Source of the DNA: Dimargaris cristalligena
Lineage: Eukaryota
Length of the DNA stretch: 64,000 nucleotides
Assembly (NCBI GenBank): GCA_003614675.1
Contig: ML002217.1
Span: 1-64,000 of the forward strand
Reading direction: 5' to 3'
In this document: positions 1 through 64,000 of the stretch, piece after piece
Numbering within the stretch: the stretch's first letter is position 1
How the letters are laid out: every line of letters begins with the position of its first letter
Notes under the pieces: model-generated
What the model was told of the DNA's origin: nothing
Database searches by the model: none
The model's input: only the letters and a program-made list of their open reading frames with translations
Position numbers and translations under genes: made by a program

Positions 1-786
1 CACCTTTCCCTTTTATTATCTATCTTTTCAAATAAAGTTCAGTTTTCAAGGATTTAAGTTCAGTTCTTTACAGCCTGCTTGGCCAAGTCTAAGCCCCACC
101 TACCATTAGAAGCCTATCCCTGGGACTCTTGATGGACTAAGAGTGGTAAACCCAGGTGACACTAGATATAGCTAATAAGTATCTACTTTAACTTAACCCA
201 GTGCATTACTCTCAATTAAAGACTTTTAACAGAAGTTGAACTACCCTTTATTTTATTTTTCCTTTTCTGCCTTTTATTACCACTCTTTAACTACTGTAGC
301 TTACCTACTCTATAATTCTAATGACAGGAGCCCAGGATCTGTACCCTCAGAATCATTTCTACCTTACCCCAGTATGCACTCTAGTAGTGGCTCTCACAGA
401 TTCAGGATCACCAAAGGTCCATTCCCCAGGTTTCCCATAACTACTCCAGGTATAGGCCCCTTGAAACCAACTTCCAGCAACCCCATCTTCTCAAACAAAG
501 ACAAGGGCATCAGCCCAACCCTCAGTCTTAATCCTGGGGCCCTTCAAAATGCCAACCTAACACCTATCACCAGACTAAGCTGATTCAAATGATGGGCCTT
601 TATAGTCTAGCACCACTCCCAAGCACAATAGTCTTTCAGAGGTGAAAGGTCTGGTGCAATGAGTTATGTTAATAGCATTAAACTCATAGTCTAATTTTAC
701 AGGATACCTCTGTACCATCCCACTGAGAGTTGGGGCTATGGGATATTGTTGACAGTTTTGATGCTCTAGGTAATATCTAGGTTATC
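1..786. other. CpG-free segment, probably a methylated and deaminated repeat or transposon relic running off the window edge
   Basis: No CG dinucleotide in positions 1-786 (first CG at 787-788) although C and G are abundant; the rest of the window is CpG-rich. No recognisable transposon protein motif. Confidence 0.5.
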
Positions 787-1309
787 CGTCAGGAGATAAT
801 TAAATATACTATAGTAAGTCATTTTTTCATTTTTAAAATACAAATTCAACTTCATGGATATGTGTAGTGCCATGAGAATGTCAGCTATCAGCCTTCAGTA
901 TCCGGCTATTAATTTGCCCGCTGATTCTTATGTTAATCTGACGATTAGTGAATATTACAATGCTTACAACCATTTTTTTAATCTAAAATAATCATTCCAA
1001 TTGATATGATGGGTTTTATGAGAAATTTTCCACGCCTTTCGGGAAGTCAGCACCTGATTTAGTATTCTATATTTATGTCAACGGCCATGTGTTGTGATGA
1101 TATTACGACGGTATTTAAACCTATTAATGACATTGTGTACTATTTATAATGGCCGATTTACGACCTCAGTTCGGGGAGCCCTCTTCCTGCAACGAAAGAC
1201 AATTTTGTTCATAATTCCTATTTCCTTTACGATTACTACTATCATAAATAACAATTAATAATATATTGCTTTACTCGAAAATACATAAACATTTAATACT
1301 TTCTCTTCA

Positions 1310-1516
1310 ATGTCGCGCCTCCCCATTTGTTCCTCTAGACCTAGCGTCCCACCTTCGTCCGGCCCGGGTACCCCGCCATCCACGCCCCAGCGCTCTGCAC
1401 CTGAGCAGGGCACACCAACTGGCATTTCGAATCCTAGCGGTGGATTGGATGACCCCGACGCCAATACATATGGGAGAGGTTCAGCCCGGCCGTTTAGCGG
1501 ATACCCCCTTGGATGA
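1310..1516 (+). CDS. Hypothetical 68-aa Pro/Ser/Gly-rich orphan protein
   Basis: ATG after an AT-rich leader, GC-rich ORF, upstream TATA-like (1141) and TCAGT Inr-like (1166-1170) elements. Same layout at 63531-63970. No known domain. Confidence 0.3.
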   Translation: MSRLPICSSRPSVPPSSGPGTPPSTPQRSAPEQGTPTGISNPSGGLDDPDANTYGRGSARPFSGYPLG

Positions 1517-3637
1517 AGCAAAAACTATTGGTTAAAAATAGATCACCCACCTATATTCGCATGTACATATCAGTTAAAACCTTATACATACAATAGCTGA
1601 CGCCAGTCATTGATGGCAGATAAGTATTATTAATATGATGGTATGGGTATAGATGATGAGGGGTTAAGAATAGAGAAAAAATCCCAGCAACAAGTGAAAT
1701 GGACAAACTATGAGGATATGTTTGGTAATTGAAGTTCCATTTGGTCGAGCAGCGATAGGTAGTACTGAAACGGATCGAGGGGAGATAGATCAATCCAGCA
1801 ATGGTCGACTCCGCAAGAGCAGCTGCTAATATACAACAGGAAAATGAGGAAAGTACAATAGAAGCATGGTTTATGCTGCAGAAAATACGAAATGATAAAT
1901 GGTATCATGAAAGAGAGTGGCGCCGAGGGCCATGGCAGCAGGAGGGTTGGCAAGAGCCATCTAGGGTAGGCGTGGAACAGGCAAGCGTGGACGAGTAAGG
2001 AAGAGCAGCGGGGTTAGTAAAATTAGAGGGCGTTGTGTTAGTACTTTGATGCTACAATAATACAAGAGGACAACCGTGTGGGAGTGGCTTATACGGCCAA
2101 TGGTATATAAGGGGGGGTGGTCTGCCAAAATTACCCAGTCTGACCGAGGTATTATAACGGCATAGAATCGGGAATCAGCGGTCTAATTAGTTTTAAAGTG
2201 GCCAGAGGTATATAGGAGGGGGTATGTCATATTCATGTGACGAGTCAAATGTGCCACAGGGTAGTTCCCACCATAGGCCGAGCTACGGGGTTTACCATAG
2301 TCCTAGAAGCCCGAGATAACGGCAGAACATTGTAGGGTCGGACTTACATAATACAATTCATGGTCTGTATATACCAGTTGCAGAGGAGGGAAGTGGCCGG
2401 GGAATGCGGCTCGGGACAGTCGGAGGTCGGGTGGGGTCGGTTGGCGTACGGGTAAAGAGGATGGTGTACGTTTGGTCGCTAATGTGGAATCGGTTGCGTT
2501 TGTACAGGGCCGTTGGACGGAAAAGCGGGGTGAATGGGGCGGGGTTGTTGTTGTTGGATTGCGTCAGGTCTCGAAGGGGTACGGTTGGATTCGTGCAAGG
2601 AGGGCGCGAACCGGTCGTTGCAATGCGTGGTGAGTATGGCGAGCACCAAAAAACGAAAAAAAAGCCAGGTAAACAACCCTGACTCCGAGATGAGATGGGA
2701 TGGAATGAGAACAAAAGTGGGAGCGCGGTAAAAAGACCAAGTTGGGAATATATGCAATACCCCACTGGAGAAGGAAAGGCGGAGGGATGGGGGAAGGGGG
2801 AATCGGCCTAAACGAATAGTGTGAGGGAGTAAGGCGATAATCAAACTAAACCAAGCCCTGTCGGGTGGTGGAATAGCGCCTACTAGAGGTAAACAAAATA
2901 CAAGGGTTATCGAAAACAAAGGGCTTATTATACACCTACAATATAATGGAGGTCGGTTTATAACATAGTCACTTAATTTGACAGCAATCCGGAGGGCCGT
3001 TTATATAAACAACGGGGGGCTGGCGTTCTGCCCCCCCCCCCCTCCGCCCCTTCGCTCTTTCACCATACTGTACCCTTAGGAATTCTAATGACTCGAAATG
3101 AAGCATATTCGAGGCTTCGCTCTTCTCTTCCTCAAAGCTTCGGGATTTACAGGGGGTGCCTCACAGTTGGGAACTATGGCAGCACTGCACTTCCTGAAAG
3201 ACCCCTCCCCCGTTAGCCGCCAGGGTTAGTGTGGCCTACAGCAATGGAGGGGGATATACGATGGTCTATACCGCCCAAGCGAACCCCCCCCTCTAGATCA
3301 GAACCAACTGGGCTCTCTTAATGAAATAGACTTGGAAAGGTTATAAACCTTTTTATTAGGAAAATAGTAGGAAAAGGATTATAGAAACAGCGATGATAAG
3401 ATAGGAGAATAGATGGCCGAGGTCAGCTCATATTTAAATGGAATGGGGATATAGGGGGGGCTTCTGGATAAAATATAAAATGATAAACAAGTAGGCATTG
3501 GTTCGGGTAGGGGGACAGACACAGTCGCCCATCTGACCCGAAAGTGCCGAGAGGCGGAAAACGACATTTTAAACCTATGAATTGTCAATGAGTATCTGAT
3601 GCAAAAAGGATTAGTGGGCACGGGTGGAGGAAAGGGT

Positions 3638-4486
3638 TTAAAAGAGGGCACCGGGGATCGTGAGTAGGGCCGACATGGCCACCATGGCGACCATTGGTAA
3701 GCCAAGGCTGCTGTAGCGGTCGGCGGCTGAAATCTCGGTATTGACTTCGGTCTCGGTTGCGGTATTGGAGGAAGTACCGCGGCGGGTGCTAGTGGCGGTC
3801 GGAGTAATAGTGGCAATGGACGACGAGGTGTGCGAGGATGTGTCCGAGGACAAGGTATGGGACGAGGTGTGAGACGAAGTGTCGGAGTGAGTAGACGTTG
3901 TTTGGTGGCTGGACGTCTCGCTGTCGGAGGTGTCCGAAGCATCGGAGGTTTCGGAGGTCGCCGACAAGTCGGAAGTCTCGGTAAGGTCGGTAGTCGCTTC
4001 CGCGGTGTCCGTAAGGTCCGAGGTCTGGGTGGCCGAGGTGATGCCGGTTGTGAAGATTTCCGTTTCGGAATCCGAATCGGTCGCCGAGGCAGTAGAACGG
4101 GTTCTGAACAGATCGTCAGACGCGGTGGAATCAACGTCATCAGTGCCACTAAAGGTATCGGTGAAGTCGTCGGTGTTGCTGGCATCGCTGAAGCTATCGG
4201 TGTTATTGGCATCGCTGAAGATATCGGTGGGGTCTTCGGTATCAATAGCCGTTTCAAAGGCGGTAAAGGCGGAGTTTGTCAGCTGCGGGGAGGCCGCGAC
4301 AATGCTGGAAAAGACTTCGGGGATTCCACTGGTCACCGACGGAGGCAAAGTGGCCAGGGCACTGGCGATATCGTCCGGGAGGTTGGGCAGGATGGATCGG
4401 ATGTCGTCCACCAGATCCGGACGGGGGGAAGCGGCCACCTGGGCCGCGAAGAGGCAGGCTAGGGCGGCAGCGGACTTGGAGTACAT
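3638..4486 (-). CDS. Secreted Ser/Thr/Asp-rich, probably GPI-anchored cell-surface or cell-wall protein (282 aa)
   Basis: Signal peptide MYSKSAAALACLFAAQVAA, long S/T/D-rich mucin-like stalk with internal repeats (FSDAxNTD; SSHT), small-residue omega region (SAA) followed by a hydrophobic C-terminus LGLPMVAMVAMSALLTIPGALF. Intronless; TATA-like element on the minus strand near 4700. Confidence 0.85.
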   Translation of the reverse strand: MYSKSAAALACLFAAQVAASPRPDLVDDIRSILPNLPDDIASALATLPPSVTSGIPEVFSSIVAASPQLTNSAFTAFETAIDTEDPTDIFSDANNTDSFSDASNTDDFTDTFSGTDDVDSTASDDLFRTRSTASATDSDSETEIFTTGITSATQTSDLTDTAEATTDLTETSDLSATSETSDASDTSDSETSSHQTTSTHSDTSSHTSSHTLSSDTSSHTSSSIATITPTATSTRRGTSSNTATETEVNTEISAADRYSSLGLPMVAMVAMSALLTIPGALF

Positions 4487-7236
4487 TGTAGTGGAAGATT
4501 AGGGGGGAGATAAGGGATAGATGGAGGAGGACGAGGAGAGGGGTACAGATGAGGGATACACAGCTAGGAGATGGACAGATGGGGGAATTATCGGGAACGA
4601 ACGTTGAGTAGGCACAGTAAACAGTAAGGGGAGGGGGGAATAGCAAGCGTCAGGCAACCATGCGGGTGGGGACCGGGGTGGCCACCGCATCATACTTATA
4701 TAGCCCGGCTCTACCTAGAACGGGGGGGATGGAGATGATTTCCGAGGTAGAAAAAAAGGGGTACAATAACAACAGAGTGACTAGCAGCTGCTGGACATTG
4801 AAAAAGCCGAACTCCTCGTTCTTCTCCACATCCATGGTGGTTCTCCTGCCCGGCAAAGCGTCATCCTTACCGCCCAGGATTCTGTGGAAGACGACTACAC
4901 CAATCATTCCTATTATTTATTAATAGCCCATACCGCCGGCTCCGTAGTGTTGCTGGCTGCGGGAAAAGCCGAGGGGGAATAGGTGGGACTATGACTTTGC
5001 CCTCCTCCCACCTTATCGTCTTGTTCAATACAACAGCATGGGGCTCCCCCTCCAGTCCAGTCCAACTTCCTATTCCAAAAGCCCCGCGCGTCGGCTGTTC
5101 CCAATCCCTCCTACTTAGCAAACTCATACAACCGCCAAAGATTCCCTCTTCAAACGCATGTCTCTGTGTCGTATTCACTCTCGCGCCATTTCATTCCTGG
5201 GCCTATTCCATGCACCCGTCGGCATGAAACGAAATACTCAGCGCTGCTTGATGTACATTCTGCCGCTTTCCTTGTCTAAAAGCACCCTCCCAACCAAGGA
5301 GGTGCAGACCAGAGCCCATACTCCACTATGAACCCCCCCTCCTCCGCCTTCCGTTCAGCGCAGAAATAGGGACAAGGGGACCGGCTCATTAATTCTGGGT
5401 AACCGAACTTTGAGTATATTCGCGGGGAGAGCATAGGAGAGGCGCTCAACATTGACCTACAGCTTAAACAAACCGGTCCAGAACTCCTCAAGGCCCGGGG
5501 AGGGGTTTCGCCTCTCCGTCCTTCTGGCAACAATCGCATGCACCCTCCTCCCTTTCCGTTCGCCCCCAACCTCGACCCTGCCTCATCTGCTTCCGGTAGG
5601 CGGGGGCAATTTATGTGCGAATTCGCGCAATCCATGCACCCTCACCAGTTGAGAAAAAAACAGAATTGGTGAAACACCACCTTTACCAATTTGATTTCAA
5701 AGTTAAACTAGGGCAAAACGTACAGCTATAGAACATGGCGGGGGCGCCTGCCATTACCACATTTTACCGCCATCATCACCATTATCAATTTGACATTTCG
5801 CGATTGCCCGTTTGTATCGGGTTGGTGGCTAAACACCCGTACCCTGGTCAGCCCTTCTTAATCCGTTCGCACTGTGGGTTCATCCGGCCATCCATCGTGC
5901 GGAATCTCAACGATCCTGCCCATCATTGGCCCACCACTGTTCATCCTCTGGCAAAAATCTAGTATAGACAGGCATATTGTTGCCATCTTGGTCATCCACG
6001 GCAAATGGGGCCACTGGTGGGAGGGGCAGGCGGTCTTTGACTGACTGACTAGGACCATGTCGGTTGGTTGAATAGCACACAATGAGCAAACCCCATCCGC
6101 CCAGGTGATTGGAGGGAGTAGGGTCCCAGCGGTCTTCTAGAACCCCAATATCAAAAGAGGCCAAGAAAGTTGGAATTGCCTTTTTGACGTGCCGCCCAAT
6201 CTATTTATATCGGCTTTATCACAGGGTTGACGTGGACTTGGCATTCCCCGGGACCAGCGTGAGTATGTGCTGTGGGAGGGGCGTCCATGTGGAGGGAGGG
6301 GGGCTGGCTATCCCATCAATAAACAGCAGAAGCAGCTGCGATCCGCATCAAGGGAGTTGGATTGCCCTGGTATTACCCTCGCCGGTACAACTACTGACAC
6401 CCGGTCGGCCTTCAAAAGAACACATCCTTAAATAACGAACCCTGGCCCCACCCACTTCTGACGAGCCGAGTAAACCTCTCCAGAGATTCGACGGGCTTTT
6501 ACACGCTTCTTGGCACTCCTCCCCCCTCCAGATCCCATCCCGTCCGCGCTGCTCTCCTCGCGTCTTTGTATACCCGGCAGCTTACCCAAAACGCCGATTT
6601 GTTGATCTGATTCAGCCCGCTGGGACATTCGGTGGCACTGTGAATCACACGCACCACCACTTCCCCCTTTTTCCCTGGCCATTCATCTCCTCTTGCTTCC
6701 TTTCCCATCCCCCCCTTACCCAAGTCCGCTTCGTCATTTAAGTGAGTTGGGCGTAAATGTAGGAATAAGTAAATAAATAGAAAAAAAAGATAAACCCCGT
6801 CTCTTCCTCCATGTGCGGAACCCATTGGATTTTGGAATTAGTAATGGTATCGAGGAACTCGGATAATTCCGACCGACTGGAGATCCTCTCCAGCTCCTAA
6901 CATTCGGGCATACGCTGAGTGTAGGCATTCTAACAACTGCTGCAACCGACCACAATAACCAGTCAGTTCCAATTGAATCGCCAGTATTAGATATTCCCAA
7001 CCCCACCTGCCATTGCACAACCAGGTCCTGCACCACTGAGCAGCAGCAGCCGCCACCGAAATATCACCCCCCCCCCCCACCCCACATCATGGCGCAAAAA
7101 TTTAAACAACCTAAAATAAAATAAAATAAACTAAACTAAACCAAACCAGGCCGTGTATTGGCCGTATGCAACCTTTATCATCCAAAATCAGATTATTAGC
7201 CATGGAGAAGATGGGTCAGACCCCGGCATTCCCATC

Positions 7237-8838
7237 CTAATCATCACCAAAGTGAATATGGGTCCCTGTAGAAGGCGGAGGCTGTCCGCTGGGCATTTCC
7301 GGATCGGTTTGGGCCGAGTGGCTGTGGTCATGACCTGTCTGACGACTGGTTTGCTGCGCATGCCACAGGGATCGCACTATGTTCCAGTAGTGCAACTCCT
7401 CTTTACCTTGCAGTACTTTGGCTCGCAGGAGTAGAGGTGGCTCGGCCTGGGTGGGTTTGCCGCCGGCCAAGGGTGGTTTGGTAGTTGCCGAAGAAGAAAT
7501 GAGTTCAGTAGGCCCATCGATATCCATGGATACCTCAGATTTGCTCGATTGGGCATCAGCAAGGTCGCAGTTGCTGTTACCGTCGCGTTCGCCAGAACCA
7601 GCGGGGGTGGGTTTCGTCCCGCCCGGGAGGAGGGTCGCATCATTCTTCGCCCAAGCCTCCGGGGTCGCGTGGTAGACCCAATGAGTGGCAAAATAAGCCA
7701 CACAGCGCTGGGCCGCGGCAGGTTCGACAAATCGGAGGTACCCACTGACCTGGCCCCGGGTATAATCCACGTGTTCAATAGTTCCGAAGGGTCCCCCAAA
7801 AAGATCGGCCAGTCCCTCCCGCACGCTATGGGGATGCAGGCCGTGCACTCGGACAATAGTGCCCTCTGTGAAGGTCACAGGTCGCCGACGCTGCTTAATC
7901 TGTTCGTCCACGCGGACCCGGCTATCTTTGAGGTGTTGTTTGTATTCGTCCCGATAGGCTTGCCACCGCTGTCTGTGTATAAAGTAGTCAGCCCCCCCCC
8001 CCAATATTACATTGGTGGTACGCCAAGGTGACACCGTGTTAAAAGAATGACCGGAAAAATATAGAATACCATAGATACATGGTCACCCAAACCGAATTTA
8101 AATGGTGAGTAGACGGTTACGGAAATCGTGTGGGCGGTGTTTAGAAATACAACCTTGGTAGCCGCTCACCAGGCCAAGGGAGACCCTGCCTCTCCCGGAT
8201 TTAGAAATTAGATGATATCCATGGTCATCAGCTTGTGACTTATCCCATGTATTTTCCTAATAACAATAATTGTATCCAATAGCTAATGACGCAACTAAAT
8301 AAATAATGATATCATGGATTAAGAAAATGGTAAACAAAGACTGGTTCTATACATTACTTTGACATCACTCGAAGACCTAATTGTTGTATTTCGGGGGTGG
8401 CCTCAATGCCCCCGGATAATGGAACCACATCCTGAGGGTCAGGATTGCAATTGAACATGCGAATGGCCGCCAAGACACCCTCCCGCTGGGCGTAGCGTAC
8501 AAAAGCAAAACCAAGGAATCGCTTGTCGGGTCCGTATTGGAAGGCAATGTATTCTACTGGTCCACTCGTGGCGAAGAGCTGCCGGGCTGTTGCTATAGTA
8601 TTATACGGCGGCCGAATCGTTTCCTAAATCATCCCCAAGCCAATCCATATAACTTGTTTAATTAAAAAAAAACTGGCCGACCATTGCCACCGACTGCTCG
8701 GTGAAATAACGGTAGTATTCAAATGAAAATATAATTACATTGATCCAACCGAGCACACCAAACCGGGTGTACATAGCGGGGCTTACATTAACTTACCACA
8801 TATATCGACCTGGTGTCTTGGGCGGCCGTGTCGGCCAT
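7237..8838 (-). CDS. LARP7/p65/Pof8-like La-related RNA-binding protein (RRM + C-terminal xRRM), ~347 aa; exons 8838-8797, 8623-8358, 7972-7237
   Basis: Spliced frame is open with GT-AG introns. RRM1 RSIYV|E...RFLGFAFVRY; LARP7-like LRVMSK|QRWQAYRDEY; xRRM signature EGTIVRV...IEHVDYTRGQVSGYLRF...VLQGKEELHYW. Start ATG in ACCATGG context; an upstream exon cannot be excluded. Confidence 0.8.
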
Positions 8839-9416
8839 GGTCAACAATCCGCCTCCTATTGAACGAAGGAATTTCTCCGAGAATTTTCAATCCGAGTCGC
8901 CTGTCGAAGGGAATGCGCTGAATAGGCGACTGGGACTCAGGCAGTGGGTGAATCGGTCGATAATACGGGGTGTTATTACAGTGGAAGCAATGCCAGAACT
9001 AAGTGGATTCGTGCGGGCAACGGCGGAGTATTTGAGAAAGGCAAACATTCAGCATGTGAAACAGTGCCGCCAATCCACTTATCCACCTACTTTTGTAAAA
9101 GTTGGCCTAGCTGATTAGGTGTCCATCTCCATTTGATGGAAGAGACTGTCAAAACCTCCCTCCCTTGTATTGCCAAGTTACACCGGCCCATGTTCTAGGG
9201 ACTGAAATCTCTTAAGGAGGATAGGAATGTGTTGGGAAATGCCAACAAGTCTGGCCTTGCTTTCTTAATGAAACTCCTCTACCTTCGCATGTCCTTTTGC
9301 CTTTCCATTCTTTGACCTTGTATTGTGGGTGGTTGTACTTCTACCAAAGTACTCTTTCAAGCGGCTCTAGTTTACTTACTTGTTCATAAGCATCGTTTAA
9401 CTCCACCCTGCTTACC

Positions 9417-12400
9417 ATGTCAACCACTAACCAGGAAACAGCGGCTCAGCCGAAGCCAACCACCGTGACAGGTGAGCCCCTTTATCTATTACCCACCGAC
9501 ACTGTTAAGCACCCGCTAGGTCTAGACCACCCCTATACGACAATATGACAATATGGGCCTAGGACCGCCGGCCAATTCCATGGCCTAGGAAGTATCTAAA
9601 CCGGGTACACTAATCAGACCCCTCCATCCGTCCCGAATTCGTCCATCCGAAAACCGCTATACTTTTACCAGAGACCGCGGAGGAAATGACCGCCCGTCAC
9701 CGGAAAGAGCAGCGGGAGCTCATCGGCATTGTCACGGGGCTAAAAAAGCAAGCCAAGAATGAGAAGAAGCGGAAGAAGGAAATTTTGGAGCAGATTAGCA
9801 CCCTCGAAACGGAACTCCAGAAACGACAGGCCGAAGAAGTGGCTGCATTACACAGCGCGACTTCGACACCCACCATCTCAACGGCATCCGAGATTTCCCA
9901 ACTCGAACGGTCCATGGGTGGCTTGTACACAAGTACGAGGCGTAGTTCGGATGCCCAAGAGGATGGATCGGGCCGAAAACCTAGTCGACAAAAGAAGCGG
10001 CTGGTAAGTGGGATTGCTCAGGATCGGCTAAGCCTCTGTCCAACTGGTTGATTTTTGTATATACGTATTTCAGGTTTGGCCATGGATCAGGACTATATTA
10101 ATGTGCGCTATAGCATTCCGAAAATCGGTTTATTTAATGCCAAGTTTAAGATGGCCGGTATCGCTAAATCCGCCTCCCCTAGGACCCTGCAAATCGTTTT
10201 CAATCGACCCTTGACAAGCCCATGGACTATGTCTATCACCGTTTAATTAATTGATCTTTACGTTGTTCTTGGATCACCACCCATACAGGATAAACGGGCG
10301 GCAAAGATGGCTCAAATCCAAGAAGAAGCCGCGTCCGAGGCCGCCGGCCAAATCAACATGGAAGAGGTCGAGAATCGGGCCATCGCCGATCTTCTCAAGG
10401 TCAATAAGTTGACGCTCAAAGAGGTATGTAGGCCTTTTGGTTCCGTAGAGATTTAACCTGCTTTGATGACCCAACCCATGGGCCAGTCTCTAATGAACAC
10501 TACTCTTACACCAGAGAATACCGCTGTCGGGTTAATTGCGGAACGCCTGATGGCCCATTGGACAGTCTGGAAAGCGAATCGGTGAGACAGGCATCTTGTC
10601 CGGTTGGTCAGTAAGGCTTTTGATTTTAATGTGATGAAGAGATACTCGCAACATTCCCACTCACAGCCAATTTCTTAAACACGTTTTGTTTCCAATTACC
10701 ATGATACACCTGTCCCGAAACCAACCCCGAAACCAACCGGCCACTATTGGTACATATCCCTCGACGTAGGTGGAGTCCGATGGTCACTGGTAAGCCTAAA
10801 TTGTATATGTATTTTATTGGTAAGCAGTAGTAATTAATGCCTTGGACAAAGTGCCATGGTCACTTGGCCCGGGATCTTATTGCCCAATGCCAAGCCACCC
10901 GGCCATTTCGGGGTATACTAGAATGTCTTCCTTTATTATGACATTAATCCCCAAGTCCCCCAATATTGTTTATACGTCATTTTTTAAATTAAAAATATGG
11001 TAACATTAGTCTATTCCGGGCGGTGGCAGATCAGTTAGCCGAATATCACCATATTCGGGATGACTTCATGGAGTTGCGCCGCAAGGCGGCCGACTACATG
11101 AGGGCCCACAAGGACGATTTTATTCCATTTCTGGTGAATAGTACGGGTGACATCCTATCCAACGGTACGTTTATTTGATTTGCTTTGAGTGTTTTGGTAC
11201 TTGGTCTTATTGGGCCGATGGCTAAGTGGAGGGCGACTGGTGAAAAAAAACCATACCTCGGCTATTTTCAAAGCCAAGCCCGGCTGTTACTGAAATACAA
11301 TAATACATCCTTCGAAACCATGAGAAGTATTGATTCTGGCCCATTTGTTAATCGACAGAATCATGGAAAAAAATATTTCACCTATTGCTCACCCCACTCA
11401 ATCACCTCCATCTTCTCCAATATGGCCATATTGCTTCGGCTCTTAATATCACCGACGGAACATATCGGGCCTTATCAACGCTGGTTCTAACCCCAGAGGA
11501 ATTTGTCGAGTATTGCCATGAACTTGAGACGACGGCGGTTTGGGGCGGTGAACCTGAGGTAAGTCAGTGCAGTGTACGGAAATTATTCCACACCTGCATC
11601 TATGGTTTTGAATTTGAATGGCATTCGTTGGTGTACCATATTGAGCTCAGCAATTATACTCAAAAGGCCAAAGCATGCCAATTTGTCCCCGCGATTCGAT
11701 GCGTGGATCAGCCAAGCACTACTACCGTTTTTTTTTAAAAAAAACAACAAAAAAGGCCGAAGGACTGGATACATCACCACTGAGACGAGCTTGACAAGCC
11801 AGTAGCCCCATTTACATGTGAGATTCTCAAATATAGGCGAAGCGCAAGTATAATGATGACTGTAGCAATGGCTTTTGGAAGACACATGATGCTGACCGTC
11901 CATGGCGCGATGGCATGCTTGGTATCTCAACCGTGAATGCCTTGGGAACAATGTTGGATGTTACAATGCGAGTTATGTATGATGTCCAACGACCTTCCCA
12001 TCGGATTATCACACATCCTATCCTTTTCGCTCATCTCGGCTGACTTTTTGTGTGAACTAAATCGGACGGATCGACACCAAACAAGTCCCCAGGCCAACTG
12101 ATTGCCCTATATTTTAATATAGTCCAAACATTGTTCTCACGGATTTTGCCTAAGCCATGTCACTAACCACTCCCACCACCGAAGTATGTATCATCTGTGC
12201 TGCACCATTCCCCGCCCCCGCCTATTGCTACTCCTCCCGTACGAACTCCCCTTCCCTCCCCCAAGATCCTGGCCCTGGCCCACGTCTACAAGCTTCCAGT
12301 CCATATTATTCAAATGGGATCCCCCACCCTCAAGATTGGTGACGAGTACCCCGCACATGACCCGATTCGCCTCTCGTAAGTGCTGCTTGAACGAAGATCA

Positions 12401-13325
12401 GCAGGATCTCTTTAGAATTTAATGGCATTTTTATTCCGAGTTTATACGTACAAATTATTTATTATTACGACTAAGTATCCACAGTGAGTGGAACTGCTGG
12501 GGACCGAAGGCTGCTGCCCGTCCGTGGGAGGCGTGCCATCAATTCACCTGTTCATTCTTCAGGCCGGGCTAGTATTGGTTAGTCTACCTAGCCAGCCAAG
12601 GGATCCCAGGGCCGATCGGATCCTACCAGAACCCCACCTCTCCCACTTCCTATTAAGGCGCATGGTCCAACCATTTCGGCCGGCCCCGACCTGGTGTTGG
12701 GGAAGGGATGGTAACGGGCTCACTTGGGAACTTATCATTTAGTTTGGACCTAGTGAGAGTTCTCGCCTACTCTTAGTTGAGTAGCCCTGTTACCTATGGC
12801 GATCTTTACGGTTTTAGTACAATGTCCGCTTTTGCCCACTTTGGATTTTTAATCTATTTTACGGTGCCAATCACCGACTTGAGATTTGTTTGGTCTGTCG
12901 CGTCCTTCCAATCGCATTGCCCGTTGTTTCATGGCCATCTTTCCTATATATTTTGTTTTAGTTCGATGGACAGTCGCTTTCACTTTCACTGCCGGTATTT
13001 TGTACTCGCGGCCTTCAAATCCCATCAATGCAAACCACCATGGTTTTGTACACCCATCCCGAATGTGGCAATCGCCTTAACACTCTGGTCCTTCGTTGGC
13101 CTCAATGAATACGGGAACAAACATACCCTCCCGCCACTATTATGGCCACATACACATTGACACACGCCATCACCACGGACTTGCTTCGGATAATTTGTCT
13201 AACATCGCTATGTTATCCTTGATAAAATGTACTGCCTTGCTTCCAGATACCATCACCATGCGTTTGGTCTGGGCCAGCATTATAATTCGCTGCGCAAGAA
13301 ACATTTGCACCACCAAGAAACCTGA
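9417..13325 (+). CDS. OTU2: OTU-domain deubiquitinase, Otu2/OTUD6 family; exons 9417-9471, 9672-10003, 10289-10423, 10770-10789, 11010-11164, 11497-11558, 12266-12375, 13247-13325
   Basis: Spliced product has the N-terminal charged coil (RHRKEQREL...KKRKKEI), Cys loop VESDGHC|LFRAVADQL, LRRKAADYMRAHKDDFIPF, variable loop WGGEPE|ILAL, His loop LS|YHHHAFGLGQHYNSL. All seven introns are GT-AG and phases are consistent. Confidence 0.92.
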
Positions 13326-13582
13326 TTTCACTGATTAGACATCTCACTTATCAGACAAATGTTCCCCAGATGACTTACACTGACTATTTCAATTTCGATG
13401 GATAATCCTCTCCTCATCGCCTACGTCTGAGTGAAGGGGGTGAATTTTCTAAATGCCACTACATTTCTCATTACCACTAAAGCCATTCGAAATGTTGACC
13501 ATCCCATCGTAAATAGGGATATGTAGTAACTTTATTTTGGTTGATTGATTGACCGGACGATCCCTACTTTGGTTAATTTCAC

Positions 13583-13603
13583 ATATATATATATATATAT
13601 ATA
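13583..13603. repeat. (AT)n microsatellite
   Basis: Direct reading; similar AT runs at about 51402-51419 and 52354-52368. Confidence 0.9.
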
Positions 13604-16600
13604 AAGAATTTCTTTGTCGATACATTGATTATCGATTTGATTTTTGACCAAAAGTGAGCCGCGGGTAATCAGTTGACCCCGCCACCCAATGGGCACTTCT
13701 GCGAGAGAATAAATGGACAGAATTTGGTCCGCAAAATGGGTGGAATAGGCGGTGAGGAACTTGCCATAACTCTTGTACATTGCACAACAATGCCCAAAAG
13801 GCCCCCAAAAATGACCGCCGATCCCTATATTCAGTGGTATTACTCATTTGGGTCCGGGGATTGCCCACTTCAGTTGACTCTAGTACGATGAATGTTCTCT
13901 TGCCAACCTGCTGGGCCCAACGGTTTCTCACATCGATTAAGAAAACTAGCCTTATTGACCGTGTAACGGTTTAGGTCGAGTGGGACCGGTGGATCAACCG
14001 AGTTTCCAAGGAGGGAATGATTTGACAAAATAACAAGGCGCCGAGTTGGGCGAGAAAGCTTTTTAAAGAGTTATTTATTGATTATTAAATCGAAACTTAA
14101 GGAGTTAAGATTGTATTATGTCTATTCATTATATACTACTCGGTTGGTTGTCTACTGGCTTGGGCGGCTGCTGTTCGCCACTTGCCCGGTGGAGGCGGAT
14201 GTGAGGGGAAGGGCGAGCTGGACGATTTCATTGGACGGATGTCCTAGTCGTTCTACAATTGGGTGTTCCGCCTCGCCTGGCGGTTGCAACCGCCACGGCC
14301 ATTATACATTACCTAAGCCTGTTCAAATGGGGGTAGGTCGATTTACTTTTAGATGATTGGGGTACGAGAATGTTGGTTCCTCACCCAACAAGGTATTCGG
14401 CATTGACCGCCTATTTTTAGGTGACCATTGCCCAAAGCACACCCGACTCTATCCATAATAGATTGCTCACTCTTTCCCCCATCCCTTCATCCATCAATCC
14501 AATGTATTTTTTAATTTAGATGAAGATGCCCCGCCTGGGTCACAGTCCGATGAGGACAATTTACAAGACTGATTAGCCCCAATCTTTATAAATTGGGTGG
14601 ATTTTGAGAATGACTAACCGAAGTCGGGTTCATCAACCCCTCCCTCGCCCTAATAGAAAATACACTGGGATGTCCCGCCTAAACTTTTAAGTTGATTACA
14701 AGGCCTTCTTCCGCCGAAGCTTTGAAATTCTTCCTCAATCAAATTCAAGCGAAAATTATATTCGGCCCAAAACAGATGAGAAGTCTTCGTTTTGAAGCCA
14801 TAAAAAAATACATGGACTTCATGACCATGGCCTTCATGTTGCATGGGGACAAAGCCCACGGGGGGGAGTCCGGATGTTGGTGAACATGTGCCCGAGAAAG
14901 AGAGTCCACAATGGGAGAGGGGGGCTGAAACGGAGGGGCATGTTTTTAGTGGTGGTTACCTCAACCTAAGCCCTGCTTATTTCGGACCTATTTTAAAAGT
15001 ATGATGGAGAAGCACCGAGAATCCATACGGATAAATGGAGGTTGGCTAAACTATTTTTTGATTGTTGATTTACGAGAAGGTGGTAAAACGGGGTGTGTAT
15101 CTGATAACTGTAGGGATAATAGAATCAACTGACTGAACCTATAGTTTCTTAGGTATGCATTACCCACTCCAAGGGCGTCAGCAAATGGGGACGCATGTGA
15201 GCAGAGTGAGGTCCTGGAACTGATAGTGTGATGCTTTCTATAGAAATTTAGCCCCGGTAAATGTTGACGACTGTTGTGTCCATTAGAATCCCATAGTACG
15301 GCAAATGTGAACGAAGTAGGGAAGACTTAGGAGTATGAGTGAACAGAACAGTGAGAGTAACCTTTGGGTACAATGGCACACTCGTCTCATTATGAAATAA
15401 CTGTACCCTCAAGACCTTCAAAAAAGCTCGTTATCATCCGGAGTACTAGGTTTCAAATAGGTCGATATGGCTACTAGACGACTAGCTCTACAAAAGTCGG
15501 TTGGGCTGTTACTCGGGTAGGCGAGCGGGCTTGAAGGGTCCGAAAATGCCAGGCCACAAGGAACAGCCGGTCAAAGAACTTCCCCCCCAGAGAACTCGGG
15601 TACGCTGCCTCCCCCTAACTGCATTCGGCCAACCACCTTAGCCCAGGGTACCCTTGCGCGGGCATCTCATCTAATACCCTTGTCGTACATCACAACACAA
15701 ATCATTCCGAACCGCAGGGTTGCTGCTATTAATTTGTTTAGCGCACATAAACCCCTACTTTCTCCCACTCCTGCATTGCTCCTCACCCACCCATTCCCCA
15801 TTTGTAGACCAGCTCAGACATGTGTTGAGTGTCCCGTTATATCAGAGCACATGTTAGTCTGGGAACTGCGTTTCGGACCGCACGTCCCCATGGCATCCCT
15901 TTACCACTACCGGAATCAGCCACGACACATACTTCACCACTTCACATTTCGGGTCATGGCTTGTGGATGGCGTGGGGTAGTCTAGCTCGGATTATTTTTT
16001 TAACGGGATGTTAAAAAATGGACGAGTTGCACCGCCTAATTAGAGTAGGCCAGTGGGCTGGAGTGTGCCAGGGGCGCAGAGCTACCACAAAACAAAGGGC
16101 ATGACCACCCCTCGCCCTCGAAAATCGCGCACCAAAATACACTAGCCGTACCTTCGCAATCGATCCTTGGTGAATATAATCTTCTGTGGACGGCAATTTA
16201 TGAAAGGAATTTGGAGCACCTCTTCCAGCCCCCTCCCCTAATGCCCTTTAACCTCGAGTTCCGAGTAGTATGTTTAACAATGGGGAAGGTATGACAGGCC
16301 AATGGAGCACTAATGAATGAAGAAGAAAGATGAGGCTGGGGTGTGTGGATGTGGGTGTGGGTGTGGGCGAGAAATATCCTTGTCGAACTTCCTATCCAAC
16401 TCATTGGCCCCCATGTCCATATAGATACCAACGTTAATCCTGTGGGGGGTGGATACTTGCTGTATTTTTACATGATACGTGTCTTAGATATTTGATGTGC
16501 GCTAGGGACACATCTTGCCTTATATATACCGGCCAGATCAGCCCTTGGGGAAGTGCCTCGGCGAAGACATTTCATATAGACCGCATCGGGCTGGCAGCTA

Positions 16601-18060
16601 TACTACATCTGTGGTGGAATATTGTATTTTTCTCATACAGCTGGGGCCGGGTACATAATGGACCCATCCCACAGTTACGTCAGCGGATACTCAATTACAG
16701 GGCCAGAGTTAGCCCAGTGGGTCCGTCGAAGATGTTTCATCAGACCATGGCCAAGTCCCCCATATTACCATTCCCGCTAACATTCAGAGGACGTGCATTG
16801 CTCCATTTTACAGGTCTTTAATGTAATGCAAACCCCTTTGCGTTTAAGTATTGGGTCTGAGGATTCTAATTACGCTAAACCCTTTGCCTACCCTTAATTA
16901 CACCCTAGCGTCCTTCAATAACAAGCATAGTCTCATACACAGCTTGGTATACCCACCCATACATTGGTGAATCTATTAAATTGCGCAATCCACTAATGGC
17001 TGTCCCCTGCCTAATAATTGCACTCTATCCCCACCCTTCATTTCTCTTTCTCACTCTCTTAACATAATCAATGTTAAAAGGACCCAGGCCATTGGCCTCT
17101 TTCGAGCGATCCTTCGCTGACGAACAGCATGTGGTTGGAAACTTCTACTCTAACACGGATACACTCGCATGGTTCGGGTGAGAAACCACGAATACATTAG
17201 GCTACCGTATCCATTTATTGGACGGTCCAAGGAATGAAAAATGGTAATCGTCTGAACAAACGTGTGAGCTCAAGTAAGACTACAACCACACCCCTACTAA
17301 AGCATCCCCATGCTTAATTGACTATCGGAGGGAAAATACAGTGGATTTGAAATCCTTTTCATGAATACCTCATTCAGATCCCTTACTTATATTCTCACTG
17401 ATCACAACTATCCCAAAATGGTTAAATGCGATTGAGAGGTCTCACCCACGCGCTACACTGGTTGACTCTTTTTGAATTACCCCTGGTGTACTTGTAATAA
17501 CTGAAATTATGGTACAAATTATATCATATCCAGAAATGCCAAAGGCAATACAGGCTCACAACTAGGTTACCTGCTTCAAAGTCGCAGTCTGATCAAAGCT
17601 TAATATGGCCCAATAGAGTGTATTGGCCTTGTCTAAATTACCCTTGTTCAGTAGGTAGCGGTATGCGGCCAATAACCAGTATAAAATAAGGATTTGATTA
17701 GTTCTAGAAAGATCGCCCCTACAATGATACAGTTGAAGATGGCCCAAATGAACCGTGGTGGTTGGCGGAGGAATAGATTGAGCTGAGTGATGGTGGAAGA
17801 GGACTGGCGGACAAGCCAAATTGTACGAAATCATTATTGTGGATAATAAGTATCTAGAGGGATTTCCGAGCACCTGTCAAAGCATAAATACAACGGTACC
17901 CTCCTCCTCCCATAGTCACCCACCATCCCTCTCACTTATTCGCCCCCCATTCGGCCTCGATTCATTGGTTTCGCTCTTTCCACCATTTCCCGCCTAAGCC
18001 TCACTCTAACCCCCCTTCCCAGTCCTTAGCAGTTGAAGTGCTATCCCTTTTCCACACACA

Positions 18061-18474
18061 ATGAAATTCTCCGCCATTGCCATCGCCACCGTCGCCGCCT
18101 TCTGCACTATCGTGCAAGGTGCCGCTCTGCCCGCCGTTCAGACCCTGGACCGACGCCAATTCTTGAATTACTCCAGCGACAACGTCTACAACGTCAAGGC
18201 CCAGAAAATTTTGAGCACTGATTCGGCCATGAACGACCGCATCATTTCCGACCTGAACACCCTCCAACTGGATGGTCTGAATGGCACGGCCCTCTACTCT
18301 ATAACCAAACCCTTCTCGAGTATTTCCAACTTCGTGACCCTCAAGCTTTCTTATGGAGTTGAGCCCCAGGTGAAGAAATTTTCCTGGTACAACACCATGT
18401 ACATGGACAGTGTTGGCTATGCCAGCGGTGAGAGCAGTGATAGCAGTGACAGTGGCTGCCTTGGTATGTGTTAA
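18061..18474 (+). CDS. Small secreted protein, tandem-array copy 1 (137 aa), candidate I9/subtilisin-propeptide-like inhibitor with C-terminal GCLGMC
   Basis: Signal peptide MKFSAIAIATVAAFCTIVQG, pro-segment ending DRR|Q, C-ending codon bias, three clear paralogues downstream. Product call is by-eye inference. Confidence 0.9.
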   Translation: MKFSAIAIATVAAFCTIVQGAALPAVQTLDRRQFLNYSSDNVYNVKAQKILSTDSAMNDRIISDLNTLQLDGLNGTALYSITKPFSSISNFVTLKLSYGVEPQVKKFSWYNTMYMDSVGYASGESSDSSDSGCLGMC

Positions 18475-19882
18475 ATTACGAGGGCCTTCTCTCTTGTCCC
18501 TTAGTTTCATTATACCAGGTTTGTAGTCCCTGTCGCTCCTTATCTCTTTATTTTTATTTTTTCACTCCCGTATATTAATGCCATATGTTCCCCTAACTCT
18601 TTAATGCCACTTCTAGTATCCCCAATTTACATCTATTGCTGTATTATGCAGGCACGCCGTTGTCTACTTGCACCCAAATGCCCATATTTATGGTTGCGTA
18701 TAATGTCAATAAATTGATTAACTCTACCCAAGGCCGCCCGTCGCAGGTTAAGATAAAAAGAACCCTCGATTGAATCAGCTGTCTTTTACAACCTGCCGCA
18801 GGAAGTCCTCGAAGGCCCCCTCTACCCATTATATTGGAATGTGCTCATCCCGACACTGGATGTTCTGATAACCAATCCAATACTCTGCGTAGAATCACCC
18901 TATTGTATTAGGGGGGTGGAATTCAGGTATTTTAGGTGCCTTTATCACTGACCATAGGGTAATAGATATGGGATCGACGCAATACACATTCGGGTACTGT
19001 CCAAGGGTTGATCTCGGCGTTTCTCCTTGACAAACCACTTTCCGGTCTTCTCGACTGATCCTCTCATTCAGCTTCTGTCCACACTACACCCCACCTTGAG
19101 AGGATAGTTAACGATTTAAGTTATTGTTATTAAAAGTGATAGATTAAGAGGGATGAATGGCCTTTTTTTGCCGATCCTGGCTTTATGCTTATGGATTACT
19201 CGACGGGAATCGTGTCGGCTTGCCAGGCGGAGCCGTTAACTATCGCATTTGTTAGCTCAATACGAGTATGCACTAGTACCCAGTAGAATACGTGGTTGGT
19301 CGGGTATTAAATGTTTTACATTGATGCGTCGCAAAGTCAACAATTAGATCGAATGTTACAGGGTGTAGTAATCAATATATGACACTTGGGCGATATATGT
19401 ACAGTACTGTAAAGGGCGTGTCAATGTGATATACTAATGCAAGGTTCTACATGTTCCCCACTATAGGAGTTATAATACCCAACTTCGCACAGCAAGAATC
19501 TAGCTATAGGGGAGTTGGTCGATTCTAAGTCATGTGACCCAGGATTAGTAAGTTGAATGAGATGCTTATTTGCTGAGTGTGTGTATGTGGGTAGGATACT
19601 GTGGCAGACTATATTCTATGGCTCACTCATAGTCGTAAGTTTCCACCTACTCAGCCTATTCCAAAGTCCAATATACCCTAAAGGAGCGTGCTGGATTTTA
19701 AATAGGAGTCTTTGTTCAGTTCATGGATGAAAGAAAGTGAAGGGCGGGATGGCTGTTGGAATGATGGCCTGAGTGGGAAGTGTCATGGATGATTGCCTCA
19801 TCTGCGCGAGAGTTAGTTAGCGATGGCCATAGGAACTGTGGAGTTCGAAAAGTGTAAATTGGGCTAACCAACACTGTGAGAC

Positions 19883-19968
19883 CCAAAAGTTACGACTAGA
19901 TGTATGGAATAGTTTATCGTGGCTGGAATAATTGGACTCAATTTCTAATTTTCCATGGAATATAAATA
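19883..19968 (+). promoter_or_regulatory. Core promoter of array copy 2: CCAAAAGTTACGACTAGATGT element plus TATAAATA (equivalents precede all four copies)
   Basis: Copy 3 has CCAAAAGTACGGCTAAATGT (22143) + TATAAATA (22205); copy 1 CCAAATTGTACG (17816) + CATAAATA (17883); copy 4 CCAAAAATT (23966) + TATAAATA (24025). Confidence 0.6.
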
Positions 19969-20163
19969 GCGCGCTGGATCTCCTCCGGTTTTACCCATCA
20001 TCACACACATCATCAACTTTATTTGGCCTGACCTCGCTGGCATACTTTCCTCCACCCCCCACCATTTCCCAATTGTTCCTCCCTCAGCCCTCCTCTGCTG
20101 CTACACTCTACCTCTCCACCAGCCCCAGGCCAGCCTTTCCCAAACCACCCTTTTCCATTCACA

Positions 20164-20562
20164 ATGAAGCTCTCCGTTGTTGCCTTCGCCGCCATTGCCG
20201 TCGTCTGCACTTTTGTGCAAGGTGCCGCCCTACCCACCGCCCAAACCCTGGAACGCCGCCAAATGAACGGCGTGGAAAGCGAGAACGTCTACAACGTCCA
20301 GGCCAAGAAAATCCTGACCACCGACTCCGCCATGAACGCCCGTATCATTTCCGACCTAAACACCCTCAAGCTGGGCAACCAGAACGGCACCGCCCTTTAC
20401 ACCGTGACTAAGCCTTTCTCCAGCATTTCTAACTTCCTGGGTCTCAAGCTCACCTATGGTGTCGAATCCCAGGTTATGAACTTCTCTTGGTACAAAACCA
20501 TGTACATCGACAGTGTCGGTTCTGGTAGCGGCGATGATAGCGGCTGCATCGGTTTCTGCTAA
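20164..20562 (+). CDS. Small secreted protein, tandem-array copy 2 (132 aa), C-terminal GCIGFC
   Basis: Signal peptide, ERR|Q, same core; about 81% identical to copy 3 (25 differences in 132 positions, counted by hand); TATAAATA at 19961. Confidence 0.9.
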   Translation: MKLSVVAFAAIAVVCTFVQGAALPTAQTLERRQMNGVESENVYNVQAKKILTTDSAMNARIISDLNTLKLGNQNGTALYTVTKPFSSISNFLGLKLTYGVESQVMNFSWYKTMYIDSVGSGSGDDSGCIGFC

Positions 20563-22357
20563 ATTAGAGGACTGTCATTATTGACTCCGTCCATACAGCT
20601 TGACTATTATCATTCCCTACTTTCAGTCTCCATACATAGGTACGACTCCTTTTACACCGTTTACATTTTTATTATTTATTTTTTACATAGTCGCAAATGT
20701 GCATTATAACTATCGTATATACTGTCAATAAATTATTATATTTTAGCCTCAAAGGTTATTAAACCAACTGATACCCATACCATAACACAAGGTAGAAAAA
20801 TCTTGAGCCGAAGTTCCAGCATAGGAAGGCCCTTGAAGGCTTTCGACATCCATTGCAATACAAATCTTTAGCATGACTTTGGCCAATTAAGCGGCTGCAG
20901 TTACATAGCCATTTATAAAGCTCAAAATACTTGAGAATGCTGATACTCGCTTTAAATCCTGCTTAGCCCATCTATAGCATAGCCGACGTTCGGCCAGTGC
21001 ATAACGTAGTCTTCCATTGGACCAGTGCGTATCCTTGTAATGATTAAATGTAGCCAAACTTATCAGACCATTTGTATATATTCTCCCGACTTTCCCATGC
21101 CCATATACTAAATACAGAGTCAGACGGAGGATATATGGAATCGGTAATTTACTAGATAGGCTGATCAAACAGGTATTGCTTTTCCGAGACTATTGGAGTG
21201 GTGTATTTAAGGTTGAGGACACATACCATTATGGATTATTCAGTTATACAACTGGCTAGCCAGATATTTTCTTATATAGCTTACTACGATTGGCAATATT
21301 CAAAACGATGTGGGTGAATTATCTTCCAACAATAAAGTGACGCGTGCTGACGGTGAGAGACCATAGAACCTCTTCAGCCCATGACCGGTGTGGGTAATAA
21401 AGGATTATTTTTGGATAAACCTAATCTAACTGCATAGCCAAACATGGTCAGATTCCAACCCAGCTGTATTGGGTCGCCAAATGCAATGTAGCTGGAAGAG
21501 TGGTTGGGTGTTTTGGTATACGGCCGAACTAAACCTCTTCCGTATGTTTCTTGGGACAAGTGTTTCCAGTTGGAAATGCAAACCTCATATATTTTCTTAT
21601 TAGGGCTAAACCGAAGGTTTTGCACAGCTACTTGAAGTCCTTCCCAGATTGTTCAAATTAGAGTTTGAAGGGAGTTTGGCATACGGGACAATCATCCAAC
21701 GGAACAGCACCTAAACTCCGGCGACAACTTTTTTCAGAGAGAGGAATTGGCATTTACAAATAAGGTAAGAATAAAAAACGGTTTCCACCGGCCGCGTTTA
21801 GGTCTAATTAGTGTGGTTATTTTTTAACATTTGACGAGGTCTGGGTAGTAGGGTTGGTTCACTATTGGCCTGTTGGATCCACTGCCCCAGCCTGCCCAAG
21901 GTCCAGTATAACCGAAAAAAATAGCACTGGGGTCAATGGCGGTTGTTTATAATCACTGGGCCGACGAAAGCAACATGGAAGACATTGACAGTGCGAAGGG
22001 AAGTTGTGGGTGGTTCGCCATGAATGATTGGCCTTACCGCGGATACATAGTCGATGGCGATGGCCAAAGGAATTACAGAAGTGCGGAAGGAATTCACTAT
22101 TAGGAGTTTTCATGTCGATACCTAGACCTATACTTCCCCCAGCCAAAAGTACGGCTAAATGTTAAAAGTGCCATTCAAGCCCCATCTCGTGTCCATAATT
22201 CAACTATAAATAGTGCACCATTCCATCTTCGTTTTAATTCATCACCATTCACATTTTATAGTATCCGGCATTACCTTGCCCTCCTCCCAATCAACCCCAC
22301 AGCGCACTACTCCTTCGCCTCCATCCGCTCAATAAGCATCTCTCCACCCCCTTCACG

Positions 22358-22756
22358 ATGAAGTTCTCCGCCATTGCCTTCGCCACCCTCGCCGCCGTCT
22401 GCACTCTTGTGCAAGGTGCCGCCCTGCCCACCACCCAGACCCTGGAGCGCCGCCAAATGAGTGGTGTAGGACCCGAGAATGTGTACAACGTCCAGGCCAA
22501 TAAGATCCTGACCACCGACTCCGCCATGAACGCCCGCATCGTTTCCGACCTGAACACCCTCAAGTTAGGCAGCCAGGAGGGCACTGCCCTCTACTCCTTG
22601 ATCAAGCCCTATTCCAGTATTTCCAACTTTCTAACCCTCAACCTTACTTATGGTGTCGAGTCCCAGGTGCGGAGCTTCTCTTGGTACAAGGCCATGTACA
22701 TCGACAGTGTTGGTTCCGGTAGCGGCGATGATAGCGGCTGCATCGGCCTCTGCTAA
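22358..22756 (+). CDS. Small secreted protein, tandem-array copy 3 (132 aa), C-terminal GCIGLC
   Basis: Signal peptide, ERR|Q, same core; TATAAATA at 22205. Confidence 0.9.
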   Translation: MKFSAIAFATLAAVCTLVQGAALPTTQTLERRQMSGVGPENVYNVQANKILTTDSAMNARIVSDLNTLKLGSQEGTALYSLIKPYSSISNFLTLNLTYGVESQVRSFSWYKAMYIDSVGSGSGDDSGCIGLC

Positions 22757-24160
22757 ATTACCAGGTTGCTGTCCTGCAATACCTTACGGGCTCCCAGTTT
22801 ATATCCCAGTTTCTACTCAATTTTTTTACATCGTATATACTTTACATTTCTTTCTAACCCAAGTCGAACTTAGTCATTGGGTTGCGCTATCCCCCGATTT
22901 TCTAAGTATTGGGAAATGATCACTGCTGTGATCGCACGTTGCTAATAAACCACTCCAAAGTCCGGAATGATTAGTGGCCCGTAGTCTAGAACAGATGCCC
23001 TTGCTAATGCATTTAATTTTAACGTAAATGGCGATATGAATGATCATCGGAGTAAATCATTTTTCTATTTGGTCCGGGCTTTTGGGAATGTCATTGGCCA
23101 TTGAAGCGATAGGTGCCATATAGTACTACTAATATATTTTTTAATAATATGACCAAAAGCGCTACTCTAAATTCCGTTGGGGATATTCATAATTTAGTAA
23201 AAACTATGTCTAGTTTATGAAAACATTATACACTAAGTGAAAACCTTGGTGTTGCCCATGAACAGCCCCAACCATCCAGCGCTAAATTCTTACATATATT
23301 TCCCACGTATCCATTACTGTACTACCTAAGGCCTTGAAGGGAGCCGCAGGCACGGGGTGAGCACTTGGTCCAGTTAAATATAGGAATAGGTGCAAAAGAG
23401 CAGGTAGCTAGCTGTTTGACACAATATTCGCGAAGAGTTATTTGGCAGTGGTTGAGGAATGCGCTCCTTTGCAATTGGAAGCATAGGTTTCAGATATCTT
23501 TTAAAAAGGAAAGGCCCTGTGCGAGGCGTCGGAGGGTCAGGCGCCAATGCTTTATGGTGTAACCTGCGGCACATCTCAGGGGGACAGGTAAACAATGTCC
23601 ACATGCCGCGGTTAGGGCATGAAGGGGTGGTTCTGCTTGGTAACGGTTAGTGAAGTAGGTACGGTTGCACAGTTGTGCAGTTTCACTGTTGGCCAGTTGA
23701 ATCTAATCTGCTGGTTCACCAAAAGTTCAATTATACCGAAACGGGCGACTCAATATTGAAAGCTGATGTATTGATTTCGCCGGGCAGAGCGAAAATGGGT
23801 ATCTGGAAACTATGCGAAGTTGCGCTGAAATGGTAGCGGCTGGCCATGGACAATGCCCATCATCGCCCGCCCAATCGATAGTAATAGTCATTGATGAGGA
23901 AGGAACGGGATGCATCCATTCGAGCTTAGTTCCGGTGGGTGAGCTGATACTTGCATTTTAGTATACCAAAAATTCCCTGTAGAAAAAAAAGGATTTAAAC
24001 CCAGGTTCTGGTTATTTCTCAAAATATAAATAGGATGTCGACAGTCTCCCCATTAAACTCATCAATTACATCTAATTACCACATCTCAACCGTACCATTT
24101 CTTCACGCACCCCTCCCTTTCCACCCCCTATTCCACCTTCCCGCCCCTTTGCCATTCAAG

Positions 24161-24565
24161 ATGAAGTTCTCCGTTGTCGCCTTCGCCGCTATTGCCGTCG
24201 TCTGCACCTTTGTCCAGGGTGCCATCCTGCCCACCACTCAGAAGTGGGATCGCCGCCAAATGAGCGGTGTTGGTGCCGAGAATATCTACAACGTCAAGGT
24301 CAAGAAGATCCTGGCCACTGATTCCGCCATGAACTCCCGCATCATTACTGACCTGAACACTCTCAAGCTGGGCAGCAAGAAGGGCAGTGCCCTCTACAGC
24401 GTGACCAAACCCTACTCTAGCATTTCCAGCATCCTGAGCATCAAGATTGCCTATGGTGTCGAGTCCCAGGTGAAGAAATTCTCTTGGTACAACACCATGT
24501 ACATCGACAGCGTTGGATCTGCCAGCGGTGGTGGCAGTGACGACGGCTGCCTAGGTTTCTGCTAA
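24161..24565 (+). CDS. Small secreted protein, tandem-array copy 4 (134 aa), C-terminal GCLGFC
   Basis: True start is the MKFSVV ATG at 24161 by homology (the track ORF starts at 24035, just after the TATA at 24025); DRR|Q; same core. Confidence 0.9.
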   Translation: MKFSVVAFAAIAVVCTFVQGAILPTTQKWDRRQMSGVGAENIYNVKVKKILATDSAMNSRIITDLNTLKLGSKKGSALYSVTKPYSSISSILSIKIAYGVESQVKKFSWYNTMYIDSVGSASGGGSDDGCLGFC

Positions 24566-24840
24566 ATTGCGGGGCACTTCACGCCGGGCGGTGCGCTTTT
24601 TACCGTTTAATTAATTCAAACTCCTGCCACTCTCAGCCTTTACTAACCCATGTGGAAACGCCTTTTGTTAAGACCCGCCAATATCTGGTTAGGCCACACT
24701 TTTTCTTGGTTATATCCATGGACAATAAAATACACAATCACTATTGTGTATTCTGGCGATGTTTCTTTTCGATATTTAATAAATATAGTTGTCAAATTGT
24801 TCAAATAAGGGCCATGATATGGGGGTTAATTGGCCAATAT

Positions 24841-24976
24841 AGGTGAAATGTGGCCCAGCCGTATAATGCTCTCAAGGATAGATATATGGGAAATTGGGCT
24901 GAATCTTTATTTTTAACCGGCAGTAATAGTCTCATTCAAGGGATTTTTTGTTATACAGCCGTGTTGGGTTTATCCA
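24841..24976 (+). mobile_element. MITE-like ~135-bp element, copy A
   Basis: ATAT|AGGTGAAATG...CAGCCGTATAA left end; core TTTTAACCGGCAGTAATAGTCTCATTCAAGGGATTTTTTGTTATACAGCC matches the reverse complement of the 49641 and 51496 copies. Confidence 0.65.
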
Positions 24977-26804
24977 ATGTAGTCTGGAACCAGAGGTCCT
25001 TGAAGGCATTTGTTGTTAGAAAGGGTAAGGCTCTTAAACCCATGGGGAATAAAAAGGGAAGTGTTAGTATGACAATAAGGACCCTAGTGTTTGTCACTCA
25101 TAAATGCTACCGCCGATTCATAAAAATAATACACTGCCCTCCCCGTCCTCTCGCATATATTTTTTAATATATACTCAATTCGTCCCGCTAGGGCGTGTTG
25201 AGGATCGCAGACCTAGGGGTTGGGCGATTGACCGTAAATCCACATTTGGTGACGGCTCAGCTAAATATAGGTTGTACCTCCACGATCCCAGATAGTCGGA
25301 TAGCTGATCTATTGGATTGTAAGCCTAGCTGAGTTTGGTCAATATAACCCTATTTAAACCCCAACGGCGAGGTCTTCCAAATGGCGACGGGCAGCAAATC
25401 CGGAAATGCTGAAGGGGCCTACTTGTTCACTACACCCGCCTTGGCAGTCATGTTACACTCGATTTACATACTCCATCCCTTGATTCCCCTTCTCCCTGCT
25501 ATTCGATGCTTTGCCCCCCCCCCTGGAGTATGCGGAAATCCCAATTTGATGGACGGACTACCCGATTTTCTGGCAGTTAACAAATTTACGACTCCCTCAT
25601 TGATATCCATACACCTCAGTCATGACAGACTGGGTCCATCGGAGGGACATCTCGGCGTGGACCCGATGGCCTATGGCTAAATTTAAAGTCGAATCATGCG
25701 GCCAATCCCTCTCCACACTGTCGGATACAGGGTTAACCTTTGCAGAGTGATAATATAATCACCTATAGGGTCGCCAATCTTGATGGTCGGCACCAAATCC
25801 CCGCCATCCCCAAATGGCTATAGTAGAGCATCTGCTATAGGTAGTCGCCGATCCCCTCATTGACCCCTTCAGGGAAGTAGGTCCATCACGATGAGGCTCT
25901 CCGAGTCCTGGCAATCTAGGACGGGGTAGTGACCCTGAAAGGCTCCTCCGTGTTTGACGATGAATATAGGCATGACTGGCACAGCCGGACTCAGTGACCA
26001 ATTATTGGATAACAAGTTCAGTTGGGTTGTGGTACGTCGGGTTTCCCCATTCTTGGTGGAAACAGTCTTGCTTACCACCCTTTAATTAGCTAGGCACGAC
26101 TTCCACCCCGGTTATTTGATTAAAAGTGGCTGGCTAGTCTACTTACTTACTCAACTTGTAATACTCTGGGAGCCGTGGGCTGCTAACTCCTACCATTTAC
26201 TGTCAACATCCTGAGCAGGTATATTGACGTGTATCCAACCTGGTGACGATTGAACCCCTATCCGGTCCCTAAGATAAACCCCAAGTTCCTGGAGAGCTAA
26301 GGAGTAGGGGCTGGGGCTAACAAGTTTTCACAAGCGATGTTACCTGTTATTTATATGCATGACAATACATATTTGCTATTGATGACGTTCTTGTTTAGTA
26401 AATATACTGAGTTCAATAGCCACGACTTCCAAGGGTATAAATCGATTCAAAACCCCCCACAAAAACCACCTTCTTGTTCTTGTATTTGCTCCGCTTATAA
26501 ACTGTCTAATGGATATATATTAACATTCAAATTCTACACTACGCACTGCAGATTAATTCTGACCCACATTAGCGACTAATTTGCTCCTTGGTACCTGGAC
26601 TAATTACTATCTAGAATTAATATCGCATATTCCTTATATTTCACTCACAGATTGGCTGATATAGTCAGCCAATACATTGGACCAATACTAGCAAAGGCCA
26701 ACCGGACTTATTTTCTAATAGTCCTATAATCTACCGGTAAGCCATGTACTTATAGATATTGCTGAGGAACATTTAGAGGTAGAAACAGTCACAACCCTAC
26801 CTTA

Positions 26805-26828
26805 TATTATTATTATTATTATTATTAT
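26805..26828. repeat. (TAT)n trinucleotide microsatellite
   Basis: Direct reading. Confidence 0.9.
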
Positions 26829-27030
26829 CATAAGTTTTTTGCCCCGGTTTCTGTATGGCTGCCATTAGAAGCAGTGGCTAACTTCCATCTTCACTATTCG
26901 AGCCTGTGGAGGCGGTTACACAAACCTCATCTTAACCCATACCCACCCGTCTAACCCATTGGTCCCATGTTGGCCCCGTTTTCGCAGTACTTCGATTTAT
27001 CCCCAACTCTCGCATTACTCCACTACAGTC

Positions 27031-28335
27031 ATGTCCCACCTTGACCACCCCACCACCACCGAAAGCCCGCCCCCCCCTCCGGCCGCCAACGTCATTCCCC
27101 AGATGGAACCAGGTCGAGTCATTCGGATTGACTGTCGACCCCAGGTTGCCGCCCCAACATCCACTACCACCACTGCGGCCCCCACGACTTCGGTCCTACC
27201 CCCCATCTTCAAAGTCATGCAATGGAACATCGAGCGCGGGTATGAACTCGAGCGCATTTTAGCCGCGCTCCGTACCGAAAAGCCGGACATTGCCATTCTG
27301 CAAGAACTGGACATTGGGTGCGAACGGAGCGGCCGGACCAACCAACTGGAGATTATCGCCCAAGAGATGGGTTACAACGGGGGTTTCGTGGCCGAATTCG
27401 AGGAACTGCACTGCCCCCAAACCCGGTCGGCGCGGAGTCAAGGCGGGGGGTTCCACGGGAATGCCATTTTTAGTAAATACGATATGGATTTCCGGGTCAT
27501 TAACCACCGGTACCAGCCCATCAACTGGGCCCGGGACGGGGCAGCCCGGTTCCAGGAGCCCCGCCGCGGACAGCGCTACACCCTCGCGGCTACGATTCAA
27601 CCGACGTTTCCCGGGTCTGAAAGCCTCCGTCCCCGGCCCATTCAGGCGTACTCGGCCCACTTGGAAGTGTTCTGTGGCCTCAGTCACCGCATCGCCCAAT
27701 TCGCCGAACTGCTCGAAGATGCCTACCAAACGAGCGGCCAATACCTCCACCAGCTTCTTTTCGGTGACATGAACACACTGGCCCATTCGCTGGCCCGGCT
27801 ATCCCCCAAATACTGCCAGGATCGGTTCCGGTGGCGGTCCTGGGGTTCCACCGAGGCTCAGTGGTGGTTTGACCATGTCTTGTCAACCCACCGGGCCCCG
27901 CTACCCCCTGGTACCCCAGTTCCGGTCGCCCCCATAACGAAGCCCGACGACGACCAGCTGGTCAGTGAAAAACCGGCCGGGTCGAAAGAAGTACCAGCCG
28001 CTTCGTCTTCCACGACTGTGACCGGTCCCGACGGCACCACCACCACCACCGTGGCCCCGCTCAAGGAATCGACCCAAACCAATCCCCATCTAGAGAAATT
28101 CGGTACCTCCGTGTTCCCACGCGAAGTACTCCGTATGGCCATTAATCCCGGGTTCAGCGAACCGTGGGACCTGAATCAGGACAATACCCTTCAGAATTTC
28201 TACGGATTGTATAAGGGAAAACTCGACTGGACTTTGCTGATGGGTTTTGAGTGCCTGAGTAGACATATGGGCAACGAAAATTACCTGGCTTCGGACCACA
28301 AGTACCTCATTGTGTACCTCGCCTACAAGGACTAG
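27031..28335 (+). CDS. Endonuclease/exonuclease/phosphatase (EEP) superfamily protein, 434 aa, intronless
   Basis: EEP catalytic motifs in order: KVMQWNIERG, PDIAILQELD, GNAIFSKY, SAHLE, FGDMNT, KLDW, ASDH. First in-frame ATG at 27031; P/T-rich low-complexity N-terminus and internal insert. Confidence 0.88.
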   Translation: MSHLDHPTTTESPPPPPAANVIPQMEPGRVIRIDCRPQVAAPTSTTTTAAPTTSVLPPIFKVMQWNIERGYELERILAALRTEKPDIAILQELDIGCERSGRTNQLEIIAQEMGYNGGFVAEFEELHCPQTRSARSQGGGFHGNAIFSKYDMDFRVINHRYQPINWARDGAARFQEPRRGQRYTLAATIQPTFPGSESLRPRPIQAYSAHLEVFCGLSHRIAQFAELLEDAYQTSGQYLHQLLFGDMNTLAHSLARLSPKYCQDRFRWRSWGSTEAQWWFDHVLSTHRAPLPPGTPVPVAPITKPDDDQLVSEKPAGSKEVPAASSSTTVTGPDGTTTTTVAPLKESTQTNPHLEKFGTSVFPREVLRMAINPGFSEPWDLNQDNTLQNFYGLYKGKLDWTLLMGFECLSRHMGNENYLASDHKYLIVYLAYKD

Positions 28336-28700
28336 ACTTAAACGAGTTGAATTGGCTACCTCCATGGGCGTATTTATGGCGGGAAGGGGTGTGCCCCACA
28401 CCTATGAAGCAATGGGGATTCCAGTTTTTTTATGGTGGCTCTAAATAATATGAAATACGAATTAAATGGATACACAATGTATTGTACGAATGGCGTTATT
28501 CCACGTAGGCGGCTGGATACACCGTCCCGCTCAGCTCCCTCCCCCTCTATATATATCCTCTATTGACCATCAGCTCTGTAATATGATTGTAACTACTAAT
28601 TTATTTAAATAAACCCCGCTCGCTATTGTTAAGTATTTCCATATATTTTGTACGAAATCTACAAAATAGACATAAGTGTTGGTGACATGGCACATTATAT

Positions 28701-28833
28701 GGGTGAACTTCGGCCCTGCTGAATATTTTAGGTGGTATGTGTACGGGACTATAGGTGGGTGAATCACTTTCAACTACTAGCATTTACCCCATCCAACGGA
28801 ATTTTCGCTATACAGTCTAGCTGAACCTGTCTC
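28701..28833 (+). mobile_element. MITE-like ~135-bp element, copy B
   Basis: ATAT|GGGTGAACTTC left end; right end CCATCCAACGGAATTTTCGCTATACAGTCTAGCTGAACCTGTCTC|GTAT aligns with the other copies. Confidence 0.65.
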
Positions 28834-31060
28834 GTATTTATAATAAAATAACGGGAATGACTTAGCCAACCGTCAAAGAAGTGGTTGGAAATTCTAATAA
28901 AGGGCCTTGTCACCAGTCCAAGACAATAATAGAGGCCAAATTAATGCCACGTAAAATCGGGGGTGGGCCAGTATCACACAATTATCACAATAAGGTGTGT
29001 AAGTTGACTGGCAAGCTCTAGAAATTGGCATCCTATAGAATGATGTCGAGTTATTCGAACTGCTTACTTAGAGCAATGGAAACTGGTATTAGAAATAAAC
29101 AGTTGGGGGAAGAAACAATCATATATATGTCTGTAAGCCTAGGCTATACTGTGCATTGAATAAACCGTTCCATAATATTGGCGAATAAAGGAAAAGGAGG
29201 GTGTCTGTGAGGCACGGGTTGCGATAAAGACCCATTGTAGCGTGCAAGCCAACTGGTCCATTAAACGAGGGATTACGGCGCATTGAAATACGCCCTTAGA
29301 TAAGTGCGGCGGGAGCATCAGCTACCTTGAAACCTCAATTTTAGGTATTACAATGCAGGCCAAGAAAATTAACCATACCATCACCATCACACGGAGCCAC
29401 TTTAAACCACTTTCCTGATTATCGAACTACGGCACATGGCATAAGAAGCACATGCGAAATGTGTTCTGCGGCCACATTATTGCTAAAAACTCTTCTAACC
29501 AATTCCCTTGGACTCGTCGCAATTAGGTATAAACAGCAACCATCAACTCCATTAACTTAATAGTGTAATGCATAATCACAGGCTAGGGAGTAAGAATTAC
29601 CCGACCGCGGCCTGCTCCGAATAATATCGATTTATATGATTATTACATCCCTTGGTTGAGAGAAAACGAATCTTCAACTGAGGTCGAACATAGCAGAGTG
29701 CCCGGCCGATAAGGCGATCAGGCTTGCATATACTTAGCAATAATAAACCATGATGCGTGTGTAAAGCTGGTAAAATTCACACAATCATGATAGAGTTCGC
29801 TGATAGCTGCTATATCGGCGCTTTGGGAGGAACCTGGTGCGTTACCAGGAGTCAGCTTCTCTGGTTTGACGACACGACTGGGGGTGCCGGACTTGGTGTT
29901 CGAAGGGCCAAAGACCGGAGTGGACTTCAGTTGGTCGGGTTTTAGAAGATCAATAGTGATACTTGATTATTTCGCTACTACTTGTTGGGCTAATAAGGGT
30001 ATAAAACTTGATATAAAAAAATAGATGTCGTGCTTAATCAATGAAAGTAAATATAGCTAATCATGAAGGACTAGGCGCGGGAATTCGGCCGTGTAGAAGG
30101 ATCGCCTTCCTTCAGCCATTCCCGCTACTCCATTCATATATTCCATATTCCACATTCAATATACCCGTATTTTATTAGTTATCATTTGTTATATCTTTGA
30201 GTAGCATCTTCCAGCATGTTCTACGCTGGTTCAATGTCTTTATCATTGGTCTGCTCAGCTATATAAAGCCGAGTCAATTCCTATGTTTATTATTTAGTTA
30301 ATTGGCTCTATTCTTCACTCCCTTTTACTAGTTAACTTGATCTATCGATATTTCCCTTATTTTTATCTATCAAGTGTCCTTCGCATCAACTGCTTGTATG
30401 GGCTACCTTTTGTAACTTGTCCGAGGTGTAGGCATTATAGTCATTATTAGGATTATTGCCTACGATAAGATCGAACAGAAAATATAAAACATATTAAAAT
30501 ATGAATACGAATCGCCAGGAAAAATTGTTAGTTATACTGGTTTGAAGTTTAAATAGATTTATTCGAATATATTAGGAAAAAAATGAGAAAACTAAGAAAC
30601 TGGGTAGTGCATATATACTAAATGATTAGACTAAATAAACTATTGCTAACTATTAAAGGACTAGCGATGTCACTAAAATAGCCATTCGAGGTGGGTGATC
30701 GTTGTTGGACGAAATCACCTTCAACTTCGGCTGGCTATAAATTCGTCGCATAGTAAGGGAACATAAAATTAAATGATATAAGTAGAAAATTGAAGAATAT
30801 GAGAATCGGCCCATATAAAGAAAATAATCAGATGATAGCTTCAAGACTTTGTCATACAATGGGCCTGATAATACCCGGCGATCTTGAACTCGCTCATATT
30901 ACATCTGTAGCTTGATGTTCACACTGTCCATGGCAGTACACTGGCTGCATGTACATTACGCTATTTGTAGCGGTACCATTAGGGACAAAATCCCTGGCAA
31001 GTATCTTCATCGCGGTGATACAAATCAAAAGTGAGCCGGCCGTGGACAGAAACGCAGTGC

Positions 31061-31975
31061 CTAATTGATTCCCCACTCATGGTAGTTACACATACACCCC
31101 TGCTGTGACGGAAGATAAATCCCGACTAGGGCAATCACATTTTCCAGGAGGGTACTGTCAAGAGCCACTTCATGGAATACTAGGCTAGTAATTGACTCAG
31201 CCATTGGGTGGTTCGGGTCACTTGGCACCATTCGAGGTGTCGCCGGGGCAACTGGGCCATGTGTAATAAGGAACTGCAGCAGCACCGTTGTGGTACTATT
31301 GCCCTGCCGAGCTATCCTGATTGCATTCTCTATACGCCCAGCCACTGTGTCCGGGAGGACGAGTCTCCGCAGACTACGGTCGCCTTTGATTTGGGCTGGC
31401 CAGCGAAGTACATCCCAATAAATGGATCCCCTCAGGATCAAGGTTCGGTTCGCATGTTCGGTTTCGCGGGGCAAGCTTGTTGGAACCCAAGCGGGCCATG
31501 GATTGGCGTCGAAATTCATGGGTATGACGACCACTAGTTTAAATTTTTTTACTGCTTGAATAGTCCGCCCTAAAATGCGAACCAATTTATTCAAGAGGGC
31601 GGGATGGTACACCTCAATGACTAGACTTTTCAAGAGTAGTAGGGCGTCAATGGCAATGCCAAACAAAGAACTAAACTGAGGGTCAGCGGTGGCTTCGCTA
31701 TCCAAAATGAGGGTGATTTGCTGTATGTTATTCCGGTACTTAATTAGAACGCAATATATTTCGTGGGCGTCGGGGGAACTGCTTGCCCCCCACGTATGCT
31801 GAAAGCAAAGGGGACGGAGGTCCAGGGCTTGGGTACGGCGGACCGAAGCATATGACAGAATGACCTTATTTGGGGCATACTGGTTCAGCCGAGCCACAAA
31901 AGTGCGACGAAGCTCGCTTGGTTGAAATTCGGGCATAGTGTATTCAGCAAGTTGGCGGGGCGCGTTGGAATCCAT
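31061..31975 (-). CDS. Hypothetical protein (~304 aa), no recognised family; the 3' end may be spliced
   Basis: Long complex-composition ORF in otherwise AT-rich, stop-rich DNA; ATG in ACCATGG context at 31975; GTATGT donor-like site near 31095 could alter the C-terminus. Confidence 0.6.
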   Translation of the reverse strand: MDSNAPRQLAEYTMPEFQPSELRRTFVARLNQYAPNKVILSYASVRRTQALDLRPLCFQHTWGASSSPDAHEIYCVLIKYRNNIQQITLILDSEATADPQFSSLFGIAIDALLLLKSLVIEVYHPALLNKLVRILGRTIQAVKKFKLVVVIPMNFDANPWPAWVPTSLPRETEHANRTLILRGSIYWDVLRWPAQIKGDRSLRRLVLPDTVAGRIENAIRIARQGNSTTTVLLQFLITHGPVAPATPRMVPSDPNHPMAESITSLVFHEVALDSTLLENVIALVGIYLPSQQGCMCNYHEWGIN

Positions 31976-34030
31976 GGTGTTGTATAGATAAAGTATACTG
32001 TACGTCAAAATATGTGCTAAGAGTTGTTGTATTAACAAACAGGAAGTATTGGTTCCAGGTGTGATCAGGCGGTGGAATGGTCGAAATCGCGGTGGATATT
32101 ACTGAGGTTGAAGGGTGTGAGGAATATTTAAAATTCGAGTGGTGTGTTAGCTGAGCAATGGTGGGAGTAAACATTAGATAACTAAGTGGTGGTGTTGATA
32201 GGTCTAGTAGAGGGGCCGCATGCTACCTTTTTATCCCCAGCAATGCCAATTACCAAAGTACAGTAAGCCGCAAGACTACGTCACATCTCGCATCACCTTG
32301 TTCGACCAGGCCCAGCCACCAATTGGGGAAGTAACAAAGAGTATGCCTTCCCAACGGCCATTGCGAAGCTTGGCCTAATCTGTAGCTTGGCTACTTAGCC
32401 CTACCTGTCGACTATTTAGTAGTTCTGTGGCAAACTTGAAGTGATAATCATTGTGGGTGGATTAACCGATCGTTGTAGTCAGCAGTCGACCTGGCCATCT
32501 CTTTGTTCAATCAAAAGGTGATCAACGATTACCAATGGCCTTTTTCCCGGACTCATCGACTTCGCCACCAACCTCCAAGTAAAATAAAAGCAATTTCTCG
32601 ACTTAGAACCTACGACAATCGCCTATCCATCAAAAACGGCGCCAGACCCATCAGTGGCTGCCCATTTACAATATCCGAAGACAAGGTGGGTAAAAAATAT
32701 TCTGACTTGAATTCGATGGACGGAAGGTCCAACGGTGAAAAAGAAAATAACGGACTCCACCCCACCCTGACAATGGTGAAAACTCGATAAGTCCTTCGTT
32801 GTTTGCTATCTCGTCAATTGGGATGTGAGTACGCCTCCCAAAGCCTCATTAGATTATGTCTAAGGTTGTAATCTTTCGTGAAGATTGTTGGCTACTCTCA
32901 ATGTTTTACTTAACTGGGGTCAACAATGGATTCCCATCACACTCGTCAATCGACCATGAAAATAGCCGTTATGCCGAATGCGACACCATGTTGGCCCTAA
33001 ACACTCACACACTAGCCATCGATATAGGCACTAGCAGCAGCGGTAACCATTGCATAAGCCCTTCTGAATAGTTCGCCGGGATTCGGCCAATCAAGACTAT
33101 ACTGTGTAGCGACAGGTCTCTCTGCCTTAGGTAGCTGTGCCATCAATGACTAGAACTCTAACACCCCTATTCTTTGTACGTGGGAGGGCACTCTCCTAGT
33201 CTTCTCTGCCCGTTGTTTAGCCTGAGATATGGTCTGCGCTGGAAACAATGAGTTGTTCATAACAAAGAATCAACCATCACCTATGCTTCGTATATTTGGC
33301 TAGATGTGTGAATCTTTAATTAATTGAGGACACATTCAACATCGACATCGCTTGGCCCTAGTGCTGGGAACTATTGCAGGCACTATTGTATGCCCATAGT
33401 TTGGAACTAGGTTCCATGACTACTGTATTTATTTGGGTGAAATTGGAAACTACATGTAGGTCGGGGTGATAATGATAATCCATCGAAAGCACGGTTCAAT
33501 CAGCTATCGCCTAAACCAGGAGCTAATAACATCAACCACAGCTATATGACCGTGGCACCTGGCAACCAGTGTTGGTTATAAAGTATTACAATCAACATGT
33601 TAGGCACAGTTTCCAATCGAGCTTACCAATCAATTATCAAAACTCCAGGGGGCGGGATTGCTTATGGTGTTTTAGGTTACAATATAAATGTAATGCGAGA
33701 CGTGTAATGCTATAGTGTTTCCTTATAATACAATACCTTTAAATTAAAAAGAGCATGGATCATGGGGCTTATGGTTAAAAAAGTCGGTAAGGATATAAGA
33801 AATGGACCAAATGGTACCTAATAGAGCTATATCAATAATAAAATTAAGATCAATTCATTGCAGTCCAATAAATCAGAGCGCTTGTATATTTCTAGTGTTG
33901 GAATTATGCATCGATGGGTAATTGCAAAGCCTTCCTAAAGTAACTTAAAGAAAAAATTGACAAGAGAAAGAACTGCAGGTGGTATTGCTAAATGCTCGTG
34001 GTTGGGTGGATTGAGTTAGGTAAAAGACAT

Positions 34031-34166
34031 GGGCGGAATTAGGACTGATTGTATAGGGCTCTGAATGATACTTGAATGTGAAAATAGGCGAGGGATTCAT
34101 TTGGATCCAAGAATATTTGCTCCATCCAACGAATGTTTTGTAATAAGGGTTGGCTGAACCTCTCCT
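34031..34166 (+). mobile_element. MITE-like ~135-bp element, copy C
   Basis: ACAT|GGGCGGAATT...TTGTATAGG left end; right end CCATCCAACGAATGTTTTGTAATAAGGGTTGGCTGAACCTCTCCT|GTAT; same length as the other copies. Confidence 0.55.
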
Positions 34167-34998
34167 GTATTGATCTAGTTCCGCCTCGACATCGTCATCA
34201 GCGGAGTTACTTAAAAGAGACTTATGTGAAATCGAAAGATGTGTTGCTAATTCTTAACATGATGGCACACATTTAACGTTTCAATTTGCGATTGTTGGGA
34301 AAATACCCTATAAAAATTTCCCTATTTATTGTGTGGTTATGTTTGACCATTCTAAGGTATATGGGCCAAGCCACTTTCAGCCGCCCGTCGATTAGTACAG
34401 CAAGTTCCCTAGTCAGCAACGGCCTTTACTTCAAGAACTTCAAAACCAATACAGTATAAGATGCTGAATAGCCATAGCCTTTTGTGATTAAAAACGCGCG
34501 CTATTAAAGAATTATATATTTGCTAATCCAAAAAGAATCGGCATTAACCAAAAGTAGCCAAATTGAAATAAATCGAGATAACAATATGAGCTGCGGATTC
34601 ACCGAATATTAAAAAAGAGCGCAATTGAGATGTAAAGAGTATGGAATTGTAGGTGTGTGTATGAGCAAAAAAAAACAAGCAAGGAGATGGGTGGCATATA
34701 TTGCAAAGTGCAAGTGAATAAGGAGAGAAATGTAATGCAAGAGTCATTTAAAAAATTTACAAAAGTAGCGTACGTGTGGATTGTGGGGGCTAGATCGAAA
34801 TAATTCTCGGAGTAAGTTTAGACTTAGTAAAGGGACAATGAAGCAAGATTATTATTATTTTTTGATTTTTGTTCTTTAGAAAAAAATTAATAGAAGTAAA
34901 GGGGAGATTCATCGACATGGCCCAGTAAATCGGATGGCATTTTGAAACCAGGCGAAAATCTTTACGGGACGTGCCTCCTACAAAGATTACCAGGTTAG

Positions 34999-37900
34999 TC
35001 ATTTGCTGGAGATGGCCATTGGTGGTTGCTGTCGAATTCGCTGTTGTTGCCGGACCTTTTTCTCTAAAGATTTCAGAATATCCGGTAGGGAGCTTTCAAT
35101 GCGGTGGTAGGGCATACCAATCCCTTTGGCCAGGATCTGTTGATACATGGCCATACGGTCCCGTGGACCAACCACCACTGACGGCAAAACCAGCGGCGGG
35201 ATACCGGTTGTAGGCTCGGGGGAAGCGGAGTCCAAATCAGTGGATGAGCGAATAGCCCCGGTTGATCCAGGCAGCAACGATATGGGGGAAGGCGGGGGCA
35301 GTGGGGCCAGCCCATGTTGCGGATTATACAAAGTAGTCGGTGCCGCTGCTTCCCCGTGACCACGACCGGTCGGAGTAGACTGGCCTTCCGATATGGGAGA
35401 TGACGGGGCAGGGGACGAAAAGGTCAACTTGGCCGTGGTGGCTGTGGCCGTGGCAGTTGACGATGACGGTGGCAATCCCGGTGAAGTGGAAGTCGATAAT
35501 TGTTGCGCCTTGTCATGACTGGCCAAGCTATTGGCAAACCTTTGAACGGCGGTTTGGAGGGCATCATCCATGCGGTCCAGGCAATAGCCCACCGCCGGAA
35601 GATCAAGGCAGTCCTTTTCGAGCAATGTCGAAAGAAGCGTGGGGACCAACTGAATAAGATTGGCTTGGCGGGTGGTACACTCGCGCTTGAGGAACTCGAC
35701 CAAATCCGCATCAGTAGCCGCCATGGCAGGCGACACTGTATCGCCAGACTTGGCTTGATTGGGGGGCGCGGGCTTTGCTGATTGATCTTGAGCATTCCAG
35801 CCCAAGGGACGAATGTCCGAGGGACTGTCGGGTGGGGAAACCGCTTGGCTCGGTGAACGAAGCACGGACGACATCGATGACCGTCGAGAGGGCAGGAATG
35901 GGCTGGTAAACACTGTGTGCGTATGTTGACTAGGTGGCGTGCTAGCCTCTCTGGTCTCCGTATTGGCAAGAGCAGAGTCCTGCCGACCTAATGAACAAAC
36001 TTTAGGGGTCATTGGGGCAGTAGATAGAGGTGGAGTCCTGTCTCGGTCGGGTTGGGAAGAAGCATGACGTTCCAGTTGGCCCTGATAGCGGCAAACACAT
36101 TCCTGTAAGCGCTGACTAAGAGCAGCTCGGGCCACTTCCTGTAATGCCTGAGCCTCGGCTTGGGCCTCAACCTTAGTGGATATTACCAACTGCGACCCAG
36201 GTTTAGTCTCCGATGATACAGAGTTAGGACCGGGCTGACTCCCATCGGAGCGCCCCCGAACTTGGTAAGGCTCGTCCAAGCCCGCTTTTAAAGCCTGGGT
36301 TTCCTGGCGGATACGCTGGGTCTCGGCCTTTACGATGGCCAAGGTTTGGGCCAAAAGGCGCTGCTGTTGCCAGTACTCCTTGAGGGTATCCAAATGGTCT
36401 ATACGTCTAGTGCGAACAACATCGGACACATGGTCGGTAAGAGTACCAATGGCACGATCGTAGCGGTCGGAGGGTTGAGCACAGTGGTCCATCGGGGCTA
36501 GATCAACTGGGGCTTGGCTGCGGAGCGGGGGGCCACCGGTGGACTCGTCTACTACAGTGTTCGCGGTCGCCACCCGAGAGGGGGTCGGCTCCGTAGAAGG
36601 TACTGCAGGAGATGAGGGAACGGGGGGGCGGTGGGTCACCGAAGCTAGACCGAGAAATGAACGACGCCGGAGAGGAAGTCGGAGTCGTGCCGCTTGATCC
36701 CGTGCGGAATCAGGGGTCGGGACGGGTGGGCCCCGGTTATAGGAGTCAGTTGCGTGGGCCGGGCTGGACGAGGTGCAGTTCATTTGGGCCGACGCGACTT
36801 CGCTGCTTGCGGAAGGTCGTTCGACGTGTGGTTTGCGACCCATGGTTGGGGGGCTGCCTGTGCCAGTAGTGGAACTCTGACCAGCCGCCTGGGTCGAAAA
36901 CGAACCCAACCCCATAAGGGGCTGGGGAGCGGTGAAAACCCGGTGCGGTCCACCCATTGGTTTTGGACCCAGGGGACTCAGAGCCGTAGCAGCGGGAGCA
37001 TGGCGATCGTAGGCGAAGGGTTTCCCTGGTGATTCTCGGATAACCTGGAGGGAGGTTCGACGCTGGTGGGGATGTCTAGGACGCGGTGGCGTGAACAGCG
37101 GCGTGGTCATAGTAGTAAAGCCCTGGGTGCCCTGGTTTTCTGACGCCGGGGGTTGGTATGCGTAAGTGTGAGTATTAGAGTGGGAGTGGAAGGACGGGAG
37201 CGGAGTTACTCCGGGGGAATTAGAGGCAGGGCGATAGACTGGATCATCACTGTCCATAGTACACAATATATCCCACGGTCCATTGTTAGCGAAGGAGGGT
37301 TGCATAGGTGCAGTTACTGGCCCTTCGTCCGCTCGAGAGGAGGCAGTTGGCCAATGGTCCGACGGGACAGTAGGCGGCGGCAGATTACTATAAGATGAGT
37401 GGCGACGATTAGGCATTGCCGGAAGGGGGGTGGTTAAAGCAGACATAAATGACTGAAGGGAGTCGACTAACACCTGGAGTGACGGATGTCCCTGGGTTTG
37501 GAGGGTCATATCAAGGGCCGTATGGCCTTCATGATTTCGGTGAGCTATAATATCAGGGTTCAAACGGTGCTCAATGAAATAATTCAGCAGAGACTGTAGA
37601 TAGTAATGGGCCAGCACCGGACTTAGTTGTCGGTGACGGGTGGCATCCACGAGATAGTGAAAGACCGACCAGCCGGATGGACTGACACACATAAGCGTCG
37701 GGTGAAGCAAGGCTAAGATCCGGGGGAAGGCGCCCACTCCGTAACGGGATGAGTGAGTCACCGTACGGTTAAGGAGTTCGACGGAATCTGGGCATTCCGA
37801 GTCGGGAAGTCGCGAAGGACCCATGGTCACACCAACTACGGCGGTTACGAGGGCCCACTGGTGGTTCTGGTTTAATAGGCCCAGGTCAGCACCGTGTTTG

Positions 37901-39627
37901 ATCAGTACTTCGATCATCTCGAGGCGCCCGTACGCAGCGGCCCAGTGCAAAGTGGTATTTAGGTGGGTATCGATAGGGTCGTCCATGCGACAGTCGGGGA
38001 GTGGCTTCACCAGAAAAGAAGGCGGAGGCAAAGAGGGATCATCATGGAATGCACGAATCAAGAGACGGGTGAACGGGGATAGGGGACCGCGAACGTACTG
38101 ACCTAACGAAGTGAATATCTGGGATGTTCTGGGCTGCAAATGTAACTCATTCCGACTATTGGAGTACAGCAGTCGGGTAGGAGTCTCGGGAGGCGGATAC
38201 TCGGGCATGCGTGTGAGAGGCGAATTGTGGGCGGAAATACTACGATACCGTACCTGATTTTGGTGGGAGTGGGGATGGTGACGGTGAGGATGATGATGGC
38301 CAGAGGAGGAATTAGCTGGGCTACGTAAGGGCTCGACAACTGATCCATCACCGATGGAACGCGGGTTGGGGGTGAAATTAGAAACTGAACGGGCAGAATT
38401 TAGCGAAGGGGCCATAGACAGTGAAGGCGGAGGAACCTTCGATCGGGCGGCCATGGACACGCTGGGCTGGGCAAAAAGAGCCAGCGGTCGGTGACCAAGT
38501 TCCGGCTGGTATTTGTAGATGGGTGCCAAAGAGGGAGACGAGCCGGGTCTAGTAGCACCGCCTACCAGCGGCCTTCGCTCGGCATCTGTACGGTCCTCGT
38601 ATTCGCTGCCGTCAGTTTCGGTCTCATCGCCCGGCTGGTCCTCGCCATGGTTGCCATCACCCATATCCATTGCGGATCTATGGGAAGTCGAGCCCCGACG
38701 GGAGTCGGGGTGGCGAGTCAGGCCGGGCATCCGTAGCAGGGCGCCTGGGGGCGGTTTACCCAGGGGGCTAGCCAGGGGCCAGATCGGGCTGTGGGGGGTT
38801 CCCGCAGCCATCAGGCCCGTGCCGCGGGGGGCCGTGGGAGTCAAGACGGAATGGCTAGATTGGGTGGAAATTGAATTGGGGGTCGGTAGGACATTGGCGC
38901 CGGGCGGTCCAAGGGGTTTCGGGCCAGTCGAACTAGTCGAATACGCCGAAACGGCGGCAGTGGTAGTAGGAGTATATCCAACCCGCACCCGTTTGGGCTG
39001 GGGCGTGTATTCCAGCGATTCGGTATTATTACCATTACCGACATAGCCGGTATTAGCCGAACTACCACTAGGAACCCCCGCCGAACTATAGCCTCCTCCC
39101 CCTCTTGTTCCTCCTCCGGTCGATTTTCCCAGTGCGCTACTCCCCGGGGCGGCTCGGCGCGCGGGTAGAATAGGAGCCGCCGTATTTTTACGTTTAGCCG
39201 CGGCCTGGTTAGTCGAACGCGGACTGGCAACTCCTCCCCCGCTGTTTCCACTGACGGCCCGCTGGCGGGGCACGGTCGGTAAACGAGCCAGCTGTTCGGG
39301 GGTCAACTCGAGCAGTTGTTGCAGGTCAGCATACACGCCGTGTTCCCGGGCCAGCACCACCGCCCCGGGGAGCGGGATCCAGGTACCCTGGTACCGACCG
39401 TAACCGCCCTGGACCTTTTCGTGTTCATAGGGGTGGATTTGGCGTTCGAGAATACGCGTTCGCCGGGGCTTGTCGAGGTCAGCGGCTTTGAGAATCTGGG
39501 TGGCATTGATAAAGCAGTCTTCGCAGCGACGCATCACCACGGTTCCTAGAATATGACACTCCACCACGGCCACCCCGGCGTATACGGCCCGGTACAGATT
39601 ACCACCCGTCGTGGGAGTCTGACTCAT
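34999..39627 (-). CDS. MBF/SBF-type G1/S transcription factor, DNA-binding subunit (Mbp1/Swi4/Res1-like; APSES/KilA-N + ankyrin repeats), 1542 aa, intronless
   Basis: APSES domain LYRAVYAGVAVVE...VMRRCEDCFINATQILKAA...HEKVQGGYGRYQGTWIPL; ankyrin repeats TTLHWAAAYGRLEMIEVLIKHGAD and RNHEGHTALD; C-terminal Swi6/Cdc10-binding-like helix MYQQILAKGIG...LPDILKSLE. First ATG 39627. Confidence 0.9.
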   Translation of the reverse strand: MSQTPTTGGNLYRAVYAGVAVVECHILGTVVMRRCEDCFINATQILKAADLDKPRRTRILERQIHPYEHEKVQGGYGRYQGTWIPLPGAVVLAREHGVYADLQQLLELTPEQLARLPTVPRQRAVSGNSGGGVASPRSTNQAAAKRKNTAAPILPARRAAPGSSALGKSTGGGTRGGGGYSSAGVPSGSSANTGYVGNGNNTESLEYTPQPKRVRVGYTPTTTAAVSAYSTSSTGPKPLGPPGANVLPTPNSISTQSSHSVLTPTAPRGTGLMAAGTPHSPIWPLASPLGKPPPGALLRMPGLTRHPDSRRGSTSHRSAMDMGDGNHGEDQPGDETETDGSEYEDRTDAERRPLVGGATRPGSSPSLAPIYKYQPELGHRPLALFAQPSVSMAARSKVPPPSLSMAPSLNSARSVSNFTPNPRSIGDGSVVEPLRSPANSSSGHHHPHRHHPHSHQNQVRYRSISAHNSPLTRMPEYPPPETPTRLLYSNSRNELHLQPRTSQIFTSLGQYVRGPLSPFTRLLIRAFHDDPSLPPPSFLVKPLPDCRMDDPIDTHLNTTLHWAAAYGRLEMIEVLIKHGADLGLLNQNHQWALVTAVVGVTMGPSRLPDSECPDSVELLNRTVTHSSRYGVGAFPRILALLHPTLMCVSPSGWSVFHYLVDATRHRQLSPVLAHYYLQSLLNYFIEHRLNPDIIAHRNHEGHTALDMTLQTQGHPSLQVLVDSLQSFMSALTTPLPAMPNRRHSSYSNLPPPTVPSDHWPTASSRADEGPVTAPMQPSFANNGPWDILCTMDSDDPVYRPASNSPGVTPLPSFHSHSNTHTYAYQPPASENQGTQGFTTMTTPLFTPPRPRHPHQRRTSLQVIRESPGKPFAYDRHAPAATALSPLGPKPMGGPHRVFTAPQPLMGLGSFSTQAAGQSSTTGTGSPPTMGRKPHVERPSASSEVASAQMNCTSSSPAHATDSYNRGPPVPTPDSARDQAARLRLPLRRRSFLGLASVTHRPPVPSSPAVPSTEPTPSRVATANTVVDESTGGPPLRSQAPVDLAPMDHCAQPSDRYDRAIGTLTDHVSDVVRTRRIDHLDTLKEYWQQQRLLAQTLAIVKAETQRIRQETQALKAGLDEPYQVRGRSDGSQPGPNSVSSETKPGSQLVISTKVEAQAEAQALQEVARAALSQRLQECVCRYQGQLERHASSQPDRDRTPPLSTAPMTPKVCSLGRQDSALANTETREASTPPSQHTHTVFTSPFLPSRRSSMSSVLRSPSQAVSPPDSPSDIRPLGWNAQDQSAKPAPPNQAKSGDTVSPAMAATDADLVEFLKRECTTRQANLIQLVPTLLSTLLEKDCLDLPAVGYCLDRMDDALQTAVQRFANSLASHDKAQQLSTSTSPGLPPSSSTATATATTAKLTFSSPAPSSPISEGQSTPTGRGHGEAAAPTTLYNPQHGLAPLPPPSPISLLPGSTGAIRSSTDLDSASPEPTTGIPPLVLPSVVVGPRDRMAMYQQILAKGIGMPYHRIESSLPDILKSLEKKVRQQQRIRQQPPMAISSK

Positions 39628-41646
39628 GGCGCCGCCGAGCGAAGAGGAGGAGGGGGCGAGGTGCGGGAAGGTGTGCGAGGAGGTGTGCAAGAGGCACAGT
39701 GGGCGAAATTGTGGTGGGAGAGTTAGGGTAAAAAGGCAGACTGGAAAACGTCCGAAGTCGAAGGGGAATCAGGCGTAACTAAAGAGCGGGGTTTGGGAGT
39801 CTACACCGGAATTAGGAGGAGTAGTAGCAGTAGTAGTAGTCGCAACCGTAGTGCGGTGGTGTAAGTAGCAGTAATAGGAAGAGTAGTGATACTAGGGTCA
39901 ATATTTGGAACGGGGATTGAACGGGGAATGCGGACTAAAGTATAGGGGGATGAAACAGAGAACACGCGGCTCAACTATTCAGGCCAAAGCGGTTGAGGAC
40001 GCGGCACGCTAGAAGGGGGAGTTGAGGGGCAAAAGTGGTAGGAAGGGGACTTTTGGCGGTATGAAGTAGCAAACCCCTTCAGGCACTCTGGATAGCAGGG
40101 AATAAAATGGCACACGCGGACAGCGAAGAAGAGAAGAAAGGGTGAAGTAGCCAGTGGAGTGGTGACGCCTGGCTCGCGACGTGTGTATAAATGGGGTGTG
40201 TGTATGGGTGTATATATGTCTATCTGCGGGGTGTTCCGCTGACGCAGAGATGATTTTGAGTGGATGGACGGGAGGGAATATCAGGACGTCAAATGGACTT
40301 AAAACTCCTCTCTTTTTTCTCCAGCGCGAATGACTTAGGTTAAATATAGGAATAGTTGATTAATAGCGATCGGCCCGCTTAACCAACGGGGGCGTCGTTC
40401 ACCCGGAAAACTAGTCGCATGGCTCGAAGCACCAGGGCTAACCCTAGAACGAGAACGAGGACGTGAACGTGAACCAGAAGCCACCGACTAGATTCCAAGC
40501 AACCAAGGTCAAAACCGTCGGAGTTGGATTACACTTGCTTGTAAGTCTGGCCATCCTGGTATACTACTTAGTTACGCTTGGCCCCAACCACCACTGCTCA
40601 CATGGAGCTGGCTTTACGACCTGGCAGAGGACTATTCGGCCTCCACAACCAATCGTTCCACCCCCTCTTTCTCTCTCCCACACCACTCCCGGGTTGGACG
40701 GAGCCTGCTGGTCGGGATCACCTAGTCCATCCGACTTCCATGGACCAATACAATAGATGGCCGTAAGGGCCTTCACATTCTTAGTCTGACTCGACCTTTA
40801 TTTAAACAGCGGACGGACATTCTTCGGCTCCAATATACTCTTTGATGTATTTATCTGGTTGACATCGTCCATACCCCCCCCGCCCTCTTTCCAGTCGCTC
40901 ACAGTGGGAACTCTGCGACATCGCACTCCTAGTATAATCGCCCTTCACTCCCCCAGCCATGACCAGCACCATCAATTTTTATCTACCTTAACACTTCCCA
41001 TCGCTCACTGTACCGCTCCCGTAGTGAGTATACTTACTTGTCTGAAGGCAGTATCCAGGAAAGGTGATCCACCATCATCGAATGGGCAATTCCGAACCTC
41101 ATTAACCAACTTGGCGTTTTTCAAAGCGATTCGAGACGTCGGACTATCTTAGTATTAGTGAGGAGGGACATGGCAAACGTATTTGATAATGGCACTCGAC
41201 AAACGACCCTGGCCCATGAAATATAAATAAAGGAATGCGGGTGGCATTTTACAAAGGATCAAAGGCCTTTGCTGGGGGTAACCGCTCCCGGCACCACGAA
41301 ATATCCTTGACATCCACTTCCTATCGCCCTTCCCTATAGCCACGCATTAGTAGTTTACTATACAACCTATGTTTTTATTGGACTGCGCTAAACCGAAAAA
41401 TGCCTTAGGCCGGGACTAATACTTAGTGTATAAATACCTCCCTCTATCCATGCTCAGCCCATTATTGGTCCAATTTCTCTAAATATGACCCGTCCAGCTT
41501 TCAGACCACTTGCCAGTGTGTTATTACTATAAATGTGTTGCATTATATTGGTAGGAAGAATACCATCGGCCATTCATCCCATTTATATTGATTCTTCAGC
41601 ACTTGTAATCTACTGACTGCAAATGGGTTTCTGAAACATCAACACA

Positions 41647-41772
41647 GGAGAAAGGGTTGATCCGACTATACAAAGAAAATATCGGGTGTTAAAAAGAGGG
41701 GTGTACTAGCTAAAGTATTTTTCCTTTTTATAATTTATTCGAAATACCCAACAGCCGTGCTGAATTCCATCG
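41647..41772 (-). mobile_element. Degenerate MITE-like element, copy D
   Basis: Ends GGAGAAAGGGTTGATCCGACTATACAA and ACAGCCGTGCTGAATTCCATCG|ATAT resemble the termini of the 49641 copy; the interior is poorly conserved. Confidence 0.4.
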
Positions 41773-42956
41773 ATATGAAATGTCGTGTATAAGCCGGGGT
41801 GCGCCATTGTATATTTAGACTAGCCTGTCACTACATCATGCAGTCATCATGCACTATATCTCATCCATAATTGTGGCCCGATGCAATTCTGATTCGAATG
41901 GCCACTCCTTCAGGGGGAGTATATCGCATATTAAATGGTCTTTGTTTTAGAACCCCTAAGCGGACAAAGCCACTAACTATAGCCAATCGATACTTCAAAA
42001 AATCCAACTATTCAAGTAGCTAATAATAGGAATGATTAGCTGGGTATTCTACAACACCCAGCCACATTTATTTCAATGATAAAAGCACCTGGATCCAATA
42101 ATTATCGGAATTAAAAATAAAGTTACAGCGAATAAATGTGCAGGAGAAAAATGGGTCACATATGCAAAAACGAGATTAATAGTACTGTCATGCGACCACC
42201 CCCGCACACTTCAAATATAAATTTTGAAACATAGTATTACATGGAAAACTAGTTAAAAAAATAGCACTTTCACACTGCTGGCACCCATAGACATTCCCCA
42301 CCACGTCCTTTTACGAAGGATCAATGTGCGTGATCTGACCTTATTCGACAAAGTGGTTAGCCGCGAATGCTTGCCGATAGATAGATCCCTTCAGTCTAGA
42401 ATTATCCTCTAGTAAGCTGGCCTAGGCTGACACACACTCTTTATATGGGCCAATGGCTGCTTAGATGAAACATACATCACACAGACTACCCCACCTTAAA
42501 CTCACCTTGGTCCACCATTGCTATACCAATGCCACCATACTGTGATTATAACTTACAAGCCCAAGCACGGCAATTCAAAAAAGGTACAATGGAATGGTGG
42601 AAAGCCAGAGCACAGCTCACTAATTAATACTTGAACATAAATCACTATACAGGTCTGCAATAAAATGAAAGGCAAAACAAAAATGGAGGGAAAAACAAAA
42701 CAAGGTATCACACAGATGCGGGCAGACGAAACCAACAAAGTCGAAACCGAATAAAAGGGGAGGAAATATATAAGAATTGAGTAAGCGGATGAAGGAGCGA
42801 GTGAATTAGGGGATGTAATGCGCGAAAGAATACAATCGTTCGTAAAAATCAACAGGATAGGAGGGTGGATGGGAGGGGTAGTCAAGCGAGGGCAACATAT
42901 AAATAATAGATGTAATAAAATAATATTAAAAAGAAAAATCTATACTTCTCAATAAT

Positions 42957-43817
42957 TTAAGCCTTGGTGGCCCGCTTGGTTCTGCCGGTAGCTTTTGGCT
43001 TAGCAGCGGCGGTCTTGGTAGTCTTCTTGATAGCAGAAGCAGCAGGCTTGGCCTTGGCCTTAGAAGCAGCAGTGGCGGGCTTCTTAGCCTTGGCGGCAGT
43101 GGCCGACGGTGATGAGGCCCGCTTGGTAGTGGTCTTCTTAGCGACAGCCTTCTTGGCAGCGGCAGCGGGAGGGCTAGCCGAAACCTTGCGCTTGGTACCG
43201 GTGGAAGCGGCCTTCTTGGTAGCGGTGGAGGCAGTCTTTTTAGCGGCAGGCTTGGTAGTCTTCTTGGCAGCAGTAGCAGCAGGCTTGGTCTTCTTAACAG
43301 CGGCTTTCTTGGTGGCAGTCTTGGGCTTCTTCTCCACAGGCTTCTTAACCAGCTTGACACCACTGCTGGGGCCGTTGGGGAAGGCAAAGAGACCAGCTTC
43401 AGCACCGCGCTTCAGGGCAATGGGAATCTGACGAGAAGCCATATCCTCACTGACCTTGAAGTTGGCCAACACGTACTTCTTAATGGCCTGGCGACTACTA
43501 CCCTTACGGTCCTTCAGGGCGGCGATGGCAGTCTATTAGTGGTGGTGGATGATAGGGATGTGTGTGTGTATTTGGAATGGTTAGTGTATTGCTGCGACAG
43601 GTTAAAGGTGGAAATGGCCGCAGTCGAATACAATATAGCAGTGGTTGCCATGAGGCTGCAGTGTGGCTCGGGATAAATAATGTAGTTTAAAGGGGGTAAG
43701 GTTAAAGAAAATACGTACAGTGATCATTTCGGAGTATTTGGGGTGAGCGGGAGGGGCAGCAGTAGTGGCGGCCTTCTTGGAGCCAGCGGCAGACTTGGTG
43801 GTTTGAGCAGCAGCCAT
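42957..43817 (-). CDS. HHO1: Linker histone H1, 224 aa; exons 43817-43719 and 43532-42957
   Basis: Globular domain HPKYSEMIT|TAIAALKDRKGSSRQAIKKYV...ALKRGAEAGLFAFPNGPSSGVKL and long K/A/T/P-rich C-terminal tail; one phase-0 GT-AG intron. Confidence 0.95.
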
Positions 43818-44091
43818 TGTAGATAATGTGTGTGAGATGAGTTGAAGGGGGGAGAGGAGAGAGACACGAGGTAGAGTGAGAATGAATAGAGTAAGCGAAA
43901 AAGGAAGAGAAAGAGGAGAAAGGAAAAGATAGGACTAGAGAGGAGAGGGAATAAGGATTTAAAAGCGGTTCGGGGGGAGGGGCCGACGGACGGGAGAATA
44001 TATAGTGGGCGGCAGATCGCACGGCTGGACGGGCAACTCAACAACGGGGGGAGAGGGGCATACAAACCAAACACCGCATATACAGACACAC

Positions 44092-44465
44092 ACGCGTACA
44101 AGACGGGTACTAGTAGGTATTGGGTGTATGCGTAGATTGGATTGAGAATTGGGTGTATGCGCGCGCCCATCTTCAGGGAATAGAGAGAGACCGAGAGGGG
44201 TGTTTCAACCAGAAACGTGATCTTGCCAACTGTAGTGGATGGGAGAATGAATGGGAAAGAAAGCCCCTCTTTCTCTCTCTCTCTCTCCCTCCGCTCGGGT
44301 CCGTGGGAAGCCACACTTCACCCTCTCTCTCTCTCTCTCTTTTTTATCGAAAACGCGCGCCTTAGCTTTTCGGTCTCTGCAGAGGCGTACCGCTCATCCC
44401 TAAATATCCACACTCTGTCCATTTGGGGGTCTTCGTCCGTCGACGCGTCGGAGAAGCGCGTCGGA
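44092..44465. promoter_or_regulatory. Cluster of MCB-like (ACGCGT/CGCG) elements upstream of histone H1
   Basis: ACGCGT at 44092-44097 and 44443-44448, GCGCGCGC at 44159-44166, ACGCGC at 44353-44358, GCGCGT at 44456-44461, interspersed with (CT)n/(GA)n tracts. Confidence 0.5.
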
Positions 44466-46071
44466 ATGTCCGATGGCCATCCGACCAGGCCCCGTAACGC
44501 CGGTCTAGTTCTCTGTAAGGACCATGCAGAATGCCGCATACACCTCCCCCCCGTCCTTTGGACTTGCTATCGGGCGATGCGATAATCTATTTTTTTAACG
44601 AACTTCGTTCTTTATCTCCCCCCCCCCCCACACACACACATATCTCCGGGGGATTAACCTAACCAGCTCGGATGCATATGGCATGTTCACTTCCTTGGGG
44701 AGTATATGGTCGTTATCCCTTCGCCCATCGAAGTGGTTCGTCGTGGCACACCGCTCATCCCGTAGCTCGTTCCCATGGACAGTTCCACCCGCTATGTCCA
44801 CCAGCAGCGGCGGTGATGCCGGTCCCCCGGTAGCTGTGTAAAATCCCCGGCAGCTCTGCACGCACAGTATCTTCCCAACGATTGGACCACTGCAGCATTT
44901 GAGGATTGCTCTAACTATCACCGCTATTTTTAGGCTCTTCTATACTCCTTTTAATTTTTCCATCCTCCATCAACCGCAGTTGATTGGATCCAGCTATCGT
45001 CCGAGCTGGAGAAGCGAGGTCATGTGCACACAAGGTCTGTGTGTGTATGTTTCTTCGAACCAAACGCCAGGCGGGGCTCATCGCTAATGATAATGTCCAC
45101 GATGCTCGCCCATCTCGACGTGGAGGCCATTCAGTGACATATCTATCTACGCTTGGGGTTCCCTTCCCCTTCAAACCCCCCCCCATTCCCTGCATATAAA
45201 TTGACATTGGCCATCAGCTGACGACCCTGACCACGCACACGTCCGCTGGGTTGGAGTGTGATTTTTGGGTCGCCCCTTCCCACTAAACTGCCTCGAAATT
45301 CGACCATTCCAGCGACGGGCTGGTACGTTTTTATGATTTGGCAACTTGGCGGGTGTATCACACACTCTTTAAAGTTGAATTACCTTCCGTAAAAGTGCAT
45401 ACATTAACTAAGTGGTAGTATTTAGTCTAACCCATCCCCGGGTCTTTCCTGACGTGGAGAGTACTCCCTCCCCCTCGTACCATTGAGAAGCAATGCTCTC
45501 GTGAGTAATGAAGTAACACCACAGTACCCCGCTGTAACGATTTTGAGTATTCGGAGAAGGGTAATATTACGGTGCCGTATAGACTATTATGTGGAAGGCC
45601 GAAGGGGCATCTTTCAATACCGGTTGTGGGCATTTAAGTTTAGGGCCCCAACTCATTATTAGAATGTCCCTTTATCGAGACAAGGACCACCAATCCATGG
45701 ATCGACCAAACCGGTTATCCAAGAGTCCGCCAGGTCGAAGCGCAAGGCTCTAAGCGTGGGAGGCGCGGCCTATAGGGAGCGAAATGAAGCTGAAAGGGGT
45801 CACCATTCTCCTTCGTCGTCGCCGTCGCCGTCGCCGTCGGCTATTTCATTTTGGCAGGCGTCTGCGTGCTCCCCCTACTAATGGACGCGGATAAGGGAAG
45901 AAAAGAAGGGGGTAAAAAAGGGCAGGCGATCTCCTTTCCCCCCTTCTTCCCAACTGGTGGTTTTTTCCATTGAAAAGTTACGCGTCTCAGGGCAGCCAAT
46001 CAGGACCGAGCTGAGCTGAAAAGCGTTGGATGGTCGGTGACACCCGAGTACAAATGTCACTTGGCCCCATT

Positions 46072-46128
46072 ACACACACACACACCTACACACACACAGA
46101 CAGACAGACAGACAGACAGACACAGACA
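46072..46128. repeat. Compound (CA)n/(CAGA)n microsatellite
   Basis: Direct reading. Confidence 0.9.
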
Positions 46129-48375
46129 AAGAAGACATACTGGACTATGCATGTACTTTTCATAACCCTCCCTTTACAACATGTAAAGTAACAGGGGGCT
46201 GGTGAATGTAAAATTATAATATATCGGTAATTTGGCAATGCACAACCATAATTACTATCATTACATACCGCAATCCCCCGAGGGCCCTATCAAGTTCAAG
46301 CAAGTGCATTCCGAATTATCATGGCCATGGCCTTCTTATGTTACACCCATGGTTACATGCTTGTCGAAGTAGAGTAGACTGGGGGAGAACGAGCCCCAGC
46401 CCGCTGTGGGTTCAACAAGTTCACGACTCTAGAACAATAGTCATTCTGGAATGAGCGAAGGTAGGACGCGTCAACTCGGGAATAAGGAATACCGCCAACA
46501 GTCCCTTAGTTCTAGTTTAGCCCGCAGGTTAATGCCAACAATCGAATCTCCAACTGAACTAGTAAAATATCCAGTAATCCGCATGGTCCTCGGAGTCTCT
46601 TCTATTGGAAACCGCCGGTGTATCACTGTAGTGATATCAGGCCGGTTCCTTTATTTGCATTAGCATAGTCTATTCGGCATGCTGATAATCTTCCGATCCT
46701 GTAGTCGACGGCATTGTCAATTTTAAAACCCCATCCTTAATTAAAAGAAATATCCCGATTGGAAAATACTCTCTGAAACCAAGTTTCAATCGATAATGTC
46801 AAACTTGGATCATGGGCACTGTATCTGTAGATCAAGCCGGTCTGGTAAACATTGTCCTAATTTCTAAAATAAACACATACATACCTCTCATTTTTACTCC
46901 GCACTCATCTACAGCTATCATTGCATACTCTTGTAGCAGTGCACCAATCAATATGGTTAATGTCGATCCCAGACCCACACATAAAGTCAACTTTGGGTCA
47001 AGTTCTACATGAGAGGTTGGCTGCTGGTGGCGGTCAGTGCCAACGAAGGTCTAAATATATATATATATCAGGCTAAGTGATCATGTGCGATGTCGAGTGC
47101 GTTTCTTTATGGGAAATAAGCCAGTATCTACTCCATAGTATATTCACCTGATACTATATATGTATAGTATTGCAACCACAGCCTCACCTAGTTTAATATA
47201 CCCCTTAAGCATATGTATCTATGTGTCAGGACTGGTCTAATTCAAGCATGAGTACTGGGAAGGATCAAGGTAAAAAGTATTGGGAATGGGAGTGGCAGGA
47301 TCCTGGTCGACTCATTGAACAATTGCACCTGCAGTCAAATACTTCCTCAGCTTTCCCCACAGGCTAACCGACTCTGGCCATTTGGTAGATTTATCATTGA
47401 TTTTCTGCATTTCCACCTCCATCTCCCTTTCATTAAGTTGTTCTGAAGAATAATAATCCTAAGAAAAAGGGGAATCCCTTTGTCCGTGGCCCAGCCCCTG
47501 GCAGCGAAATGGAACGCCATTCAGTTCAGCTGATTCAGTCCCGTCCCACCCCCATCCATGGTCCAAAGGGCACACACAATATATCCCAAATCTAAGGCTT
47601 CTCTACCTTCCCCATTTTTTCCTCCGTTGTCCCTCCCCTCAGGGTCCACATTCACTAAACACAAAAAATAGAGCCAAAGGTTGGAAAGGGGCGACGAGAG
47701 TGCGTCGGCTTGGGTTAGGCGTTAGGTCTATATACACTTTGGGGCTTTTAACCATTCAGGGCCACCACCGGCCTGTAGCGCAATACCCTTCATCCAACGC
47801 GTCGGAGTGCGGTTGAGGGTCCCAATCCGTCCCGCCACCCTCATCCCATTTTATTTTATTATATCATTTTCATTGCCGGAGACTATCGGCGAATCGTTGG
47901 TTTACAACCTAGTAGCACAAGTTGAATGTGGGAAGGTTGGGTAGGCCAGCGGACGTATACCGGAAGAAAACTAGTTGCTAATTACAACGGTTCGGTCATT
48001 TGATTGGGGGGTGTTTCTTTAAAATGTACTTATTAGATAGGGGGTTAGAATGCACTAATGTACAATTGTAATACTTTAAACAAGGCCCGAATGGCTAATG
48101 TTCTGTATTGATTGGCGAGTAGAAGTCGCAATGTCCGCCTGGGGGTTAATTAAGAGCCTTAGATTGCTTTATCAGGTAGGCTTATCAATAGCCACCGACC
48201 GTTTGAGGCGGCATGTCCGCTTTTATCCATTTACGTCCCTGAAGTCCGACCAGGCCGTCTTAAAGTTCTGTTTGCTGCGCCTAATTCCACAATCCACGCA
48301 GGCAGGTCACAAGTTTTTCGGGTTACCCCAGAGTTGTGAGTTGAGCAATATCGGAGCTGACTTTGTCCATTGATC

Positions 48376-48786
48376 CTACGAAGCGGTAGAAGTAGATGTG
48401 AAAGTAGGTGCCGGGTCATGTGGGTGGGCGTGGTCAGGGTGATGCAGGTAGCGAGGGTGGGACGGGGAAGGGAAGGGGGGGGGGCAACCTGCTATTGTAG
48501 GCATATGGGGCAGTAGTAGTAGTACATGGCGGCAAATCATCGCTACTTTTGCAAACCGGGGGGGGCGTTGGGACGCGGCGGCCGAAACGCACGCCTTCTG
48601 AAGATGCATGGTCAGCTGCAGTTCCATATCGCTAACATTTCGGAAGTCGCCTCCATTATCGATACTGTTTATCGAAGGGTAAACAATAGGATTTCTGGCC
48701 CGACGTAGTCGGCCTAGTGGACCTTGCCTTAATGGCCGTGGTATTAGAGGGTTGGAAGTGGGTGATGCAAGCGGGTACCCGCTCAT
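48376..48786 (-). CDS. Possible small orphan protein (136 aa, Pro/His-rich C-terminus)
   Basis: GC-rich ORF MSGYPLASP... within AT-richer flanks; no motif recognised. Confidence 0.25.
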   Translation of the reverse strand: MSGYPLASPTSNPLIPRPLRQGPLGRLRRARNPIVYPSINSIDNGGDFRNVSDMELQLTMHLQKACVSAAASQRPPRFAKVAMICRHVLLLLPHMPTIAGCPPPFPSPSHPRYLHHPDHAHPHDPAPTFTSTSTAS

Positions 48787-49640
48787 GTGAGCTAGAGTGA
48801 TAAATACGATGGCGTGGGCATAATGGTGGGTTTCTGTTTGAATAGCCGTATAGTTGCCACCAACCATTAAGCATATTCACATAATCGTAATGGAAGGATA
48901 CAATTGGAATATATTTGTAAATGACGCTATATTATCAAAATAAGTGGCCAATTTACAATACAGTCGGGCTAGGTCGGTCAGGGTGCAATGTAATAAAGTG
49001 ATCATCGCCTGAGAGCAAACGGTCTTGGCGGCCCTAATAGGTGCTGGTACCACCCGCCTCGGAAAGGGGTGGACTACTGGGGCTATTGTTGGAGCTACGT
49101 TTCGAATCTATTTCCTTCCTAGTGATAATAGGGTACTTACTGGACCATGCCTTACACAGTTAGTTTGTCCTGACTTATTCCATCATTGCTATTCACTGGT
49201 TAGTCAACCTCTATGAACTTAAACACCCTGTTCACAGTAAATATACAGCGTCACATTGATTTGGTTCAATAACGCACATTATCAGTTACCCCTCCATCAA
49301 TTCTAGAGTATTTGGTCATTATACAGGTTTGGCTGGAGTGATGTGCTATTTTGATTATAATCTGTAAGGCAAGGGGGTGTTCTAAGTGATTCCTTTTCGA
49401 GGGTAGGTTAGCAGTACTTAATATCGGGGTATATTTTGAGTATCCCAGAACCAGTCTCAAACGTATTGATGTAAAGACTAGTTCTTAACTATACTTTTAT
49501 TGCCCCATAGACTACGTGGCCTACCCGATCAATATGATTAAAAGGGGCACATATTGGTACAGATACACTCATTTGCAGGTAAACCCAAACACGATGTATG
49601 ACACTAACCTTGTCAAGGTATACTGTTGTAGGTACCATAT

Positions 49641-49776
49641 GGGAGAGGTTCGACCGGACTGTATAACAAAAAATCCGTAGGATGAAGCTATTACTGCTTG
49701 TTAAAACCAAATCTCCAATATATCTTCCCGTCTGTTCTTTAATTATAGCCTTTTACAGATGCGCTGAATTCCACCC
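49641..49776 (-). mobile_element. MITE-like ~135-bp element, copy E
   Basis: Flanked by ATAT on both sides (49637-49640, 49777-49780); imperfect TIRs GGGAGAGGTTCGACCGGACTGTATAA ... TTTTACAGATGCGCTGAATTCCACCC; collinear with the 51496 copy. Confidence 0.75.
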
Positions 49777-50931
49777 ATATACTACCGAGTTCAGTACTGG
49801 TCGGTAGGCAGGGGTAGTGGCTGGGGATAACGGGTATTTAGAGTGGTTTGTGGAAGTACCCCCATCTCCAGATTAGTGACTAATTAGTCATTGGGATGAG
49901 GGTCAGGGGGTGGGGTAGTCCCACGGAGACGTCGTCTTTGGGGTCTCCCGGGCCGTTCGCCTGCTTAGCTTTTGGGGCAGCGAAGGAGGATGGCGCCAGG
50001 TGTTTTAAGGGCATCTAGTTAGGTACTCTGCTAAGTAGTATCGCGGTAGTAATAGGCAGTCTTAAAAATTGAATGTATCCAATGTGAACTTGGGGTATAG
50101 TAGTTAACTAGGGCTCCTTAAATGACATCCCAAGAAAAAGGGGCAGTATTGCCTGGGCTCTAGGTACAGCCAATATCAAGGTAGGTGGTATACAGTCAGA
50201 CTAGCTTATCCTCTAATATTAATATTATTGAGATTTCAATGACCGAGGGTACTCAATCAGTCAAGTCCAGTTAGCTATAGTTAGGCCTTTTTCAACCACC
50301 TCTATATCGGGTCACCAATACCAATGGGGGGCTACCGTACTGGGGCGCCACTTAGCCTCCTTGGTCTTTTTGGGCCTATTCGAACGGCCCACAAATTAAT
50401 CCATCTAATTCGGAGAGCCCATACATTCCGCGGTTTTATAATCTAAGTTGATCTCGTTTGGCGCGCTTTCATTATTATTACTATTGCCACTATTTGGACC
50501 CAGTTACAAGCTCTGCCCGACTTGGCTCGCGCGAGTTGTAATTACATAAGCCACCCCGCTAGCAAGTGGGGGGGGGGGTAACGTCCATTGAGTTTAGCGA
50601 AACCTGTTTCGTCTTCTATTTTTATTTACATGAGGAGTCGTTACTATGTATACTAAAATAAAGAGTAAATAGAGGATAGCGTCGTTGCTATAGAAGTGTC
50701 CACAGGTAATCTGTACCTTATTTTTAGTCGCCTATAGCCAACGCATTCGCATAAAGGTATACTAAACATCAGTGCATATTTATAATTGACCCATAATTTT
50801 CCATAAGCGCCAATGCAACGTATATATACGGGGGTGCTATTCATAACCATTTATATGTATATATGAGCAAGCCCGTATAGGAGTCGGATTAAATAAAGGT
50901 ATGAGGGGGTTAGGATACCTCCACGCTCTTA

Positions 50932-53107
<2,176 letters not shown>

Positions 53108-54929
53108 AGTGTCGAAACAGGAGAGGTGGGTGAATTTCGGTTATTGGAGAGTTACGGGTCTTTCCACAATGTAGTTCCAAATGGATAAAATGGGTCGAGT
53201 AGAAAACAACCGGAATAGTGCCACAGTTCAAATGCCCGAATATGAAGAGATTGGGTGGGAAGTGGGGGTCAGCAAAAGGGCCCTTGGCCTTGTACCACCC
53301 AGTTAGGGATGGAGGATTCCTTTCCCGCTTTTAGTTGGGGGCAACTCTGAAGGGAGAGGAGGATGTGTGTGTGTGTCCGTTTGTGTGCCCCGCTGTTTTC
53401 ATGGATCAATTGGTGGTGAATGATGTGGGTCTTAATAGTGAGGGTGACACAGGCTGCTGTCTTGGAAGAAGAATAGGGAAGCATAAGGTATAATAAAGGG
53501 ACCTGATTAAGATTTACACTTTTTTAAAATTTCGGTTTAATGCAAGTCCTTTATTTAATACAGCACATTAATAAATTACTTTTTTTAATAGTCTTTATTT
53601 TTATACACAAATTGGCATGCTCATATAGCAAACGTCCCCAATGGATACCAAGTTGTTCATCGACACGCCAGTTCCGGTACAATGATGGGGCGGAAATACG
53701 GCGGTTTTAAGGCCCAAAGGCGAAGCTCCCTAATATCAATATGGTCCCAAGTCTGGAAACAAGCCTGCGACCAAGATGGGTCTGTAAAGCATACCGATTC
53801 CCACCCAACCTAAATAGTATATCACACTATCCTATTAAAGGCTATTAGAGCTGGTTGAATAATTAACCTCAACTCATCAATGGTATCAGACAATACGTTG
53901 GCTACATTCGTCTGTATAGCATAGGAGGAAAGGCTCATACCTGGGTCTATGTATAAGGGGCACATGAATCGATAGACCGTCAGATCATCACTTGATTCTG
54001 CATTTGCGTCAGAAATTGGATGCGCGACTTACTTAGAATCCGTGCTGCTGTGTCGCTGGGAATTTAAAAGTAGTCGATGGCAACCGAGCCGACCCCGTGT
54101 ATTCACGCCACCCCGACATTACCCATTTGGTTTGGCGCGGGGAACCCGGTACTTAATAAAGTCGGGGAATTGGTAGCGCGATGGTGTGGGTGTTTGCGAT
54201 AATGAGTCGTGTGTATTAGACAAAGCCTCCGGCGGTGGGGAGGAGGTGGCATTGGTTGCGTTACAGAATGCGTATCTAAGTTGATGGCAGTTAGCCCATC
54301 TTCTTAGAATCCTGTATTGAAAAGTATATAGCACCTGGTCCAGTGCTGCAGTTTGTAAATTTGGGTGATTATATAACCAGTATGACGGTCACTGAGCCAG
54401 GGGCCACTCCTTAGGCTCATTAATGCACGGCCCTATAGATTCAGGGAGTACATGGAATGCGTTAAAATACGGTAAATTTTGAGGGCTCCAAGGCAAATTT
54501 AATACCCGGGTTTAGTGTGCCCATTGCGTGGTGTAGGTTGGAGTAGATGGCATGGCTATTCTATTAAACCGGTCTGGGAGTGTTTTAGGTTGACGTGGCC
54601 AGCCATCTGATTCTGCACGGGCGTGTGGGGGGGTTTAGGTTACGGCGACGGCTTATCAACCCAGCGCCGTAAGCGACCACATCTCCCTTGACAATAATGA
54701 CTAATCAAGAGGCCCGGCTAAATCCAGGCCCGTTGGTTCCCAAGGCACCTTTCACTCTTCCATGATCATCCCTTATTGGCGATAGCCACCCACCCACCGT
54801 ATTCATAGTATTTTATCTATCAGCCACCCCTCCTATACTACCCATACATATACCAGGGCTATATCTCTCGCTTCCAGCGCGCTACGTTTGCCTCTTCTCT
54901 GTTTTCTTCCCATACTTTGGTGTGTTGCA

Positions 54930-56601
54930 ATGCTTGCAGTTCGTCAACTAGTCCGTAATCTCCCATTGCCCCTCCCGTTACCGCGCCCAGCCCGTCCCCG
55001 TTTTTATTCCGCCATGACTAACCACCCTTCCCAGTCGTCAGTCACCACTAACGCCGCCTTACCCGTTCCTTCCGGCCGGGTTGAGGGTGGCCAATTGGAC
55101 GTCTGGACCCTCTTCAACAACCTCACCGCCCAACACAAGGCCATTAACCTCGGGCAGGGTTTCATGGGCTTCCCTGCCCCCCAATTCGTCAAGGACGCCG
55201 GCAGTGCCGCCGTGCAGGACGAAACGTGCACCCAGTACGCCCCGCCCCGCGGTAAGCCCGAGTTGCGTAACGAGTTGGCCAAGAACTACTCCGCGTTTTT
55301 CGGTCGGACCATTAACCCGGATACGGAAATCGTCGTAGCCGCCGGAGGCAACGAAGGGCTGTTGTGCGTCTTTGCCGCTTTCATGAATCCGGGCGACGAG
55401 GCTATTTTGATGGAGCCGGCTTTTGATCAATACACGGTACGTCAGCCGACCCCCCTCTCCTTATCCCTAATTTTAAGCTAGGTCTCTGATTGCTTACTTC
55501 ACTTCACTTTGGCGGACCTTTTTCAAATTGAATCCAATGCAAAGCTCCGCATGGGGTTCGCATACATCCCGGCATCTCTTATTGATTGAATCCTATGATA
55601 TATATCTCTCTCTATATAAATATGTATATCCATATTGGGTACACGGCGTTGGTCTCGTTAATCGCACCCTCTCCGGTGTCTTCCTCCCTCTATACTGCCT
55701 GGGGATTCATTTCGATGACCAGATGAACCTCAAAATGATCAGCGGTGTACCCAAATTCGTGCCCCTCAAAACCCGCCCCGGCGTTGATCCCGCCCAAGAA
55801 GTCCTTACGGCCGACGACTGGGTGCTAGACATTGCCGCTCTGCGGGCCCAAATCACCCCGCGCACCAAAGTACTGGTGGTGAACACCCCCCACAACCCCA
55901 TTGGCAAAGTCTTCAGCACCGCCGAACTGACCGAAATCGCCGCCGTGGCCCAGGAATTCAACCTGGTGGTACTGAGTGACGAAGTGTACGACCGCCTGAC
56001 CTACGAGGGCAAACCCCACGTCTCCATTGCCACGCTCCCGGGCATGTGGGAACGTACCGTGGTGTCGTGCAGTGCCGGCAAGGCCTTTGGCGTCACCGGC
56101 TGGCGGATCGGTTGGATGATCGGCGCAGAAGCCCTCATCACCCCGTGTTTGCGCGCGCATACCCGCTACGTCTTTACCGTCAATTCCCCCATGCAGGTTG
56201 GCATCGCCCACGCTTTTCAACAAGCCGCCCAAAATGACTTTTTTGCCCGCCAACGCGGCGAATACCTCGCCCGGCGCGACCGTTTCATGCGCGCCCTCGA
56301 TCGGACCGGCCTGGCCTACACCATCCCCCACGGCTCCTACTTCGTCCTGGTCAACACCGGCCGTATCCGTATCCCCGTCGGCTACACCTTCCCCCCCGAA
56401 ATCGCCGACCGTGACCCCTGCTATAAAATGGGCTATTTCTTCACCAAGGAAATCGGCGTCACCGGTATCCCCACTACCGAATTTTACTCCGAAACTAACA
56501 GCCCTTTGGGCCAAGACTACATTCGCTTCGCCTTTTGTAAACCCGACGACGTGTTAGATGCCGCCGCTGAACGGTTGCTGCGGGTTAAGCAGTTCATGTA
56601 A
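54930..56601 (+). CDS. BNA3: Kynurenine aminotransferase / glutamine transaminase K (class I/II PLP aminotransferase), 461 aa; exons 54930-55436 and 55723-56601
   Basis: DVWTLF...AINLGQGF, QYAPPRGKPELR, EPAFDQY, NTPHNPIGKVF, SDEVYD, PLP-lysine SAGKAFGVTGWRIGW, IRFAFCK; one phase-0 GT-AG intron. Confidence 0.92.
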
Positions 56602-57741
56602 ATTGGAACATGGCCAACCATTGATACACTACTCCTTTGGGGGAAAAATATAGGCCCATCCATCTGGGAGGGGGTGTTTCGGCTCTATTCTTAGCTTAGC
56701 TTAGGTGTATTTGATCTACTTGGGTCATTGGTCCTCCCCAATGTATCCGACGTCCATTTATACATTTCGATGATGATTTCCAAATCGACCGTCTCCATAA
56801 ACAGTATTAAGTCTTGTCGACTGCGCTTACATAATTGTAGATATTCTGTTAAATAGTGGGTTTGTTTTGGGAACTAAATATCCCTGGGTCTTTTTTTGAT
56901 ATGATGCTGTTTTATGGAATTTGTCGCGTGACGATTACCGACCCCCCCTCCCCAACGGGTCTCCCTAAAATTCCAACCCGGAATAAACTTAAGTTTAGCT
57001 TGGGAATATCGGTCGGGATAATTACTTGGAGTGTGTAGGTACCCTGGTTGTACTATGTTCCTTTGAAAATCATAAATTACTTTGGTTTCATCCATCACTC
57101 TACAATCGAGCCACTGCTATAGTATAATGCAATAAACGACAAACTGTGTCTACAAAAACGCTATACCAGGTCATTGGAATAGCACACATAAAGGATACGT
57201 CCAAAGTCAGAGCAAACGGATTATATATATATTAATTATTATTATTAGAACTATTATGGTAATTAAACGAATAGGCAAGTACTGAATAACGAAGGCAATG
57301 ATAATACGGTATAGGATGTTCAAAAAACACGCGATGGGATAGCGAGTCAAGTGTGAGGGGGATGTATTCACAAGGACAGGCTAGAATGTAGTAAATAGTG
57401 TATATATAGACACATGTATAAGTGAATCAACAGATGAAGAAAAATAGCGTGTATTTGTAAATGGTGGTGGGTAAAAAGCATCAATTAGGACTGAAATAGG
57501 ATCAAATAAGAGGGTGGGGGAAGGTACTTGCTCCAGTATGGAGGACAGTAAGGCCAAGTAAAAAGGCAGATGCCAATAGGGGGCGGGGTAGTAAAGAAAC
57601 TGGGGTAATTGGGTCTTCGGTATATACAACGCACAAAGTCCAAGGCCAGTTTCCCAGTATACCGTATTCTCATTACCTGCTACTTCCTCCCCTTCGCATA
57701 GAACCAATATACATTGCCAGATACCCGTCGTTTCCTATAGC

Positions 57742-60700
57742 TTAGTTCCACTGCGGGTTGGAACCGGCGGCCCATTCAGCCACATACGAAAAGGACTGGA
57801 ATTCCTCCTGGTCTACCGAATCCAGTACCGTGCTCGTGGGGGTAAGGACAGGTCGTTCCCGGGTGAATTCTTCGTCGAAGTTGGAGATATCCAGGCGGGA
57901 CTTGACTTGTGGAATGTAAGGTGGGGTGACCCGCTTATAGAGGATATCGTCCCAGTTGATACTCTTGAAGAACGGATGGCGCTTGATTTCTTCGGCGTCA
58001 CCGGGGCCCGAGCCCAAACGCTTGGCAGGTTCGCGGGTCAGTAGGCGCTGAAGGATCGAAACGGAATCACGCGACATGTTGATGGGATATAACACTTCTT
58101 CGTCTAAAATCGAATCGAAAATCTCGTCCTCCGTGTCACCCCGGAAGGGAGGCTGGCCAAGCAGCATTTCGTAAATAAGCACACCGAAGGCCCACCAGTC
58201 CACGGCCCGACCGTAGCGCTGTTCCAGAAGAATTTCGGGTGCCATAAACTCAGGGGTACCGCAGAAGGTATTGGTAGCAGCACCGTAGCCCATGTTCTCC
58301 TTACACAGACCGTAGTCCACCACCTTGACATGGCCGTCGGCCGCTAGCAGAATATTGTCCAGCTTCAAATCACGGTAAACGATATTATTGCGGTGGAAGT
58401 ACTCCAGGGCAAGCAAGACCTCGGCGGCATAGAACTTGGCCCGGCGTTCCGAGAAGTTCTGGCGCTGGATATGCCACATGAGATCACCACCACTGATGTA
58501 TTCCATGACGAAGTACAGGCGAGTATCCGACTGGAAGCAGGAGTGTAGACCGATCAGGAAGGGGTGGCGTTCAATATTGGCCACCTGGAAGACTCGCTTC
58601 TCGGACCGCATGCTCTCAAACTCGTCATTCTGGACGATGAATTCCTTCTTGAGCACCTTGATGGCGTACAGCTCTTTGGTAGACTTCTCCTCCGCCAACA
58701 TGACCTTGCCGAAGTTACCCTTACCCAGTACGGCCTTGAGATTAAAATCATTGAGACCCACTTTGCGGAGGACTTGGGCGGACATGGGCTTATTAGGGGG
58801 CGGCATTATAGACTGGCGGCCCATCGAACCCGGAGGGATGGACATATGAGGTTGCATGGGTGGTGGCGGCTGGCCCTGTTGCTGGCCAGACATCCCACTG
58901 AATTGCTGGCTGGGGTGATTATAGCCAGGAGCTCCCGGTTGCTGGAAGTTGTGGCCGGGGAATGGGGGTTGACCGGGTTGCGGCGGGGCACCCTGGGGCT
59001 GTGGGAGGGCCTTGGCATATCCGGAGGGTCCCTGCATGGAGTAAGGCTGCTGGTACTGCAAGTAGCTACTCCGTGGATCGGCCGAGTCCGAGGCAAACGA
59101 CTGCGAACCGTGGGGAACGCTGATGGTGGCCTGACTGAGGTTAGGAATTTCGGGCAAGAGAGAGGTGGAGCCATCATCCCGGGCGGGCGGCAGGTGCGAT
59201 GAGCTTGAGGAATCGGATGAACCGGAATGGGAGGCGGGCTTAACCTTGGACGGAGAGGTAGGGCTGCTCGTCGGGGGCAGGGCCATCGAATGGCGCTTCA
59301 TTTCAGTGAGGAATTGATTGGCAACACTCATCTTCATACCACAGAAATCAGGTACCAGGAGAGAGCAGCTTTCGTGGCATAGCATATTACATTCCGTACA
59401 GCGGCGGTTGTCGCGTTTACCCAGAGCCAACATGTAACCACAGTGGGAGCACCAGCTGGCGGATAAATTGGTGGCGGGGATAAACCGATGGTGGATCCGG
59501 TGGTTGATCTTCTCCTCCTCACGATTAATCTCCGCGTCGCTCTTGGTGATACACTTGGTGACCACCTTGTTGTGGCACTTCTCGTGGCAAAACAAATTAC
59601 AGTCCTCGCACTGGAAACCAACGGAGTTCACCAGGAACTCTTCACACATGGCACACTTCATAATAGTGTAGAAGGGCTTGGGGAAGAATCGATGGCCCTG
59701 GACCACGACCGGGTCGCCCTTGCGCTTACGAACAGCAGCCTTACGGCCCAATCGCGTGGGCTGGCGCTGTGGCTTGGCTTCCTTGACAAAATCGAGCCAC
59801 AGTTCCAGTTGGCCGATGGGTTCCACGTCCCACAGACATTGGATACCCCCACCGTTATAGGCCCGGAAAATTTGGCCAACCGAGGGGGACGAGCCCTGGG
59901 TGCCATGACCAACGGCAAGGCCGCCCGTCGCCTCTCCAGTGGCGGAGCTCTCCCCGCCCTCCAGCTGGGTGGCGGATGCCCAGGCTTGGCCGCCGGTGTT
60001 GTTGCGGACCTGTTGCTTACGCACGTCTTCGTACAGATCGGAAAATTTTACCCACCACATGCCCACCAGGACGTTGCGGTCCACGCGGTCGTACAGTGAG
60101 ATTTCCAGTTCACTACCCTTGTGGACGAGAAGCTCGAATTCCTCGAACCACTTGGCGTTACGGTTGGGTCGGGTGCTGCATTTAACGGCGCCGTCGATTT
60201 TGACCACGGCGTAGGTTTCGACGGGCCGGAAAAGGCGGTTGGGGGCGTGGGTTAAATGGGAAGCCGAAATGATCTTCAGTTTGAGTTTACCTGTCATCGG
60301 GCGACGGATACCGGGGGCCAGGCGGTAGACGTTAGCCGAAATGTCGCCGCTGGTACTGATGTCGTCCTCATCGTCGAGACCCTGGACGTAAAGACTCTGA
60401 TACTTCTTGAGGGCGCGCTCCAGGATCATAATCTTGTCGTTGGTTTCGTTGAGGGCCGATCCGGCAGCGTTGGCGTGGGCAGTCTTACGCTTATCACCGC
60501 GGTTGGATTCCATGCGGTAAATGTTGGTGATGCGATCGGTTCCTTCTTTAAGTTTGCGTTCCACGTCTAACTTGAAGGCGATCTCATGGAGCTTGAGGGA
60601 CACTTTTTGGGTGGATAGTGCCGAATCGGATTTGCGCAGGTCCAAGTTGGAGAAGGATGACCCCCGCGACCGACGGCTCGGGGCACCAGAGGACAGGCCC

Positions 60701-60972
60701 AGGTCACTGCCTCCAGCCAGGGTTTCTGATGTTACCGAAGAGCTCTCCGAACCAGGGGGGTTACGCGACTGTTTTTTGAGCTGCATGCGCTGGAGCTGCT
60801 GTTCGAGGAAATCGATGCGCTTCTCGGACTCCATCAGATTGGTATCGCACTCCTCGAGGGCGTTGCGGTTCTTGAGCTGAGTACGCAGCTGCTTGGCAGC
60901 CTCGTGCATCTTCTGCTCAACGCGGATCTTCTGCCGGATATCATTGATCGTGCTGTCAATGTCGGACATCAT
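57742..60972 (-). CDS. PKC1: Fungal protein kinase C (2x HR1, C2, pseudosubstrate, 2x C1, Q/P-rich linker, AGC kinase), 1076 aa, intronless
   Basis: HR1 coils, C2 (GKLKLKII...AKWFEEF), pseudosubstrate RKAAVRKRK, two C1 zinc fingers, LGKGNFGKV, YRDLKLDN, DYGLCKE, TFCGTPEF, NFDEEFT, hydrophobic motif FQSFSY. Confidence 0.97.
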   Translation of the reverse strand: MMSDIDSTINDIRQKIRVEQKMHEAAKQLRTQLKNRNALEECDTNLMESEKRIDFLEQQLQRMQLKKQSRNPPGSESSSVTSETLAGGSDLGLSSGAPSRRSRGSSFSNLDLRKSDSALSTQKVSLKLHEIAFKLDVERKLKEGTDRITNIYRMESNRGDKRKTAHANAAGSALNETNDKIMILERALKKYQSLYVQGLDDEDDISTSGDISANVYRLAPGIRRPMTGKLKLKIISASHLTHAPNRLFRPVETYAVVKIDGAVKCSTRPNRNAKWFEEFELLVHKGSELEISLYDRVDRNVLVGMWWVKFSDLYEDVRKQQVRNNTGGQAWASATQLEGGESSATGEATGGLAVGHGTQGSSPSVGQIFRAYNGGGIQCLWDVEPIGQLELWLDFVKEAKPQRQPTRLGRKAAVRKRKGDPVVVQGHRFFPKPFYTIMKCAMCEEFLVNSVGFQCEDCNLFCHEKCHNKVVTKCITKSDAEINREEEKINHRIHHRFIPATNLSASWCSHCGYMLALGKRDNRRCTECNMLCHESCSLLVPDFCGMKMSVANQFLTEMKRHSMALPPTSSPTSPSKVKPASHSGSSDSSSSSHLPPARDDGSTSLLPEIPNLSQATISVPHGSQSFASDSADPRSSYLQYQQPYSMQGPSGYAKALPQPQGAPPQPGQPPFPGHNFQQPGAPGYNHPSQQFSGMSGQQQGQPPPPMQPHMSIPPGSMGRQSIMPPPNKPMSAQVLRKVGLNDFNLKAVLGKGNFGKVMLAEEKSTKELYAIKVLKKEFIVQNDEFESMRSEKRVFQVANIERHPFLIGLHSCFQSDTRLYFVMEYISGGDLMWHIQRQNFSERRAKFYAAEVLLALEYFHRNNIVYRDLKLDNILLAADGHVKVVDYGLCKENMGYGAATNTFCGTPEFMAPEILLEQRYGRAVDWWAFGVLIYEMLLGQPPFRGDTEDEIFDSILDEEVLYPINMSRDSVSILQRLLTREPAKRLGSGPGDAEEIKRHPFFKSINWDDILYKRVTPPYIPQVKSRLDISNFDEEFTRERPVLTPTSTVLDSVDQEEFQSFSYVAEWAAGSNPQWN

Positions 60973-63778
60973 GATGAGGGTTTAGGGAAGTAGGGCTCGA
61001 CCAAATAGTATTTCTCGAATGAGGTTGGGAAAAACGTAAACAAAAGGGGAGTGAATGGGAGAGTAGAGTAAAGTACGTAAATGGACTAAGTCAGCCAACT
61101 GGAACAGAAGTTTGGCCAAGTGGTGGTGGTCCAAATAATAAGATGAAAGTAAGGGAAGGGGGAAAAGGTGGGGTGGAAACTTCCCAGTCAGGCGTAATTA
61201 ATAGAGGAGAAAGGGGATCAGTCACTTTGTTTAGCCAAGTCCAAAATAAAGTAACGGTGGTAGGGACAACAAAAGTTAAAGGAGGACGAGACACCACGCT
61301 GGCTTAAGCTAATAAAACGGTTATGGTTGGCTGGAGGTGGCTTTAAGCAGGGTCTCTTCGAGCCTACTTACTGCGTGGATGGGAGGAGTAAGGCTATACG
61401 AGGGCGAAAGCAAACCTAGTAGAGACCCCCCAATGGTGGAAAAAAATAATAGAGAACAATAGCGATCGTTAGCCTGAGGATGGATACGAGTGATAAGGAA
61501 CAATAGTCGCGGATGAAAAGACGAAGGAACTCTCGAGTCAGTCAGCCAGGCAGTAGGCTAGAGTGGTGCACTAACGAGGATGAGCTTGAGAGCCACTGAA
61601 TCAAGTAGCTTAGTCACTTCACGTCAGCAGGAGTGGACCAACACAATTCGACCCACGAGAACAATAATAAACCGAGTGAAAATTGAGTTCTTGACGAATG
61701 TGGAAGAAAGATGAGTCATCCGCTTTGTGAAGGAGGGGGGGCCTGTTCAAGGGACCTTCTTCTGCCCACCCTGCTGAGCGAAAACGATACACCCTCTTTG
61801 GAAGAGGACCCGCTGGGAAAAGTGGGAAAAGGGTTGTAGACAAGCCCAGTCCAACTAGCACCAGGCCACCTTCTACCTGTGTGGGGGGGTACTGTGTGTG
61901 TGTACACAAGGGAGGTAGAGCTTTTCTTTGTATTCCCCTTGTGCCCTACCTTCTAGAAAATAAGCCCACACAACAAGCCCGGGGGGGGGGCGTAGTTACT
62001 GGTCGCGAGGGGGAACATACAATTTATAGTGGCTATACTACCCAACAACGACGTTCACCCTCAGGCCAAATGAGCGACGCGGGAAGGTGGGCAGAGGTCG
62101 GGTTGAAAAAAACGGTATAATAGGAGAGGCCAACCGGGTAAGCTACTTACGTTTCAAGCAGCTATAAGCATGCACTGTATACAAAATGGATTAAAAGGTA
62201 TTGCGAATAACACAAATAGTGGAAAGAGAGAACAAGGGGGAAAGCGGGGAACGAAGGAGCGGAACATGCAAATATGGGGCTTGGAGCAGGCATTATTTAT
62301 CCGTCGATTACAGAAGTGTCTGGAAGGGGGTGATTGGTGAATGCGCATATATTGGTAGATTTCGCGGGAATGTTGGGGGGGTTAAAAAATAATGGATTTG
62401 GACTTGAGAGAGAGGCCCCCTTGGTTCAGGGATATAATGTATCGCAGCAATACTGCACACACTGCGCTTGTCCCTGGCTCTCCCGGCAGCTATAACGCCA
62501 GTATCACTGTGACCACCCTGCAACCGGTGGGGAGGGGGATAGAAGTACCACCATTGGGGGAGAGGATAATGGCCCCCAGGCTAATTACCCTCACCACATC
62601 CGTATTATCTATTTGTCAGTGTTTTGTCATAGATAGACTGTTAAGCATACGTGGGTTAGTTTCTTATCCCCACTAATCCTACTATACTGGTATATTGTTG
62701 GAAGAACCCTGCGGAGCCCCTCTCTATAAGTCTATTTTGGTGTGACATTTAATGCCGATAAAATATATGCCCGGCTGACCTAACCCAACTTTTGTCAACC
62801 TGGTCCCAGAGCTGTCAAAAAACCACGCATGTGACAAGGGGGAGGGGTTCACTACTGTGGTTGCTTAATTATGATGCTCGGCAACTCATGTGATTACAGA
62901 ATTACACCCTTTAATCTAAAGTGCCCCTTAGTTCAGTGGAATTACGGAAATCGGCGTAAAGCGGTCAACCATAAGGTAATTACTTTAATTGGCCAGGCTA
63001 ATTTATAATAGGTTAACTACGCTGAATACGGAGAGCCCCGTCCAAGTAAATTATATGTTAAACCTTATCTCCTTGGTGGGTCAGTATTGGCAGGGTAAAG
63101 ACACGTAGCTTGGGTATTTTTACATTTGCACAGGATTAGAAACCATAAATAGCCGGGTCGGACTTTTACTATGTGTGTATTTCGATCTTAAGGCCAATTG
63201 TGGTCTGTGAAATCACTAAAGTTTAGAAAGATTGGCACTATGGGTGCTTATGTATTGCTGCTTAGTGCAGGATTAGGAGGAAGTTAAATGCTTATCGATT
63301 TCTTACCACACTTCATCAATTCCAAAATTATGCATACTACTCTGAAACGGACGTCGCCATCGGGCCCACTACCTCACGTCAATTAGTATCTCTGAAACCA
63401 TGAGAGGAAACGGCTCCACTAGCGGTGAGATGAGAAGCACCAGTGGAGCATGGTCAATTCCGGAGAACTTGTTGCCGGAAATCACATAGCCATTAACAAA
63501 GCCGTTCATTCTTAGGTTTTGCTTTTTGAGTATTTAAACCCGCCTGTTCTGCTCCTAAGTTCGGGAAGCGACCTAGTTTGCATTATTATTAAATTCTTTA
63601 CTGATGAATTCTTCTAAAAAAAATATTATTTTGAAAACCCCAGTTATCTGAACAATTTATTTAAAGACTATTGAAGAGTGAGAACGAAAAGTAGCCATGG
63701 TCCTCGTATTCATATATTTTGACTGAAGAAAAGCATTTTTTTTTAAATAATAGTTTATTTTCCCGTATTCATTCAAAT

Positions 63779-63970
63779 ATGTTCCGCTTCAAGTGTCCAT
63801 ATGCTGGAAGCCCAGAGGCATCACCCTCACCGCCTCCATCCCGCCCTCGCTCGCCGTTAGAGCGGTTGGTCCAGCTGACCTCCTCGTCGCGACCCGGTGC
63901 ACCTCAACCCGGCGGGGCAATACTAAACCCTCCTGGATCCCCGGGCTGCCTCAATACAAGTGGTGTTTAA
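63779..63970 (+). CDS. Hypothetical 63-aa Pro/Ser-rich orphan protein
   Basis: ATG after an AT-rich leader, GC-rich ORF, upstream TATA/Inr-like motif shared with the 1141-1516 unit. Confidence 0.3.
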   Translation: MFRFKCPYAGSPEASPSPPPSRPRSPLERLVQLTSSSRPGAPQPGGAILNPPGSPGCLNTSGV

Positions 63971-64000
63971 AAGCAGTGAGACCAGGGGCGGTCAAGTAGC

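Follow-up and report, generated by a model that had tools for sequence, protein, structure and literature searches.

A two-cysteine C-terminal tail on four tandem, predicted secreted and probably I9-like proteins of Dimargaris cristalligena

The window, i.e., the whole stretch of 64,000 nucleotides analysed in this work, comes from Dimargaris cristalligena, and the list of its open reading frames includes four tandem intronless ORFs on the + strand, spanning positions 18061-24565. Database proteins named as those of D. cristalligena are 99-100% identical where they overlap with the encoded products. All four proteins share the same layout: a hydrophobic N-terminus, a short propeptide with terminal RR, an invariant Gln, and a domain of about 80 residues; after the domain come DSVGxxSG, also invariant, a G/S/D linker that is acidic and varies in length, GC[IL]G[MFL]C, and TAA. 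Across the four copies, the linker counts 4-9 residues, with a net charge of -3 to -4. The features are the following:

17883..17891, + strand: variant of the TATA-like box, read from the sequence
18061..18474, + strand: copy 1 gene, 137 aa, ending in GCLGMC-stop; longest linker, 15 residues beyond the inferred P1
18454..18474, + strand: copy 1 terminal motif, GCLGMC-stop; a GTATGT hexamer resembling a donor overlaps it at 18464
19961..19969, + strand: TATA-like box TATAAATAG 5' of copy 2, with a putative promoter role
20164..20562, + strand: copy 2 gene, 132 aa, ending in GCIGFC-stop; the copy carrying the finding
20164..20226, + strand: putative signal peptide of copy 2, about 21 aa, a hydrophobic N-terminus judged by eye, including the third Cys
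20227..20259, + strand: putative short propeptide of copy 2 with terminal RR (Kex2-type site), the invariant Gln being next
20284..20511, + strand: folded domain of copy 2, probable beta-alpha-beta-beta-alpha-beta I9-like fold, weakly supported by sequence
20512..20529, + strand: SVGSGS of copy 2, putative P6-P1 segment according to the alignment register
20530..20541, + strand: acidic linker GDDS of copy 2, predicted disordered, indel-tolerant
20542..20562, + strand: copy 2 terminal motif, GCIGFC-stop, probable disulfide loop
22205..22213 and 24025..24033, + strand: further occurrences of TATAAATAG, read from the sequence
22358..22756, + strand: copy 3 gene, 132 aa, ending in GCIGLC-stop
22736..22756, + strand: copy 3 terminal motif, GCIGLC-stop, read from the sequence
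24161..24565, + strand: copy 4 gene, 134 aa, ending in GCLGFC-stop
24545..24565, + strand: copy 4 terminal motif, GCLGFC-stop, read from the sequence

The TATA-like boxes lie 136-203 bases ahead of each of the four ATGs. Signal peptides and Kex2 cleavage sites were assigned by eye; according to the established knowledge of fungal secretion, the four proteins would undergo signal and Kex2-type processing, and the invariant Gln following RR could cyclise to pyroglutamate. The domain of copy 4 is basic (net charge +7, pI 9.1) and harbors no N-glycosylation sequon; copies 1-3 are acidic, with 1-2 sequons each and a domain net charge of +1 to +2. Copy 4 possibly has a target differing from that of copies 1-3. 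All four stop codons are embedded in TAAATT (18472-18477, 20560-20565, 22754-22759, and 24563-24568), and the similarity among the copies is lost a few bases downstream.

Pfam searches identified the neighbours of the cluster as an xRRM/La-type protein (7237-8082), an exo/endo/phosphatase (26869-28335), a KilA-N plus ankyrin transcription factor (34999-39768), a histone H1 (42957-43532), a GCD14 tRNA methyltransferase (50932-52004), a class I/II aminotransferase (54786-56601), and a protein kinase C (57742-60981); judging from these assignments, the cluster is surrounded by housekeeping genes. No Pfam match was retrieved for an intronless frame of 345 codons (31061-32098, minus strand) or for a Ser/Thr/Asp-rich secreted protein (3638-4498, minus strand), whose hydrophobic C-terminus is GPI-anchor-like by eye. 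The region of about 6 kb located 5' of the cluster (~11900-18000) has no Pfam-matching frame and may be gene-poor or contain short exons.

According to the original prediction, all four proteins end in G-C-x-G-x-C, and these are the only cysteines of the mature chains. The four ORFs do end in GCLGMC, GCIGFC, GCIGLC, and GCLGFC directly before TAA, and each mature chain has exactly two Cys, at positions -5 and -1; a third one, the invariant Cys15, falls inside the signal peptide. The linkers also correspond to those quoted in the prediction, and the indels of the alignment are confined to them. The strict pattern (G-C-hydrophobic-G-hydrophobic-C-stop) occurs five times in the 30.7 Mb genome versus once in the reversed control, and four of the five matches are the cluster genes, the remaining one being out of frame within another gene; hence, the tail pattern is not due to chance. 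The looser CxGxC-TAA gave 42 matches in the genome versus 47 in the control; 30 of the 42 were translated, and besides the four cluster genes none of the other 26 resulted in a secreted-looking ORF.

Two public models describe copy 1: P0004 is unspliced and retains the tail, and P0007 splices out the last Cys through the GTATGT donor at 18464. The GT-AG interval that P0007 takes as an intron (18464-18653) swaps the last two residues for 39 others. Since copies 2-4 read GTTTCT, GCCTCT, and GTTTCT at this position, i.e., they lack the donor, and since the 3' flanks cannot be aligned, the spliced model is a probable gene-calling artefact.

The comparison of the four copies revealed purifying selection in all six pairs (dN/dS 0.21-0.39). 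Over the six codons of the tail, pS is 0.48 and pN 0.14, and the alignment of the 100 bases 3' of the stop beat shuffles in none of the six pairs; the contrast between the two substitution values, together with the unalignable flanks, indicates that the tail is kept by selection. The changes at its variable positions are conservative rather than diversifying. The motif had been described as invariant. That it is maintained stood the check, but it is no better conserved than the domain (invariant columns 4/6 versus 47/79; pN 0.14 versus 0.13), and its invariance rests on four paralogues sharing 65-81% identity, since homologues outside the species were not found. A second study's contigs (run X5) show 11 differences over 7 kb, two of them in coding sequence and none in the tails.

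Homologues outside D. cristalligena, including those of related species in which the conservation of the tail could be followed, were searched for in sequence sets, by profile scan, in metagenome contigs, in plasmids, and in the PDB, and none was found. Probing a set of 5.8 billion sequences with copy 2 gave 20 candidates and four hits, all of them cluster copies; a search of the same set with the profile of a mixed alignment (A4) yielded three out of 177 candidates, again all cluster copies. The full HMMER scan of 1.84 billion representatives retrieved one family member and one vWA/SEA repeat protein, judged noise. None of the 517 pattern matches in metagenome contigs was confirmed, plasmids gave no match, and the PDB sequences returned designed WD-repeat proteins alone, at E 0.002 or worse. 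In the own genome, each of three query copies found four matches.

The prediction had also assigned the domain to the I9 family. None of the four full-length and none of the four mature chains matched Pfam PF05922 (cut-off 21.2 bits) at E up to 10, and the genome-wide search with the same profile gave five matches, the four copies being absent. Against a profile of 21 own-genome I9 domains, copies 1 and 4 fell into the register expected, at single-comparison E values of 0.007-0.024. With a profile of 24 such domains the copies scored 0.9-4.4 bits, a score reached by 136, 187, 17, and 206 of 1000 shuffles, respectively, whereas, among the left-out controls, three true stand-alone I9 proteins scored 29-78 bits and a distant proteinase-B-type prodomain 6.5. 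The hhalign comparison gave the same register globally, with 16/200 (global) and 81/200 (local) shuffles at or above the score. The identity to the stand-alone I9 proteins of the genome is 13-19%, and in strand 3 the copies have F/I in place of the I9 glycine. In the ESM Atlas, the nearest named clusters of copy 1 (residues 38-120) were Fervidolysin_NPro-like, Inhibitor_I9, PopD, and CspB prodomain, with scores of 0.83-0.89, values below 0.9 being leads only, and with a family or clan common to nine of the best ten; copy 2 (residues 33-132) gave no usable match. In the MAFFT alignment A4, the copies' C-terminal half is gapless with respect to the 21 own-genome I9 domains.

Unseeded AlphaFold2, run on the four copies alone, gave a model with pLDDT 38, in which a helix (23-34) and a two-strand hairpin (43-50 and 59-66) lie close to the places expected of a prodomain; fold searches with this model returned no structural match. 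When seeded with 21 own I9 domains, AlphaFold2 produced the full beta-alpha-beta-beta-alpha-beta fold with an overall pLDDT of 76 (81-90 in the domain, except for a loop block at 67, and below 50 over residues 83-100). The best Foldseek match of the seeded model was a subtilisin prosegment (E 0.017), with 3whi among the top matches; the best VIA match, likewise a subtilase prodomain (Z 7.3, rmsd 5.1, 78 aligned), was tied with unrelated ferredoxin-like folds, and 216 chains reached Z 5 or more, so the fold class is a common one. The seeded model is circular and, as a model, shows compatibility with the prodomain fold only. The predicted complex between copy 2 and the catalytic domain of the proteinase-B-like subtilase of the genome scored 0.00 with an uncertain partner fold, which is evidence neither way. 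On the whole, the domain probably adopts a prodomain-like fold. The I9 assignment is thus retained as a probable I9-like domain, a lead given by the ESM Atlas, the A4 register, and the seeded model, but not as a membership backed by Pfam or profile scores, which are not significant.

These data also bear on a reading in which the four proteins are no inhibitors and represent orphan secreted effectors or surface proteins, with another fold or a reused prodomain fold (of the MORF or PCSK9 type), the tail serving some other interaction. The sequence-level I9 tests, all non-significant, would agree with it, as would the low identity to the stand-alone I9 proteins, the low pLDDT and lack of structural match of the unseeded model, and the widespread fold class; nevertheless, the neighbours found independently by the language model are prodomains, and the gapless register and the end point are common with the own I9 proteins, so we consider this reading unlikely, though not negligible.

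The genome of D. cristalligena is rich in such domains: it yielded some twenty subtilase prodomains and, apart from the cluster, at least five stand-alone I9-like genes with a secreted product. The subtilase genes (L041-L062, L075, L083) code for proteins of about 870 aa with an I9 prodomain, many of them having a hydrophobic residue and then Asp/Glu at the expected prodomain cut, hinting at an unusual processing specificity, as far as their sequences tell. A subtilase expansion is described in PMC9866270, which counts 28 in one isolate of this haustorial biotrophic mycoparasite, and in PMC6784888. Like the four copies, L045, L057, L059, L061, and L078 are secreted I9-like proteins without a catalytic domain, and L045 has the same signal-propeptide-RR-domain layout and a similar length (138 aa); unlike the copies, none of the five ends in Cys, and four of them stop at the P1 column. 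Three of these genes (L057:1072-1686, L059:361-1728, and L061:1000-1674; G000 C619, C1166, and C1813) encode a long Thr-rich mucin-like stalk, with a stand-alone I9-like domain at the C-terminus and a protease domain lacking; they were missed by the PF05922 genome search and are clearly similar to the own subtilase prodomains. Further small stand-alone secreted I9-like genes are L043:1315-1728 (G000 C108), sharing the signal-propeptide-RR-domain layout of the four copies and having no homologue found outside D. cristalligena, and L078:1004-1429 on the minus strand (G000 C25).

The alignment A4 allowed us to place the tail with respect to the protease cleft. The four stand-alone D. cristalligena I9 proteins included in it all end at the Ser of DSVGxxS, six residues past the Asp column, and their tails likewise consist of small residues. 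The corresponding P6-P1 segment of the copies would be SVG[YS][AG]S, from which the chains overshoot by 15, 10, 10, and 12 residues (copies 1-4), values that depend on the register; all the indels of the four-copy alignment fall within this overshoot. The register rule is not strict, because a fifth stand-alone protein, L078, which is not in A4, also overshoots, by about six residues as judged by eye. The alignment of several solved prodomain chains to the copy 1 model reaches residue 87, the Ser being residue 85 and the first Cys residue 96, in a low-confidence stretch. According to PMC10580911, the last residues of stand-alone I9 inhibitors occupy the cleft, and the C-terminal residues tune their potency. 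The model of TrI9 ends at P1 and makes no contacts on the prime side, and a zymogen prodomain runs on across the prime side by a loop of about 13 residues (10.64898/2026.05.05.722857).

Regarding the ring, a backbone-only and crude sampling was carried out, with assumed angle ranges and distance limits. Extended or P1-kinked five-residue backbones had a CA1-CA5 distance of 9 A or more, and 0/20000 kinked samples could be closed by a disulfide; on this result, the motif does not fit the extended P4-P1' loop within a disulfide ring that is typical of Laskowski-type inhibitors. Backbones containing a turn can close the ring, and the central Gly helps (647 versus 406 of 20000). Because an i to i+4 disulfide is incompatible with the extended backbone found at S4-S1, a closed CxxxC ring, on this modelling, would not bind like a substrate; moreover, because the motif lies in the overshoot of 10-15 residues, it would not reach S4-S1 unless the linker loops out. 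The idea that the ring occupies S4-S1 is therefore not supported: in the I9 register, P1 falls on the Ser of DSVGxxS, 10-15 residues before the C-terminus, and a closed ring cannot extend.

In one version of that idea, the linker loops out and the ring, placed in the protease cleft with F/L/M in S1, would be a plug that resists cleavage and tunes specificity. A Gly followed by F/L/M suits the P2 and P1 preferences of subtilisins, the Ser of the canonical register would be a poor P1, and I9 potency is tuned by C-terminal residues (PMC10580911). However, the distance of the motif from the putative P1 differs among the copies, the unextendable ring would require a non-canonical pose or a reduced state, and the variable positions change conservatively instead of diversifying, which leaves this version improbable.

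An intramolecular disulfide, also part of the prediction, is plausible: the proteins are secretory and have two Cys only, and, by analogy, the CLGRC loop of flatworm mesco-2 is described as a disulfide-forming one in an unstructured C-terminal tail (PMC13149500). The same two Cys might instead form intermolecular bridges, the pseudo-palindromic tails pairing antiparallel to give homo- or heterodimers, chains, or an attachment to wall proteins, with the linker freeing the domains (as in a bivalent inhibitor or a surface coat). The symmetry of the motif around Gly (C-hydrophobic-G-hydrophobic-C), the disordered and indel-tolerant linker, the four co-located paralogues with compatible tails, and the fact that an extended strand, unable to close a ring, suits antiparallel pairing all go in this direction; furthermore, modelling in PMC13149500 has the CLGRC loop modulating oligomerisation. 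Nonetheless, the crude sampling shows that the ring can close and does so more often with the central Gly, and at i to i+4 intramolecular closure would usually win in the ER, making the bridged forms a distinctly unlikely alternative.

CxxxC is also the Cu(I) ligand motif of Sco proteins, and the tail, with its acidic linker (net -3 to -4) and nearby Asp, could bind a metal such as Cu(I), for scavenging or delivery at the host interface. Since the oxidising ER, through which the proteins pass, favours a disulfide, and neither a His nor a further ligand nor an HMA-type CxxC in the domain was found, we regard metal binding as highly improbable.

The prediction had proposed, as another option, a RiPP-like core released from a carrier domain, and this was not supported: each precursor has a single core, the tails contain no basic residue (0 between the last strand and the stop codon in all four copies) and no Pro, and no tailoring enzyme was found nearby. 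The families of tailoring enzymes in Pfam were absent from the 21 selected ORFs of the window and from 69 frames of at least 62 aa in the flanking 9-18 kb and 24.6-35 kb regions, a search that short exons or unlinked genes could escape. MSDIN precursors have a Pro-flanked core and borosins a fused methyltransferase domain; the copies have no Pro in the tail, no Pfam domain, and only the domain of about 80 aa. C-terminal prenylation signals have Cys at -4 (CaaX) or a CC/CxC end and belong to cytosolic proteins, whereas here Cys is at -5 and -1 in a protein with a signal peptide. For the KEP/dikaritin type, PMC9769878 describes several cores with Kex2 sites at their flanks; the copies have one tail motif per precursor. 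In common with these fungal RiPP precursors (KEPs/dikaritins, MSDIN amatoxins, borosins, epichloecyclins), the four proteins are secreted, by prediction, and combine a short C-terminal peptide with a Kex2-type site, but they are single-core and lack repeats as well as a Kex2 site or Pro flanking the core, and no tailoring gene was found nearby.

Another form of release can be depicted, in which a subtilase cuts the S|G bond (P1-P1') or the linker and frees an acidic ring peptide of 10-15 residues, as a signal or a host-directed molecule, the domain acting as carrier and protease sensor. The S|G bond is invariant and located at the prodomain cut position, and the stop immediately follows the ring; yet the tail offers no Kex2 site, basic residue, or Pro, there is one core per protein, no tailoring enzyme occurs in the 21 + 69 nearby frames, the domain is conserved equally with the tail, and the length of the peptide would vary with the linker. 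We would give this scenario a very slim chance.

Two further candidates were tried and rejected. The tail as a remnant of the catalytic-Asp motif and first disulfide loop of a subtilase was equalled in score by 255-788 of 1000 shuffles. The other candidate was that the tail exchanges thiols with an unpaired Cys next to the catalytic His; 0/20 His-motif contexts of the own genome (two of them chance matches) harbor a Cys there.

The bolder readings are weakened by the register, the ring geometry, and the gene context. We tentatively favour, with a confidence somewhat short of even, the interpretation of the four proteins as secreted prodomain-like subtilase inhibitors having SVG[YS][AG]S in the non-prime subsites and a prime-side extension whose intramolecular disulfide loop serves as a C-terminal cap or a secondary contact. 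Signal and Kex2 cleavage would give a mature stand-alone I9-like protein, whose domain would dock onto an S8 subtilase in the manner of a prodomain. SVG[YS][AG]S would occupy the non-prime subsites, where Ser, a poor P1, would be cleaved slowly; the chain would continue across the prime side with the flexible acidic linker and then the C-x-G-x-C disulfide loop. Rather than plugging S4-S1, the loop may protect against carboxypeptidase trimming, pairing with a cap made by the N-terminal Gln/pyroglutamate, and/or provide a small hydrophobic secondary contact. The likely targets would be the expanded subtilases of the fungus itself or those of its host. We counted in favour of the inhibitor interpretation the Atlas neighbours, the register and end point in A4, the AlphaFold2 models, dN/dS, the subtilase expansion with the further stand-alone I9-like genes, and the ring geometry, and against it the Pfam null, the shuffle-level profile and hhalign scores, the Atlas values below 0.9, the null of copy 2, the circularity of the seeded model, the missing strand 3 glycine, and the overshoot of L078. 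On this interpretation, the four-gene family would work like an I9 inhibitor, even though two features fail, namely the Pfam match and, if the register is right, the end of the chain at P1.

A related and rather doubtful scenario is that of a "decoy zymogen", in which the prodomain of the mycoparasite docks on an own or host subtilase and a slow S|G cut yields a disulfide-cyclic acidic peptide as a signal set off by the protease, or the ring stays tethered as a non-canonical binding or thiol-exchange element. If true, the disulfide ring on the prime side would be a functional part of an I9 protein, an architecture of which no description was found in the literature searched.

To our knowledge, in the stand-alone I9 inhibitors characterised so far the chain goes no further than P1, and the target protease degrades them in the end. 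The fungal ones (yeast Pbi2/YIB2, Pleurotus POIA1/2, and Trichoderma TrI9; PF05922, MEROPS I9) resemble the copies in the probable prodomain-like fold, in the lack of a catalytic domain, and in the small-residue segment that follows the last strand in the P6-P1 register. The copies differ in having no Pfam match, their own signal peptide and Kex2-type site, and 10-15 residues with two Cys beyond P1, whereas TrI9, as modelled, ends at P1 without prime-side contacts (10.64898/2026.05.05.722857). A subtilase prodomain that is still uncleaved and carries its connecting loop (e.g., T. reesei SLP2 model, pro-subtilisin E 3WHI) passes P1 into the prime side by about a dozen residues, as the copies would do (same source), although in the copies the loop ends in a free C-terminal Cys pair and no catalytic domain follows. 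The CLGRC of mesco-2 and the Rana box of frogs share with the tail the C-hydrophobic-G-x-C arrangement in an unstructured C-terminal tail, an analogy for which no homology is claimed (PMC13149500); those antimicrobial peptides are short, cationic, helical, and of animal origin, in contrast to an acidic tail on a folded domain. Secreted I9-domain proteins are already known (PMC5585356). In line with the original prediction, the searches turned up no characterised I9 protein bearing a tail of this kind: the full-text literature searched, which comprised few subscription papers, contained neither an I9 with a C-terminal disulfide tail nor a mention of this four-gene family. The tail architecture is real, selected, apparently undescribed, and restricted to a single species in our searches.

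The reach of these data is that of four paralogues from one species, with a putative fold and function. Within it, a natural secreted I9 protein combining a prime-side extension with a terminal disulfide loop would represent another way to tune or stabilise this class of inhibitors, of possible value for controlling proteases when proteins are produced in fungi. For D. cristalligena itself, the four genes may offer a first way into the question of how a haustorial mycoparasite that has about 28 subtilases handles its own proteases or those of its host.
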